Assembly (NCBI GenBank): GCA_965655095.1
Contig: OZ296655.1
Location: forward strand, 62,372,001 to 62,436,000
Source of the DNA: Haplodiscus bocki
Lineage: Eukaryota
DNA: 64,000 bases
Direction of reading: 5' to 3'
Positions 1-64,000 of the stretch are shown piece by piece. How positions within the stretch are numbered: the first letter of the stretch is position 1; every line of letters starts with the position of its first letter. The notes under the pieces are model-generated. The model made no database searches. It worked only from the letters and a program-made list of their open reading frames with translations, and was not told where the DNA came from. The translations under genes were made by a program, and so were the position numbers.

Positions 1-1324
1 AAGAGGCAAGAAAGGAAGTGTGCAGCACATCAGGATTGTCTTTCCACAAAATATTAGATGGAAGCCAGGGCACAGAACTTGTCGGTTGAGGAGAACCTCA
101 GCAAAGAGAGGCGCGATCAGTTCTAGCACAAGGTGGAAAAGGTTGGTTTTGCAGCGTCTATTATCTCCTAACTGGGAAAAAGCTGTAGACAAGAGATGGG
201 TTCTTACATCAGAGGAGCAGAATGAGTTCTACAGTGCGAAAGAACATTTTACGAAAGAAAAAGGACTCGGCTACCCTGACAAGATAAAAAGGTGTGGAAA
301 AAGTAAGGCACACACAAAAAAAATTTGAGCAGCATTGTCAAATTATTCAGTTACGCAACAAATGACTGGGACAACCGGGAGAGAAAAAAAAACATGTGAG
401 TTAGGTAACCCTGAGTAAGTTATCAAGGATGCTTTCCACGGAGTTATATTTGCATTTTTTAAAAAAAGCACATGCATGGAATTTGTTACAGTCGCTGACG
501 ACAGCACACATGTTGGAAAGGGATGTAATCGTCTATTGGACAATACACAGTCGAGAGTGGTTGGATCAGGTATCCTGCAAAAGAAGCAGTGCCATCACGC
601 AGGCGGTCGTTTCTGTTCTACGTACGTTATTCGGGAGGGTACAGCGTTTTTAACTGTGAGCCAACTGCAGAGTTACCCATAGAAAGGTACGCGAAAGAAA
701 TAACTTTTATTACGTTGAAAAATGATACAAAGAATAAAGATTAAAATTCAACACTTTCGTTAGTTGAGACGAGAATTCCAGAAGCCCCCAGAAAAAGAGG
801 AGCCGGTAGCAAAAAGGCCGAGCCTTACAGAAAAAACAACTGTATAAACAAATTTGATCAACTATATTTACGTGACAGTATTCAGAGAGATCGGAATGAG
901 ACCTTTATTTTAAGGCCTGAACTGAAGAGAGGAAGGCTGAAAAAGGACATAAAGAACGGTCACCAGCACGGGAAAAAACGCATCAAATTTATGTGAAAAT
1001 TTACTTGCTTTAAGTTAAAACAATATCTGGCAAAAGAGGCTCAGTCTCAAACAAGGGTACGTAGGACGAGACTTTGAAAATTTTTTTTCTGACAGACAGA
1101 AATCATTGCTTGAAAGTAAACCAGTGAGGCAAAAGAAGTGATATCACTGAAACGCTGAGGAGAAAACGCGCCCATGATCTTGAGAAAAAGACATTTGAAG
1201 GTCAGATTGGATAATTTGAAATCGGAGGTACTTTAAATAGAGTTTATGTCCCAGAAAAGCCTGGTGGCGAGCTGAAAACGCTATCCACTGCAAAAGTGGC
1301 ATGCTGCACTAGTGACTAGGCTGG

Positions 1325-1720
1325 AAATTTGTGATTGTTAAACTCGAACCCGAAAAAAAACTTTGAATAGAATCGGAATACTCTTGGTCAATGTAACTAC
1401 TCATAGCCACAAACAAGTCCTGTGATTGCTATTTCTCGATTATTATTGCACGCAACGTGTTGCTTTAATTCTTGTAGGCTCGATTGAAGCCTGTTGTAGG
1501 TAAGGTTGTGAAGATATCGACTTTTGGTAACTAAATTAAAGATAAACCGAGTGTTTGGTTGATCGAAACATGTAAAAAAAATGCTAAGTGGGAAATTATT
1601 GAAAGACATTTTTCGCATTTCCTGGAGCTCGGGAAAGCAACAGGGTATCACAGAAGCTATTAGTTTTCCCAAAGCGAAATCTGAGGACACACAGTGTGCT
1701 ACGCATATAGCAACTGTTGG
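1325..1720 (-). pseudogene. TARG1/OARD1 (Poa1p-like) macrodomain, accessory ORF of Gypsy A
   Basis: Translation AHCVSSDFALGKLIA...RFIFNLVTKSRYLHNLTYNRLQSSLQELKQH...IAITGLVCGYE*LH*PRV aligns by eye with the TARG1 pattern AHCISxDxxMGAGIA...YIYYLITKK...KPTYENLQKSLEAMKSH...MPRIGCGLDRLQW. Stops occur near the C-terminus. Confidence 0.85.
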
Positions 1721-2449
1721 AAAATTAGTCTGAGAAGAGCAAAAATTCGATTGTACGCTAGAATCAAAAGTTGCATCACATCATGCTATGATGAGCGTTT
1801 CTTTAAGTCCTCCAAGAAGTAGCGAGATTGAACTTTCTTCAGTCGTTCCAAATAACAGGGTGGCGATTTTATCGAATGCGTAAAGTGTGCCGTAGTAGTA
1901 TGCATCTCTGGACCAATGGTGCCATTCGGCGCAATCGGGAGTGTACGCGTTACCTTACACGATTCGAGTATTGCTTCGCGTTTTCGGCTATTATAAGAAG
2001 TTTCCCGCGACCCTGTGTGCGGGTAATTCGGTACAAACGTAACATTTGATGTATTTTATTTTGACGGATTCGGTCTTCATACTCGCGCGGTGGCAGTAGT
2101 AGTCTAAATCATATGCTTTGGCTTTTCAAGCGTTGAAGATTTAGCCAATTGGCTTGAATCATCCGGCCTAGGTGCATTAGGGCTTGCAGGGCGCGGTAAG
2201 CGTTAAATCAGAAAGAACATTGAATTTTTGCTCGTGGGGTCATCTGATTGATCGCTGAAGCGGATTTGCTTGACTGAGGCTGTATAGGCCCGAAAGCACC
2301 TCGATTGTCAGTAGGCATGGCCTCTGATTATTGAGGAGCTAAGGCTGGTGCCTGAATAAGCTCAGGAAAATTTTGCGGATTGAAAAGGCCGTCAGCAAAA
2401 TTAAGAGAGGTTCTTGAACCATCGCTCGTGCTAATGTTTATATGACTAG

Positions 2450-5400
2450 AATGTGATCGCTCTGGCCTTTTGTATAAGTCGTTCCCTTTTTTCGAATCAA
2501 ATAATGAAATTGTCGAAGCTTACTCAACAAAAAAAAGAACCCAAATTGACAAAGACCTGTTTCCAAAACCCGATTGCGTCAACAAATTAGGAATATACAG
2601 AAGACAGTAAAGAAAGAGATAGACGTTTGGCTTCAGCTTTGGAATCGTAAGAAGCACGGTATTCCTTGTACAGTAAGTTTGAGCTGCGTTCCAGAAAATT
2701 TCTTGTTAATTCCATCTTGTTATGTGAAAAATTCTTTGGAGAAACTTCACTTCTTGGAGAGAAACGTTCAATCAAAGTGTTACTAAATCGTAAGTCTAAT
2801 GGCTTGAGTGGTTCACGTACATGGAAAACAACTGTAGGACCACAGTCAGACACTGAAAGACAGGTTTTGTGAAAAAAAGTCGCTGGTTGCACGTAGTTGA
2901 ACCAATCATTCCACAGTTCAATGGTATTCCACTTGAGAATAAGCTTAAGTGCATTATGAGAGCGTTCCACAACTCCCACCGTTTGTGGGTCTATTAAGCT
3001 TGCACGTTCCAGCAATTTCAATTGTTTTGTCTAAATCTTGGATGCGTTCAGACACAAAAGAAAAACCGAAGTCATGAAGAATTGTTTTTGGCAAATAACT
3101 TTGAAAAAACCAATGTCGGAAAATCATTGAATTCAGTTAACGCGCAGTGGCGTCCGCTTCGACAGTTATCAAAGGGACAACAAAAATTTCGTAAACATCG
3201 AAAACTGTCAACGTAAGCATTGCATTAAGCATGCCGTTAAATTAGGAAGGTTAAACCGCTTGGGAAAATCTTCAATATTTCTGGGAAACCAAAAAGTCTA
3301 GCGGTTTTGCAGTTCTATAGGCGGAAGGCAACTTAACGCCGAACTGCTTTCGGTACATAAAATTGCTTGCAGTTTACCACAGTCAACATAAAAACGATAT
3401 CGGAAAAGATTTCCAACGACGGAGCGGTTGAATTGTTTTAGGTAAATCGCTCAAAACATCCCCAGAATCATTCGTTTCAATTAGGTTGACTTTTGGAACT
3501 TGTGTCAGAGAAAAAAGACCCATGAAACGAAAATCAGGCCCATTAGTAGGCGTTTTAGCTAGCAATAGGTCATGAAGACCATGGGCTTTCAACTGACTAA
3601 CAAACTCATCAAGAACAGAAAATGTAATTGATCAGAAAATCGCTGTACCTTAGCAATATCTGACAAAGACAACAGGTGCTTTCCTTTCGTTTCAAGTTCA
3701 ATTTTGCGCATAAGCAGATGATATTTGCGATTCTGCAGACTCAAACTAGGATCCGTATGCATGCGTGAAAGAATCTACATTAGAGTTCGCTCTACCAGGA
3801 ATGTGAGCTAGCAAAATGTTGAAAGATAGAAATCGGCCGACACTTCCACGAGAAGGATGAATACTCTGAGTGAAAAAATTGAGTCAGCTTTCCATTATCA
3901 GCTAAATATGGGGCGATTTTGTAGGTCCCCAGATAAAGGGAGAAAAAATTTCTAACGCAAAATGCAAGGCTAAAAATTCTAAAGAAACCACAGAAAAAAT
4001 TGTATAGCAGTGAAAAGTTTCGAACCAACAGAAACTGATGTGTATTTTTTCCCTCGTCGTTTTGATCAATTAGGTAATCTCGAGTAATTAGAACAAATGC
4101 AATGCCAAGAAAACATGCGTCTTACAGGAGGAAAATCTGAAGGCCTGGTTTCGCTAAGCTTAAAGCTAAATTCGTTGAGCGTGTTAAGTCAGATTTCAAA
4201 GTGTTTGGGGTCTCATGATGACGGTTGGTTATGACAAAATGTTTTTTTTTCGAAGTAATTGATAAAATATCAAACTTTTTGACCCTGATTAGGAATGAAA
4301 TTCAGGAAAAACTGCACAAAGCCAATCAAGAGTTATACTGTTTTAACTGTCTTAGGCATTCGAACTTGTCCGAATTTTTCTGCCCTTTCGGGTGACATTC
4401 CTCTCGGGCTGGTTGTGCTACCGAGGGTGTCAATCTTTGTCGTTACAAACTCACATTTAATTGCAGAAAATTTCAAAACCGATTGCCAACAATCAAAAAC
4501 TTTTCGCGAGCAGGTATCATTTCATCAAAATTATCAACTCCGGCGGAAGTATCATGCATGGATTGCGTAGAAATATTTGCTTTCAAGGAGGAGTCAAGGT
4601 AGTGATTCAAGAACGAACTAAATCAGGTAATGGATTGAATAAGATCTTGACCTCGGAGAAAGTGCGCAAAGTGAAGTTGAAACCAAAAGTTGAACCGCAA
4701 GGTCGTCTGCCATTTGAACACAATGTAACACCTGGAAAAAATCTAGTTTACAAAACAACCTTCTCTTAGCGAACTGATTTCTGGCATCCGACTTACCTGA
4801 ACTCAGGTAAATGCTAGTTAAAAATTCATGATGTAGTAGATGGTTGAGGCTCCGTATATCAATGAGAATTCTCAGTTCACTTGCGATGAGCAAAAAATGG
4901 ACTAGTGTATTTGGAATGTGAGAGCGTTATAACGTTAAAGTAATGCAACAAGTAGTGGTCAACCAATATGTCATCACGTAGGTGTGTTGGAGCAGGTGGA
5001 CCTCGAACATACACTGGAGGCGGGTTTTAGAGCGTCAGTTTAAGTTTGAATTCTGTGTTATAACCCAAATCAAAGCGATGTTTGCACACCAAATCCCGGT
5101 ATTCAACCAGAAATTCAACCAGTTGCCTTTTTTGTCAGTATAAAGACAGGTCAACAATGATTTTTCATCAATATTCCGTTCTGTGGAAATCATTAATTTT
5201 ACTATCCATTTTTTGAACCTTCAAAACGATCATAAATTTCTCTCTGCGGAGGCATCAGTTTGAAAAAAATCATTGCACGTCTGTGGAGTTGGAAGCCAGA
5301 GTTTCGACTAATCCAGAGGTGGGCGACTTGTTGATGAGTCAATTTTGACATTGGTGAGCGACATGAAAAACTTGAATCAACTGGTTCCGTTGGTCTTCAA

Positions 5401-6220
5401 AATCTGTCGAGGTAGGCGTTTCCGCTAATGAAACCAGCTGAGGGTCAAGTTCGATAAAATTTTCACGCTGGTTTTGTCCAAAACTTTGAAACGGAGCATT
5501 TTTGCCTGGTTTTTCAGTGTAATTCGGGTATGGGAAAGATGTATAGCCTACACAAAAAATTTACTGCCATCATCAATTGTAGTAAAAAACGGTAAGAGCA
5601 AGGCCACGTTTGCCTTTCCATCGATCACTAGGAATAATAGGTCCAGCAACAAAGTTGTACAGATCACAATGCTTCACCTAATAGGTCTCCGAGAGTGCTT
5701 GAGACAAAGGCGGAATGTTTACTTATTCAGTCAGTTCAATTTTCGGATTTTTCGTGTAAAACAGTTTTTTTGCCCTGTTGAGGTAGAAATTGATTCAAGT
5801 AGACTGTCAAATCTGGTAATTGTGAAAGATTTTATTTCGGATCAATCGTTATATCATACTTTTCAAGAAGGAATTTCCAAGAACAACATTTATCGTAGTA
5901 GGCAAAATTTAAAATTGTCTAGAAAATAACGAGCTCCAAATTGAAAAGAAACAATTGCATTTTCATCAATAATCACTCCCTGACCAGAGGCCAATCTAAC
6001 AGCTAAAAACGGTTTTTCTAAGATGAAGTTTAGGATTAAGTTTTATAAGGCACTTCAAATAATGAACCAGGTAAGATATTAGCACAGGAGCCTGTATCAA
6101 TTTCAGGCTCTCCGTTGAATTTGAGAACAATTAGGTCAAATATAAGAGAGGTTTTCTTCGAGAGAAAGAACATCAAACAATTCTGGCGGGTCAATACAAG
6201 AAAATTCACCAAATGCATCT
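2450..6220 (-). pseudogene. Gypsy A pol (protease, RT, RNase H, integrase), frameshifted
   Basis: Protease IDTGSCANIL (~6075-6105); RT LRILIDIRSLNH and FCKLDFFQVLHCVQMADD (4618-4893 ORF), with a degenerate YxDD 'SMHD' at ~4550; integrase HxQTVGVVERSHNALK...WFNYVQPA (2587-3021 ORF). Confidence 0.9.
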
Positions 6221-6276
6221 GGCCTTCTAGACTTAACTTTCTTTACATGATAAGTCTTGAGTCTTTCGCAGCTGAT

Positions 6277-7750
6277 TCAGTTTTTTGAATTGTGGTTAAA
6301 AGGATCCTGCATCCCGCGTCTTGGACGATTTCCTCTGACAGCGCAATAGGCTGCTAAGTGATTAGGAAGACCACATTTATCACACGTCAATGTTGACTGC
6401 TGTGTATATGGCATATACTTAGGATCCGGCATAAAAACACCAAACGTAGGTCTCGGTGGAAAATTCGAATCCTGAGCTTGAAACCTCTGGTTTGAAAAAT
6501 TTTGATTTTGAGGCGGAAGCTTTGAGGGTTGTGGCTCGAGAAAAGAATTTGGATTTTGCAACAGAATAATTCTGTTGTGACTGTTGTCGAAGCGTAAAAC
6601 CATCCTGGGTTCAATTTTGCTCAAGAGGTCTTTGAAGATTCGGTCCAGGTCCTCTGAAATCTCCTTCGTTACCGCGGATCCTAGCTAGCTGCCAGTCTGT
6701 ACGGGCGCAAGAGTGATTGGAAATCGAAAACTGACAGTCACAGGTGGCAATATTCCGTCACAATTTGGCCTGTAACCACTGGAGGGATGTTGCAACACGG
6801 AAGGAATCCTTTTATCAAACAACGTTGGCTCACCACGAGAGCGGCCCAACGATTGATCGCAATGAAAGTTGTCAAAGTTGATAACAGTTACATCAACAAC
6901 GCGAATTAGCGGAGTTACAGTTCGCAATCTGATGTGATCGCTACATTGTGTAAATAGTTCCCACTTTTAGAATTAAAGTTTTATGTCGGAAGTTTTTCAA
7001 AACGGTAAAGTGAAAACCAAATCAGGAACGATTTGATTGCAAAATCCGATTGAGTAATGAATTTAGAATTAGGCAGAAGAGAGCAAAAAAAAATGATCTG
7101 AAAATACCAATTTCCTCGCGAAAAGTCCACGAATTTTTAAAAGGAGCCCCGCTGATACTGCTCTGACTGATTCTTTTTTGAAAATGGGTTTTACAGAGAT
7201 TGTGAAAAGATATGTGCTTTCGAGTCAAAACACAAAGCTATTCGACTGTGTTGTTTCCAAGTTGCTTTAGCAACTCTGCACGTCGCCAGCTAGGCATGTT
7301 TTTCATGAATTGATGCCGAACTTCAACTGAGCGTGCTTCTTCAGCAGAGTGTATTATTTCCGCGCAACGCGCTGTGTCTTGATCAAACCTAGTTTGATCA
7401 ATTGCTGAATCCGCTGAATGCGCGTCAACTTGTATAACTGGCGGAGGATGTGGATTCGGATAGGTTTTCAATCCTTTCGTTTGCAAATTTAACAAGTATT
7501 CCGGATTATCAGTGCTCAAATCATATTTGAGATTTTCAAAGTTGGAAACGCGTAGTTCTCGTGGCTGTGGATCGCAAAAGCGATCATGCAGAGCAATTAC
7601 TGAAAGTTCCAAACTTTGACGCTAAAAGCAAAGTTTGGAACAACGTAGCGCTGCATCTCAAAGATGCAACTGCAGAAAACTAGCTTACTGATTAGCAGGA
7701 ACTACAACTAGGGCCAAAATACTCCTAACTAGTTGCGCGGATTCACGAAA
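6277..7750 (-). pseudogene. Gypsy A gag
   Basis: Zinc knuckle CDKCGLPNHLAAYC (ORF 6277-6624); capsid-like FENLKYD...EYLLNLQ (ORF 7238-7612). Confidence 0.8.
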
Positions 7751-10700
7751 ACTCTTCCAATTGACCCGAATAAAAATTAGGTCTAAGTTGAGGTTAAGCC
7801 AAGATTTATATTGAAATCAAGTCAGTTAAGTTAAACCATTAAAGTTTGCAGACAACAAAGGAAAAAAAGAAGCTGATGGAATGAGAACTCGAAATTGTCA
7901 GCAAAAACCACCCCCTGAAACGAATTTGTTTTTTTTTGGGAAGAATAATTCTTGAAAAAATGGAATAGCTTGTGGAAGGTTTCTTATTGAAAAAAAGAAT
8001 TTTGTAAAAACCGTTGGAAGAAGAAACAGACGAAGAAGATGGAGATGACAAACACAGTACCATCCAATGCGACGAAAAAGTCAACTTAAAATTTCAGAAT
8101 CGTGTGTAAATCAGTGTTTGTAAAAGAAAATTCGGAGTCAGAAACTTGCCAAAATTATTCGGAAAAGTTTGGTGCAAAATAAAATGATCCAAAAGAATGG
8201 AAATTGAAAGCGAAAAATTGACAGTGAACCTTGTTCCAGGTCAAAAATAAGCAATTGAAACAAACTGAGGCGTTTAAAAATCTTTATCTTCACAACATCA
8301 AAACTGGCTTTGAGCTCACCAACACATTTGAAAAAATAAGCGATTTGAAACACAACTTCAAACGTCTGACTGGAAGTTCATGTTCAAATATCCTACTATC
8401 GTTCTGCTCCAACTCAATATTTTACTTCAACTGTAAAAGTGCCACTATCAATTTTGAACTGCGACCTTTCAATAATGCTATTACATAGAAATCGAAAAAA
8501 TTTTGTACCGGAAAAATTTCGCAATCCAGACGTTGAACTGACTTCCAGTGTTTTTTGAAAAGCTTTCCTCCCAAAACACACAGCGATCGAGTCGGACAAT
8601 TTTGCAAAACTTGTCAATGTTCAACGATACTGCCGATCCGTCTGTTGTTTTAATTTCAGAGCTCCGTGGATCTACAACAGAAACCTGTCTTGGAGCTGGA
8701 GTTTCAGCGTGAAACCGGATCTGGATGAAGTGATGGCTTCGCAGCGGGTGGTTGGCAGGGAGCTTCAGGTGGGCATCCTAGCCCGAAAAGAATACTGCCT
8801 TTCTGTATTGTGTCATCAGGACTGTCTCCGAACTGTCACCAACTTAAACATCCCAATTTAAGTCTTGATTGCTATGAAAGTCCGAGGAAGACTGTGAAGG
8901 CGAGCGGACAAGTACTCCGGAGCTTGGGTCACTATCGTATATTTTAATTAGTTGAAAAACAAACCATGCAATATTTCCATTGTTTTCTCTTCTGAGCTTG
9001 TGGTGAAGGCTCCGTTTTTCCTAAATATCTGAGTAAAGAAAATGAACAAATGGTTTGAAACTTTTCAAGTTGAAAAAAGAATATTCGAAAGTTGAAATGT
9101 CATGGAATTCTGGGTCTAATTTCGAGTTCATCTGTCTTCAACTCAGGCATTTTGATTCAGTACATGACAGTTAGTGTGGGGGGAGGGTGACATGATTCAA
9201 ACACGTCCACAATTTGTCGGCCGCTGGTTCTTTCTGTATTATAGCTACTGTCTTTGTTTTCACATAAGATCATAGTCCTGAATTGCCTTCAAAGTGCAAA
9301 TCTTCAAAGACAACATACATTCTGTCGCAGAGCATGTAGTAGTAGAGAAAGAGAGACAAGTTGAAATTGGGAATAGTATTTGGTTCTGATAGTCTGCTCG
9401 CTCAGAGCCGCGCGTGGTTACCAGTCCATTAAAACGGCGGCAGATGCGCTTCAATTATTTTGTTAAAAACATAGGGTCGATGGAGCTTTCATCTCTTTAA
9501 TTTCGTTGCCTTGCTGGCTCCGCGAACAAAGAGTGCGTAAGTTCAATAGCAAGGACCTCATGAGCGATGAAAGGAAAATAGAAAATGAAATATTCTATCA
9601 ATCAGTCAACCGGGGGAAAACAAACGTATGCCATTGAATTGAAAAAACGGCACAATTGGGGAACCGAGTCATGTCTGGCTGAGCGATAGAAGTGGGAAAT
9701 GGGAGGAGTCGTTATCTATTCCAGTAAACTCCGTTTAAACAGTTGTCTCGATATTATAAAACTTGGAGCAAAATTCATTAAAATTTTTTCCTTATAAACC
9801 TCTTACTCCATATTTGTAAATAGCCCCGCATTAAAAAGAATTATCATCAACCCAGCAATCGAAGCTCCGAATTAAAGAGACCCCTTTTTCGTAAAAATTC
9901 AAGAAATCCGAGAATTACTCGTAGGAGGTCCTATGTAGAAGAATGCTGGCTAAATCTTCATTATAAAAAGCATTATAAAATCTGAAGCATATCAGAAATT
10001 TTGAGTTAAAATTTATTATGAAACTTCAAAACCAATCCAAAATCCGAATGGAATAAAGACATAGAAAATGTTGAGGATCAGTTTATCAATCCACATCCGA
10101 AATACAAATGATATAAATGTCCCAGAAAAACCGTAGGAATTTATGTAATAAGTTAAACATAGGAAAAATTGGACAAAAAATGATTGTTATAAAACCTCCT
10201 GTAGATTTAACCTGGAGTGGTCTAGTATGAATTTGGGTAATACGGGTGAATATATATAATTTTTACGGGTTGGGGCTAGGAAGGAGACTATGTTTCTCCA
10301 ACTTTTCTAGCTCTGATTTTCTTGTGGTTGGGTTTTAATTTTAGTTGTTAACCTTATGTCATATATGAACTTTCACTCTTTTGTTTACAATCAGTAACAG
10401 GCGTTTCGCCGTCAACTGGTTGCAAACTAGATATTCCCCTTTGGTCAGGCGTGAGCCGTCGACGAGGGACTTACATGAATTTTATTTTAAGTTATCTGAG
10501 TCTTTCACTCACACTCAGTAGTTGGATTAGCATAGCAATTGGTTGAAGTAGCTTAATTTTCCCCATTTCCAAACCGTGAGTTAATCTCCGGATTTATTGG
10601 CGGGATTTGGTTTATTTCAAGTTTTATCTAAGACTCAGGCAAACAGTTCGTTTACAACGGCAAACTGGTGATGTTCTCCTAGTTTCACTTTTTCTCCAAC

Positions 10701-11020
10701 CGAGATTTTTCTCCGAGGGTTTTTATGAAGGCATTTATAAAAAATTGGAATTGATCAGAGAGATGTACTCATTCTGAACTAGAAAACTCTTTAACTAACG
10801 GATACCGTTGATGGAGTTGGGTGATCTGTTTGTGATTCTGGGACTCTCCTCTTAGAAATCTGACTTGCGAAGGAATTGAATAGGAAATTTTGAATCAATG
10901 CAAAAAATGTGATTGTTTGAATTTTGCAAACGCGGACGGTTTCTTCATATTTAATCCGTATCTCGGAATTTAGAATGAATTCTTAAAACCACGGAAGCAG
11001 AAGAGGTGAGATTTGATCTA

Positions 11021-12767
11021 TGTAACGTCAACTCTCTTTCCTAGGAACCTCGTGAGGGTCGTGCAGTTTAAGATCCACTCATGCTTCAGAACCGGAGCTC
11101 GTCAGCGGAATCCGCACACGCTAATACCGAAGCTAGCGTTAGTGGACACTGTTAAGACTCCAGCGGCAAGAGTATAGAATAAATAAAAGGTTGCGCAAAT
11201 TAAGATTCGCTCTTGTTTCAGAACCGAAGTTCATCCACGGAATCAGCACACGCCAATGCCGAAGCTAGCGTTAGTAGACACCGTTTAGACTCCGGAGGCA
11301 AGAGTATGAAATGGGTGAGCAAAAACGGGAATTTTTCTCAGTCAGAAAGAAAATGGGACTTGAAATATTTTCGCGAGATTGGAAAGATTTTGCGGCTAAG
11401 ACAGAATTTGGAATTGTCTTAGAATAGTATTGCAGAATTGAAGTTGGACTTGGAATATTTTTGTCCGAAGAGAAGAGAGAAGTGGAATTGGACTTGAAAT
11501 AATTTGTCCAAGTAAAAAGGAAGGAGAGTAAAGTAAAGCAAGTCAGAAGAGGAGTGAGGAGTCCCGTCCGTTAAACGGGAAAGAGAATAATGATCGAGTC
11601 TCTTTCCCAGACCGACTCCAAAATAACAGCATGCTGCCATTTCATGCAACCAATAAAAAATCGGCTTGTACCAAGCATGGTTGGCAGCTGGAGCCAATAG
11701 AAAAATAGCTCCCGTTAGAAATTTTTTGTAAAAAATGATTTGTGCAACTCCAATGATTTATTTATTCCATCAGTTTTTTTACTTTCATTATTCTGGATCA
11801 GCCCCTCAAAAGGTTAGCTTTAATTATTTAATCGTGTTTCAATTAATTAACGTTTAAGCGTTATGTGTAACGCGATAATTCTTTGACAAAATATATGATA
11901 AACTGATTCAAAATTTGAGTAAACTATTCTTTACTCTTGCCGTCATACCTGGTCAGTGCTATTTCACTAGTTCAATTTGTATCTTTTTGAACCTCGATTT
12001 TGCATATATTTGCCTCAGTACGTTTACGCTCTGAAATAATTGCTCGTTATTTTAAAATAGTTGCATTCATTCATCGATCACTTTCACTTGGCGTGCAATG
12101 TTTTTGGATTGAACTATACGACCGTTTCGATCGAAAGGGCGAAAACATTTCGGAAAAAATTGCGGGTATAACGTAAAGAACCGCTCTGGAATACAACTCT
12201 TTAATTGCCCTATGACTGCATATGATTGCAAACCCATTGTAGTAACTCTCAATTTGAGATCCCTCAAAATTCGCACCTATAGCTTTACATATAAGGCCGA
12301 AAATTAGATTATAATTATATTAAACATAATAATTTATTCCGTAAATAAGAGTCAACAATCCAATACAAAAGTCTTTACATTCCCATAAAATAGTATTTAC
12401 AATAACAACTGAGGGATATTGATAGAAACCATAACCTATGAAAAGTCATCAATCTACATTCCTATGGCAACGACGGCGTTCAAAAATTGGTTCCATTTCA
12501 ATAAAACCAGAGAATATGTAGGAAATTCTTGAAGCTATAACTCTCAAAAATCAACATAATGTTCTGAAAACTAACAGAATTGAGAACTCTGTTACTACTA
12601 GAGACATAGCTATGCTAAGAAACACTTTCTACATTCTAACCTGAAACTGATGTACTCCGAGACAAGGCAAGTCTCCAATTATTCCTCACACTGGAATTAC
12701 TAGAAACAATTTTGCCGTTAGTTAGGAAAACTTTAGGTGAATGGCACATTGGCAAGAAGTCTTTACA
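11021..12767 (+). mobile_element. Probable LTR (solo LTR or 3' LTR of a truncated element)
   Basis: Termini TGTAA...TTACA; flanks TCTA/CCTA form a near 4-bp TSD; a purine-rich tract lies just upstream. Internal CCAAT boxes (~11650, ~11695), TATA-like CATATAAG (~12288) and AATAAA (~12500) fall in U3-R order. Confidence 0.5.
11069..11307. repeat. Two imperfect direct repeats (~107 bp, period 132 bp) with nested hairpins
   Basis: 11069-11175 (TAAGATCC...GCAAGAGTAT) and 11201-11307 (TAAGATTC...GCAAGAGTAT) share CCGAAGCTAGCGTTAGT and other blocks. Confidence 0.9.
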
Positions 12768-13447
12768 CCTACTTCCACAGGGCGAAAGAATTTCGGTCAT
12801 ACTGGCTCAGCTGTACCGTAGTCTCGCTCTAGAGCTCGGGTATGTATGCCTTCAGTCATCAGTATCTGGAAGTGAAAAAAAGTAAAACATAGCCGCCCAA
12901 GGCGGATAGGAAACGTTTTGGTATAACCATAGGGTCCTCCTTATCCCTTACTGTCTTCGCTCGAGTTGGGATAAATGGATTCAAAAAGTCATGGGGTTTA
13001 CACATTAATAAGTATATTAGCTGGGCAACGATAAATTTTTCGAAATATTTTTGATTTACACACTCTCACCACTACTATGATGATGCATATGGTTCCTCCT
13101 GTACTCACACGCAGCTTTACTGCGTTTTGAGAAAAAAAACATTTCGCAAACAAATTTCGCACGAAAATGCTTATATCGGATGAAGCCGTAAAATGTACGG
13201 AAAAGCATCAGAAAAAATCAAAAATCAGAAACACTATAAATACATCGTAAAATTTTCCGAAGTCCTAAAGCATTTCAAGGTTTCCAATACTACTCTCATC
13301 ACCGTTTGAAGTTTTACACTTTACTGTAGATTACCCATTACCTAAGAATACGATGTTTTCAAATTCATAAACTCTTGTAATACACCAGTAACTTCAATCA
13401 CAAAACATTAATGAAACCGCGCCCGCTTTCAGTTAATTATACTCACT

Positions 13448-13693
13448 TCAGCAAATTCTGATTTTTTGACTTGACCAGGCAGCACGCTGAATGTTGTGAG
13501 ATAAAAATAGAAAGGTCCACATGTCTCTACTGTTTTATTATTGGGCAGCGTACGTGTACAGGGAGTGACACAAATGGACTTATTGAATTTGGAAATGATG
13601 CCATCTTTTAGTTTCCGGATGCCATCCCACTCTTTCGAATCCATCAATTCAGGAGAAATGCATGTATCGTCTATTATAGTTGGCGAACACATC
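13448..13693 (-). pseudogene. Putative exon of a decayed spliced gene (possible Ulp1/clan CE peptidase C-terminal part)
   Basis: Minus-strand acceptor TTTTTTTTGCAG, then an open frame MCSPTIID...LMDSK...NNKTVETCGPFYFYL...EFAE, then donor GTGAGT. TCGPF resembles the Ulp1 DCGxF catalytic motif. Confidence 0.4.
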
Positions 13694-14622
13694 TGCAAAA
13701 AAAACATTTATTTTTTACGAGTTTAATTATAGCATAAGGAGGCTAACAAAGAAAAACTAATCATGTCGAGGATATTTGACGAGTCTCAGTTCCCACATCA
13801 ACTGATCTATCGGAAAAAAATCTTCATTGCCAAATTGGAAAAAATCGTTACTAAAGTTATCAACGAAACCATTTTTCAATTGCTTCAAAGTATTTGTTGC
13901 TATTTGATCTCCTCCAACTTTTAGCTGCTTTGATGACAATACGGACCGTACCAAAAAAATAAAGAGCCCATGATCAAGCATAGACGGTAATGACAGAAGA
14001 ATCAGGTATCCGCAAGCTGCAAGTTATTGTTGGGGCTTTGCAGCTTTATGCTGAAGGGATCGTCTTACATCTATTCTTAGATTATTGTTTCCACAGGTGC
14101 ATATTAGTTGCCATGTACAGGGTTTCTTTACACTGCAGTAGTTTTCCACCATTTTCCAGTACAGATTACTGACACTCTCCTTGCTCCATAAACGCGGCTC
14201 CACCTCTAGAACTTTCTTGAGAAGATTGGCCAGTCTTTTCACTCTAACGTAAAGTTTTCTTCGGTCTTTGGCAGCAAAAATTCTACAGTTCCTTGTCGGG
14301 TAGTATTTTCGTTCATATCAGTTAGATTGACATCACCGTCGTATTTTCTTTTTAGAAGCGATACAAAATATAGTATGTCGTGCAACTCAAGGTAACATGA
14401 GATCGATAGCAGTTCGGGCTGTTTCAGTCTCTCTTTTAGTCTATCTTCTTGTCTACTATCTCCCTGATTTTGTTTTCTATGTGGAACAATTTCTCATCCA
14501 GAATGAGACTCAATTTTTTCGACTAGAATAGTGTGCGTAAAGCATACTGAGAAAAGCGATCTCTCGCGTTGTTCTCAGGACATGTGGTGCACAGCAGCAT
14601 TCAGAGGCTTCCAACTTCTTTC

Positions 14623-14949
14623 GGGTCTTTTCCGTTTCTTCCCCCCAGCGGATTATTCCCCCCCCCCCCAGTCGAAGCTGTAGCTGCTGCTACCAGTGTA
14701 CATGTATTTATTCACTGAATGTCTTTCGCGAGTCAGTAGACAGTGCACACAATTCACGAATTTCAAGTACCTTCCAAGAAGCTGACTGCTTGCAGAAGCT
14801 AGTTAAAGTAAACAAACAGGTATTTGCAATAACTTTATTAAGCAGAAACTTGAACCATACTGCTCAGCTGAGCATATCAGCTAGGGGGGGGGGGGAATAA
14901 TAATTTTGTCAGTAGGGCTGGGGGGGGGGGGAAGAAACGGAAAAGACCC
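14623..14949. mobile_element. MITE with G/C-run terminal inverted repeats
   Basis: Left GGGTCTTTTCCGTTTCTTCCCCCCAGC...TTATTC(C)n and right (G)nAATAA...GCT(G)nAAGAAACGGAAAAGACCC are reverse complements. Flanks CTTCTTTC/CTTCTCTT look like a degraded ~8-bp TSD. The interior is non-coding. Confidence 0.85.
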
Positions 14950-16505
14950 CTTCTCTTTCAGTCCATTCACTGCAGTCGGTGACATCCCAGTGCATGTTAT
15001 GGTGAAGTGCTTTTGTCTCCTTGCAGGTGCAATAACGGTCCCATTTTTCATGCAAATTTTCAGAAGTGCTGTTTCAGTATTTTACTACACAAATCTGCAA
15101 TCCATTTTCACCTGAACTTAAATCGCTTCAAAAAAGCATATCATTTCTTCGCAAAACATTACTACTATCCGGTGATAAGTTAAATTTTTCATGAACAAAT
15201 TAAGCCTAACTCACACATAATCCTAACAAGCGAGCATACCTTAATTTTTACCGTTCCAAAAACTGAACTATTTGCATTGTATATTGAAAGATACACCATC
15301 TGGGAAAACTAGGAAAATACTGCCGTCGAATAATTTCATCGTTTTTTTGGAGCAAGTTATTTTCTTTGGCTCCCCATTGGTCCGAGCATCCCATATGTCC
15401 CGACATTCAAAACGTCAAAAGATTCCAAACCTACAACTTTTTCGATGGTTAACTGGCTACTTTTCTACGTTATGAATAGTTTGGTATTCTTTGGCCCCTT
15501 AAGAATAGATAAATTTTGGTCAGAATGAACAGCAAGTACACTTTCGAATCACAACTGTCTTGAAAAGAGCAGAATCGACCTTAGAAGGAACCAGAATCAG
15601 GATTAATAGTATCAATTTAACCTGTTTGTCATTCATGGCATTAGCCACTTCCTGTGCCGTCATTGTTTTGTAGCTCTGAGATGAAGAGAAACATTGAATA
15701 TAAATACCAAGAACAGCTAAACAGGTGGTCCACTGAACTCCAAAGTGGGCAGAATCTTGAGACATGCCGTCAATTTTGACCTCGAGTTAGAATCCAAGTG
15801 AACTATGGATAGGTTAGAGCTTAATGATGACTGCGATTAAACTACGCGAAAAAAAATCATAATACTTCCTGAAAATGCACAAACATTTCATTCCGGTAAC
15901 AAACTGGAAGAGGATAGTGAAAAATTGACATCAAAATTCAGCCTGAAGCTAATGAAACAAAAACTAAGAATTTCGTTTTCTCGCCTCGGCTCTTGAAGGC
16001 CGAAGGTTTACGAGAAGCATTGAAGAGTTTCAGATTAAAAAAATATAAGTTCAGGGCAGCAGTTGGGGCCCCCTTGAAAAGAGATCTTCAGGTCTTCATC
16101 ATCTTCGTTTTCTCATCGCAGATTCTCAAGCGCGCCACCTCGACTTCCTGAACTTCAATTAAGCTCCCCTGTCTGGAGCAAAAGTTCACATCTCACCCAT
16201 CATTCCAGCAACTGGCAAGTACGAGCTGATTAACCCTATTTATAGGCGGAAACGATCTTTAGGACGGAAGCGTGCCCTCGAGTATCACGCCAGAATAGGT
16301 TGCTTCAAGGATCTCGACAGTCGCAGACTCTACTGTTTGCAATAGCGTCTTTGTCCTCACTCTTCCCCAACGTTTCGCTCCAAATGGAATTGTCAAAAAT
16401 TTACCCGTCCATCAACTCATTTGTCACACTGTGGTCAACAACTTGCTGAACAAGAGGTCTCGAAACGTACGTAGGGCTTACCGAGGTGACTCGAAGTACT
16501 TTTAC

Positions 16506-16918
16506 TGTTACAGGATACCTAAAAAAGTATTTTGCAAAAATGGACAAAACGTCAGTGAAAACGATCAATTTACGATCAGCCAAGAAGTATGACATGTCAT
16601 AAGCTTGAAATGTCCAGTTCGACAGCTTTCGCAAACCTACTGTCGTGTTTCGACAGTGGGTATTTCAACTTAACAGCTGTCCGTCGAGTTTCAGGGGATG
16701 AGCTGAAAAAAAAACCACAAACCTACAAGATAACGGCGAGTTCCATTGGCTGATAAGTGAACTATAGGCTAAATGAGAAGTCGACGATTCGCTTTTGATG
16801 CCTGAATTCTTCAAATTCCATTTTAAAACCCTACTTTTCTGGAACTTTTCTCAACTTTGAAACAATTTCTCGGAAATTCACCTCAATCTTCTTTTCCCAA
16901 ATTCTGCGGAAAACTATA
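16506..16918 (+). repeat. 5' LTR of Gypsy B
   Basis: Starts TGTTACAGGATACC; shares blocks AAAACGAT, TGACATGTCATAA, TTTCGACA, AACGGCGAGTT, GCTAAATGAG, TGCCTGA.TTCTTCAAATT and ACTATA with 26837-27292. Confidence 0.8.
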
Positions 16919-16919
16919 G

Positions 16920-16931
16920 TGGTGACAAGAA
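16920..16931 (+). promoter_or_regulatory. Primer-binding-site-like motif (TGGTGACAAGAA)
   Basis: TGG-initiated motif 1 nt after the LTR end. The cognate tRNA is not assignable with confidence. Confidence 0.6.
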
Positions 16932-17694
16932 TAACCAAAATCATCTTTCATCCAAATCTCAACTCCATCGCAGTTTACTCTTTTCGTCTGAAATCGATCA
17001 GAATTCTTCGGCACTCAAAAATTTTTGAAACCTTCTTCACAACTTCGTAACTGCAAAATCTGAAAACGATTTAGACGTGCCAAATCGTCTCAGACCCAGA
17101 AGAATGAGTCACTGGAGCTTGAAAGCTAAGTTTTGACATAATCAGTATTTATAAACAAAACCTTCATAAACTTGGAATAGAGAATCCAACCTTAACAAAA
17201 AAGTTTTAGTATCATGGTCGTTCATATCTAAAATAAATAACACCTGCTTAAAAAGGTGAAAATCACCAACACCGCCGGTTAATACCCAATTAAATTCCTT
17301 CGCTGATTAGTTCAAAACTACAACTTTTCAAGTCCACTACTAAATTGAGTTTGGTAACAACGTGAACCTTTTCGGAGCTACCAGCATACTGCCTGCAGAC
17401 AATCAGTGTCCTTGAAAAGGCTTGTGTGAAACTATTCGACTATTGAAAAGCAAAAAAAGAAGTAAACAAATTTGGCTGAGATTCAGCAAGGAGCCATACA
17501 TTTGAAGAAGCCGTTGGTTATCAACGGATTTCGCTGACTCTTTGTACCAGTTAATTCCATGTTGCGAATTCGCATCCTAAAAAGTTACTGGTAGGACAAC
17601 AAGTAATGTTTAAAGAGACATCAGAGTATCAAAAAAAGCAATATTAGCAATCAACAAAATATAGTCTAAACAACGACCAGCGTAAACTGAAAAA

Positions 17695-18670
17695 GTGTGG
17701 CGTCGAGTTAATAGAACTTTGGTTACGGTCAAATCCAAGATGATCTTACTGGGACCTTTCACTGGCTCCAATGACAATCAAAGCAACAGGACACTTTGCG
17801 AGTTTCTGGCGCATCCCCAAAAATGGAGAATAATTGAAACGCACGATGGAATTGAAGTCGAAATAGACGAACAGCTGCAATATTTTGCACTTCGACTCCA
17901 AAAATCAGCATTTGATTTCTACCGAAATTTAACAAACGCGCCGAAAACAAGTTATGACGAAACAGTCAGAGCATTCAGAACGCATTATAATGAGAAATCA
18001 ATCGTGTTCCGTGGACGGCCTGCAAGAAAAGCATCAACAACCGAGGGAACACTTTTTGAATTTTTCGATGATTTGCAGTGCTTGGCTATGAAAGCATACC
18101 CTGAGGAGTTAAATGAGATTCGGGCTTTTTTGATAGTGCATGATTTCTTGGAAAACATCCATAACAGTCAAGATAGTGTTGCTTTGAGAGAAAACCACGC
18201 GGACGCAGAGTTAACAAGCGAAACAGTTTTAGAAAAAGCAGTACATCTGGACGCAGTCACAAGATTTATGGAAGAAGGAAGAGTCGCAGCTCTTCAACCA
18301 GAAAATAGGTAGGAAATGATTACTTCTGTGGACATGTTTATTGATTCTTCGTCTCGCTCGCGGGATTCGCGAAGTGACAACCGTGGTTCGTTCCGCGAAA
18401 AATTTTTTTAAACGGAGCAGCTCGAGAAAAACCAACCAATGCGGAACAGATCGAGGCGGAAGAGTCAGAGGGCATAACGGTTACAGGGAAGACAGATACA
18501 TAGCCCCAATACCCAGAAGATCCCCAGGCAGGCGCCAACAGTCACAATCTTGAGAAAAGTCTTCTGAAAGTGATCGAGACATAGGATTTCAAAGTAGCAT
18601 AGCTGGAACTGCGGTCAACGGTGTCACTGTGCGACAGAGTACAAAAATTGTTTGGAAGTTCTCAACATTT
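17695..18670 (+). pseudogene. Gypsy B gag
   Basis: 205-aa ORF LGPFTG...YFALRLQKSAFDFY...FFDDLQCLAMKAYP...TVLEKAVHLDAV typical of Gypsy capsid; Arg/Ser-rich linker; degenerate knuckle CGQRCHCATEYKNC at ~18610-18650. Confidence 0.8.
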
Positions 18671-18949
18671 CAAGAGAGATGGCTTTTTTTAAACTGAAGA
18701 AGGGTATTGTGGAGACGGCTGCACATTTGACACCTAAAAGTAGGGCCATGGTGAAATTGACTAGAGAAATGAAGTCAACGACAACGCAAGCGGTACAGAC
18801 GATGCAGCTGTTATAAGGCGTTTTGGCATCAGCTTCGGTGAATGGCTGCAGCAGTGTATCAGCAGCTAGTTGGAAGTTCTTGCAATGACTGGGATTCAGT
18901 GGTGCACTGGAATTCTACAAAGGAAATTTTTCACAGCGAAGGGTACATC

Positions 18950-21900
18950 AATGCTAGTAAAAAAACAGAGCTCAGAGTTTAACTAGAGCAATTTGCACAT
19001 CATTATCAGCCGCTTTTCAAGTATCTACAGCAGATACTTTTGAAAGCCTGCCCAGATCGGATTATCCGACCTAAAAAGCTTCCATTTTGTACACCAGGGA
19101 ACAAAAACTGTTTTGATGGAAGATACGCCGAACATTACCATTAAAATCGAGACCAACTACCAATGAGTTAACGTACCCGACATTAATTTCAATAGAATCA
19201 GTAGTAGCTAGGAGCAAAAAGTTACTGTAATGTGAATTAGGAAACGTAGACTGTTAGAAATTCACATCTACGAAGTAATAGTAACCCCACATGAAATTTT
19301 CCAAGTTTCAAGCAGGTTATGGGTAGAAAAACCCTAGTTAGAGACAAAGAGGGATTGTGTTTGGTACGGTTAATAAAAAAATCACAAGGAAGCTATTCTT
19401 ACAAACGAAAGTCCTGGACAGGATCGCTAAAACTATTGAGTCTGAGCATTAAACGGTTTCTGTACAAACAGAACCGACAGAAAACAGCAAAAAAGCTCAA
19501 TTTCAAGAATCACGTCAGAATTGAGGGCCAACAATTGTCTTTAACAGAATTGAAAAAAGTTGAGAGCCTATGTTATTAATTCGGGAACACCTTTTCCAAA
19601 AAAGAAATGGACTTGGGTTTTATTAATGACATAGAGTACCAAATCCAAGTGAAACTGGACGCGAAGCTTTTCCGACAGGCTTTTGGTAACATGACTTTAG
19701 ACAAGAAGAAGCAAGGAAACAAATGGAAGAAGAATTAGTTGCTGTGTATCCAATTATTCCAACTCTTTCCGACTGGGCTGCTTTGAGCATACTGGCCCCA
19801 AGAAAGATGGAACACACCGTTTAGTTGTAGACTACCGTGGACTTAAGAAACAATTAGAAAAAACATGTTGGTTTCTTCGAGGAACTACTTATGTGACCGA
19901 TTCTTCGGAAGGAAGTATGTTTTTCTCGAGCATTGTTTAGCGTCAGGGTTTCTTGAAATGTCTTCGAAAATGAAAGCCAAAACTTGACGTCCTTCAGTAC
20001 TCCAAATGGACTCTACAAGTGTAAACGTCCACCACTGGTACTGGTACCTGCACCTAGGGCATTCCAAAACCTAATGCATTTGGTGTTCAATGGTCTTTCA
20101 TAGGAAGGTGCCCTGGTGTTTCTGGACGAGATAATATTCTGCGGGAAAAAGTTTGAGGAACATTTATTACGTTTGAAGCAGGTGTTCGAGCGACCTGAAA
20201 AAACTTGACTCAAGATAAAAGGCTCCAAATGTAATTTCTGCCAGAAAAGAATTCAATTTAGGGGCATGTTGTGTCAGAAAAGGAGTGGAAGTGAATCAAA
20301 AGAAGGTGTGGGCAGCAGAAAAAAATAAATCAACAAGCAAGTTTAAGGAAGTGTGAACAGTGCTGGGTTCACTAGGTTTCTAAATGAAAATTTTTCATGG
20401 TTTCGGAAAACTTCAGTACCTCAATATCAATTATTGAAGAGAGAAAAGACGTTCTTCTGGACACCAGATTCCAAAAAAGCCCTAAAAGGGCTGAAAGAAA
20501 ACATCTATCAGCGCCAATCGTGAACTACCAAAGCAACGGGGATGCGTACATTTTAACCACAGATGCATCGTTGACTGGCGTTGGTGCCATTTCGACTCAA
20601 AAGCAAGAAGGACTTGTTAGAGTTATTGCATATGCCGGCAAGACTCTGACCAAGAGTCAGAGGAACTATTCTGCAGCAAACTGTGGTGTTTCTACTGTGG
20701 TGCACTTTACAGATCATTTCAGATTTATCTACTGGGTCGGAACTCTGTAATTGTCACAGATCACCAAGCATTGGTATGGCTCATTAGTTTCAAAGATTCT
20801 GAAGGTAATATTGCAAGAGGGCTTGATTACTTCTGAAAGTTTAAACCAGAAAAAAGACATAAAGCAGGAAAAGACATACCGCATTCAGGTTGTCGGACAC
20901 AAGCTCAAACCAAAGAGAGGGGCCTAACGAAGTTTGTGGCCACTTTAACAGAAAGAAATACAGAAATACAACAACGATACAACTAATCCATGGCAGGTAC
21001 AGCAACACATTGACCAAAAAAGCATCGAAATGAAGCAATAACCCAATAGAAAAGTAACCAAGGTCTTTGTTTGGCTGGAAAAAGGAACAGAGATCCAACA
21101 AGCGACGAATGAGGGGACTTTAGAGGAACTCTGGAAAATTTGGGTTCCTACTATCTAATTAGGAATATTGAGAAAGTTGATAGACTTCTTTAACAGAAAA
21201 GCAGAAATGAAGAAAGTGGACAAGTAATGCAACAAATTATTGTTGCTGAGACCCAAATTCCACTTGTTCTAACTTTACTCCTTGAATCTCCGCGTACGGG
21301 ACTTTTTGATATCGGCAAAACGTATCACATGCCCCAGGAACATTTTTTGGCGTGAAACGTATTGTGCTGAACTGGGTTGATAGCTGTGACTAATGCCTCA
21401 GAAGAAAAAGAACGCCGCAATAACACAGTCACAATCCCAGAAATTGGCAGCCTGACCCTTGCCTGTTTCGGAGGGTTGTAGGTACGTGCTATCAAATGCT
21501 GATCAGTTGAGCAAAAAGTACGGGGCCGTAACAAGGCCAAATCAAGAGGCCCAAGCAGCTGCTCGAGTCCTGTTGGAAATTTAGATCACTGGAATTGGCT
21601 GCCTTGTCAACCTCCACAGAGATAAGGGAACAATTTTCATGGCTGACCTTTTCTGTGAAATTTATCGGATTTTGGGCATTGAAGAGACTTCTACCACGTC
21701 AATTCACCTCGAGGGGAATGCATTGATTAGGAAGACGAATAAGACAAGGAAGGAAAGCCACCCTGAAAAGGTGGATGACCATCAGAGTGAATGGAGATGT
21801 TACTTTCAGCTGGTAATGATGGTACCGCACTTCCTTTCATGCAGTGACCAAAAAAAGCCCTTCCTACGTTGTGCTTAAACGTTTTCGGGACTGCCATTTG

Positions 21901-22300
21901 ACTGTATGTACGTGACACGGCACACAGAACTTTTTCCAACATCAAGCGATTTCATTTTCAAAAGGAAGAGATAAATGCAGAGGGCACATCATTTTTTGAG
22001 AACAGAGATGGAGGTGCAACAAACTCACCAAAGAACATTTTTCAATTATCGTGTTTATGGTCCTACGTACAGTGAAGGAGATTAGCTTTTTGTTTCCCTT
22101 CTGACTGTGAAAAAAGGAGAAACAGAAAAAACTCACTTCTTTTTACAGAGGACCCCACAATGTTGCAGAAAACTTTAACAATGCTAGTTTTTGTGTCCGC
22201 CATGCAAGAACGAGGAAACTTCTAGAATTTCAAGACGACAGATTGAAGAAATACAAACCTCGAGAACAATTTTTCGTACGAATGGTAAAAGTAAGCAGGC
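18950..22300 (+). pseudogene. Gypsy B pol (PR remnant, RT, RNase H, integrase)
   Basis: RT RLVVDYRGL (~19820), FQNLMHLVF, LVFLDEIIF (~20115); RNase H TTDASLTGVGAI...VIAYAGKTLTKSQRNYSA and TDHQAL; integrase HRDKGTIFMADLF...TTSIHLEGNALI; GPY/F-like YRGPH (~22145). Confidence 0.9.
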
Positions 22301-22759
22301 CCCAGCAACAGGAAACAACTTCTCCAACTGAGAAAAAGGATGACTTGTTTTTCGGAATAGACGATTTATAAACAGTACTTCCAGGCCACGCAACACACAG
22401 TATGTTAGCAGAGAAGACAAGCAAAAAGGAATACACAGCCCGCATCAAACGGAACAATATTTCATAGGGTGGGACCAGCGAAGAATCGGGTTAGAGTATC
22501 AGTCCAAACATTGGCAAAGAAAATTTTAAAAGTGTCGGTAGATTTAGCGCAGGTGCGGCAAAGCCCGTTTCGAAAAAAGCAGAAGTCCGTACCACTGCTG
22601 ACAGAAAAACCTACGCGGGTCCCTTCGGTACCAAGACGATATGCCGACTATTTCGTCTATATTGACAACGATGATAACTGTGTTATCGATAATGCTTTTC
22701 CTTCAAGAAGCAAGTGAGTGGTATCAACGGACCAAAAAGGTGACTTAAGCAATCAAGGT

Positions 22760-24830
22760 AAACTTTTGTTCAAATTGTTTTTGATTCCATTTGTCATCAT
22801 CAGGTTCGTCCCCAAGGACGAAATTAAGACAGTGGGTTATGACTTTGAGGAAATCTTAACGAGATCAGTCTTTTCCCCAATTGACCAAACAGCAATGCTC
22901 TCGAAACTCAAGGGCCGGTACCATTAAAACTGAGGCGACAATCCTTCTTCATGAGAACAATCTTGAAGTAGAGTTAAGACTGTTCCACTATCAGACATCA
23001 TACACGGTAGCAAAAATTAAGAAAACTAACGTATACGTCGACGATTTCCTTTGCGCCAAGAATCGAAAACACTACCGGGTTTATACTTGATATCATTTAA
23101 AAGCTGCCAATCGGTATGAACTGGAAACAGATTTATGGTACAAGTGTTAGAAAAAACAAAGAATTTTGACTCAATTCAAAGGAAATCGAGAAACTGGAGC
23201 AAGCCAAAACGGAAACATTTGATCACGAGACTTTTGATTACTCAGCTACATTTGTGAAAGGAAAAGGGCACGGCACAGGTTATTTTCAACCTCAGGAAAT
23301 GGTTAAACCACCAGTTAAAAGTCTAAACGGATCTGTGTTAATTGGTGAGACACTCGCGATAGGCGAGCTGAACGCCACAACAAAAATATATGCGCAGGGT
23401 TTTTTCTTCACTTGGTAGGACCTTTTTGGGATTTATCTTGAGAGGTCCAAATTGTCGAATGATTTCGAGCACTTTTTGTGGTGTACTTAACGCGAAATAC
23501 CACAAATTGTGTCTGGTGGAAATTTGTAACAATTAGAGCGATAACGAAGCAATAAAGTTTCAAGGAGTAAAAAGCAGTTTACTATCACGTTTCCTTAGTT
23601 CATACCGTCATTAGCGTTTTGCCGTTGAGATCGACAGTATACCTCTCAAATTTTTCAATAGATTTCTCTTTCCGACAATCATCCAGAATGTGGATGTCAG
23701 ATTCCATTTACTGGATCTACCCAAAACAGAATGTAACATGCTTGACCAGACCATGATCACACAGTGTCGGTCGGAACTTGTCTATGCGCGCGAGTTACAA
23801 GAAATGGAAGATATCTGAGTAGGAGTGAAATTTCAAAGTTGTCAAATGAATCAAACAAAAGCTAAAATTAAGATCGCATTCACTTTTAACTCAAACAGTG
23901 CTGTATGGGGAGTAGGAACGGAAAATATACATCTTGAGAGAGCAGGCGGAGTAGTCTATTTTCATTGATCTGCAAAAATGGAAGTTACCATAGTTGAAAA
24001 TCATTATTGCACAGACGAAGTGCCGGTTCAATCGAGGCATGGCAAAAAAACGGTGCCAAAATTTAGGAACCGCATCTTAAAAGTCTTTTATCAAAAATAT
24101 ACGTTGACTGAGTGCAATCCTCTCAACCCTAAGTTGATGAGACTTTCAAATGGCACAAGGATTTTTGTCGGGAAGGGTATGAGATCAACTGGGTTAGACC
24201 AGTGAAAGTCTACAACGAAACAAGACGAGAATGGAGACCCCACGATGTCATCCGTTTGTGGAAAAACGGACCGTTCACAGTAGAAACCTATGGAGCCAAT
24301 TCGAGCGAGGGCTCTGGGAAATAGGAGAACTACCCTTGCGGGCAGAGGTATACTGGTGTCCCCAGGGCCATTACTCCCACGATCAATATTTTCATCCGAA
24401 TATACAACATGGACAGCTGGGTTTAAGTGGGGCTGTTATCAAACGTTTCGAAAGAGTGAATAAAGACATATTGGTTCTATGGTGGACTGCCAGGGATATT
24501 ACGACTGCAATCCTAACTTTATCATTATTAGGTAGCAAATTGCGTTTTTTTTCATGGATCTTTTCTGCAACACCAAACTCAAACAACTGGAAACTAAGAC
24601 TTTTTCCGCTCTACAGCCGATGGACTCGTTTTATGAGTATAACCAAAATCTGGCAGAGTTTCAGTAAATGAAGACAGATAACAGTCGACAGCAAAACAAT
24701 GTTGGTACGGAGTCAAAAAACTAACGGAGCTATTGCGTTGAAGGTAAAAATTTAAACAAAGAACAAAGACCTGTAATAGGATTAAGGTTTCATTCAAGTA
24801 TTGCACATAATCTAGATTTTGATTTGATCA
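22760..24830 (+). pseudogene. env-like glycoprotein, chuvirus-G-like (class III fusogen type)
   Basis: Hydrophobic signal-like LLFKLFLIPFVII followed by VGYD(F/C); later AGGVVYFHxSAKMEVTIVENHYCTDEVPV...TLTECNPLNPKLMRLSNG matches the chuviral glycoprotein pattern GEVVHIIKCxxVEVxxxxxxxCYxELPV...ECNPLLPxMY; C-terminal hydrophobic segment ITTAILTLSLLG. Sits in the env position after integrase. Confidence 0.7.
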
Positions 24831-25309
24831 AAAATGGCTAATAGACGCATTTTTGAGTACGTCTACTATTTACGCGAACTCTACCAAATAAATTCAGGTT
24901 TGTGGCACCAAGACTGTACCGGGTGCAAGGATGCTTTTATGGCCATCGGAAATTTACTCCCGAGGACAGTTTGAGTCCTGCAAACATCAAATCAAGAGCT
25001 GATGTACCGCCAACTCAACTGATCGGGTTTTGATTGGAGTTGGAGTTTTCCAAAATGAAAAAAGAGGCCTTAGAAGACGAGCTAAGGTCAGCTGCATATC
25101 AATAAAATGAACGACGACCAACTGTGCCCAATACAATAACTGAGTCCGATGTAAGAGCGCAATGAGATTAAAAAGATAAAATAGGACAATTGACGTAGGA
25201 ATTCGATACGCAGCTCATATTGATATGGAGTGAAAGCAACGAGACAGGATTAAAAGAAAAAAATATTCCAAGAAATCAAACAAAAATCTTTTCACAACGG
25301 TTTCTCCCA

Positions 25310-25543
25310 ATGTACGAGATTTTGTTTATCCACGCCAAAACTTACATAGAGACAATGAGAAGGAACTACGAAAATTTGGCTGCTATAACCCATCCGAATG
25401 TCGGAGGATGAGAGGATCATTTCAAGACCAGATACCGATGCTATGCACTTTTGAACGACGAGAAAACCAGAGAAATATACTCTCCATGGGGCCATGAAAA
25501 AGCCGAGGACGAGCTATCAAGAGAAAACAACTGGAGTGGATAA
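25310..25543 (+). pseudogene. J-domain (DnaJ-like) accessory ORF 1 of Gypsy B
   Basis: Single frame MYEILFIHAKTYIETMRRNYENLAAITHPNVGG*EDHFKTRYRCYALLNDEKTREIYSPWGHE follows the J-domain consensus YEILG...IKKAYRKLA..HPD.GG.E.FK.I..AY.VLSD..KR..YD.YG.E. HPN (CAT CCG AAT) is one transition from HPD. Confidence 0.8.
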
Positions 25544-26456
25544 CCGAGTTTTGGGTATTTTCATCCGGAAAAAAACCTTGTAGGTTGGATTCACCTACTA
25601 TGGTAGAATGCAAGAAGTGTGGACAATTCGAAAATAAAACAAACGATGGGTTCCACCTCTTAAAAAGTTTGTAGGTGGAAAACATCCACTCTAGTGTAAT
25701 GCAGGAAGTATGGACTTTTTCAAAAACAAAGTAATTGGTGGTTTTCACTTTTTACCTTTAAAAAAATCAGGCAAAACCAACTGTTTTGTTCTGTTCTACG
25801 CGGATTTTACCCTTTAAAGTTTAAGCAATGGATGTCGACACAAGTTGCAAGAACAACTAAAACAAATTCGTACAGTTTTCATGTTTTATGAACTCTCTCT
25901 TGCTTAAGTAGGCATCCAAAATTTGAAGGCACTGTTTACAACATCCCTGAAGTCTTCGTAGTCAAATCAGAGAGACAAGCAAGAGTGTTCCACGTTGAGG
26001 GTAAACACAGCAAATCCCATAAAATTGCAATTGCTGTGACGCTCTAGCCCTTGTCGTTGGTTGAGAGGGCAGACATAAACGAGGCAAGTCTCACTACCAT
26101 CCGGGAACAAAGTGTTGGCCCGATGAACGAGTGTAATAGCCTGAAACAGCAAATAAAATCACTCCAATCGGGAGTGTCGGCACTTCAGAAGAAGACAGAA
26201 GTGACCGTAGGGTAGCCGCAGTTTTCGAAGGACGCGGCCCATCAGCGCCACCTTACGCTCGACCGACAGATGAAAACAATCGCTGGCGTGACGAAGAAGT
26301 TGCAGAGTGAAGAGTCCGATCACCTCGCGACGGAGGAAGAGCTTGATGAGGAGAAGGAGCAACCTTGAAGCTTGCTCGGGCAGCCGAAAATCCAAAAGGC
26401 ACCGGTTTGACCCTAGACCGTGAGCCGAAAACTTGCAATCGCCACCTTGCAAAAAA

Positions 26457-26700
26457 ATGAGTGAGGTTCTACGTTTGTGCCAGCAGCTGATGATACCGAA
26501 TGACACCCCAATAAATCCAACTACACGGAGGTTCCGAAAGCTGAATTAATTGTGTCACCCAGACAAAGGAGGAAATCAAGAAGCGTCTGTCCGGCTACAA
26601 CGGGTTCACCGAATTCCTACTGTCTAAGACGCCTGCAATGTAGATGAACTCGAAGGAAGCGAAGCTGCAGATAAAGTTCTCAGTTTCAGGATCAATCTAG
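26457..26700 (+). pseudogene. J-domain accessory ORF 2 of Gypsy B (HPDKGG intact)
   Basis: Single frame LCQQLMIPNDTPINPTTRRFRKLN*LCHPDKGGNQEASVRLQRVHRIPTV*DACNVDELEGSEAADKVL; HPDKGG is encoded at 26556-26573; two point stops. Confidence 0.85.
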
Positions 26701-26836
26701 ACTAATGTGTATTGTTTTTGCATGGGCGTCAGCAGAGGGTTGATTTCTTTGCTGTCTCATGATACAAACTTGCTGTCTTGTTTTGGTTGTTATCTTGTTT
26801 TGTTGCAATGAGGCTGACTTCTTTTTTAGAAGGGAA

Positions 26837-27292
26837 TAAAAAAAGATACCCCAAAAAAATATTTCGAGAAAATGGTTTAAAATGTCAATAAAAACGATAA
26901 GTTTACAATCGGCCAGATAATTATGATTATGTGACATGTCATAAATCTGGGCTGTGGAGTTTGACAGTTTTTTGCAGCGAATGTTGGTTTTCGACAAAGA
27001 ATATTTTCTATCTCGACAGCCTTCCGTCGGTTTTTGATCGTTGAGTTGAACAAAACCATAACCTTACCAGAAAACGGCGAGTTTCGTTTAACGCTATTTG
27101 CTGATAAGGGGTATATAAGCTAAATGAGGAGTCAACAGTTTTATTTTGTTGCCTGAGTTCTTCAAATTGCATTTTGAAACGCTACCTCTCTTCTTCAAAG
27201 AAAACAAACCTATTCATTTTTCAACGTTGAAACACATTCGCAAGAAATCCTCCGCAAACCTCTTTTTTTCCCAAGTTCGGCGGCAGACTATA
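26837..27292 (+). repeat. 3' LTR of Gypsy B, preceded by a polypurine tract (AGAAGGGAA, 26828-26836)
   Basis: Colinear similarity to 16506-16918; strongly diverged; no matching TSD found. Confidence 0.8.
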
Positions 27293-27599
27293 CTGTCAAA
27301 GCAATTCGTTTTGAAAAGGATCACATTTATCTGAACCCCAATGTTTTGTCTTAAGTTCGTTCGATTTCGTAGAACCAGGTTTTATACAATACGTACTGCC
27401 TGCGGATCGCTGCTGCTGGAAAAAATCTAAGTTTTTGGGTGTAGAAGTGACTCTTTCTGTACCTCTGGCTAACAACCATACGCGGCAATCAACCATACGC
27501 TCCTGCACAGGGTCCACGGCGTGTCTGCTTTTGCACTTCAGGTACTGCTTTACTCTTTCTTTACGTTCATATTGCAATATCTACCCATAGGTTTCTTTT

Positions 27600-30500
27600 C
27601 AGTATCCACAGTGTAACTGTTGAAGAAACCTCTTTATTACTTCAAATTGGCAAAGAATAGTGCACAAATGCACTCGGAATCCAATTATCACTCCACGATC
27701 TCCGAATTTATCCGAGCGAAGCAGACCGATTCGAACACTTTCATATCAAAGCCTAAGAAAGCAACACTAGAATGCTTACTAAAAAAAACCTTTTCGCAGC
27801 TGTCAAAAACGTTGAAACAATGTTCGACGTTTCTTGTTAATCTCTCAGGAAACAACAAAACTCTGCACAACATCAACTAGTCCAATTTTGATTTTCAATA
27901 ACCCGGTAGTGGCACAGAGGGAAACACACCTACAGTCACACTAGTTGGTGACAATCAAACATCACTCATTAAAGCAGTTACACAACCTCTGGAAAAGCGA
28001 GATTACGACAAGTTAGCGGATGAAGCAATTGTTTTATAAAATGACCCAGAAGCTTGTCCAAACAACATGGCTCAAATGTTCAACACTCTAAAAGTGCCCA
28101 AAACCACAGTGAAAATAGTTAATCGATTGGGACCTGCCAGTGCTGACATTAAAACCAGACATCGACCGCTTGAATTCACTCCTCTGTTGGTTTTACATAA
28201 AAGGACTGCGTTGGCGAATGCCCGTCCACTGAAGAGATTAACGATCTTTGTGAAAAAGGAACTTTCCTGGAGAGACGGTTCAAACAAAAAGACCTCCTGA
28301 CAGTTAGATATGAATTTTTGCTCGGGTTTGGATCGTAGCCTCCTCCGCGTTCGTGATCTGAAATTGTACTACGATGCCATTCTAGCGAAGGAGTCTGAAG
28401 ACTTCGATGCAGTTAAAGCTGAGTCGTAATGGCTAGTGTGTGTTGCAAACAATAACCAAAAATTTAAATACATTTTCCACTTTTGTGTCTTTTGAAAATC
28501 CGGGGCCTCTTTCCTGTGGTCAAACGAACGTCCCTCTTCGAATATCTTTCAAAACACTAAGAACAGCTGGCGTTCCTGACCGAAACAGGGTTAAAGGAAA
28601 CTTTCGATAACACTGACCTAATTTTGCTCAGCCAATTCGAAGTCGTATCAAGGAGCGAACAATTGAATGGAAATCATGGAGGGGTTGTGATTCATAAGCG
28701 AGTCTCCTCAGCAATCCAATTTCGTGCTAACGAACTCATGTCACAGATCGACTTCTGCTGTGCAATCAACTTTCACACCAATGAGCAGTTCCTCAGATTC
28801 CTTCTAGTCCACCTACCTCCCCAATCCAGGTGATAAGCAGTAAGTCCCAGAGAACTTACCTGATGTATTCAACACACGGTAACCAGCTTCTCAATATACC
28901 CCCGTGATAATGTAGAGCTTCATTCGGTGAGGGAGTTCAACCTGCCAAAAACCAACTGGTCAACTATGTGTAGCACCTGTCAATCTGAAGATTGTATCTT
29001 GAATATTCTGAATCACAATCTTCTTCACGCTCTAATAATTGATAGCAGTTACTCCGCTGGACATATGCCTGATAAAATGCTATGCTCAGATTTTTACAGC
29101 GTTTCATTTCTACGCATACATTCTAATGGCGCCTCCGATGACCATTATCCCTTACTCTATGGGACTTTCACTCGCCTTGTTTTTTTTTCAAATTTTAGTT
29201 TCACGTCTGCAGCCCAAACAGAAGCCTACCGAAATCAGTCCATTACAGTTGACTTCCCAAATTATCCTGACAGAGCTGTTAACAACTTGTACAGACAACT
29301 TTGGCTTACCATGTCACTTAGTTTTGACAAGAAAATGTCCAAGAGAAATTAGTCCCCCTTTTACTATTTTTCTCACACTATGCAATGTATGAGTATTGAA
29401 CCGACATTACAAAACAATTGCGTTAAAATTCCATCCCCATCCAATCTCAAGCTAATGAGTCAGTCTCGGGAATTTTTTGCCGAATCTCTTGAAATTGACT
29501 GACTGTTTCTTGAAAGCACCATAACGAACTTGGCTTCTGCTTGCCTGAAAGCTTTCCGATCTCTTTCAATTCAATCCATACCCTACCAAATGAACCTTGG
29601 GATTTCGAAATATACCATTTCGTATCCGAGTGCAAATAGCTTCAAATCGTTTTTTGTTGATAATTTATTTGAACAGTTTTACTCAGCGACCCCACCCAAG
29701 CTCATTTGGTATATCCGTTGCACGTATTCGATCTACTAGATTTTTTCAAGCCGGCTGGCATTGCTAAACTCCTAATAGCTCAAAAAACAATCTAGGACAA
29801 TTGCCACAATTTTCCGTCTAAGTTGTTAAATATGACCTCAGACGTCTTCTTTGAACTGCTTTGTCCTATGTTCTCATCACCATTGCTTTCCTTGAAATTC
29901 TCAGATAGTTGGAAAAATGCGTACCTCATCTCTTTTTCTAAAAGTGGTTCTCATTGCTCAGTTGACAATTATCGTCTTTTTAGTCTCCTATTTTTTTATC
30001 AACTGAGTTCAAGCGAACTGTATTCAAATTTTTAATCCGAACGTCAAACAGCAACTAATCTTGAACCGGTTCGGCTTCCAGTCTAAAAACAACTGTGCCA
30101 TACAGCTCCTCAACTAACAACAACAGATTTACCACATCAAAAAAGAGCTATTTTATTCAGTCCAGTGTAACTAGACAACTCAAAAGCAAGCGGCAAGGTT
30201 CTTCACAACGTTTTCTTCCACAAACTTGGCAAATTTGGCTTTGACGACGATTTCATCTTACTCCTAACATCATGTCACACAGATCGCCGACAAAGTGTAC
30301 TCCTCGATGGCTTTCATTTTGACACAAGCAATAATATCAGCGGTGTTCGGCAAGGCTGAGTCAAAGGCCCCTCTTTTTCTCCAGTTTATCAAAGGCTTAA
30401 CTGCTGTATTTCTTGATTGTCTTACATAGCTTATTGTGGACAACTTGAAACATTTATTCTCTTCGCAAAACATCTATGATGATTGTACACGTCTTTTCAA

Positions 30501-30760
30501 TAGGAATTTGGCCACTGAAAGGCTTTCGAACTCAACAAAAACGAAAACATTAATTTTCAAAGGCTCAATTTAAAACATGCGAATTAGGGTGCCTCGAAAA
30601 AGTGAGTCGACATAAAGATCTTAGGGTAAATTGCAGCTCAATTTTATAGTGTATTGAGCTTATCAATTACAAACTCATTGAGACGTGACGATCTTTTTAA
30701 AAACTGAAGAATACTATCCCATGGTCAACTCCCTCGAAGACAAAGTAAAAACCGTCTCTA
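27600..30760 (+). mobile_element. CR1/L2-type LINE (ORF1 + APE-RT ORF2), decayed
   Basis: ORF1 VNRLGP...RPL...IFVKKELS; APE FLTETGL, HGGVVI, REFNLPKTNW (GDFNLPxIDW), SDDHYP; RT WKNAYLISFSKSG...DNYRLFSLL, FGFQSK, LDNSKASGKV (LDFSKAFDKV), SGVRQG, IVDNLK (FADDLK). Confidence 0.85.
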
Positions 30761-31799
30761 CGCAGTATTGATAAATTATCAAAGTTTCTCCTTGCGACAG
30801 CTTTTGTCTCAGGGAAGACTTGCTCCTACTTTTGAGGTTTTAATTGCACCCAATTCCGCTTTTTGGATGAATTGTGTAGCCTAATACCTGCAGTGTGTGG
30901 TTTGTTTCTCGTAAATGTTTTCCCTTAATCAATTTTCGAGTCTTTCTTCCTCTCTCTCTCTTCTCGTTCGCCGCTTTGTTTAAATTGTCTGGGAGAAAAA
31001 ACACCGAGGTCTCTTTTGTTCGTGGCCAAATTCTTAAACCCCTAACCTGATTTTTTTTTACCACATTCGGGCTCTGGGCTCCAAAACGTTTCGTTCCATT
31101 CTAAGGCCCGACTTCGCCAAACGCAAAACGAGAACAGATGAAATCCTCTTGGTGTTTTGAGGCGATGGAAAAGTTTTTGTGGTTTCCCGCACCCTAAAAC
31201 GCTGTCTCCCATTCTCAAACTTTTTCTGAGAAAACTTGAAAGCGGTTTTCAGCATTCAGCTCTAAAACCCCTAAAACATCATCTCATCCTATACGGCAAC
31301 CACAAAAAGCAACCCAGGTGCAGAGTAGATTTTGTACGATTCAAGTTTCCTCAACATAAAAACAAGTTTTCATCGGACCATCAGGGCTCAACAAATGATC
31401 TTCCAGAATCTTGAGCTAAATTGTCTAGATCTACCTAAATTTTAGTTTCAGCACTATCAATGCTCTCTTATGAATAAGGGAACAACAACTTCGTCAATCG
31501 ATAGTAGCCGACATGAAGTTGAATGCACTGGTCAAGTCTTGTTTACGGCGGTTATGTTGTATGGACGTTGGTGTGGCTGTTCTCAAAAATTACGATTTTT
31601 TCATCCCAACCATTTCTCTTTGGCGTCTGTGCAGTTGAAACAGTTAACCATCTGAAGTTTCCAGCTGATGCTATTGGAATTTATTCGCAGCTCATAGAAA
31701 AACACTGTCTCAAGAATTTTACACTCCGTGAAAAAAAAGACCTTCGGGATCCTCGAAATGGGGAAACAGAAAACCCACATCAAAAAGAGACGACAGTTG

Positions 31800-34430
31800 T
31801 AGCGAAAACTGGATGGACCCTAATTAAAGTGGATCCTAATTAACTAACACCAGCAGGTTTCTGGAGAAGTTAGACGGAGACATTCAAAACATCCGATACG
31901 CGTTTTTTGAAGTCATGCGCTGGAAACCGAAGACTGCCAGGCTGAGGAAAAAAACAGGGAAATGTATCATCGACACACTTCATGTAATTCCCGATCAAAC
32001 AGCTGGATACATCGCATTTTCAAAAAGTTTCTGATTTTGCAAAGTTCATGCCTCACTCAAGCCTCGCTCGAACCAACGGTGAACAGGATGCGTTAGTCAT
32101 GATTGGATGACAACCTGACCGGTAGCTTTGAAATCTTCCTCAAAGAAGCGAAGGCGTTGCAATGACATGTCAAAATACAAGAAACCTAATGACTACGATG
32201 CGATGAACGACTTCGGCACGAAGATGACAGCCGGTAACTATTTCAACATACCAAGTGCACTGGTCACAGAAACGGAAGCCTTCCTTACGCGAAAAAGGAG
32301 GAAAAACAGATTTTGCAAAGAAAACACCCTAAACACGTAGCAGTGGGGAATTATGACGTCACAAATACTACAGACTGAATTCGTGGACGTCATTTTATCA
32401 CCTTCGAAAGGACAAGTGTTCCTCCAATCAACAAAAGCTCCCCTTAGCGGCACATAAATACCATGGGCCATCTGGTTTCGAGTCGAATAATTGGGGCCAA
32501 ACGATCTCAAACCCAAGTAGGCCGTCGACAAACCTCGGTAACACATTTGCAAAAGTTGCACAACTATTAGCTACAAATAGCCTCCGTGATGGTTGACAGA
32601 CGTTATTCAAACACCTCTTGTTGCATACTCGGTGACAAAAACACTGAAAATGGCCAATAGATGTCGGTGATATTCTGGAACGCTTCATGGGGAGAAAGTT
32701 TTCAAAAGTTTTTGGCATGGATTCAAACCTTTTAGTCCAAACGAGCAACTTTGTCTGAGTCAGAGACTCAGCATCGAACATGCTAAGGCAAATTCCGCAC
32801 GAACTTTGATCGAACAGAGAGCTAGGCGAGTTTTCTGATTGGTGCTGAAAACGCCATCAACAATTTGAATAGAAGTCTTGCATTGCAGATTATCGAACAA
32901 ATCTGTCCCATGAAAACCACAGCCTTGCGAAGCTCACACGGATCACTGCCAACAATGTATGGAAACGGCAAAATCTTTTAGTCTCAAGAGAAAGCATTGC
33001 AGGTGTATCCCCGGCTTTGGCCTTGTATAGCCGAGCACTGTTTTTTTCCATCGATCTATTTGAAAAATCCGAAGTGAGCCAAAAGGAATACGAGGACAAC
33101 GCAAACGCAGTAGCAAGCTTGAAATCGCTTCTAAATTCACATCAAATCCTGGAGCCGCTTTCGGATCCAACAACCTGTGAGACCACCTAGTTGCCACATG
33201 GAGCTGCACAGAGAAGGCATGGAACAATTCAGGAACATGGACATCGAAATAATTGACGAACACTGTTCTTGTTATCTGTTTTTGGATCGACGAGATCATC
33301 AAAAAAACTGCCGTAAAAGAGCGGAAAAAACTCATAGTTTTACAAAACTTGCGCCACACGCAAAAAAAATTAGCCCAAAAAGTTTATCATGCGTTTTATG
33401 ATTGTGCCAGACGTAAGCTCACTTTTCACTCGAAGGAAAATCACACAAAAAATGGTCTGCAAAAAATCCACGCGATGACAACACAAAACTTGAAACCCAA
33501 TATCACTGGCCGTAGCTTTCTTCGTTTTTCAACGCCTATAATTAAGGGGGCTTGAAGATCTCGAAGTTGGATGATATGGGCAACAACAAGGGCTGTTCGG
33601 TATTCTCAACATCAGAGTTAGCTGCAAAAAAGCAGTATAAAATAGTACACCGGATCGAAATGTGGAAGAAGAAATGCAGAAGCTAAAACTCACTGCCTCA
33701 ACACATGTGCTAGATGAGAGTGAGCAGCACCTTGTCTCACTAGTTGATGCAAGAGGAGCATCAAATTGGATTGCTCTTTTGTTCTTGATGCGACACAGGT
33801 TCAACATCAACAAATTGGAATTTCCGTGAAAGTTACGTGCTGAAAGCAAAGAATAGCTTCTATTCATCACTGTGGACATTTTTTTACTGTTGCCTATTCC
33901 CTGCTACATCTCAAGGGAAACTACGCCCTTATGCCATATGACGAGGCAGGAGATAAATTTGCGAAAATCATGGAACGTATTTGCTATGACGTCGAAGTAA
34001 TGTCGAAATTACAAGAGTCAGATACTTCGATCACAAATTGACATACACTGAGGACGAATCTCATTTGATCACCAAAAGCGCTGTCTCGGAGAATCCAGAC
34101 TGTGCAAAGCGTACTCTGAGATCAAGATTTTCACTCATTCCGAAAGATAGGGCCCAGAATTTATCAAAAATCTTTACAAGTTTTTTGAAACACCAAAAAA
34201 ACTGAAATAAGAAAAAAGATTACTAGATGTAGAAAAGGGCACCTTGGATCAGCTAGTTTTTGCATGCAGTGAAAATGCAGGGTCTTCTGATCCGAAGGTA
34301 TTTCAGGGCATGCACTGAATGTTAGTAAAAACGTCAGGATAGCTAATCTGATGCGTTAAGCTACGTCAAGAAGAATGTTTTTTCACTCTGCTACGCGAAT
34401 CCGTACGTTTGTCCCCCCAAAAGCAATTAA
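31800..34430 (+). mobile_element. CRE-clade non-LTR retrotransposon (RT + C-terminal restriction-like endonuclease), decayed
   Basis: GPSGFESNNW (GPSGLDAxxW), PIDVGDILER (RPIGVGEVLRR), QLCLSQ, IGAENAINNLNR (DASNAFNSLNR); RLE tail DVEV..KLQ, EKRLLDVEKGTLDQLVFACSENAG (RIxEVEHGSFTPLVFSxTGG). Confidence 0.8.
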
Positions 34431-34519
34431 ATTTTGAAAACGATTCCAGTGTAGAGAAACGAAGTGATGTAACACTTCATCTCAACCTTTGAAATTTTGC
34501 TCATTGAACAGTTTTTTAG

Positions 34520-36900
34520 GGGAACAAATTTGTTGGTTACCACATTTGGTAAGAAGTCGTCTACTAAAGGTCTCAGCGAAACTTCTTAAAGGAATGACCG
34601 ACAGCCCAAGTGATCCGCATGCATAACTACCATGAAGATATTTTTTTTCAACACTGTTTGCCACACGACGGAGGACTTGCGTTTCGTTTTGGCTCCGGTT
34701 TCTTCCATGAAAGAATGGAAATTTTCATGTCGTTTCTTTGTGGAGGTCTTCAAAATCGAAATAAAAAAACACTGAACGAGTTTTTGTGTTTCTGCATCTT
34801 GCTTATTTTTTTTAAAAAAATAGTTTTCTGAAAGAGATGGATACCTTAATGCAGGAATCAAAAAAAATTAGAGAGCCTTGTGTCAAGCCTGGTGGCATAA
34901 AACTTAGTTTTTTGAAACATTTTTTTATAGAAGCTCTCTAAAAACTACTAAAAAACTATGTTTCTCTCAAATAACAGTAACATTAGACAGACGGAACTTA
35001 CTGAAAACTCTTTGACCGCAATCGATCCTGTAGTACACAACAGTTTCTATGACATTTTGGACAGTATTGCCATCAAGCTGACAATGACTGACCGTTTTTT
35101 TTTAATTTTTCTGGAGTTTTCGTTCCCTAGAACAAAGACCTGTGAAAGAGAAAGTTGCCCAAAAACCGATAAAAGGATCCAAAACAAAACTTCATACTTT
35201 CCTGGTATGTCTTCATGCTGAATTGAGCAAAACAATTACCTTTTAAACTTGATGTGGACGCTGCAGTGTTATATTTGTTTGAAAGTATCGAATCAACAGA
35301 GGAATCATCCTCAACAGAGGAAAATTAGGAAGCAAAACTTTAAACTTGACCAATTACTGATCAAGCTAATTACAAAAAGAAATTAGTTGCACCGTTTTCT
35401 GAGCACTTTTCCAAACAATTATTAACAAAACTGCGTGTAGAAAAACTCGTGAACAAGTTGCAATCGGGAATCGGCACGATGAAAAAGTCTATTTACTATT
35501 GATGGTAAATGCATGATCGATCCTAAGCAATTCTTCAGACGTCTACATGAAGGTTTCAAAAAACAGTTCAACAGGCGCCTAATCTTTATTCACTGGATGA
35601 TGTCACACTTTTGCTGTCACCGATTGAAGTAGCCCAAGAGCTCATTGAATCTTTTGTTAACCGAAAAGAAAATTGTTGCAATTAACCCCAAATGGTTTAG
35701 ATACATCACTACCTTCTGGACTAAACTTCAGCTCTGTGTTTCTGGAATCTGGAAGTGGACACTGCAACCAAAATCGATTAAGTACATGACTCATTTTCCA
35801 AAAACAACCCACAAATTGACAAATTCTCCGCAAAAGTCGTTAAGCATGGTTTCCCGTACTTAATCTTTTCATAACTCAAACAATTAAAATTTAATTTTCT
35901 CCCGAATTGGCTCTTTTTCCAATTTTCTCAAGTTGGCTCCTCTAGCATCTGTTCTCAAATCCATACAGTAGGAATTGCTTAAAACTATCGACTTGTCTCA
36001 TTTCGCTAATGTTTGCGTAAAGTATGTGAAAAAAGTCTCTAAAGCTTTTGAAAAAAAAGTGATCCTGAACACTTTGGGTTGAGGCCGCGGCTTTGAACCA
36101 AAGAAGCCTTGGCTGAAATCACAGAGAAGTTTCGGCGTTCATGACAATCCATGCCGAAATGTTTTGTGTTTTTTTATTTTATAAAAGCGCTTGACACAGT
36201 AATTACCAATTTTTTTGATAAAAAGGGAATCTGTAGTGTTAAAGGATATGTACTTATAAAACCGAGAAATAATTTCCACAATTTGACATCAGTGAATTAA
36301 AATTGACTACATTAGCTCCACGGTCAGGGAAAAATGTCCCCGTGTTTTGTAAGCTTCCAACTTTTGACATCTGCTGTTTGTCGTTTTTCATCTTGATGGT
36401 GACACGAAAATGATGCTACAAAAAATCGAATGAGATGGCTTTCAAATTGACTAAGCTTGGTTTGAACCGACAGTCCCGATATTTGAATATCATCAGATTG
36501 ATGCTCATTTTTGAGAAATTATAATTTTTTGTTTCAAGAATGCAATGAAAGCGTTTCTCAATGTCATTGCACGAAGTATTTCAGCATGTGAACCTAGCAT
36601 TCACTTATTAATTTAGGATTGTTTGGTCCAAGTTGAAACTAAACAAAAAATGTTTTCTGTTGGAAAACCATGGTAGAAACGTTTCTTTTCTGCCATCCTC
36701 CGTCATTGCGTGTCAAAAAGTTAACCCTAAAATAGTGCATATATGAAGGGAAACCTATAAGTCTCCATGGAACATTGATTACCGAAACTACAACTGCACC
36801 ATTAAAAACCTAGTTCTGCCGCTTGGAAAAAGCATGTGAAAAACTCTACGCCTGATAATTTTGGAGACATAATTTTTTCCAGCACTAGTTTTGATTCAAC
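34520..36900 (+). mobile_element. Second APE-type LINE (CR1/L2/Daphne-like), heavily decayed
   Basis: VSAKLL/SET-like motif, GGLAF, TELTENSLTAID (TRxTxxSxTxID), NYRLVS, HFGLRPR, IKALDTV (SKAFDTV). Confidence 0.7.
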
Positions 36901-38559
36901 TAGGTGGAAAGCCTATTGTACTTGAGCGTTAGAAAAATGACTTACGTCTTCTCAAAGTGACTATTTTTGTGGCTTTTTCATTTAGGTTTTCCATCAAAAC
37001 ACCATCTACTTAGAAACGCGCAGTGTAGCCACAGGAAACTTCAAGACACCAAAAATTACATAATTTTGTTCCTGAACAAATCCAAAACATGCTTCTTTTA
37101 ACTTTCGGAAAAGTATGTTGAGGACTGAGAAGTAACGACTCTTGAAAACTCGCTGACGAAGTAAAAGCGCATTCATTTTTCCTCTTGTTGTGACTTGCTT
37201 AGCGTTCCTTTTTCGACAAGGAAACATGGATTTTTGGAGAGTCCCTCACTAGCGTTTTTTATGAGAATCGTTTATTTAAAGGTGTTGTAAGAAGCAAAGC
37301 AGTCCTTTTGGTTTTGTAGTGAAAGTTCGTAAGATGTTGTACAACAGTGTTCTGACCTTTCATGGGTTTAAATGTTTCGGATTCAGTCCATCGGGTTCGA
37401 CGGAGTTACGTAACCAGGCAATGTTATGTGGTTTTTCTAGGGTGGCCAGGCACTTCAGAATAATGCAAAACGTTGTGCCTCAGTTGAGGAGCTTGGAGAT
37501 AGAAATGTGCTGCTCGTTGAACCCTCTGCATGCCAGCATGTTTTTGGTAGTTTTGTTCCGTTGTTCCAGCGTTGGGTACTGATCATCAAAGAGGAGCTTT
37601 GATTCTTCCCCAAAAACAAAAAACTGGGGTGTGTAGCCTGTCAATTCGTGTACCGAAGTGCAAAGAGCCATCATCAATTATAAGAGTTGCTGAGTCCACC
37701 TGCCTTCGAAATCAGTGACAATTTCTCCCAAAATGTTCAGTCAGAATCGCTTCATTCGTTCACTAACGGAATTACGGCATTTGTTTGTGCGTGTTTTATC
37801 AACTTGGACAGAGTGTATGAGATTTCGGAAGAGTTTAGATTCAAAGTCTCAGCCCTGTGTGCGTGCTCAAGGGAACGTCAAACGGCGAATTCATGGCTCA
37901 GGTAGGGCTGTAGCAAAGACTTTAGCTGTGGCATCCGGCAATAGAACTGTCTCATACAACTTGTTGTAAATATTTGCCAAAGAATACTAGGTAGGAGTTT
38001 TCTATGTGAAAACGGAAGTTGTGCAAGCGAATCAAAACCAATAAAAGCAAAAGCGATACCGGGGGCCAATTGACGAAACTGTGTCTATAGTTTAGCTTAG
38101 GGCTGTTGCGTTGTTGACAAGCAAGACAACTTGAGACGACCCATTCCCATCATCATTCCTATGTCCGGGCCATGAAAACCTAGTTCGCAGATTTTCGAGA
38201 GCTTTTATAACACCTAAATGGGCAATCGTTGATGAATTGTGCATTGATTCTAAAATTAGGGCTTTCATTGTTGTTGAAACAAATTGATGTAGGTGATTTT
38301 AGCGTGTTCTTGAACCTTCAAAACTTCGGCACATGATTTCATTTACGGCTTTGAAAGAATCAAAACTGCTCCAGAGAAACAAGTGACCCTTGACTGGCCT
38401 GGCAAGATTGGAAGATGATGTTGTTTCCTATTCCTGACCGATGAATTACCAGTGCTAAGCATCCAGTTGTCTTTCTGTGCTTTTTGCATCTCATTTCTGA
38501 TCCTGTTTTTTTTCTGTGTCCCGTTAGGACAACTTCTAGCTACTCCAGCGGCTTTTAAA

Positions 38560-38980
38560 CCGTTAATGTGTTTGTCGAATTGTGGAAAGTTTTTGTAATG
38601 AGTTTTTTATACCTTTCGACCAAATAAGACGGTCGAGTCCCTTCAACCGTCTAAGTACAAGTATCTTTCGATTTTGAATTTCTGCTTATGTTGCATAATG
38701 ACTTTCAATGCTGCACGTAGAGATCTGGAGATCGATTTGTATTAACATCCAAAAGGTATCAAGTTATAAACGAATCTTTTTGGAGCAATTTGTCTTGCAT
38801 AAATTTGCTCTTTTAACGCTTTCCACTCCAACTTTGGGCACATTGTTGGGATTTAATGACAAATCTACTTGGCCTTACCTGCTGCAATCTTGAAATCTGG
38901 TAGAAAGCAATTGGGTTTTGATTTATCGAATCAAATGGGTCTTCACTCACTTCTAAAAATTCAAACATCTTTGACTTCTC
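38560..38980 (-). pseudogene. TARG1-like macrodomain within Gypsy C pol, between RNase H and integrase (copy 1)
   Basis: Across frameshifts: EVSEDPFD...PDFKIAAGKAK...KRFVYNLI...YKSISRSLRAALKVIMQH...GLDRLIWSKV*KLITKTFHNSTNTLTV, versus TARG1 GDLF...DxxMGAGIA...RYIYYLIT...KPTYENLQKSL...GLDRLQWENV...VFEATDIKITV. Confidence 0.8.
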
Positions 38981-41042
38981 TGTTTGCCAGACTATCTGCA
39001 TGAAAACAAAATGTGGTTGACTTTTTCCTTAATCTTCTTGTCGCAAAAAAAGATGCTGCTGCTCTAGCTTTAGTTTCGCGTGCTACTTCTGGTTGGTGCC
39101 TGGTTCCTTTTCCTCGCTCGTGCGGGGATTGTTGGACAATTCTGTTCCCTTTGCCTCATCGCTATTGTGCGATGGATGCTTTTCCTTGACAACCCGAAAA
39201 AGTACCTATGACTGGTCTTTGGTGTCGTTTTGGCTGGGAATCCTGGACAGAGTCAGCGTTTTCAAAGCATTGTTCAGTTCTTTTTTCAGAAAAGCCTTTT
39301 CAGACGAGCAAGAACATTTTCATATTTAAAAGCTGCTAGTTTTCTGGCTAACATGCCGTTAGATCATCTGGGTCATTGATTTAATGAAACCAGTTCAAAG
39401 CCCTGTGATCAATGACAAGTTGTATGAAACTTTCTTCCTGACATGTAGAACTGAAATGACATATGAACTTCAAATTAGCCAAAATTCTTGTTTGGGAGTA
39501 GATTATCTGATCTGAGCTTTGCTGAAAAACTTAGATCCGAGATAAATTACGCCTTCGGAGCCATTCTGAACTTGAGAGAAACATCTGCCAATTGCATGCT
39601 GGGCAGCATCAGCATACAAAATGAAACAATATCTAATGGTCGAGAAAGCCAAAATTGGGGCCGAGATGAGTAACTTTGAAAACGGCTGGAGCTTGAGACT
39701 TGACTTTCCATTGACTTTCCGGTCAGTTGATGCAAAAGTTAGTTTTTTTGAAGCCTTAAACATATATTCAGGAGTATGAACAGATGCGTGAGACGTTTTT
39801 ATTTTCTTAAATTGATTTTTTCGGTACCGGATACTGGACCTTTCATGGGTTTAATTGTTTAGGATTCAATCCATCGGATTCGGCGGAGTTATGTAACCAG
39901 AAAATGTTCTGTGGTTTTTCTAGGGTGGCCAGGCAATTCAGAATAATACAAAACGTTGTGCCTCAGTTAAGGAGCTTGGAGATAGAAATGTGCTGCTCGT
40001 TGAACCCTCTGCATGCCAGCATGTTTTTGGTAGTTTTGTTCCGTTGTTCCAGCGTTGGGTACTGATCATCAAAGAGGAGCTTTCATTCTTCCCGAAAAAC
40101 AAAAAACTGGGGTGTGTAGCCTGTCAATTCGTGTACCGAAGTGCAAAGAGCCATCATCAATTATAAGAGTTGCTGAGTCCACCTGCCTTCGAAATCAGTG
40201 ACAGTTTCTCCCAAAATGTTCAGTCAGAATCGCTTCATTCGTTCACTAACGGAATTACGGCATTTGTTTGTGCGTGTTTTATCAACTTGGACAGAGTGTA
40301 TGAGATTTCGGAAGAGTTTAGATTCAAAGTCTCAGCCCTGTGTGCGTGCTCAAGGGAACGTCAAACGGCGAATTCATGGCTCAGGTAGGGCTGTAGCAAA
40401 GACTTTAGCTGTGGCATCCGGCAATAGAACTGTCTCATACAACTTGTTGTAAATATTTGCCAAAGAATACTAGGTAGGAGTTTTCTATGTGAAAACGGAA
40501 GTTGTGCAAGCGAATCAAAACCAATAAAAGCAAAAGCGATACCGGGGGCCAATTGACGAAACTGTGTCTATAGTTTAGCTTAGGGCTGTTGCGTTGTTGA
40601 CAAGCAAGACAACTTGAGACGACCCATTCCCATCATCATTCCTATGTCCGGGCCATGAAAACCTAGTTCGCAGATTTTCGAGAGCTTTTATAACACCTAA
40701 ATGGGCAATCGTTGATGAATTGTGCATTGATTCTAAAATTAAGGCTTTCATTGTTGTTGAAACAATTTGACGTAGGTGATTTTGGCGTGTTTTTGAACCT
40801 TCAAAACTTCGGCACAGGATATCATTTACGACTTTGACAAAATCATAACTGCTCCAGAGAAACTAGTGACCCTTGACTGGCCTGGCAAGATTGGAAGATG
40901 ATGTTGTTTCCTATTCCTGACCGATGAATTAACAGTGCTAAGCATCCAGTTGTCTTTCTGTGCTTTTTGCATCTCATTTCTGATCCTGTTTTTTTTCTGT
41001 GTCCCGTTAGGACAACTTCTAGCTACTCCAGCGGCTTTTAAA

Positions 41043-41463
41043 CCGTTAATGTGTTTGTCGAATTGTGGAAATTTTTTGTAATGAGTTTTTTATACCTTTC
41101 GACCAAATAAAACGGTCGAGTCCCTTCAACCGTCTAAGTATATTTATCTTTCGATTTTGAATTTCTGCTTATGTTGCATAATGACTTTCAATGCTGCACG
41201 TACAGATCTGGAGATCGGTTTGTATAAACATCCAAAAGTTATCGAGTTATAAAGGAATCTTTTTGGAGCAATTTGTCATGCTTAAATTTGCTCCTTTAAC
41301 GCTTTCCACCCCAACTTTGGGCACATTGTTGGGACTTAAAGACAAATCTGCTTGGCCTTACCTGCTGCAATCTTAAAATCTGGTAGAAAGCAATTGGATT
41401 TTGATTTATCGAATCAAATGGGTCTTCACTCACTTCTAAAAATTCAAACATCTTTGACTTCTC
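41043..41463 (-). pseudogene. TARG1-like macrodomain within Gypsy C pol (copy 2)
   Basis: Duplicate of 38560-38980; retains RFLYNSITFGCLYKP (cf. YLITKKRASHKP) and GLDRFIW. Confidence 0.8.
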
Positions 41464-44400
41464 TGTTTGCCAGACTATCTGCATGAAAACAAAATGTGGT
41501 TGACTTTTTCCTTAATCTTCTTGTCGCAAAAAAAGATGCTGCTGCTCTAGCTTTAGTTTCGCGTGCTACTTCTGGTTGGTGCCTGGTTCCTTTTCCTCGC
41601 TCGTGCGGGGATTGTTGGACAATTCTGTTCCCTTTGCCTCATCGCTATTGTGCGATGGATGCTTTTCCTTGACAACCCGAAAAAGTACCTATGACTGGTC
41701 TTTGGTGTCGTTTTGGCTGGGAATCCTGGACAGAGTCAGCGTTTTCAAAGCATTGTTCAGTTCTTTTTTCAGAAAAGCCTTTTCAGACGAGCAAGAACAT
41801 TTTCATATTTAAAAGCTGCTAGTTTTCTGGCTAACATGCCGTTAGATCATCTGGGTCATTGATTTAATGAAACCAGTTCAAAGCCTTGTGATCAATGACA
41901 AGTTGTATGAAACTTTCTTCCTGACATGTAGATCTGAAATGACATATGAACTTCAAATTAGCCAAAATTCTTGTTTGGGAGTAGATTATCTGATCTGAGC
42001 TTTGCTGAAAAACTTAGATCCGAGATAAATTACGCCTTCGGAGCCATTCTGAACTTGAGAGAAACAGCTGCCAATTGCATGCTGGACAGCAAAAGCATAC
42101 AAAATGAAACAATATCTAATGGTCGAGAAAGCCAAAATTGGGGCCGAGATGAGTAACTTTGAAAACGGCTGGAGCTTGAGACTTGACTTTCCATTGACTT
42201 TCCGGTCAGTTGATGCAAAAGTTAGTTTTTTTGAAGCCTTAAACATATATTCAGGAGTATGAACAGATGCGTGAGACATTTTTATTTTTTTAACTTGATT
42301 TTTTTGGTACCGCATACTGGTGAACAGTTGAGGTTTTCCCAAAACCAGTTTGGATGCCTTCAAGGCAAAAATCGTGGCCCATTAGAATTGTAACTGGCCG
42401 GAAAAACTCACATTTGTTTGCGTTGAAAATGTTCGCGATGGCGCTCTAGTTTTCCGTCAAAAGTACGAGAGAAGACGATGAAATCATTTTTGTTGGGATT
42501 GCGAACGTCCAGTCACGCCGACAAAAGCTTTTTCCATGAGACTCCCGGTGAGGTCCGTTGGCATTCTTAGCCGCCGAATTGATCCAAATGCTGTACTGAA
42601 TAGCCCTGATAGTCATGATTTAGTAGTTTTTGTATAGTCTTGGTTTCTTTTCCTCCATGGCGACTTAATAGAGAACCCAAGACATGTCAATGGTAGAGGT
42701 AACAACTGTTTTCCAAAAGGGTTGATAAGTTCTTCGATGGAGGATATCTGCCATCAAGAGCCAATTGTCTGCCTGTTTAACTGCCGTTAGTTAATTGCTG
42801 CCGTCAGTTCACCATTTTTCTCCAAGCTTACAAAGCGGGTGCACTCTAGGGACTGTGGCACGGCTCGATGAGGTCATACTTAACGAAATTATTTTTTTTC
42901 ATGAAGGTCTAGCTTGAAATGCACTGGCATCAAACGATTTGAAGGTTTTACTAGAGTAGACCCTGGGATCAAATGCATTCCTTGTTTCAGGAGATGGAAA
43001 TATTTAATGTCCCATTTAATTTTAGTGAAAACAACTGAATCGTCAAGGAGTAACTGATCTATTTTCGAACAGGAACTATAAATCAGTACTGTTTTTGCCC
43101 AGTTGAGGACGCTTTCAAGGTTAAAGTTGATGATTCTGTTCTGCTTGTTTTGCTGTTACGTGGCTGAATTTTTCTGGGCAAACGTATCAGCTTGCGGGAT
43201 CGTGGATGATTCTGGTGTTGGTCTTATGCAAAAAATTCGATCTTCTTCGAGATTGATGATACGCGCTTGGATGGCTTTTTCATGAACCTTAGAAAGAGTG
43301 TTGAAGGCCGAGACTTTTTTGTGAAAATTCACGGAATCTTTTTTGTCAGTAATGTCTAGTGATCGATGTCGAATTTTTTTAAATTAATTACTTCGTGACA
43401 GGAAAGTTTGAAAGATGTCTTTTTGGCCATTACTTTCAAGCCTAGTGTTCCAGTTCTGAATCGCTGCCGTTCGATGTAGAAGAGCGGATGTACTCCGTCC
43501 AAACCTAACTTTCAGAAAACAAGGGATCACACATGTGGGTCTCAAAGAAATCAAGACCTAACAAACACTCAGCTTCGGAAGGTTCAAAGACTAGGGAAGT
43601 GTGTCAAATTGTCATTGATGCTCTTTTCATTTCAACTGCAACCTAATGTTTCACTTGATTCGCGCCTTGGTTTGCAGCTAAAAGTTGTTTATCAAAATTT
43701 TTCAGATGTGATTGTATCTTCTGAGGAAGACGAGAAAATATTATTGAGCTCAACCAAAGTTATTTGAGCCTTTCTCACATACGGTTTCTAACGGATTTTC
43801 CAAACCTTAACCCGGAACGAAAACATTTATGTCATCCACCACTGACTTTCAATATTCCGTCTCTTGGAAGCTTTTTTGAGTTCGCTGGGCAGTTTTGTTC
43901 TTGATATGCAGGTGTCTCTGAATCAATTTGTCGCCCTCGGCACGGCACTAGGGCCAAGAATGGTCAACATTGCCACAATTGAAGCATGTTCTGCAATCAC
44001 GGCTGGATTGATTGATTTGGCGGCAAAGTTTGGCTTTTTTACGCCGTGAACTGTAATTCAGTCTCGTTTGATATTATTCGAGTTGTGTGAGAAGCAAAAG
44101 TTAGTGTTTTCTTGCTAATTGTTGCTCTTTCGATCGCTGTTCCGCTCGTTGGCCTGATCAGAAAAATTGGGATAGGGAAACTTTTGGACCTGGCGCAGGA
44201 ACCAGCATCGGCTACCGCTTCTGTTGTCGGATCGATGGCCTTGATCAATTTGGGAGGCTTACTTGCGACTGCCTCATGACTGCGTCGCCGCGCTGTGGAA
44301 TTTTGTGCGGAGAGTACGATCTAACTCAGTAGAAATGTAAAGAGGAGTCTAAGTGTTGATGTCTTTAACACCAGAAAGTTGTAACTTCAAACCGTCAATT

Positions 44401-47400
44401 TGAAAGTTGGAATGGTTTTCCACTTTGGCTGGCAATGCAGCGTTCGAAATCTCCGAGTTTACTAGATAGTTATTCTTGGCTGTTGACAGAGCGTTTTAAT
44501 GTGTCACCTAACCGTTTTCAGACCGTGCCGGTTCGGAATAGGCTGAGATCGAACAGCGTGCAGAACTAGAATACAATTGGTCCGCTGGGTTCTAGTTAGA
44601 AAAAGACAGAAACTCAAAGCCTCGCCTTTCAATAGGTTTCAAAAAAGTACCGGATGCAGAACAACAGGTGGGTGGTTCTCCCAATCAGAGAGAGAGGCAA
44701 AAGAATGAAACTGACTGATGAACTCTTCCAAATGAGTCGTACTTTCAAAAGAGGTGAGCAAAAGGCAAAAAAAGGACATGACTGTGACACCAGTGGACGG
44801 AGATGCTGGAGGATTATTCCAAACTCACGTTTAGAACTTGATTGTCAATTTCTATCGAAAATGGAAACAGGAAAAAAATTCAAACAGAAGATCAACATTT
44901 GGAAATTTAGTCAAAAATTTCGTTCAATTCAAAAACCCGATGGAAAACAGTGAAAGGACTGACGCTCTGGTGCTCAGTCAAACAAAAGCAAAGGGAGTTG
45001 CAGGTTCAGGTAAACATAAGCATAGAAATTGAATCTACGTTTACAAGATTTTTAATTACCAGGCAAAGTGCAACATCAGAACAATCAGCTCAACAGCAGA
45101 TCTCAGTGAAAATTAGAAGGCATAGACAGCAAAGAGGAATCTATGAAACCTAAAGTGGAACAACAATAGTACCAGTCATGAAACAAACACGCGATTAACC
45201 GTGAAACGAAAAAAACTAGAGAGCAAAGAAGCAATTCAGAAGCAGCAAAGAATTCATACACAAACAGATGAGAAGAATCAGAAGCCGGTCGGTTGAATTG
45301 AGGCGAGCCGAATGAGGAAACCAGTATCAAAAGGCGATGCAAAGCGCTCACATAAATAGGGATAGAGATGGTATGAGTTTGATCGGCAGGTTTTCAGGAT
45401 CGTTTTCAAGCTGAGGCATTGAATTTGAAAGAAGTGACCGTTAGAGACAGGGCAACGGCCATAATGGTCGGGGCAGAGCAGATAATTTTGTGATAATGGC
45501 AATACTTTGGGCTGTTAGATTATCATAGTTGTTGTATACATATCGTTCCAGTTAAAAGAGCCAAATGTTTCTTGTTAAAAGGAAAGTCAACGCGTCGTGG
45601 ACATTTTGAATTCTCAATTTCTCTTGAACAGGTCCAAGTAGTGGTGCGCGAAAGGTTCGATTGGTAGTGTTGATTGAAGAGGACACTGTGAGGAAGTTGA
45701 AGTCAGGGAAATTGAAGTTAACTGTAGCCTAAAATAGAAGATAAGGAAATTTTAGCTCGTGAATATTGACAAGGAAGGGGAAGACAATAACAAGGGGGCA
45801 GGAACACTAAGGTAAACGGACATGCAATTAATTTAAGAAGCTTTTTTTCTGTGTCGGAGAATTGGAGGAAGAACATAGGTGGCTGGAAGGGCAGTGGCAA
45901 CAAAATTGGGATAGTAATAAGAAAGCATTCACGAGAAACGTGGCTGAAAACGCTGCCGCGATCAATATGACGAGAAAATGGCGGCGAAGGAAGGTAGTGA
46001 AAACCACGGCGGCGAAAATGGGGCGGCGTAAAAAACGACAACCTAAAATATGGGGACAACAAGGCACTGCCGTTGATTCTACAATCTATCATCTCGATAT
46101 TTCACAACATTGGGACGCGTAACGTTTTTTATTTGGTTACTTGTACGGAAACAACTGACTGGACTAAAGTGCGAGATCAATTGAAGGCAGTTATTCATCA
46201 AACCTGATGATGGAAAAACGAAAGTATACTGAGTAACGTTTCAGGCCGTGACAAACTGATTGAAATAGTGCTTCGTCGGGGAACAACACCCAAGGAAAAA
46301 AACGAATGGGGGGACAGCGGAGACTGGCGCGGGTGAACATAGAAACGGATGGAAGCGTAAAAAGGAAAGCAAAAAGTAGTCAGACAGGTGAACTGTTAAA
46401 CTGAAAGCTTATTATATGACAAAGATCGGGGAAAAAACGAGAGATAATGTGAAAATTTGAAAAAAAAACATTTTAAAGAACCAAAAATTGAGCACTGGGG
46501 CTGCCTAAGAAAAGAAATCAAAGACAAAGCAAAAAACAAATCAGAAAGAATGTGTTCGATAGAAGAGAACATTTGACAGCCGCTTGTTGGGGACTTTGAA
46601 ATTGCTAAAAAGCGCCTGTGACTCTTCTAAATAGAGGCCTTGCTTTGGATCCTATGAATTTCAAGTTAATTTATTCTCAGAAACGAAATTGTTGATGATC
46701 GCAAGACAAAAAACAAATTGATTACGCTAAAAAATAAAGCATTAACAGTTAGGACATAAAAAAATTACGTTCACAGAGGTTACAGAGAAAAGTGACACTA
46801 ACATTTTTTCGTTGAGTTTCACCTTCCTTTTGATTTTTTTTTTACTTCATAGTGGGAAGTGACTTTCTCTTGTTGTTTTCAGGAAGTGCGTGAAAGAAAG
46901 ACTTGCTTTCCTTTCAACAACGATTTGGGTTTTTTTTCGGTTTTTTTTCTGAACCAGCGTTTGTTCCTTCTCTTCGGAGTCGTCATGCGACGGTTTTGGA
47001 GGGTGACACTTGCTAATCGCTGCTCATGTGCAATCGTGTTCAAAAAAAGAGGAGCGAGAATTGTTTCGAGTACAAGGAAGTGTTATGATGAATTGGATGG
47101 GAGATCACGGGCTAAAAGAATGAAAAAAGACCTGCAGAACAGAAACTGAGCGAACCAAAACAACTATAGGCAAAAGTTTTTCTACTACAAGTTAGAAGAG
47201 AATTTTTTTCAAGTGTTCGAGTTGTTTAAGTTTATTAAAGTATAACAACAAGAAATCTCATCAAAAATATACTTCTGTCCCTGACTAGGCAACGCCATGT
47301 TTTTTTTCCAACGAGTGAAGTTCAATATCAATTTGGGAGTGTTAAAACAAAAGCAACCAAAAAATTTTGCAAAAACTTTTTTCCGCTGTTACAATAATAT

Positions 47401-47510
47401 GGAAATGAAAATCGTTGTTTCGTTAAGTTTATTTTTCACATTTCTTTCCAACATTAAGCTTGCTTGATATCTTCGCGACTTTTGGTTAGATTTCTTTTTA
47501 ATTTTGAATT

Positions 47511-47543
47511 AATTTTAATTTTAATTTTAATTTTAAATTTTAA
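47511..47543. repeat. (ATTTTA)n microsatellite
   Basis: AATTTTAATTTTAATTTTAATTTTAAATTTTAA. Confidence 0.8.
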
Positions 47544-48110
47544 AACAAAATTTAGTAAACTTCCCGAGAATGAAAATGAAGAAGTAAGGTTCCTTAAAAA
47601 TTAGCGAAAACAGGGTTTTCGATTAAAAAACTGTTTTGTTTTCGAAAATTCCAGTTGCTTAAAAAAATGGGAAATTGTAGCAAGTTTGATGTAGAATGCA
47701 TTAAAAAGTATCTGCATTCTACTCTCTAAGTCTTTCCACTTGGAAACAGCTAAACATCCCCCATTTGGTTTTGAAAAAATTTTTAGAAATCTCGTTAAAA
47801 CCAAAAAACGACCAAATTGTGAGTTGTTAAAAAAATGAATAATTTCGAAATGAGGAAAATAACCGATCCGTTTGCGAAAAACTAAGAAGGCTTTTATTTT
47901 TGAAAGAAAAACTCTTTGTTCTAAAACGAACTTGTTATGAACAGCTGCTTGACAGTGTAAATGCCGGTGGTATTTTTAAACACCTGATTAGTGGCCATTT
48001 TTTGAAAGCAAACCACGCTCTTTTTCCTGAAGCTGGTCCAATAAATAATTATGCAATCCTTCCAATCACTTGAGGACTTTTTGGAAAAACTTAACACAAT
48101 CAATGAAAAT

Positions 48111-48648
48111 TTTACATTTACGTTCAGACACAGAGTAAACAAGTAAATGATCTAACTGTTCAAGTACTCACCTTTTATACATGTACAGATACATAATCAG
48201 GAACATATATTTAAAAAAGTTTTTGAGTTTTTTACGCTTTTTCAAAACGTCCTAACATGATGGGAAGGAAAAGTTAATTATTTAAGGGATCAAGGTGAAG
48301 AAAAAGAACGTGATTTTCTTTCAAAATGATATGCCACTGATGATATTATGTTTTTCAAAAATCACCTATAACTGCAAGTTTATGCAATCTGTGTTCATCC
48401 GTTATCGACTTCTACAGTGTAGTGGTAGTGTTATTGGCAAAAATAAATCATCGGCCGGGTTGTTTGGGGTTCAATTTTAACCAACGTCCCAAGTCTTTGG
48501 CTTTATGGCCTGCTATTTGAGGAACTCTGATTCACTCAGTTTGAGAGAAACATTTCAAGAAGGAGGAAGTTTCACAGGAATGCTTGCTCTCGAAGTTTGA
48601 AGTGGATGAAACGATGAAATGGCCATTGAAACTTTATTGAAACATTCC
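48111..48648 (+). repeat. Left terminal inverted repeat (part paired within window)
   Basis: The reverse complement of 63483-64000 aligns colinearly (AGTGTAGTGGTAGTGT, TGTTTGGGGTTCA, TGCTATT.GAGGAACTCT, GAAGTTTGA; position 64000 pairs with 48111). Confidence 0.85.
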
Positions 48649-49119
48649 AATACTTTAGAATTGAAGAATTTGAAGGTATTTTTTTCGGATTGATTGAAGT
48701 CATGGGCATTTTGAAAAAACTGTTTTTTACAGACACATAGAATCAAAGCTACATTTATCTCTGCCATAAACAAAACAGTTTCAAAAACTATTCCTCCTAA
48801 AAAATAACAAGTTGTCATCAAGGAAAATTAACAAGATGTTAGAAGTGTGTTTCGAAAACATACAAAACAAAAATTGAAAGGAAGAAAAAATCCCAAACTC
48901 AATTGACTACTGCTGTTGAAAAAGAAAAATGTAAATTCTGTCAATCCGTTTACGAACCTCTGATGAAGATGCCCACATTCAGTCGATTGAGTTCACTATT
49001 GAATCACTAAAGTGGGAAAGTTGTGAATGCAGTTTCATTCAGTCAAGTTACAAAAAGTCATTTAGAAACATGAACACCTCCTTTTAAAACAGGTCAAAAA
49101 ACAAATAGTGACATCTGTT

Positions 49120-49470
49120 AGAAGTTTTTTGTGTTTCACTTTTTTTAAATGTTAAGTGAGCACAATATTGACGACTTATATTAGGCAGAGAGCTTTTGTT
49201 TACCACTGGTCTATGAATTATAACAAGACAATTTAGGAGATAAATTCAAAATTTGATAACGGAGAACGTTGCGAAGACCAATAAATCTTTTTGGATGAAT
49301 CCATTTTGCCATGAAGGTTGAAAAAAAACAAAAGTTCTATCCTCATAATCCAATATTGAAGATGTCTCCGTTTCGAAAAAAATTGGTGAACAAAATTTCT
49401 TTTATTGTTGACAATACTTCTATTGTCAAACCAATTTGTAATGATTAACCTGCAAGAGTTAGACAACCCG
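49120..49470 (-). pseudogene. Possible adenain-like cysteine protease remnant of the Maverick
   Basis: Weak motifs SIVNN...H...FFFNLHG...RQYCAHLT resemble IVN...H...YFDSYG...CxxYCxY. Confidence 0.35.
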
Positions 49471-50399
49471 TGTGCAAATCAACAAGAGTTTTTAATGTGG
49501 TTTGTTTGAAGTTTTTGCTGAGCAAAGGTGACTCTCCTAGCAACTGATCCGTATTTCAGTTGCATATTGCCACCGAAAGTGAACGTGATAGTGATAAAGT
49601 TTTTGACTCACCAATTCCGAAACTCTAACACGAGATGATTCAAATGAAAAAAATTGTTTCGCGACTTACTTTTTTTGACTTAGACTATAGCCATAAAAAA
49701 CTAGGAGTACGATTTTCAACCTACTTCAATGCTTTTGAAAAACCTATACGAGTGTTCGCTTTTTACTAATTTATTGTTCTTTTCTCGACAAGCGCTTTTA
49801 AAATCTCATCCTATTAAAAAAGTTCTATACCTATAAAATTGTCTTCTTTAAAGGTAACTCCTCGAATCACGCTGGTCCGGAGACCCACTTCTGCTCTGAG
49901 AAATTTTCTTTCTCGAAGGATTATCTGAAAAATGACTCTGGTGAAATAACTTATTGCCGACACTTTCCACCAAAGTTTTTCGTTTTTTTTTGTTTCCTTC
50001 CTTAATATAAGTTAGACAGCATAGAAAAAGTTTTAGATTCGGTTCTTGTTCATTTATGATGATCTTTGAGAAAAAAGTTTTTAGGTGAAACATGTTCTTC
50101 CACGTTTGTGGCAATTTTATTTAAAAAAAATTGCAAAGTAATGTCTTGACTTCGCTATGGTTTTCATTAGATAACACAGGCAAAATCAATTTAAAGAAGT
50201 TTAGTATCATTTTTGCTGCCCTATCAGTGTGATCCATTAGGAATTGCTTACGCTTGTAACTAACACTCAAATCTCCAAAAGTTTTTTGAGAAAAATATCG
50301 TTGCCGAATTTTCTTTCCGTACGGTTTATTTAATTTTATTCAATTTACTTTTCCTGTATCTGACTTCTATATTCAGCATCTTAACCTGTATTTTAGACG

Positions 50400-51090
50400 G
50401 AAGGTCAATACTAAAGCTGTACAAACAAAACTTAATGTTGATATTTGTGAAGACTTTTCAAAATACTCTGAAATATCCCAGAGACAAATAACAAGACTTA
50501 TTGTTTCTTTGATGAAAGACTTGAAATATACAGGATTGGGATAATTTTGGACAGTCTATATAACAGAAGTATAGCAGAAAAAAACAATTCCCAAGGTCCT
50601 CCATGTGTGTAAAAGTCAGGAAATAGAGAACCACATCTGTGAAGATGTAAAAGTTGTTGGTTCCGCCAACTTTTAGCCAAGCGAACATGACAATCTTTTC
50701 TCGGGTATGGAAATAGATGAAAGATAATTTAACAGTACCCAACTGATTGGAAACAGAGATACGGAAGGATCGTCCAAGAATTTAAAAAGAAAACGAAACA
50801 ATTGATGTCCATTGTTCAAATGAATCACACAATACACAATCACGAATAGGACCAAACACATTAGTCCAAAATAAGAAAAAATGGATGAGCAATAAGAGTA
50901 GTGGGAAACGTCATTGAAGATCTGGGTAAATTGAAAGAAGTTTGGGATGATAAAACCATTTTTTTAACTGATAAGCTATGAATTTCAACGGAGAAATTTT
51001 CGTAGGAATTGGAAAATAGGTAACTGAAAAGTTTGCAGATCCATCCGTCTAATCCACCGACATCTGTATTAAAAGCAGAGTCTTGAAATA
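50400..51090 (+). pseudogene. Maverick retroviral-like integrase remnant
   Basis: VDICEDFSKY (VIDxFSKY), NN*CPLFK*ITQYTIT...ISP (NWxxxLxxIxxxYNxT...SP), NFNGEIFV (NWTxEIFxI). Confidence 0.5.
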
Positions 51091-52339
51091 AACAAATAAA
51101 ATTCCAAGTGCAACCAACAGAATGTTTTTGTAAAATATAAAAAAATCAGATGAAATGATTTTTACCCAAAGTTTTAGCTTTTTTTGTTTTATTGATAGTT
51201 CACCAATTTTGTGTAATTGCTGTTTACTTTTCCTATATATACCATTTTAAAACTAGTTTTATCGGCTCTAAAAAGTCAAAAGAAGTGAACTTTATTATCT
51301 TATAAATGGGAAAAAAACGAACTACAAGACAGGAACACAGAGAAAGTCATCAAATCATTACGCTATTGAACAGAGCAATCAAAAAAATTAAGTAGCATTT
51401 TGAAATCTGTAGAACAGAACTTGCTTCTTTCCTAAAAAGAACTAAGTTCAGATAATGTAAAAAAAAGAGAAGCAAAGTTTTCAGTGTAACACCAAACAGA
51501 ATAGTATTTAAAAATTTGAATTGACCTCATTGAACTTACAAATGGTATTTATTGGTTTTGTAGATAATTCCAGTGAAGATACGAAACAAATACTTTACGA
51601 TATAGATATTTTTCATAAATGTAACAATTAAGATGATGACCTAAATTATTACCTAGCTTATACAAATAGACGAAGAGGGGAATCAGAAACGGGAAAAAAA
51701 TTGATCCTAAACTTCGATTGATTTACTTCCATTTACATCTTGAAAAATAAAGAATCACCATATAAAAAGAGAAAATAAATAAAATTAGAGCTAAGAGGAA
51801 TAATTTACATTAGTGGAGAGACATTTGAAACAAAAGATGGAACTGCAAACTTTTACCCTACTAAAAACACACGCTGGTAATGTACATCAACGAAAAAAAC
51901 TCGCTTCACATGAGTGTCCATCACCCAACTTTTTAACAGACTCTATCAATTGAAAAACTGGTAAATCTGTTTCGTTTTTTAAAAATGGAATCCGGGGAAA
52001 AACTTTTACTGTGCCGCCGATTGTTTATTTGTTGTTTATTTGATTATGAATTTAGATTAGATTTTCAATCTGCTGTTTTCAATTACTATCTTATTTACCA
52101 ATAGAATTAAGAAAAGTGATAACAGTGTGGAATACGCCACCGCAGCCGAATGACTTCAGACAAATGACATTACAGAAACCATCAAACAAAAATACTTTCG
52201 GAAAGAAAGAGTGAAGTTTTGGTGAAGCTTAGCAAAGCGGACGTGGCTCAAAGAACTACCCAATCGTTCCACGGACGGATTTAACAAAGTCATTGTTGAG
52301 AATTTGTCTAGTAATGGACTTGTTAGGTTAGGTGAAGAA

Positions 52340-53385
52340 TATGGTTTCAGTTTTATCGAAGGAGAACACTGAAACACTTATTAATCAGACAAAAGCAAGA
52401 CAGCCAGCAACGCTAAAGTTTTTGTAAAAAAACAATGAATACCTACTCACCATTTACATCAATAGAGACAATGTTAAGAAATTGGGTTTAGGCTGTAACT
52501 TGCTTAGAGCTGTACAACTCGGTTTTCATATTTACTACCTGTAAGAACAGAATTTTAGTTCACACACCGTGATAATGTGAAGATATTGAAACTTCCAAAA
52601 AACTAGATGAATTGATAAGGCAAAGAAAATCAAAAAATTTCAAATTAAATGTAGAAGAAGTAAAAGATAGGCTTGGAAATGAAAATTGGGGGCAAAAAGT
52701 TTGAGTTTTTAGGTTTTGAAGATTTTGATTTGAAAAAAAATTAGGAATTTTGAAAATCCAAAATTTAATGAGTTGGACTACAAGGTGTTGTGATTGAAGT
52801 TAAAGTGTACTGATATAAATTGTATCAGACAAAAATGTTTTGATGCTGAACAAAAAGCGTTTGCGTTTCCACCTCGTTCAAATGAAATGAGAGAAGTTTT
52901 TAGCAGAATAAACACCTTTTTACTTTAAGAAACCGGCGAAAGTGATGAAAAAATAGCTCATAGCAAATGATATTTTAAAGAAAATTTTTATGACTTCACT
53001 TGGTACGAAAAAGGACTCCCGAAAACGTTAAATTGATTGTGTTTTCCCCACAAATATAGGAATCACAAAAACAGAAAGTGATGAAGATCGTCTTACAAAA
53101 TGACAAACCTGTCATTATAGGAAGACTTGATAAAAATCTTTTGAGTTCTGATTCTACTGATGGAAGTTTGTAGGTGGAACTTAGAAAACATTTTTCAAGT
53201 ATAATTTTACCTAAGATAAACCCTATGTTTATAAGATAAGTAAAAAACGAAGAATAAGAGTTCATGGAAAGGAATCAAATATGTTTGATATAGGTTCTTT
53301 TTTTGTCTTGAAGACGGTCATATTAAAATGGATGGTTTCAATGGCAAAACTTTAACTTTCGCAATCTTAATATAAATTGAAATAA
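52340..53385 (+). pseudogene. Minor capsid (penton-like) gene remnant 1
   Basis: C-terminal FFCLEDGHIKMDGFNGKTLTFAILI matches the Polinton minor-capsid C-terminal pattern (D..G..VDF.G..T.F.L). Confidence 0.5.
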
Positions 53386-53529
53386 AATTGTGTTTTAAAT
53401 TCAATAGTTTTTTCAATTTTAAAAACAAACAGACTGGAAAACGGAATCAATAATTCAAATTCCTTGAAAACAAAAGATACTGATCCGTTTTTGTGCAGAC
53501 TAAACCAAAACTACGAGAAAAGTGAGATT

Positions 53530-54490
53530 ATGAATGACGAAAACCAACAGTCTTTTTTGATACACGGTTGAAATAGGACACAACTTTTCAAAGCACGAAT
53601 AATGATGGAAATAAGGATTACCTGGCTTGAAGGTATTTTTTTACAATTTCCTAAATAATTAGCTCCGGAAAAAAACCATGTTCCCTTTCCCTAGTTACCA
53701 TGAACAGGAACCTGTACATCTAAACAGTTTCACATTTGTTTTGTACCAAACTACAGCAGCGAAACTTTCAAAACTCTCAAAAGTTTTAGCAAAATAATAT
53801 TAAAATGAAATAAAAATAGCCGATTATGCTTTTCATTCTTTCATAAAATTTAAGGAAACTGGCAGTTTTTTTATTCGTGGCCTAAAAAAACTAATTACGG
53901 ATGTCACCATAATGACGAAGACTTTGACATGTTTTGAACATGGAAGTACTCTTTGATGAAACTGGATACAATTGGGGTTATAGTTATTAAGAACCAAAAG
54001 CAGAAGAATTGGACCATGAACCATTCTTATATGAAGTTGAAGACAATGAAAAAACATCAGATGAATAAGTAAAAACACGTAATCACTTGTTTTTTTGGTA
54101 TTGATACAATGAAGGCAGGAAAACATACAAGTAGTAATTTACGATAGGATGAAATTTCTTTTCTTAAACTCAATACCGGTAGTTATCCAACAGTTGGAAT
54201 AAAAATCTAATTTTGAAAACATTTGTGAAAAAGAATAAATTTAACTACAAAAGAAAAGAAATTCATTTCGAAAAGTGATGCTTTCGATAAACCAAATTTG
54301 AGTGGTTTCAGAGAACAACACTCTTTAGTTTTGCTTTAAACAATACTCCTGTTTTTAATTTGTTTTGTGAACCAGAAACAAAAATAAATTCTGCCTTGAA
54401 CTTTTCAACAATTTAATTAAATATTGATGAAAAACAGTCTATTTTTTGGTGTAACTTTGATTTTAACTTCAATGATAGAATAAACTTTTA
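53530..54490 (+). pseudogene. Minor capsid (penton-like) gene remnant 2
   Basis: IHFEK*C...LFSFALNNTPVFNLFCEP...IFGVTLILT is paralogous in pattern to the upstream copy. Confidence 0.5.
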
Positions 54491-54959
54491 AAAATAATTG
54501 AACTATTAAAGTTGAAAACACTTTGTTTTTGTGTTGGCAGACGTCAATAATCAGACGCAGTAAAAATTCATGCTGATATCTAAAACGCATCAAAAATTGA
54601 TAATTGGTTTTGTATTAAATGCCACAGATATAAGACGACGGCTCTCAACGACGATAATATTGAAGCTGAACGGTTAGGTCAGCCTAATAAAAATATGGGA
54701 TAAGCTTCTGTTGAAGCAATCATAAAACTAGTAATTGTTACAATTGCAATGATGAATCCTGGAAAGCGTGAGAAAATGGTGCAAAAAAAGGTAGTGCAGA
54801 GGTTTCTAGAAATCTTGAAGCACAAAAAAATCGTGAAATATTTCTATCGACGAAAAAGTACAACTACGATAAAACCGTCTGCGCCACTACAACTAAACAC
54901 TATTGTTGAGCAGAGATTAGAAAAGAAATTAAATGATGTGTGTAGTTTCAAGTTTTCTC

Positions 54960-55375
54960 TCTTTTTCTCACTAAAGTATTGATGACCTATTTCAGAGCAA
55001 TAAACCGTAAACAAAAAAGAAAAATAGTTAAAAAAGCGGTCTACATTTTTAAAATCTCTTGGTACTTCTTTGATTTTTGTTACAACTACTTGGGTTACAA
55101 AGGCTGTCACAAGACGTGTCTTGACCGTATTACCAGTTTCAAATGGATAAGCATGTAGATGGACAATTAATATCGAAGTTTTAAATGGATTAGATATGCA
55201 AATGTAGAGTAAACATGGAAAAAATCTGAGAAACCACAACAATTTATTATCGCTAATGAAAAAAGAATGGAAAACTTTACAAGAAAACACGATAGACAAA
55301 GAAGAAAATTTAACTTATTTGAATTATTTCAATTTGTAATACGTAAAAGGAAATCGGAAGGATTCTTTTTCTGAG
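54960..55375 (+). pseudogene. Maverick conserved hypothetical ORF with a hydrophobic hairpin
   Basis: FLKSLGTSLIFVTTTWVTKAVT...VLPVSNG...KTLQENTIDKEE; two hydrophobic segments followed by a charged helix. Confidence 0.4.
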
Positions 55376-55669
55376 TGAAGTTATAACTATGAACTTTTCA
55401 TAAAGGAATGAAAAAACTGAACTTCGCTGGGAGCAACGTTACTCTTAGAGCCACATCTAGACATTTCCCAGAACTGAACACAGAAGTGAACACTAGCGTT
55501 CTCCCGGAAGGTGAACGAGTTTGAGAGTTCTTTTTATCTAAATTTTGTCAAAAGAATAAAACGGTGGTAAATTTTTATTGAAGAGTCAAAAATAGGTGTA
55601 AAGAATGCAAGAAAAAGAAAATTATTTGTCTTTTTTAAAGTTTATAGAAGTATTATGGTTTCAGAGGAT

Positions 55670-56230
55670 AAGTTTGTAAAGGAAAGAAACAATAGTTTGA
55701 TGTCGGACCCCTTTATAACAAAAAAAACTAACGTAAAAAAATTTGAACAATTTGAAAATAAGGTTGCCAACAAACTTGGTTCCCTTCGAGGAGGAACTTT
55801 TCTTCTATTACCAAATCTCTCGAACAGTATCAAGGTCTTCATACTGCAATTCAAGATTCAAATAATGCTGAATATAAACCTGGTTTTGTTGTTCTTGATG
55901 ATATGTCAGAATCTAAACAAAAACCAATGGACTTATTTATCACAAGGGACATCATAAAGAGTTAGATGTATATCACTTTTAACAATCTTTTCTTGACTTA
56001 CCGAAGAGAACAGTTAGAAACAATAGTGATATAATAATTTAACTTGAACAAATTTCAATTGATGTAAAACTTTTTCACAGAAGCCTTGCAGGAAAAGTTA
56101 TGATAAACCTAAGGATCTTTTTAGTGAAGCATTGAAAAGTTAGGACTTTTTTATATTTGTTTAGATGGAGCTAAAAAGAAAAGTGAAGGTTATTTTTGTA
56201 TTTCTACCGAAAGGAAAGAAATATTTATAG
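55670..56230 (+). pseudogene. A32/FtsK-like DNA packaging ATPase remnant
   Basis: Degenerate Walker A (SLMSDPFITKKT), Walker B FVVLDDM, LFITRD(H) (F.RGRH), frameshifted QSFLDLPKRTVRNNSDII (QSYFxLPKxIRxN). Confidence 0.85.
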
Positions 56231-57369
56231 AGTGCAAAACAAAAACTTTTTTCAAAGTTTGCTAAGTAACATGATGAACTCACTTTAAATTTTTTTGCGA
56301 CAATCAATGGAAAAATCAGGTTTGGAACTAAAAATGAAACAAGTCCATTCACAGTGAAAGGTAGGTACACAGTGTTCCTATTGCTATGCTCAAGAACAAC
56401 CAGCACCCATTACAAAACCCGTTAACGAAACAAATGAGAAAAAAACTTGAAGAACCTAAAGCCATAACCGCAACAATTGGGGATGTTAATGGAAACTTTT
56501 TGAAACTATTATAACTATTGATGCAGCTAACACGCAAAGTTTTTTCAAAAGATTTTTAAAAACTATTCAAAAAAAGAAAGAACCAAGTATAAAATAGGAT
56601 TTAGGTTAAAAAAACTCGTGCTATTGATAGTAGTTAGTTTGTAATAAAACTAGACCTAAACATGCCGCCCAAAAACCAAGGAAATCAGTACTTAGTCAAT
56701 AGCAGTCCTGATAAAATTCGGTGGGATGTCATTTTTCTAAGATGATAAGGCTAAACACAATACATTTTGTGACTTGGAACATGACCTTCCGATAACGGTG
56801 TTTAACACAAAGTCCAAAATAGAGAAATGTAATGATTTTGGATACATACATGAGTTTCTCAACTAAATTAAATTCAATCCCAACAAGCCAGCTAAAACGA
56901 ATGACAGAAAAATCACTGCCGTGCATTGGTTTTTATTTTAGAGCTGGCTCATCTGTTAAACATGATGATGATGATGATTATAGTGATGTTGAAGGTGACG
57001 ATCGTAGGGACGATGTCAAATAATACAAATATACAAATTTAAAAAAAGTTATGAAAAGAAATCCGACACTTACACTCCCATAACGAACAGAAGCAATGTT
57101 ATCACTGTATTTGATGGTTTTTCGAACAGATCGATCGCTTTTAGGAAAACCGTTAACATCAACTTGTGGTTTAGTTACAACTTTTTGTGAAAATCCAAAT
57201 GAACTCCGACACCTATTACATTTATTATTCCAAAAAAGCAAGGTGGAAATGACACAAATTTTTTGATGATGAAACTGTAACTCTAATTGATCATTTAATA
57301 AAATACAAGTGTATCCCCTCAACTGAAGATAAAAAAATTTCCATCAATCCTTAAATATTGCACTTGTTT

Positions 57370-58610
57370 AAGACAGCACATAAAAACGTCATAGACTTTT
57401 TCTCAATTGTGCTTTTCTTCGTCGTACTCAACAAGCATTAAATCTTGCAAATAGAAAAAGTGCTCAAAGTTATATTGACACAGCTTGAGAAGAGTGTGTT
57501 TTTCTTTGGAGGATAGCTAAGTTACATTTGAACTGACAGTGTGAACTTACATACTATGATTTAAATGCGGAAAGGAATCAAAAGGATTAGTGAACTTAAG
57601 ACACAATCCTTAGTCCTAAACAGCAAATAGCAAATTTTGATAAAGCTCACATTGCATGTCTCATGTCTCGAACTTTAACGAGTGGCAAATTTTGTGATTA
57701 TTTTTCCATTGGTTATCATCGAGATAAAGAAGAAACACGTGTTCTTGAATTGACTAATAAAGACTTCTTGAAAAATTGAACAAGCTCGAAGTTTTATAGA
57801 AGTCGATTTGGTGTTGATGGGCACAGAGAAACAACGCTACATAAGGATTGGGACAAAAATTATCTTCCCAGGAAAACTGTGATAGTTTTATATGAAATCA
57901 TGAACCAGGGGATGATGCTGTAGTTGACAAGCCTAAGGCAAGGTGAACTGTTCCAGATGACTCCATTTGGTATGTACCTCATCAAGCTCAAATTTTTTTT
58001 CAGAAAAACTTAATATTGGAGCACTTTGTATCTGTAGCTGCAACAGGTTTATCAATTTTGAAAAGATGAGTGTTTTCAAGAGATGTGGTTACTGAAATAG
58101 CTCGGAATTTTGAGTTAAGATGAGTAAAAAAGAAACAGTTCCATTTCATATATGGTAAGATTTATGTAAAAAAGCCAATTAGATCCACATACACAAATAT
58201 CTGATACATATTATAGACTTTCTGTAAAGACTGCTCAATCTAAAAAAGGTGCAGAGAAAGGTCCAGATGCAGGCAACTTCTGAGATTATGCTATTGATAA
58301 AGATTCACAAGCATAGGAAAAAAATTTTTGTTCTAACTATTTGGCTGAATATATAAATTCTCAGTCACATTTCACACAAAAAGACATTTTAGCTTCTGAA
58401 ACTTTTTTAGATGGTAATCTTGATTGTAAATTATATGTTTTGTTGATGTTTTCGAGAAGTTTTTGATTCCTAAATGTATAAAAGTACAATTTGATTTCAC
58501 ATCAAATGTTCCGGCTACAAGGAGTTTAATTGGGTATTCCGTAGTATTCCTCTAGGAATTATTATCATCCAATAGAGGTTAAAAAAAGACAGTTCACCCA
58601 ATTGAGATTG
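57370..58610 (+). pseudogene. Major capsid protein (double jelly-roll) remnant
   Basis: Long plus-strand decayed frame after the ATPase with motifs LVNL, AHIACLM, FGVDGH, WYVPH, GAEKGPD, CKLYVL, consistent from memory with Maverick MCPs; position and size fit. Confidence 0.55.
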
Positions 58611-59269
58611 AATGTCTTTTTTGCATTTTTTTGTGAGTTTTGATTTCTTACGCAAAGCTTGAATGTATTTCTCAGGTAATTTACATAGATAATAACTTGG
58701 TATTGTATCATTGTTAAATTGTGTAATTGTTTACACCTCATAACTCCAAATTGTATTATCGCCCTCAGAAACTCCTGTTCTCAAATTTGCTTTTGACTTA
58801 TTCTTTGTATAATAATCTTTGAACTCATTTTCTTCTTTTTTCTTTTATAAATGCTTGGAGTATTGTTAAGTTGGCTGAAGAGTGTTTGGTAATTTTCTAG
58901 TTCTTTTTTTACTGACACCTTTTCATCTATCCATTTAGCATTGCCTTTTTCACATAAAATTTTTCGATGAGATTTACAGTGGCTCTCATAAAAATTTCTG
59001 CAGATACTGCCCGCTTTCGAGTTATAGCGACTATATCTTTTTTCTTTGTCGATTTCAAAAAAAAGCATCAAAACTTTGCCCACAATTTTTCCCCTCCTAA
59101 GTCTCATTTTAATGCTTTTTTCTTTTTGCTCTTATCGTAAAACTTTCCAGTGAACACTTAATTGCCTGTGCAATTTTATTATTCAAGGGAGCTGTCAATC
59201 GGAGTTTACTGAAGTTATCAATCACTACTAAAACTTTAAAAATTGCCCATTTTTCGGGCCATATTCAGT

Positions 59270-62200
59270 TAAGTCTAACGGAATAAACATTTGAATTGTC
59301 ATCACTGCAAAAAACATCAGTTTCGTTGGTAAAATAATTCTTTAGCGAGATTGGCTTGAAACTAGTTTATCAAAATTGTAACAATTCCGTGGGCTTTTCA
59401 CCTGTGTTTCGTGGAGCTCATTCATGTCTGTTCATTTCACAGTTTGCCTTCAATTGCAATACTTTTTTATTGTTTGGCATCAAAAATACGTAAAATTTTT
59501 CTTTTCTCTTGTAATGTCATTACATGTCTGCCATATCTCACAACGATGTTTTCTATTGTTTTTCTTCTGTGAGCCTGCTCAATGGACAAATATTCATTAA
59601 TCAGGTTTCACAGTTTAAAGTTTACCTTTGTAAGTCCCTCAAGTTTCTTTTCCTACTTTGTTTTTATTTTGTGTGGATCTCTTTTTGCTTTTAAGGCACT
59701 GAAATCATCTATTGTCAAACTTTCTGGTTTTTCTTCAATTTTACCAAGTACTTTCTCATTGTTTTCAGAAAAATCTTCAGTGTTTCTCTTTGATTTGCAA
59801 AAAACCTGAACACTGTAGTTTTTTGCATATCCTTCATATCATCACTTTTTAATTCCATCTTTGGGTTATAGCTATAATTAAACGAATTTTTGCCAAAAAA
59901 TTGTTTTTGTTAGTTGTTTTTTTTGTAACGGGGGTGTACTACCTCATAATTTTTTTCATAAATGTGTAATTAATTCGATAATTCTAAAATATCAAATCCT
60001 CCCTTAAACTGTTCGTCAAAACTTGCTTTCTCACTTTTTTTTGCAATTGAATACGAAAAAGGGTCATTACAGTTAATATCATTTTTTGTTCAAACCACAA
60101 AAGCTAGTTTTAGATTGCTCTGTGACACATTTTTCAGAAAGAATTTCAAGTTCAACTGTTTTTCTTGATCTCACATGCTTGATTGCTTTCAATACAATTT
60201 AGTTATAATGTTTTTTATCTGCACTCGCTCGTAATCTAATTTTTTTGTCTATATATTTCTCAATCCATGGTTTCTGTTCACGTCTTATAACTCTATTTAG
60301 CTTTTTGACTTCCATACCATGTGTCACAACAAATTTTGAATTCCTTTGATGACAAGGGTAGTCTTTTTTATATCGGACCAGTCAGACAGAAAATTGTTTA
60401 CTGGTTTGTAATTAAGAGACATATTGTCTTTCATTTTGTCTGTAAAAGATGACAAAACTGCGTTTCGAGAGTCTGGACAAAATGGTGAAAATTTTGATTT
60501 TTTTTCAAATTATCTAGAAGATTCGATTCTAATTCTGCAAAAAACCAAATTCAACGTCATCTGCTGTTGCAAATATAGTTTCTAAACCTGTGCTTCCATC
60601 AAAGTCAATTTCTGCATGTGGTGAAGTTTGTGTCATATGTAATCCGTAAAAATTGTTGATATCAGATTGCACATTTTACTTTCTTCTCTGCTTTTGAAAA
60701 AAATTGGTTCATGTACGTCTGATATTCTTCCTCGTAGTCCAATTTTACCTGAACCATGGATTTCGTAATTGTGGATGTTTTGTTTTCCTTGTTTATTTGC
60801 TTGTATGTTACATTCATAACTATACCCTGGTGATGAGACACAATAGTGAATATCTAAACAATACATTCAAAACAATTTTTTAAAATTTAAATATGGCATC
60901 TGCTAATGAAGTTGTATCTGATGCAAAAAAACCTTGTAAGACATCCCTCGGTCCTAAAATTATGCTCCTTGCACCAATTAGGTTTTAAAGTTGTATCATG
61001 TGATGTGGTACCTTCCCTGATAAGTTTGAAGATATATTCAAATTTGTTGTCTGTTTATGATTTTGATTAACCACTAACTTTTTGAAATATTCATTGGTAG
61101 AAGCTAGCTTATTTAGTAAAAGTTAGGCTTTTGACTCCTTCTATTTTTTCGAATGAAAAAAATTTCTGTAAGACTTTTTTTCACCAAGTGCTTCAACAAT
61201 TGTGGCAAGTTTCATGTTCGTGAAAATTAGAAAATCATAAATTCTTGAGCACCCATAACTATTGGATTTATATCCTTCATCGATTGCTGGAAAGACTCCG
61301 CAAGTTACAGAAGAATCATTCTCAGTTTGTTGATTCTTTGATAAAAATATGTGAAATCTAGTTAGTCATTTAATGCAAAGTTATTGGTACAAGTGACCAA
61401 TATGAAAGTTTTGCATTCATATTACAATGACTGTATGCTGGTCCACGATTTTTTCCTGTTAAATGACATTGACCTGTAACTTAATCACAAAGCCCTTCTC
61501 CTTTTTTGTTTATTTGGATACCACAAAACCAACAATTTTCAGCCTCTTTAACATCTTTTTCTTTTTCTTTGATCATGATTGTTTCGGAAGGCTTGTTTTC
61601 TTTCTTTTGAAAAATCTATGCATAAAACTTTTTAAAAAACTAATAAATGTATAAATTGTACTAGACAATTTTAAGCAAAGATCTCAAATTGATATGGTCT
61701 TTCTGTTTTGCTTGTCGTGTAGGAATAAACGCTAGCAGGGACTTGTTCATGGACAATTTTTATTCCTTTTGCGTTGAAAGTATTTTCATCTTTTTCCTTG
61801 TTTCAAAATCTCCAACCTCAAGGAACTCTAAAGCACTTTTACGATGATATTCGTTAAACCTAAAGCATTTTTTTGGAGAATTTTCAATACACTTCTTGCT
61901 GTAAACAAAATCTTGTGTGATTTTTTGGTAAACTACGAGCTATTTATGAAGTTAAACAATTTCTACATAAAACGGTACAACGACAAGTTCTTATTTGTAT
62001 TTGTAATTTCTCTTTTGAACAATGACAACTTTTTTATAGTATTAGGTTTTTTGCTCTCTTTTCATCTTCTGATGTTTTCCATCGTAATGCAAAGGTGACA
62101 AAAAACAGATGCTTGAGTTCGTTTCTCATCTAATTCGAACAGATTTTTTGTTCTTTAATTTTCCTAGTTTGTGGATAAGTTTTTCAACTTATCCAATTTT

Positions 62201-62834
62201 CCCTGTTCAGGCCAGTTGTCTTTAGTGTAGTAGAATACTTTTCGTTTTACACTGATCCGTTTTTGTAGCGTTCAAACTTGCTGTATAACAACAAGTTCTA
62301 CATGAAATACCGTTTTTCTTTGACTGCTTAAAACTGATAACTGTTTTAAAGGAAGTTCAACATTTTTACTACCACCTTTGGTGATATCTTTTTAAATATC
62401 AGTAAGCTCACTAGGTTTTCGGTCAATTCCCAACCTGATCCAATTAATTCCTGTTTCATAGCAGCTTCAGCATATTCGGGCTCTGTATATTTTTCACCCC
62501 AGTCTTCCAATGAAAATGTTTATTTTTTTTCCAAGTCTAAAAAAGCATCATCATCAAAAATTGTTTGTTTGTCAAAGGTAGCCTCATAAAATTCTTCATC
62601 AAAAACTGCGTGAAAAGATACTTGAATTCTGATTACAGTTTTTCCACATAATGTAAAATATTTTGTAAATTTTTCTAACTGGTTGAAATTACTTTCATCA
62701 TTGCTCTTCTCAATATAAAAAGTTTGTACTTCAACAGAGGTTTTTATAAAAATGGGTGATGTTGATGTTACAGTCGTTTGATTTTGTTTGTAACGAACTT
62801 TAACTGGATTTTTATATCTGGATGTTTTTTTCAA
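59270..62834 (-). pseudogene. Protein-primed family B DNA polymerase (pPolB) remnant
   Basis: CLDIHYCVSSPGYSYEC (LDPxHYxTSPGxSW), LRGRIS (IRGGIS), KPWIEKYI, LGKIEEK...IDDFSALKAK (LGKFKxE...IxEFxxLRSK), exonuclease-region YGCSRIYDF (GxLRFxDS). Confidence 0.85.
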
Positions 62835-63482
62835 AGGTCATACACTCAATGGAATAAAGAGGATTTGCCGTTGGTTTTCCAGTTCGTTACGATGAGAGTT
62901 TGATGAATCATCTGCAGTATTTGTACTTTCAATGTAAACTTTTCAAATATCAAACTAAAAACTTATTTTTTGGTGTTTGATTTATGTTTGTTTTGATGTT
63001 ATGCCTTGTTTCATTATTATTCTTTTCTATACCTCTTACAGTTGTCTCACAAATATCGCAGTTTAACTTCTGCCTGCTGATGGAAATTTCACATTTAATA
63101 ATTTCATCATGACTGGCGGGGTCTTAAACGGTTTTCCAGACTTTATATTTTACTTTCTCACCCGCATTGATTAATTAATCCTTATAAATTTTGTGTCCTA
63201 AATCTTTCTTTGTATGCTCTTGACAAACACTTCACAAATTTTCTTTTTAAAGGTTGATGGAGACTGGGTCATTTTTTGGGAGAAAAGTGTTTGAAACATT
63301 TTTTTCATACACCGAAGCAGAGTGTACATTTGATTTAATGTGTCTGTAAAAAGCAGTTCTATCAAATTGTCTTTTGAATAAGTCACAAACTTCAGTAATT
63401 GGTTTGGCTCCATTCAATTTGAAAAAATCAGTAACTTTTAGTTCAAATGTTGTTGTCATTTACTTTATACTATATTATTCAG

Positions 63483-64000
63483 AGATGTCGCAAAAAATTA
63501 CTGGCCAACTCACCTGTTCAACCCTGTCAAACTTCATGATCTAGCAATCCTGGTGAAGTTCGCCCGTCATAAAATACTTTTTTTTCGAACTGAATAATCT
63601 AGAGTTCCTCCAATAGCATGTGATAATGCCTAAGACTGGGAAACGATGGGTAGAAGTGAACCCCAAACACTCCGACCGAGGAATAACTTTTGCCGTTGAC
63701 ACTACCACTACACTATAGGAGGCGGAAATGGATGAAGGGTAAATGCATAAATTTGCGATTATATGTGATTTTTTATCTATCTAATGTTAGTAATGGCCAT
63801 ATTTACAAAACAATTCACGGTCTTTTTGATTATTAATGCTTTTTTCTCAATCACTTGAGGGCATTGTGGAAAAGCATAACAAACTCAATAAAGTTTTAAC
63901 GTTAACGTTTTCGTAATTTTACATGCATATGTATATAATGTGATTGGTTATATATTTAGACATTTTGGTAGATTTTTATGTGTTGGAAGGTAAATGTAAA
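63483..64000 (-). repeat. Right terminal inverted repeat (truncated by window end)
   Basis: Inverted homolog of 48111-48648. Confidence 0.85.

Follow-up and report, generated by a model that had tools for sequence, protein, structure and literature searches.

Putative Hsp70 co-chaperone genes behind env in Ty3/gypsy elements of Haplodiscus bocki

Two J-domain genes of Haplodiscus bocki lie inside a decayed, LTR-bounded Ty3/gypsy element, and the same genome holds several families of recently inserted elements with intact J genes downstream of env. We propose that the products of these genes are probably type III co-chaperones recruiting the host's Hsp70, and that the client is most likely the particle or RNP of the element itself. 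J-domain and Hsp70 form a textbook pair, and retroelements depend on host chaperones. A retroelement encoding its own Hsp70 co-chaperone was not reported in the part of the literature reached by our search. The stretch analysed, here called the window, comprises 64,000 nucleotides (assembly GCA_965655095.1, contig OZ296655.1, positions 62,372,001 to 62,436,000 of the forward strand).

The decayed element and its two J-domain genes

The following features of the window, all on one strand, make up the element:
16514..16921, + strand: 5' LTR, aligned part, 76% identical to the 3' LTR over 404 columns
17686..22260, + strand: gag and pol, decayed, with RT, RNase H and integrase in Ty3/gypsy order
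22700..24841, + strand: env, decayed, of gB/Monjiviricetes-fusion type; start approximate, stop overlapping the ORF-a start codon
24834..25543, + strand: ORF-a, decayed accessory gene (about 230 codons) whose product would consist of small N-domain, coiled coil and C-terminal J-domain
24906..24926, + strand: apparent HxxCxxC, an out-of-frame reading past a frameshift private to the window copy and no feature of the family
25310..25540, + strand: J-domain of ORF-a, with HPN at 25391-25399 and an in-frame stop at 25409
25910..26700, + strand: ORF-b, about 260 codons, full-length tandem paralogue of ORF-a, J-domain with HPD at 26556; end approximate
26845..27295, + strand: 3' LTR, aligned part, downstream of both J genes, which sit within the element

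The LTR pair aligns with a score of 308, compared to a shuffled maximum of 47, and its low identity marks the element as old. An LTR pair, gag, the order RT-RNase H-integrase and a gB-type env after pol are all present, as in env-carrying Ty3/gypsy elements. The match of the window env to PF24664 is weak and below the cut-off (E 0.0026), while an intact gB-type env of the same genome, which itself reaches 67 bits on PF24664, is 31% identical to it over 184 aa (E 2e-18); three env proteins from the F-type clade gave no match. A DNA search of the 1.5-Gb genome for sibling copies gave at least 41 matches, with 40 of 68 candidates scored. We examined the 29 best non-self loci, 28 of which span the gene and are 71-76% identical to the window, and RT was present upstream of the gene in all eight sibling stretches for which extra DNA was fetched. 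Among the scored candidates, no young and intact copies from the window's own family were seen, the counts being lower bounds. Elsewhere in the window, a direct repeat of 300 nt (copies 2483 nt apart, 95%, positions 37354-40136) and a 16-kb AT-rich block with inverted arms of 155 nt on either side (48046-63909, 74%) probably represent other mobile elements.

The original prediction was that positions 24834-25543 may hold frameshifted parts of the same protein, a question that we settled by per-copy feature counts in place of a consensus. Of the aligned copies, 15/27 have the ATG at 24834 and 23/26 the stop at 25541; once the stops that recur across copies are mapped, a single uninterrupted path stays open between 24834 and 25541. 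Since start and stop are common to the copies, the path between them is stop-free and the same layout recurs in outside proteins, a single gene is confirmed at the sequence level. Three of 28 natural copies read in one frame from the start to the J-domain, namely L015 (229 codons, three stops), L018 (201 codons, one stop) and L005 (166 codons, none). The window copy is dead: compared to most copies it carries frameshifts near 24894, 25090, 25140, 25266 and 25280, plus several in-frame stops. A separate J-only ORF starting at 25310 was rejected, as the ATG there is Met in only 2/27 aligned copies. The predicted ATG at 24834 exists, yet it overlaps the end of env rather than directly following it; the env-frame stop at 24839 is common to 22/28 aligned copies. 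This overlap (window 24834-24841) is compatible with stop-start coupling. Pooled dN/dS values within the window family were 0.81 and 0.70, from pairs that are not independent; such weak selection would be expected after death and constitutes no proof.

The J-domain that had been placed at 25310-25543 passes the Pfam DnaJ cut-off over 25310-25540 (28.5 bits, cut-off 27.8, E 1.7e-6, with the in-frame stop read as X), and the predicted HPN is indeed read at 25391. Whether the ancestral motif was HPD can be judged from the copies: among 26 aligned tripeptides HPD is the commonest form (8) and HPN occurs twice, the others being singletons or pairs, while 15 of 28 copies have D as third residue and 4 have N. 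As HPD is the commonest form among ORF-a copies, the HPN of the window copy is read as decay on the strength of these alignments, and HPN as a fixed state of the family was rejected (8/26 versus 2/26). HPD, the hallmark of a J-domain protein, is thus found in the ORF-a family and not in the window copy itself.

A structural model of the decayed copy predicts a helix over residues 63-144, which we read as a coiled coil, and has pLDDT <50 in the first 36 residues. The model of this decayed copy showed no clean J fold: a Foldseek search with it gave the J-domain of DnaJA1 as single hit (E 4.1), and a VIA search with the same model returned coiled coils only, with the J region barely covered. Coiled coil and C-terminal J-domain were part of the architecture foreseen originally, which in addition placed a zinc motif at the N-terminus. 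HxxCxxC does appear in the literal translation from the ATG at 24834, and this is the observation in favour of an order of zinc motif, coiled coil and J-domain. However, the window differs from 25/28 copies by the frameshift near 24894, just upstream of the motif, and HxxCxxC occurs in none of the 28 copies in any of the three frames checked. Because this private frameshift precedes it and 0/28 copies carry it, the zinc motif is, judging from the aligned copies, a reading-frame artefact. The triplet for its second Cys encodes Cys in only 2/28 copies, all 13 natural in-frame N-termini examined hold one or two Cys and neither CxxC nor HxxC, and the intact outside homologues lack HxxCxxC as well. 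The architecture with a zinc motif is therefore scarcely credible. Assignment to type I DnaJ, or to zinc-binding J proteins of another type, was likewise rejected, since the Cys-rich zinc motif of such proteins is missing (HxxCxxC in 0/28 copies, no CxxC in 13/13).

ORF-b starts with an ATG in 18/27 copies and is broken in the window near 26394 and 26448; five natural copies stay in a single frame for 252-262 codons. An AG stands immediately 5' of its start in 15/27 copies. The two J-domains had been described as highly divergent after an ancient split, which agrees with our comparison: DNA similarity between the two ORFs does not rise above shuffles (score 27, shuffled maximum 35), and the profiles align over 225 columns with a probability of 98% at 17% identity. 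The first 45 residues alone, without J, align with a probability of 96.7% (hhalign), a score reached by 0/60 column shuffles. In a tree with 14 host J-domains the J groups of ORF-a and ORF-b are sisters (86/91, below the starred threshold). Duplication and double capture had both been considered as origin of the pair; because the N-domains are homologous without the J-domain, tandem duplication inside the element appears to be the better reading. The N-domain of ORF-a and ORF-b gave no match in a PDB sequence search, a word search with it retrieved 4 ENA proteins only, and the Atlas neighbours of the ORF-b N-domain score at most 0.85, a lead only, with all Atlas searches below 0.9.

Intact J genes in young elements and outside assemblies

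A DnaJ search of the genome, in which 150 of 666 candidates were scored, returned many equal-scoring stop-free frames of 300-430 aa. The order pol-env-ORF4, with ORF4 denoting the intact J gene, was found at 11 of 14 sampled loci; the remaining three comprise one without pol-env-J order, one tandem array and one host TM2+J gene. In L092:1-10000, units of about 2.7 kb are arranged in tandem, each with a 267-aa J frame of ORF4 type. ORF4 ends just 5' of the 3' LTR, and the LTR pair is 99.8-100% identical in 4/4 elements checked. Since Baculo_F matches the env of L081 and L083 and not that of L085, L087 or L091, the label 'F-type' holds for part of this clade only.

ORF4 is under purifying selection as estimated from dN/dS values of 0.05 (L087/L095), 0.09 (N-barrel, L081/L083) and 0.41 (L083/L090), with altered tripeptides in L096 and L089. 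The env genes of L081 and L083 are 99.8% identical, while their J genes (L081:8163-9137 and L083:8056-9135) differ with a dN of 0.39 and saturated dS, from which we conclude that the 3' cassette has been exchanged. The ORF4 model (pLDDT 77) predicts a beta barrel at the N-terminus together with a long helix and a J fold, and it matches J-domains with Z 9.5 (rmsd 2.2, 72 aligned). Database relatives of ORF4 number 76, all from ENA, and may stem from the same species. Several further traits of the young elements were noted. The C-termini of ORF4 proteins (e.g. L087:9060-9155) carry a conserved CC..CxxC cluster after the J-domain, a possible metal site that has no counterpart in ORF-a. In the pol of L081, L085 and L087, RNase H and integrase are separated by an insert resembling a Macro domain, with E 4.7e-6 to 0.026 and two of the three passing the Pfam cut-off. 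Upstream of young ORF4s the DNA is pyrimidine-rich with TTYAG near the start; contigs of four runs gave no usable evidence on splicing of the post-env gene.

How do these genes relate to those of the window? We computed a quick RT tree of 38 rows from elements of this genome, confined to stretches with an RT piece of at least 100 aa. In this tree the ORF4 elements make up a clade of their own (99); the window family falls outside it and joins, with weak support (82), a gB family lacking J. A sequence link between the N-domain of ORF-a/b and the barrel of F-type ORF4 was not found with hhalign (probabilities 2.1, 0.7 and 0.5%, with scores reached in 1, 8 and 7 of 60 shuffles). A single clade of all element J-domains is neither rejected nor shown (p-AU 0.43).

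Outside this genome, a profile search over 1.84 billion representatives for ORF-a-like proteins yielded five proteins of 197-316 aa (P0093, P0094, P0103, P0109 and P0151), stop-free, HPD-bearing and of the same layout. They match DnaJ with E 5e-13 to 6e-16 (49-59 bits), four of the five match the profile end to end, and HPD is present in 5/5 full-length homologues with a complete J-domain. Their best identity to loci fetched from this genome is 29-46%, and the four of five that were looked up derive from Logan or ENA. For P0109, no loci were found in the viral or metagenome contigs searched.

Candidate functions of the J proteins

We favour element-encoded co-chaperones because the genes lie within the LTRs behind env, form a tandem pair, have HPD as their commonest tripeptide and possess intact homologues, and because ORF4 is under purifying selection. 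The window J-domain and the outside homologues match the DnaJ profile, as type III/class C J-domain proteins do. According to the available part of PMC3486835, J-domains stimulate Hsp70 and deliver clients, for which the His of HPD is needed; J proteins are encoded by polyomaviruses, Molluscum contagiosum virus and phage RB43, and the viral ones hijack Hsp70. In the elements, the HPD loop would stimulate the Hsp70 ATPase, the coiled coil would oligomerise the J protein, and client choice would fall to the small N-terminal domain. The most likely client would be the element's own Gag, its RNP or its Env complex, at the stage of assembly or of uncoating. The strong evidence for selection comes from the F-type ORF4, whose N-domain shows no sequence link to that of ORF-a.

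Could the J proteins serve counter-defence instead? They might divert Hsp70 from the small-RNA silencing machinery or aim it there (Argonaute/PIWI loading), and the small barrel would recognise a silencing protein or a chromatin mark. The predicted SH3-like barrel of the ORF4 N-domain has Tudor among its matches (Z 6.5), but KOW scores as well (Z 7.0, a tie), and Z <8 may reflect a common arrangement; for the N-domain of the window family, with its pLDDT <50 and blank PDB sequence search, no fold was assigned. The ORF4 swap between L081 and L083 is of a kind often seen in conflict genes, and TRAF/MATH genes in the same slot of other elements suggest a slot for host manipulation. In C. elegans, a host J protein is needed in Hsp70-dependent Argonaute loading, but the available part of PMC11194074 reports no interaction of DNJ-12 with the PIWI protein PRG-1. 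On balance, we regard counter-defence as rather unlikely. The same applies to a wider proposal, in which LTR retrotransposons with env in this animal lineage would keep an exchangeable post-env slot, filled in two or more RT lineages that differ in env class by a 'reader barrel + coiled coil + J-domain' that aims Hsp70 at silencing or antiviral proteins, making these genes the first retroelement Hsp70 co-chaperones and agents of counter-defence; this, too, seems a long shot. Alternatively, the J-domain might be a captured passenger or a structural module that has ceased to engage Hsp70, the protein acting via its coiled coil and N-domain. The J-domains do evolve fast (pN 0.32-0.48 between families), and in a related intact family the slot is taken by a coiled-coil gene that lacks J, but the retention of HPD in both paralogues, in 5/5 full-length outside homologues and in divergent young families makes a passenger or structural J-domain improbable.

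Known systems and other post-env genes

Co-chaperone genes of the proposed type would extend several known systems. The errantiviruses of PMC13524379, env-carrying Ty3/gypsy elements in an operational sense, share gag-pol-env between LTRs and a chuvirus/gB-like env beside a gypsy pol with the window element, which differs by its two extra J-domain genes between env and 3' LTR; the available main text mentions no DnaJ, J-domain, chaperone or accessory, and its 7 supplement files contain no DnaJ, Hsp40, J-domain or ORF4. Modular, family-specific genes 3' of pol that are exchanged among lineages are known as bdelloid ORF3 (GDSL esterase, DEDDy exonuclease, coiled-coil, TM; PMC5408684) and plant aORFs (PMC7264820), whereas the cargo here is a J-domain co-chaperone behind a full env. 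Neither DnaJ nor J-domain is mentioned in the available main texts of these two papers. Viral type III J proteins (polyomavirus T antigens, the Molluscum contagiosum JDP and phage RB43 Rki), as far as covered in PMC3486835, likewise join a J-domain with HPD to unrelated domains in a parasite genome, with a presumed hijack of Hsp70; in contrast, the present ones belong to a reverse-transcribing element, have the J-domain C-terminal after a coiled coil, occur as tandem paralogues and are co-chaperones by prediction. The available parts of PMC9004415 and PMC11836539 name DnaJ solely as host genes, and that of PMC6338049 names other accessory domains. A J-domain gene in an LTR element was not found in any paper within the openly accessible literature searched. 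Both parts have precedents, extra ORFs in LTR elements on one side and viral J proteins on the other; what appears new is to find them combined.

Two reverse-transcriptase lineages that differ in env class carry J genes, which are duplicated in one and selected and swapped in the other, while other lineages carry TRAF/MATH or uncharacterised genes in the same post-env slot. The slot resembles the accessory genes of complex retroviruses, here in invertebrate-type gypsy elements. Isolated natural J-domains can be assayed directly, which bears on whether genomic parasites steer Hsp70.

When J-gene profiles were compared with gB-env stretches of other families, including the closest intact one, 0/24 matched, indicating that such elements can do without the J gene. 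By env and RT, the intact family closest to the window element (L130:2360-3757 and L132:2238-3692, both - strand) has a post-env ORF of 466-485 aa with weak coiled-coil hits and no J. Two further gB-env elements carry a post-env TRAF/MATH gene (L103:7021-7788, + strand, and L101:1490-2515, - strand; Pfam E ~1e-16), preceded in L103 by a 159-aa ORF without Pfam match. Another gB-env family (L100:6627-7712, also L099, L110 and L112) has a post-env ORF of 362 aa with no convincing Pfam match.
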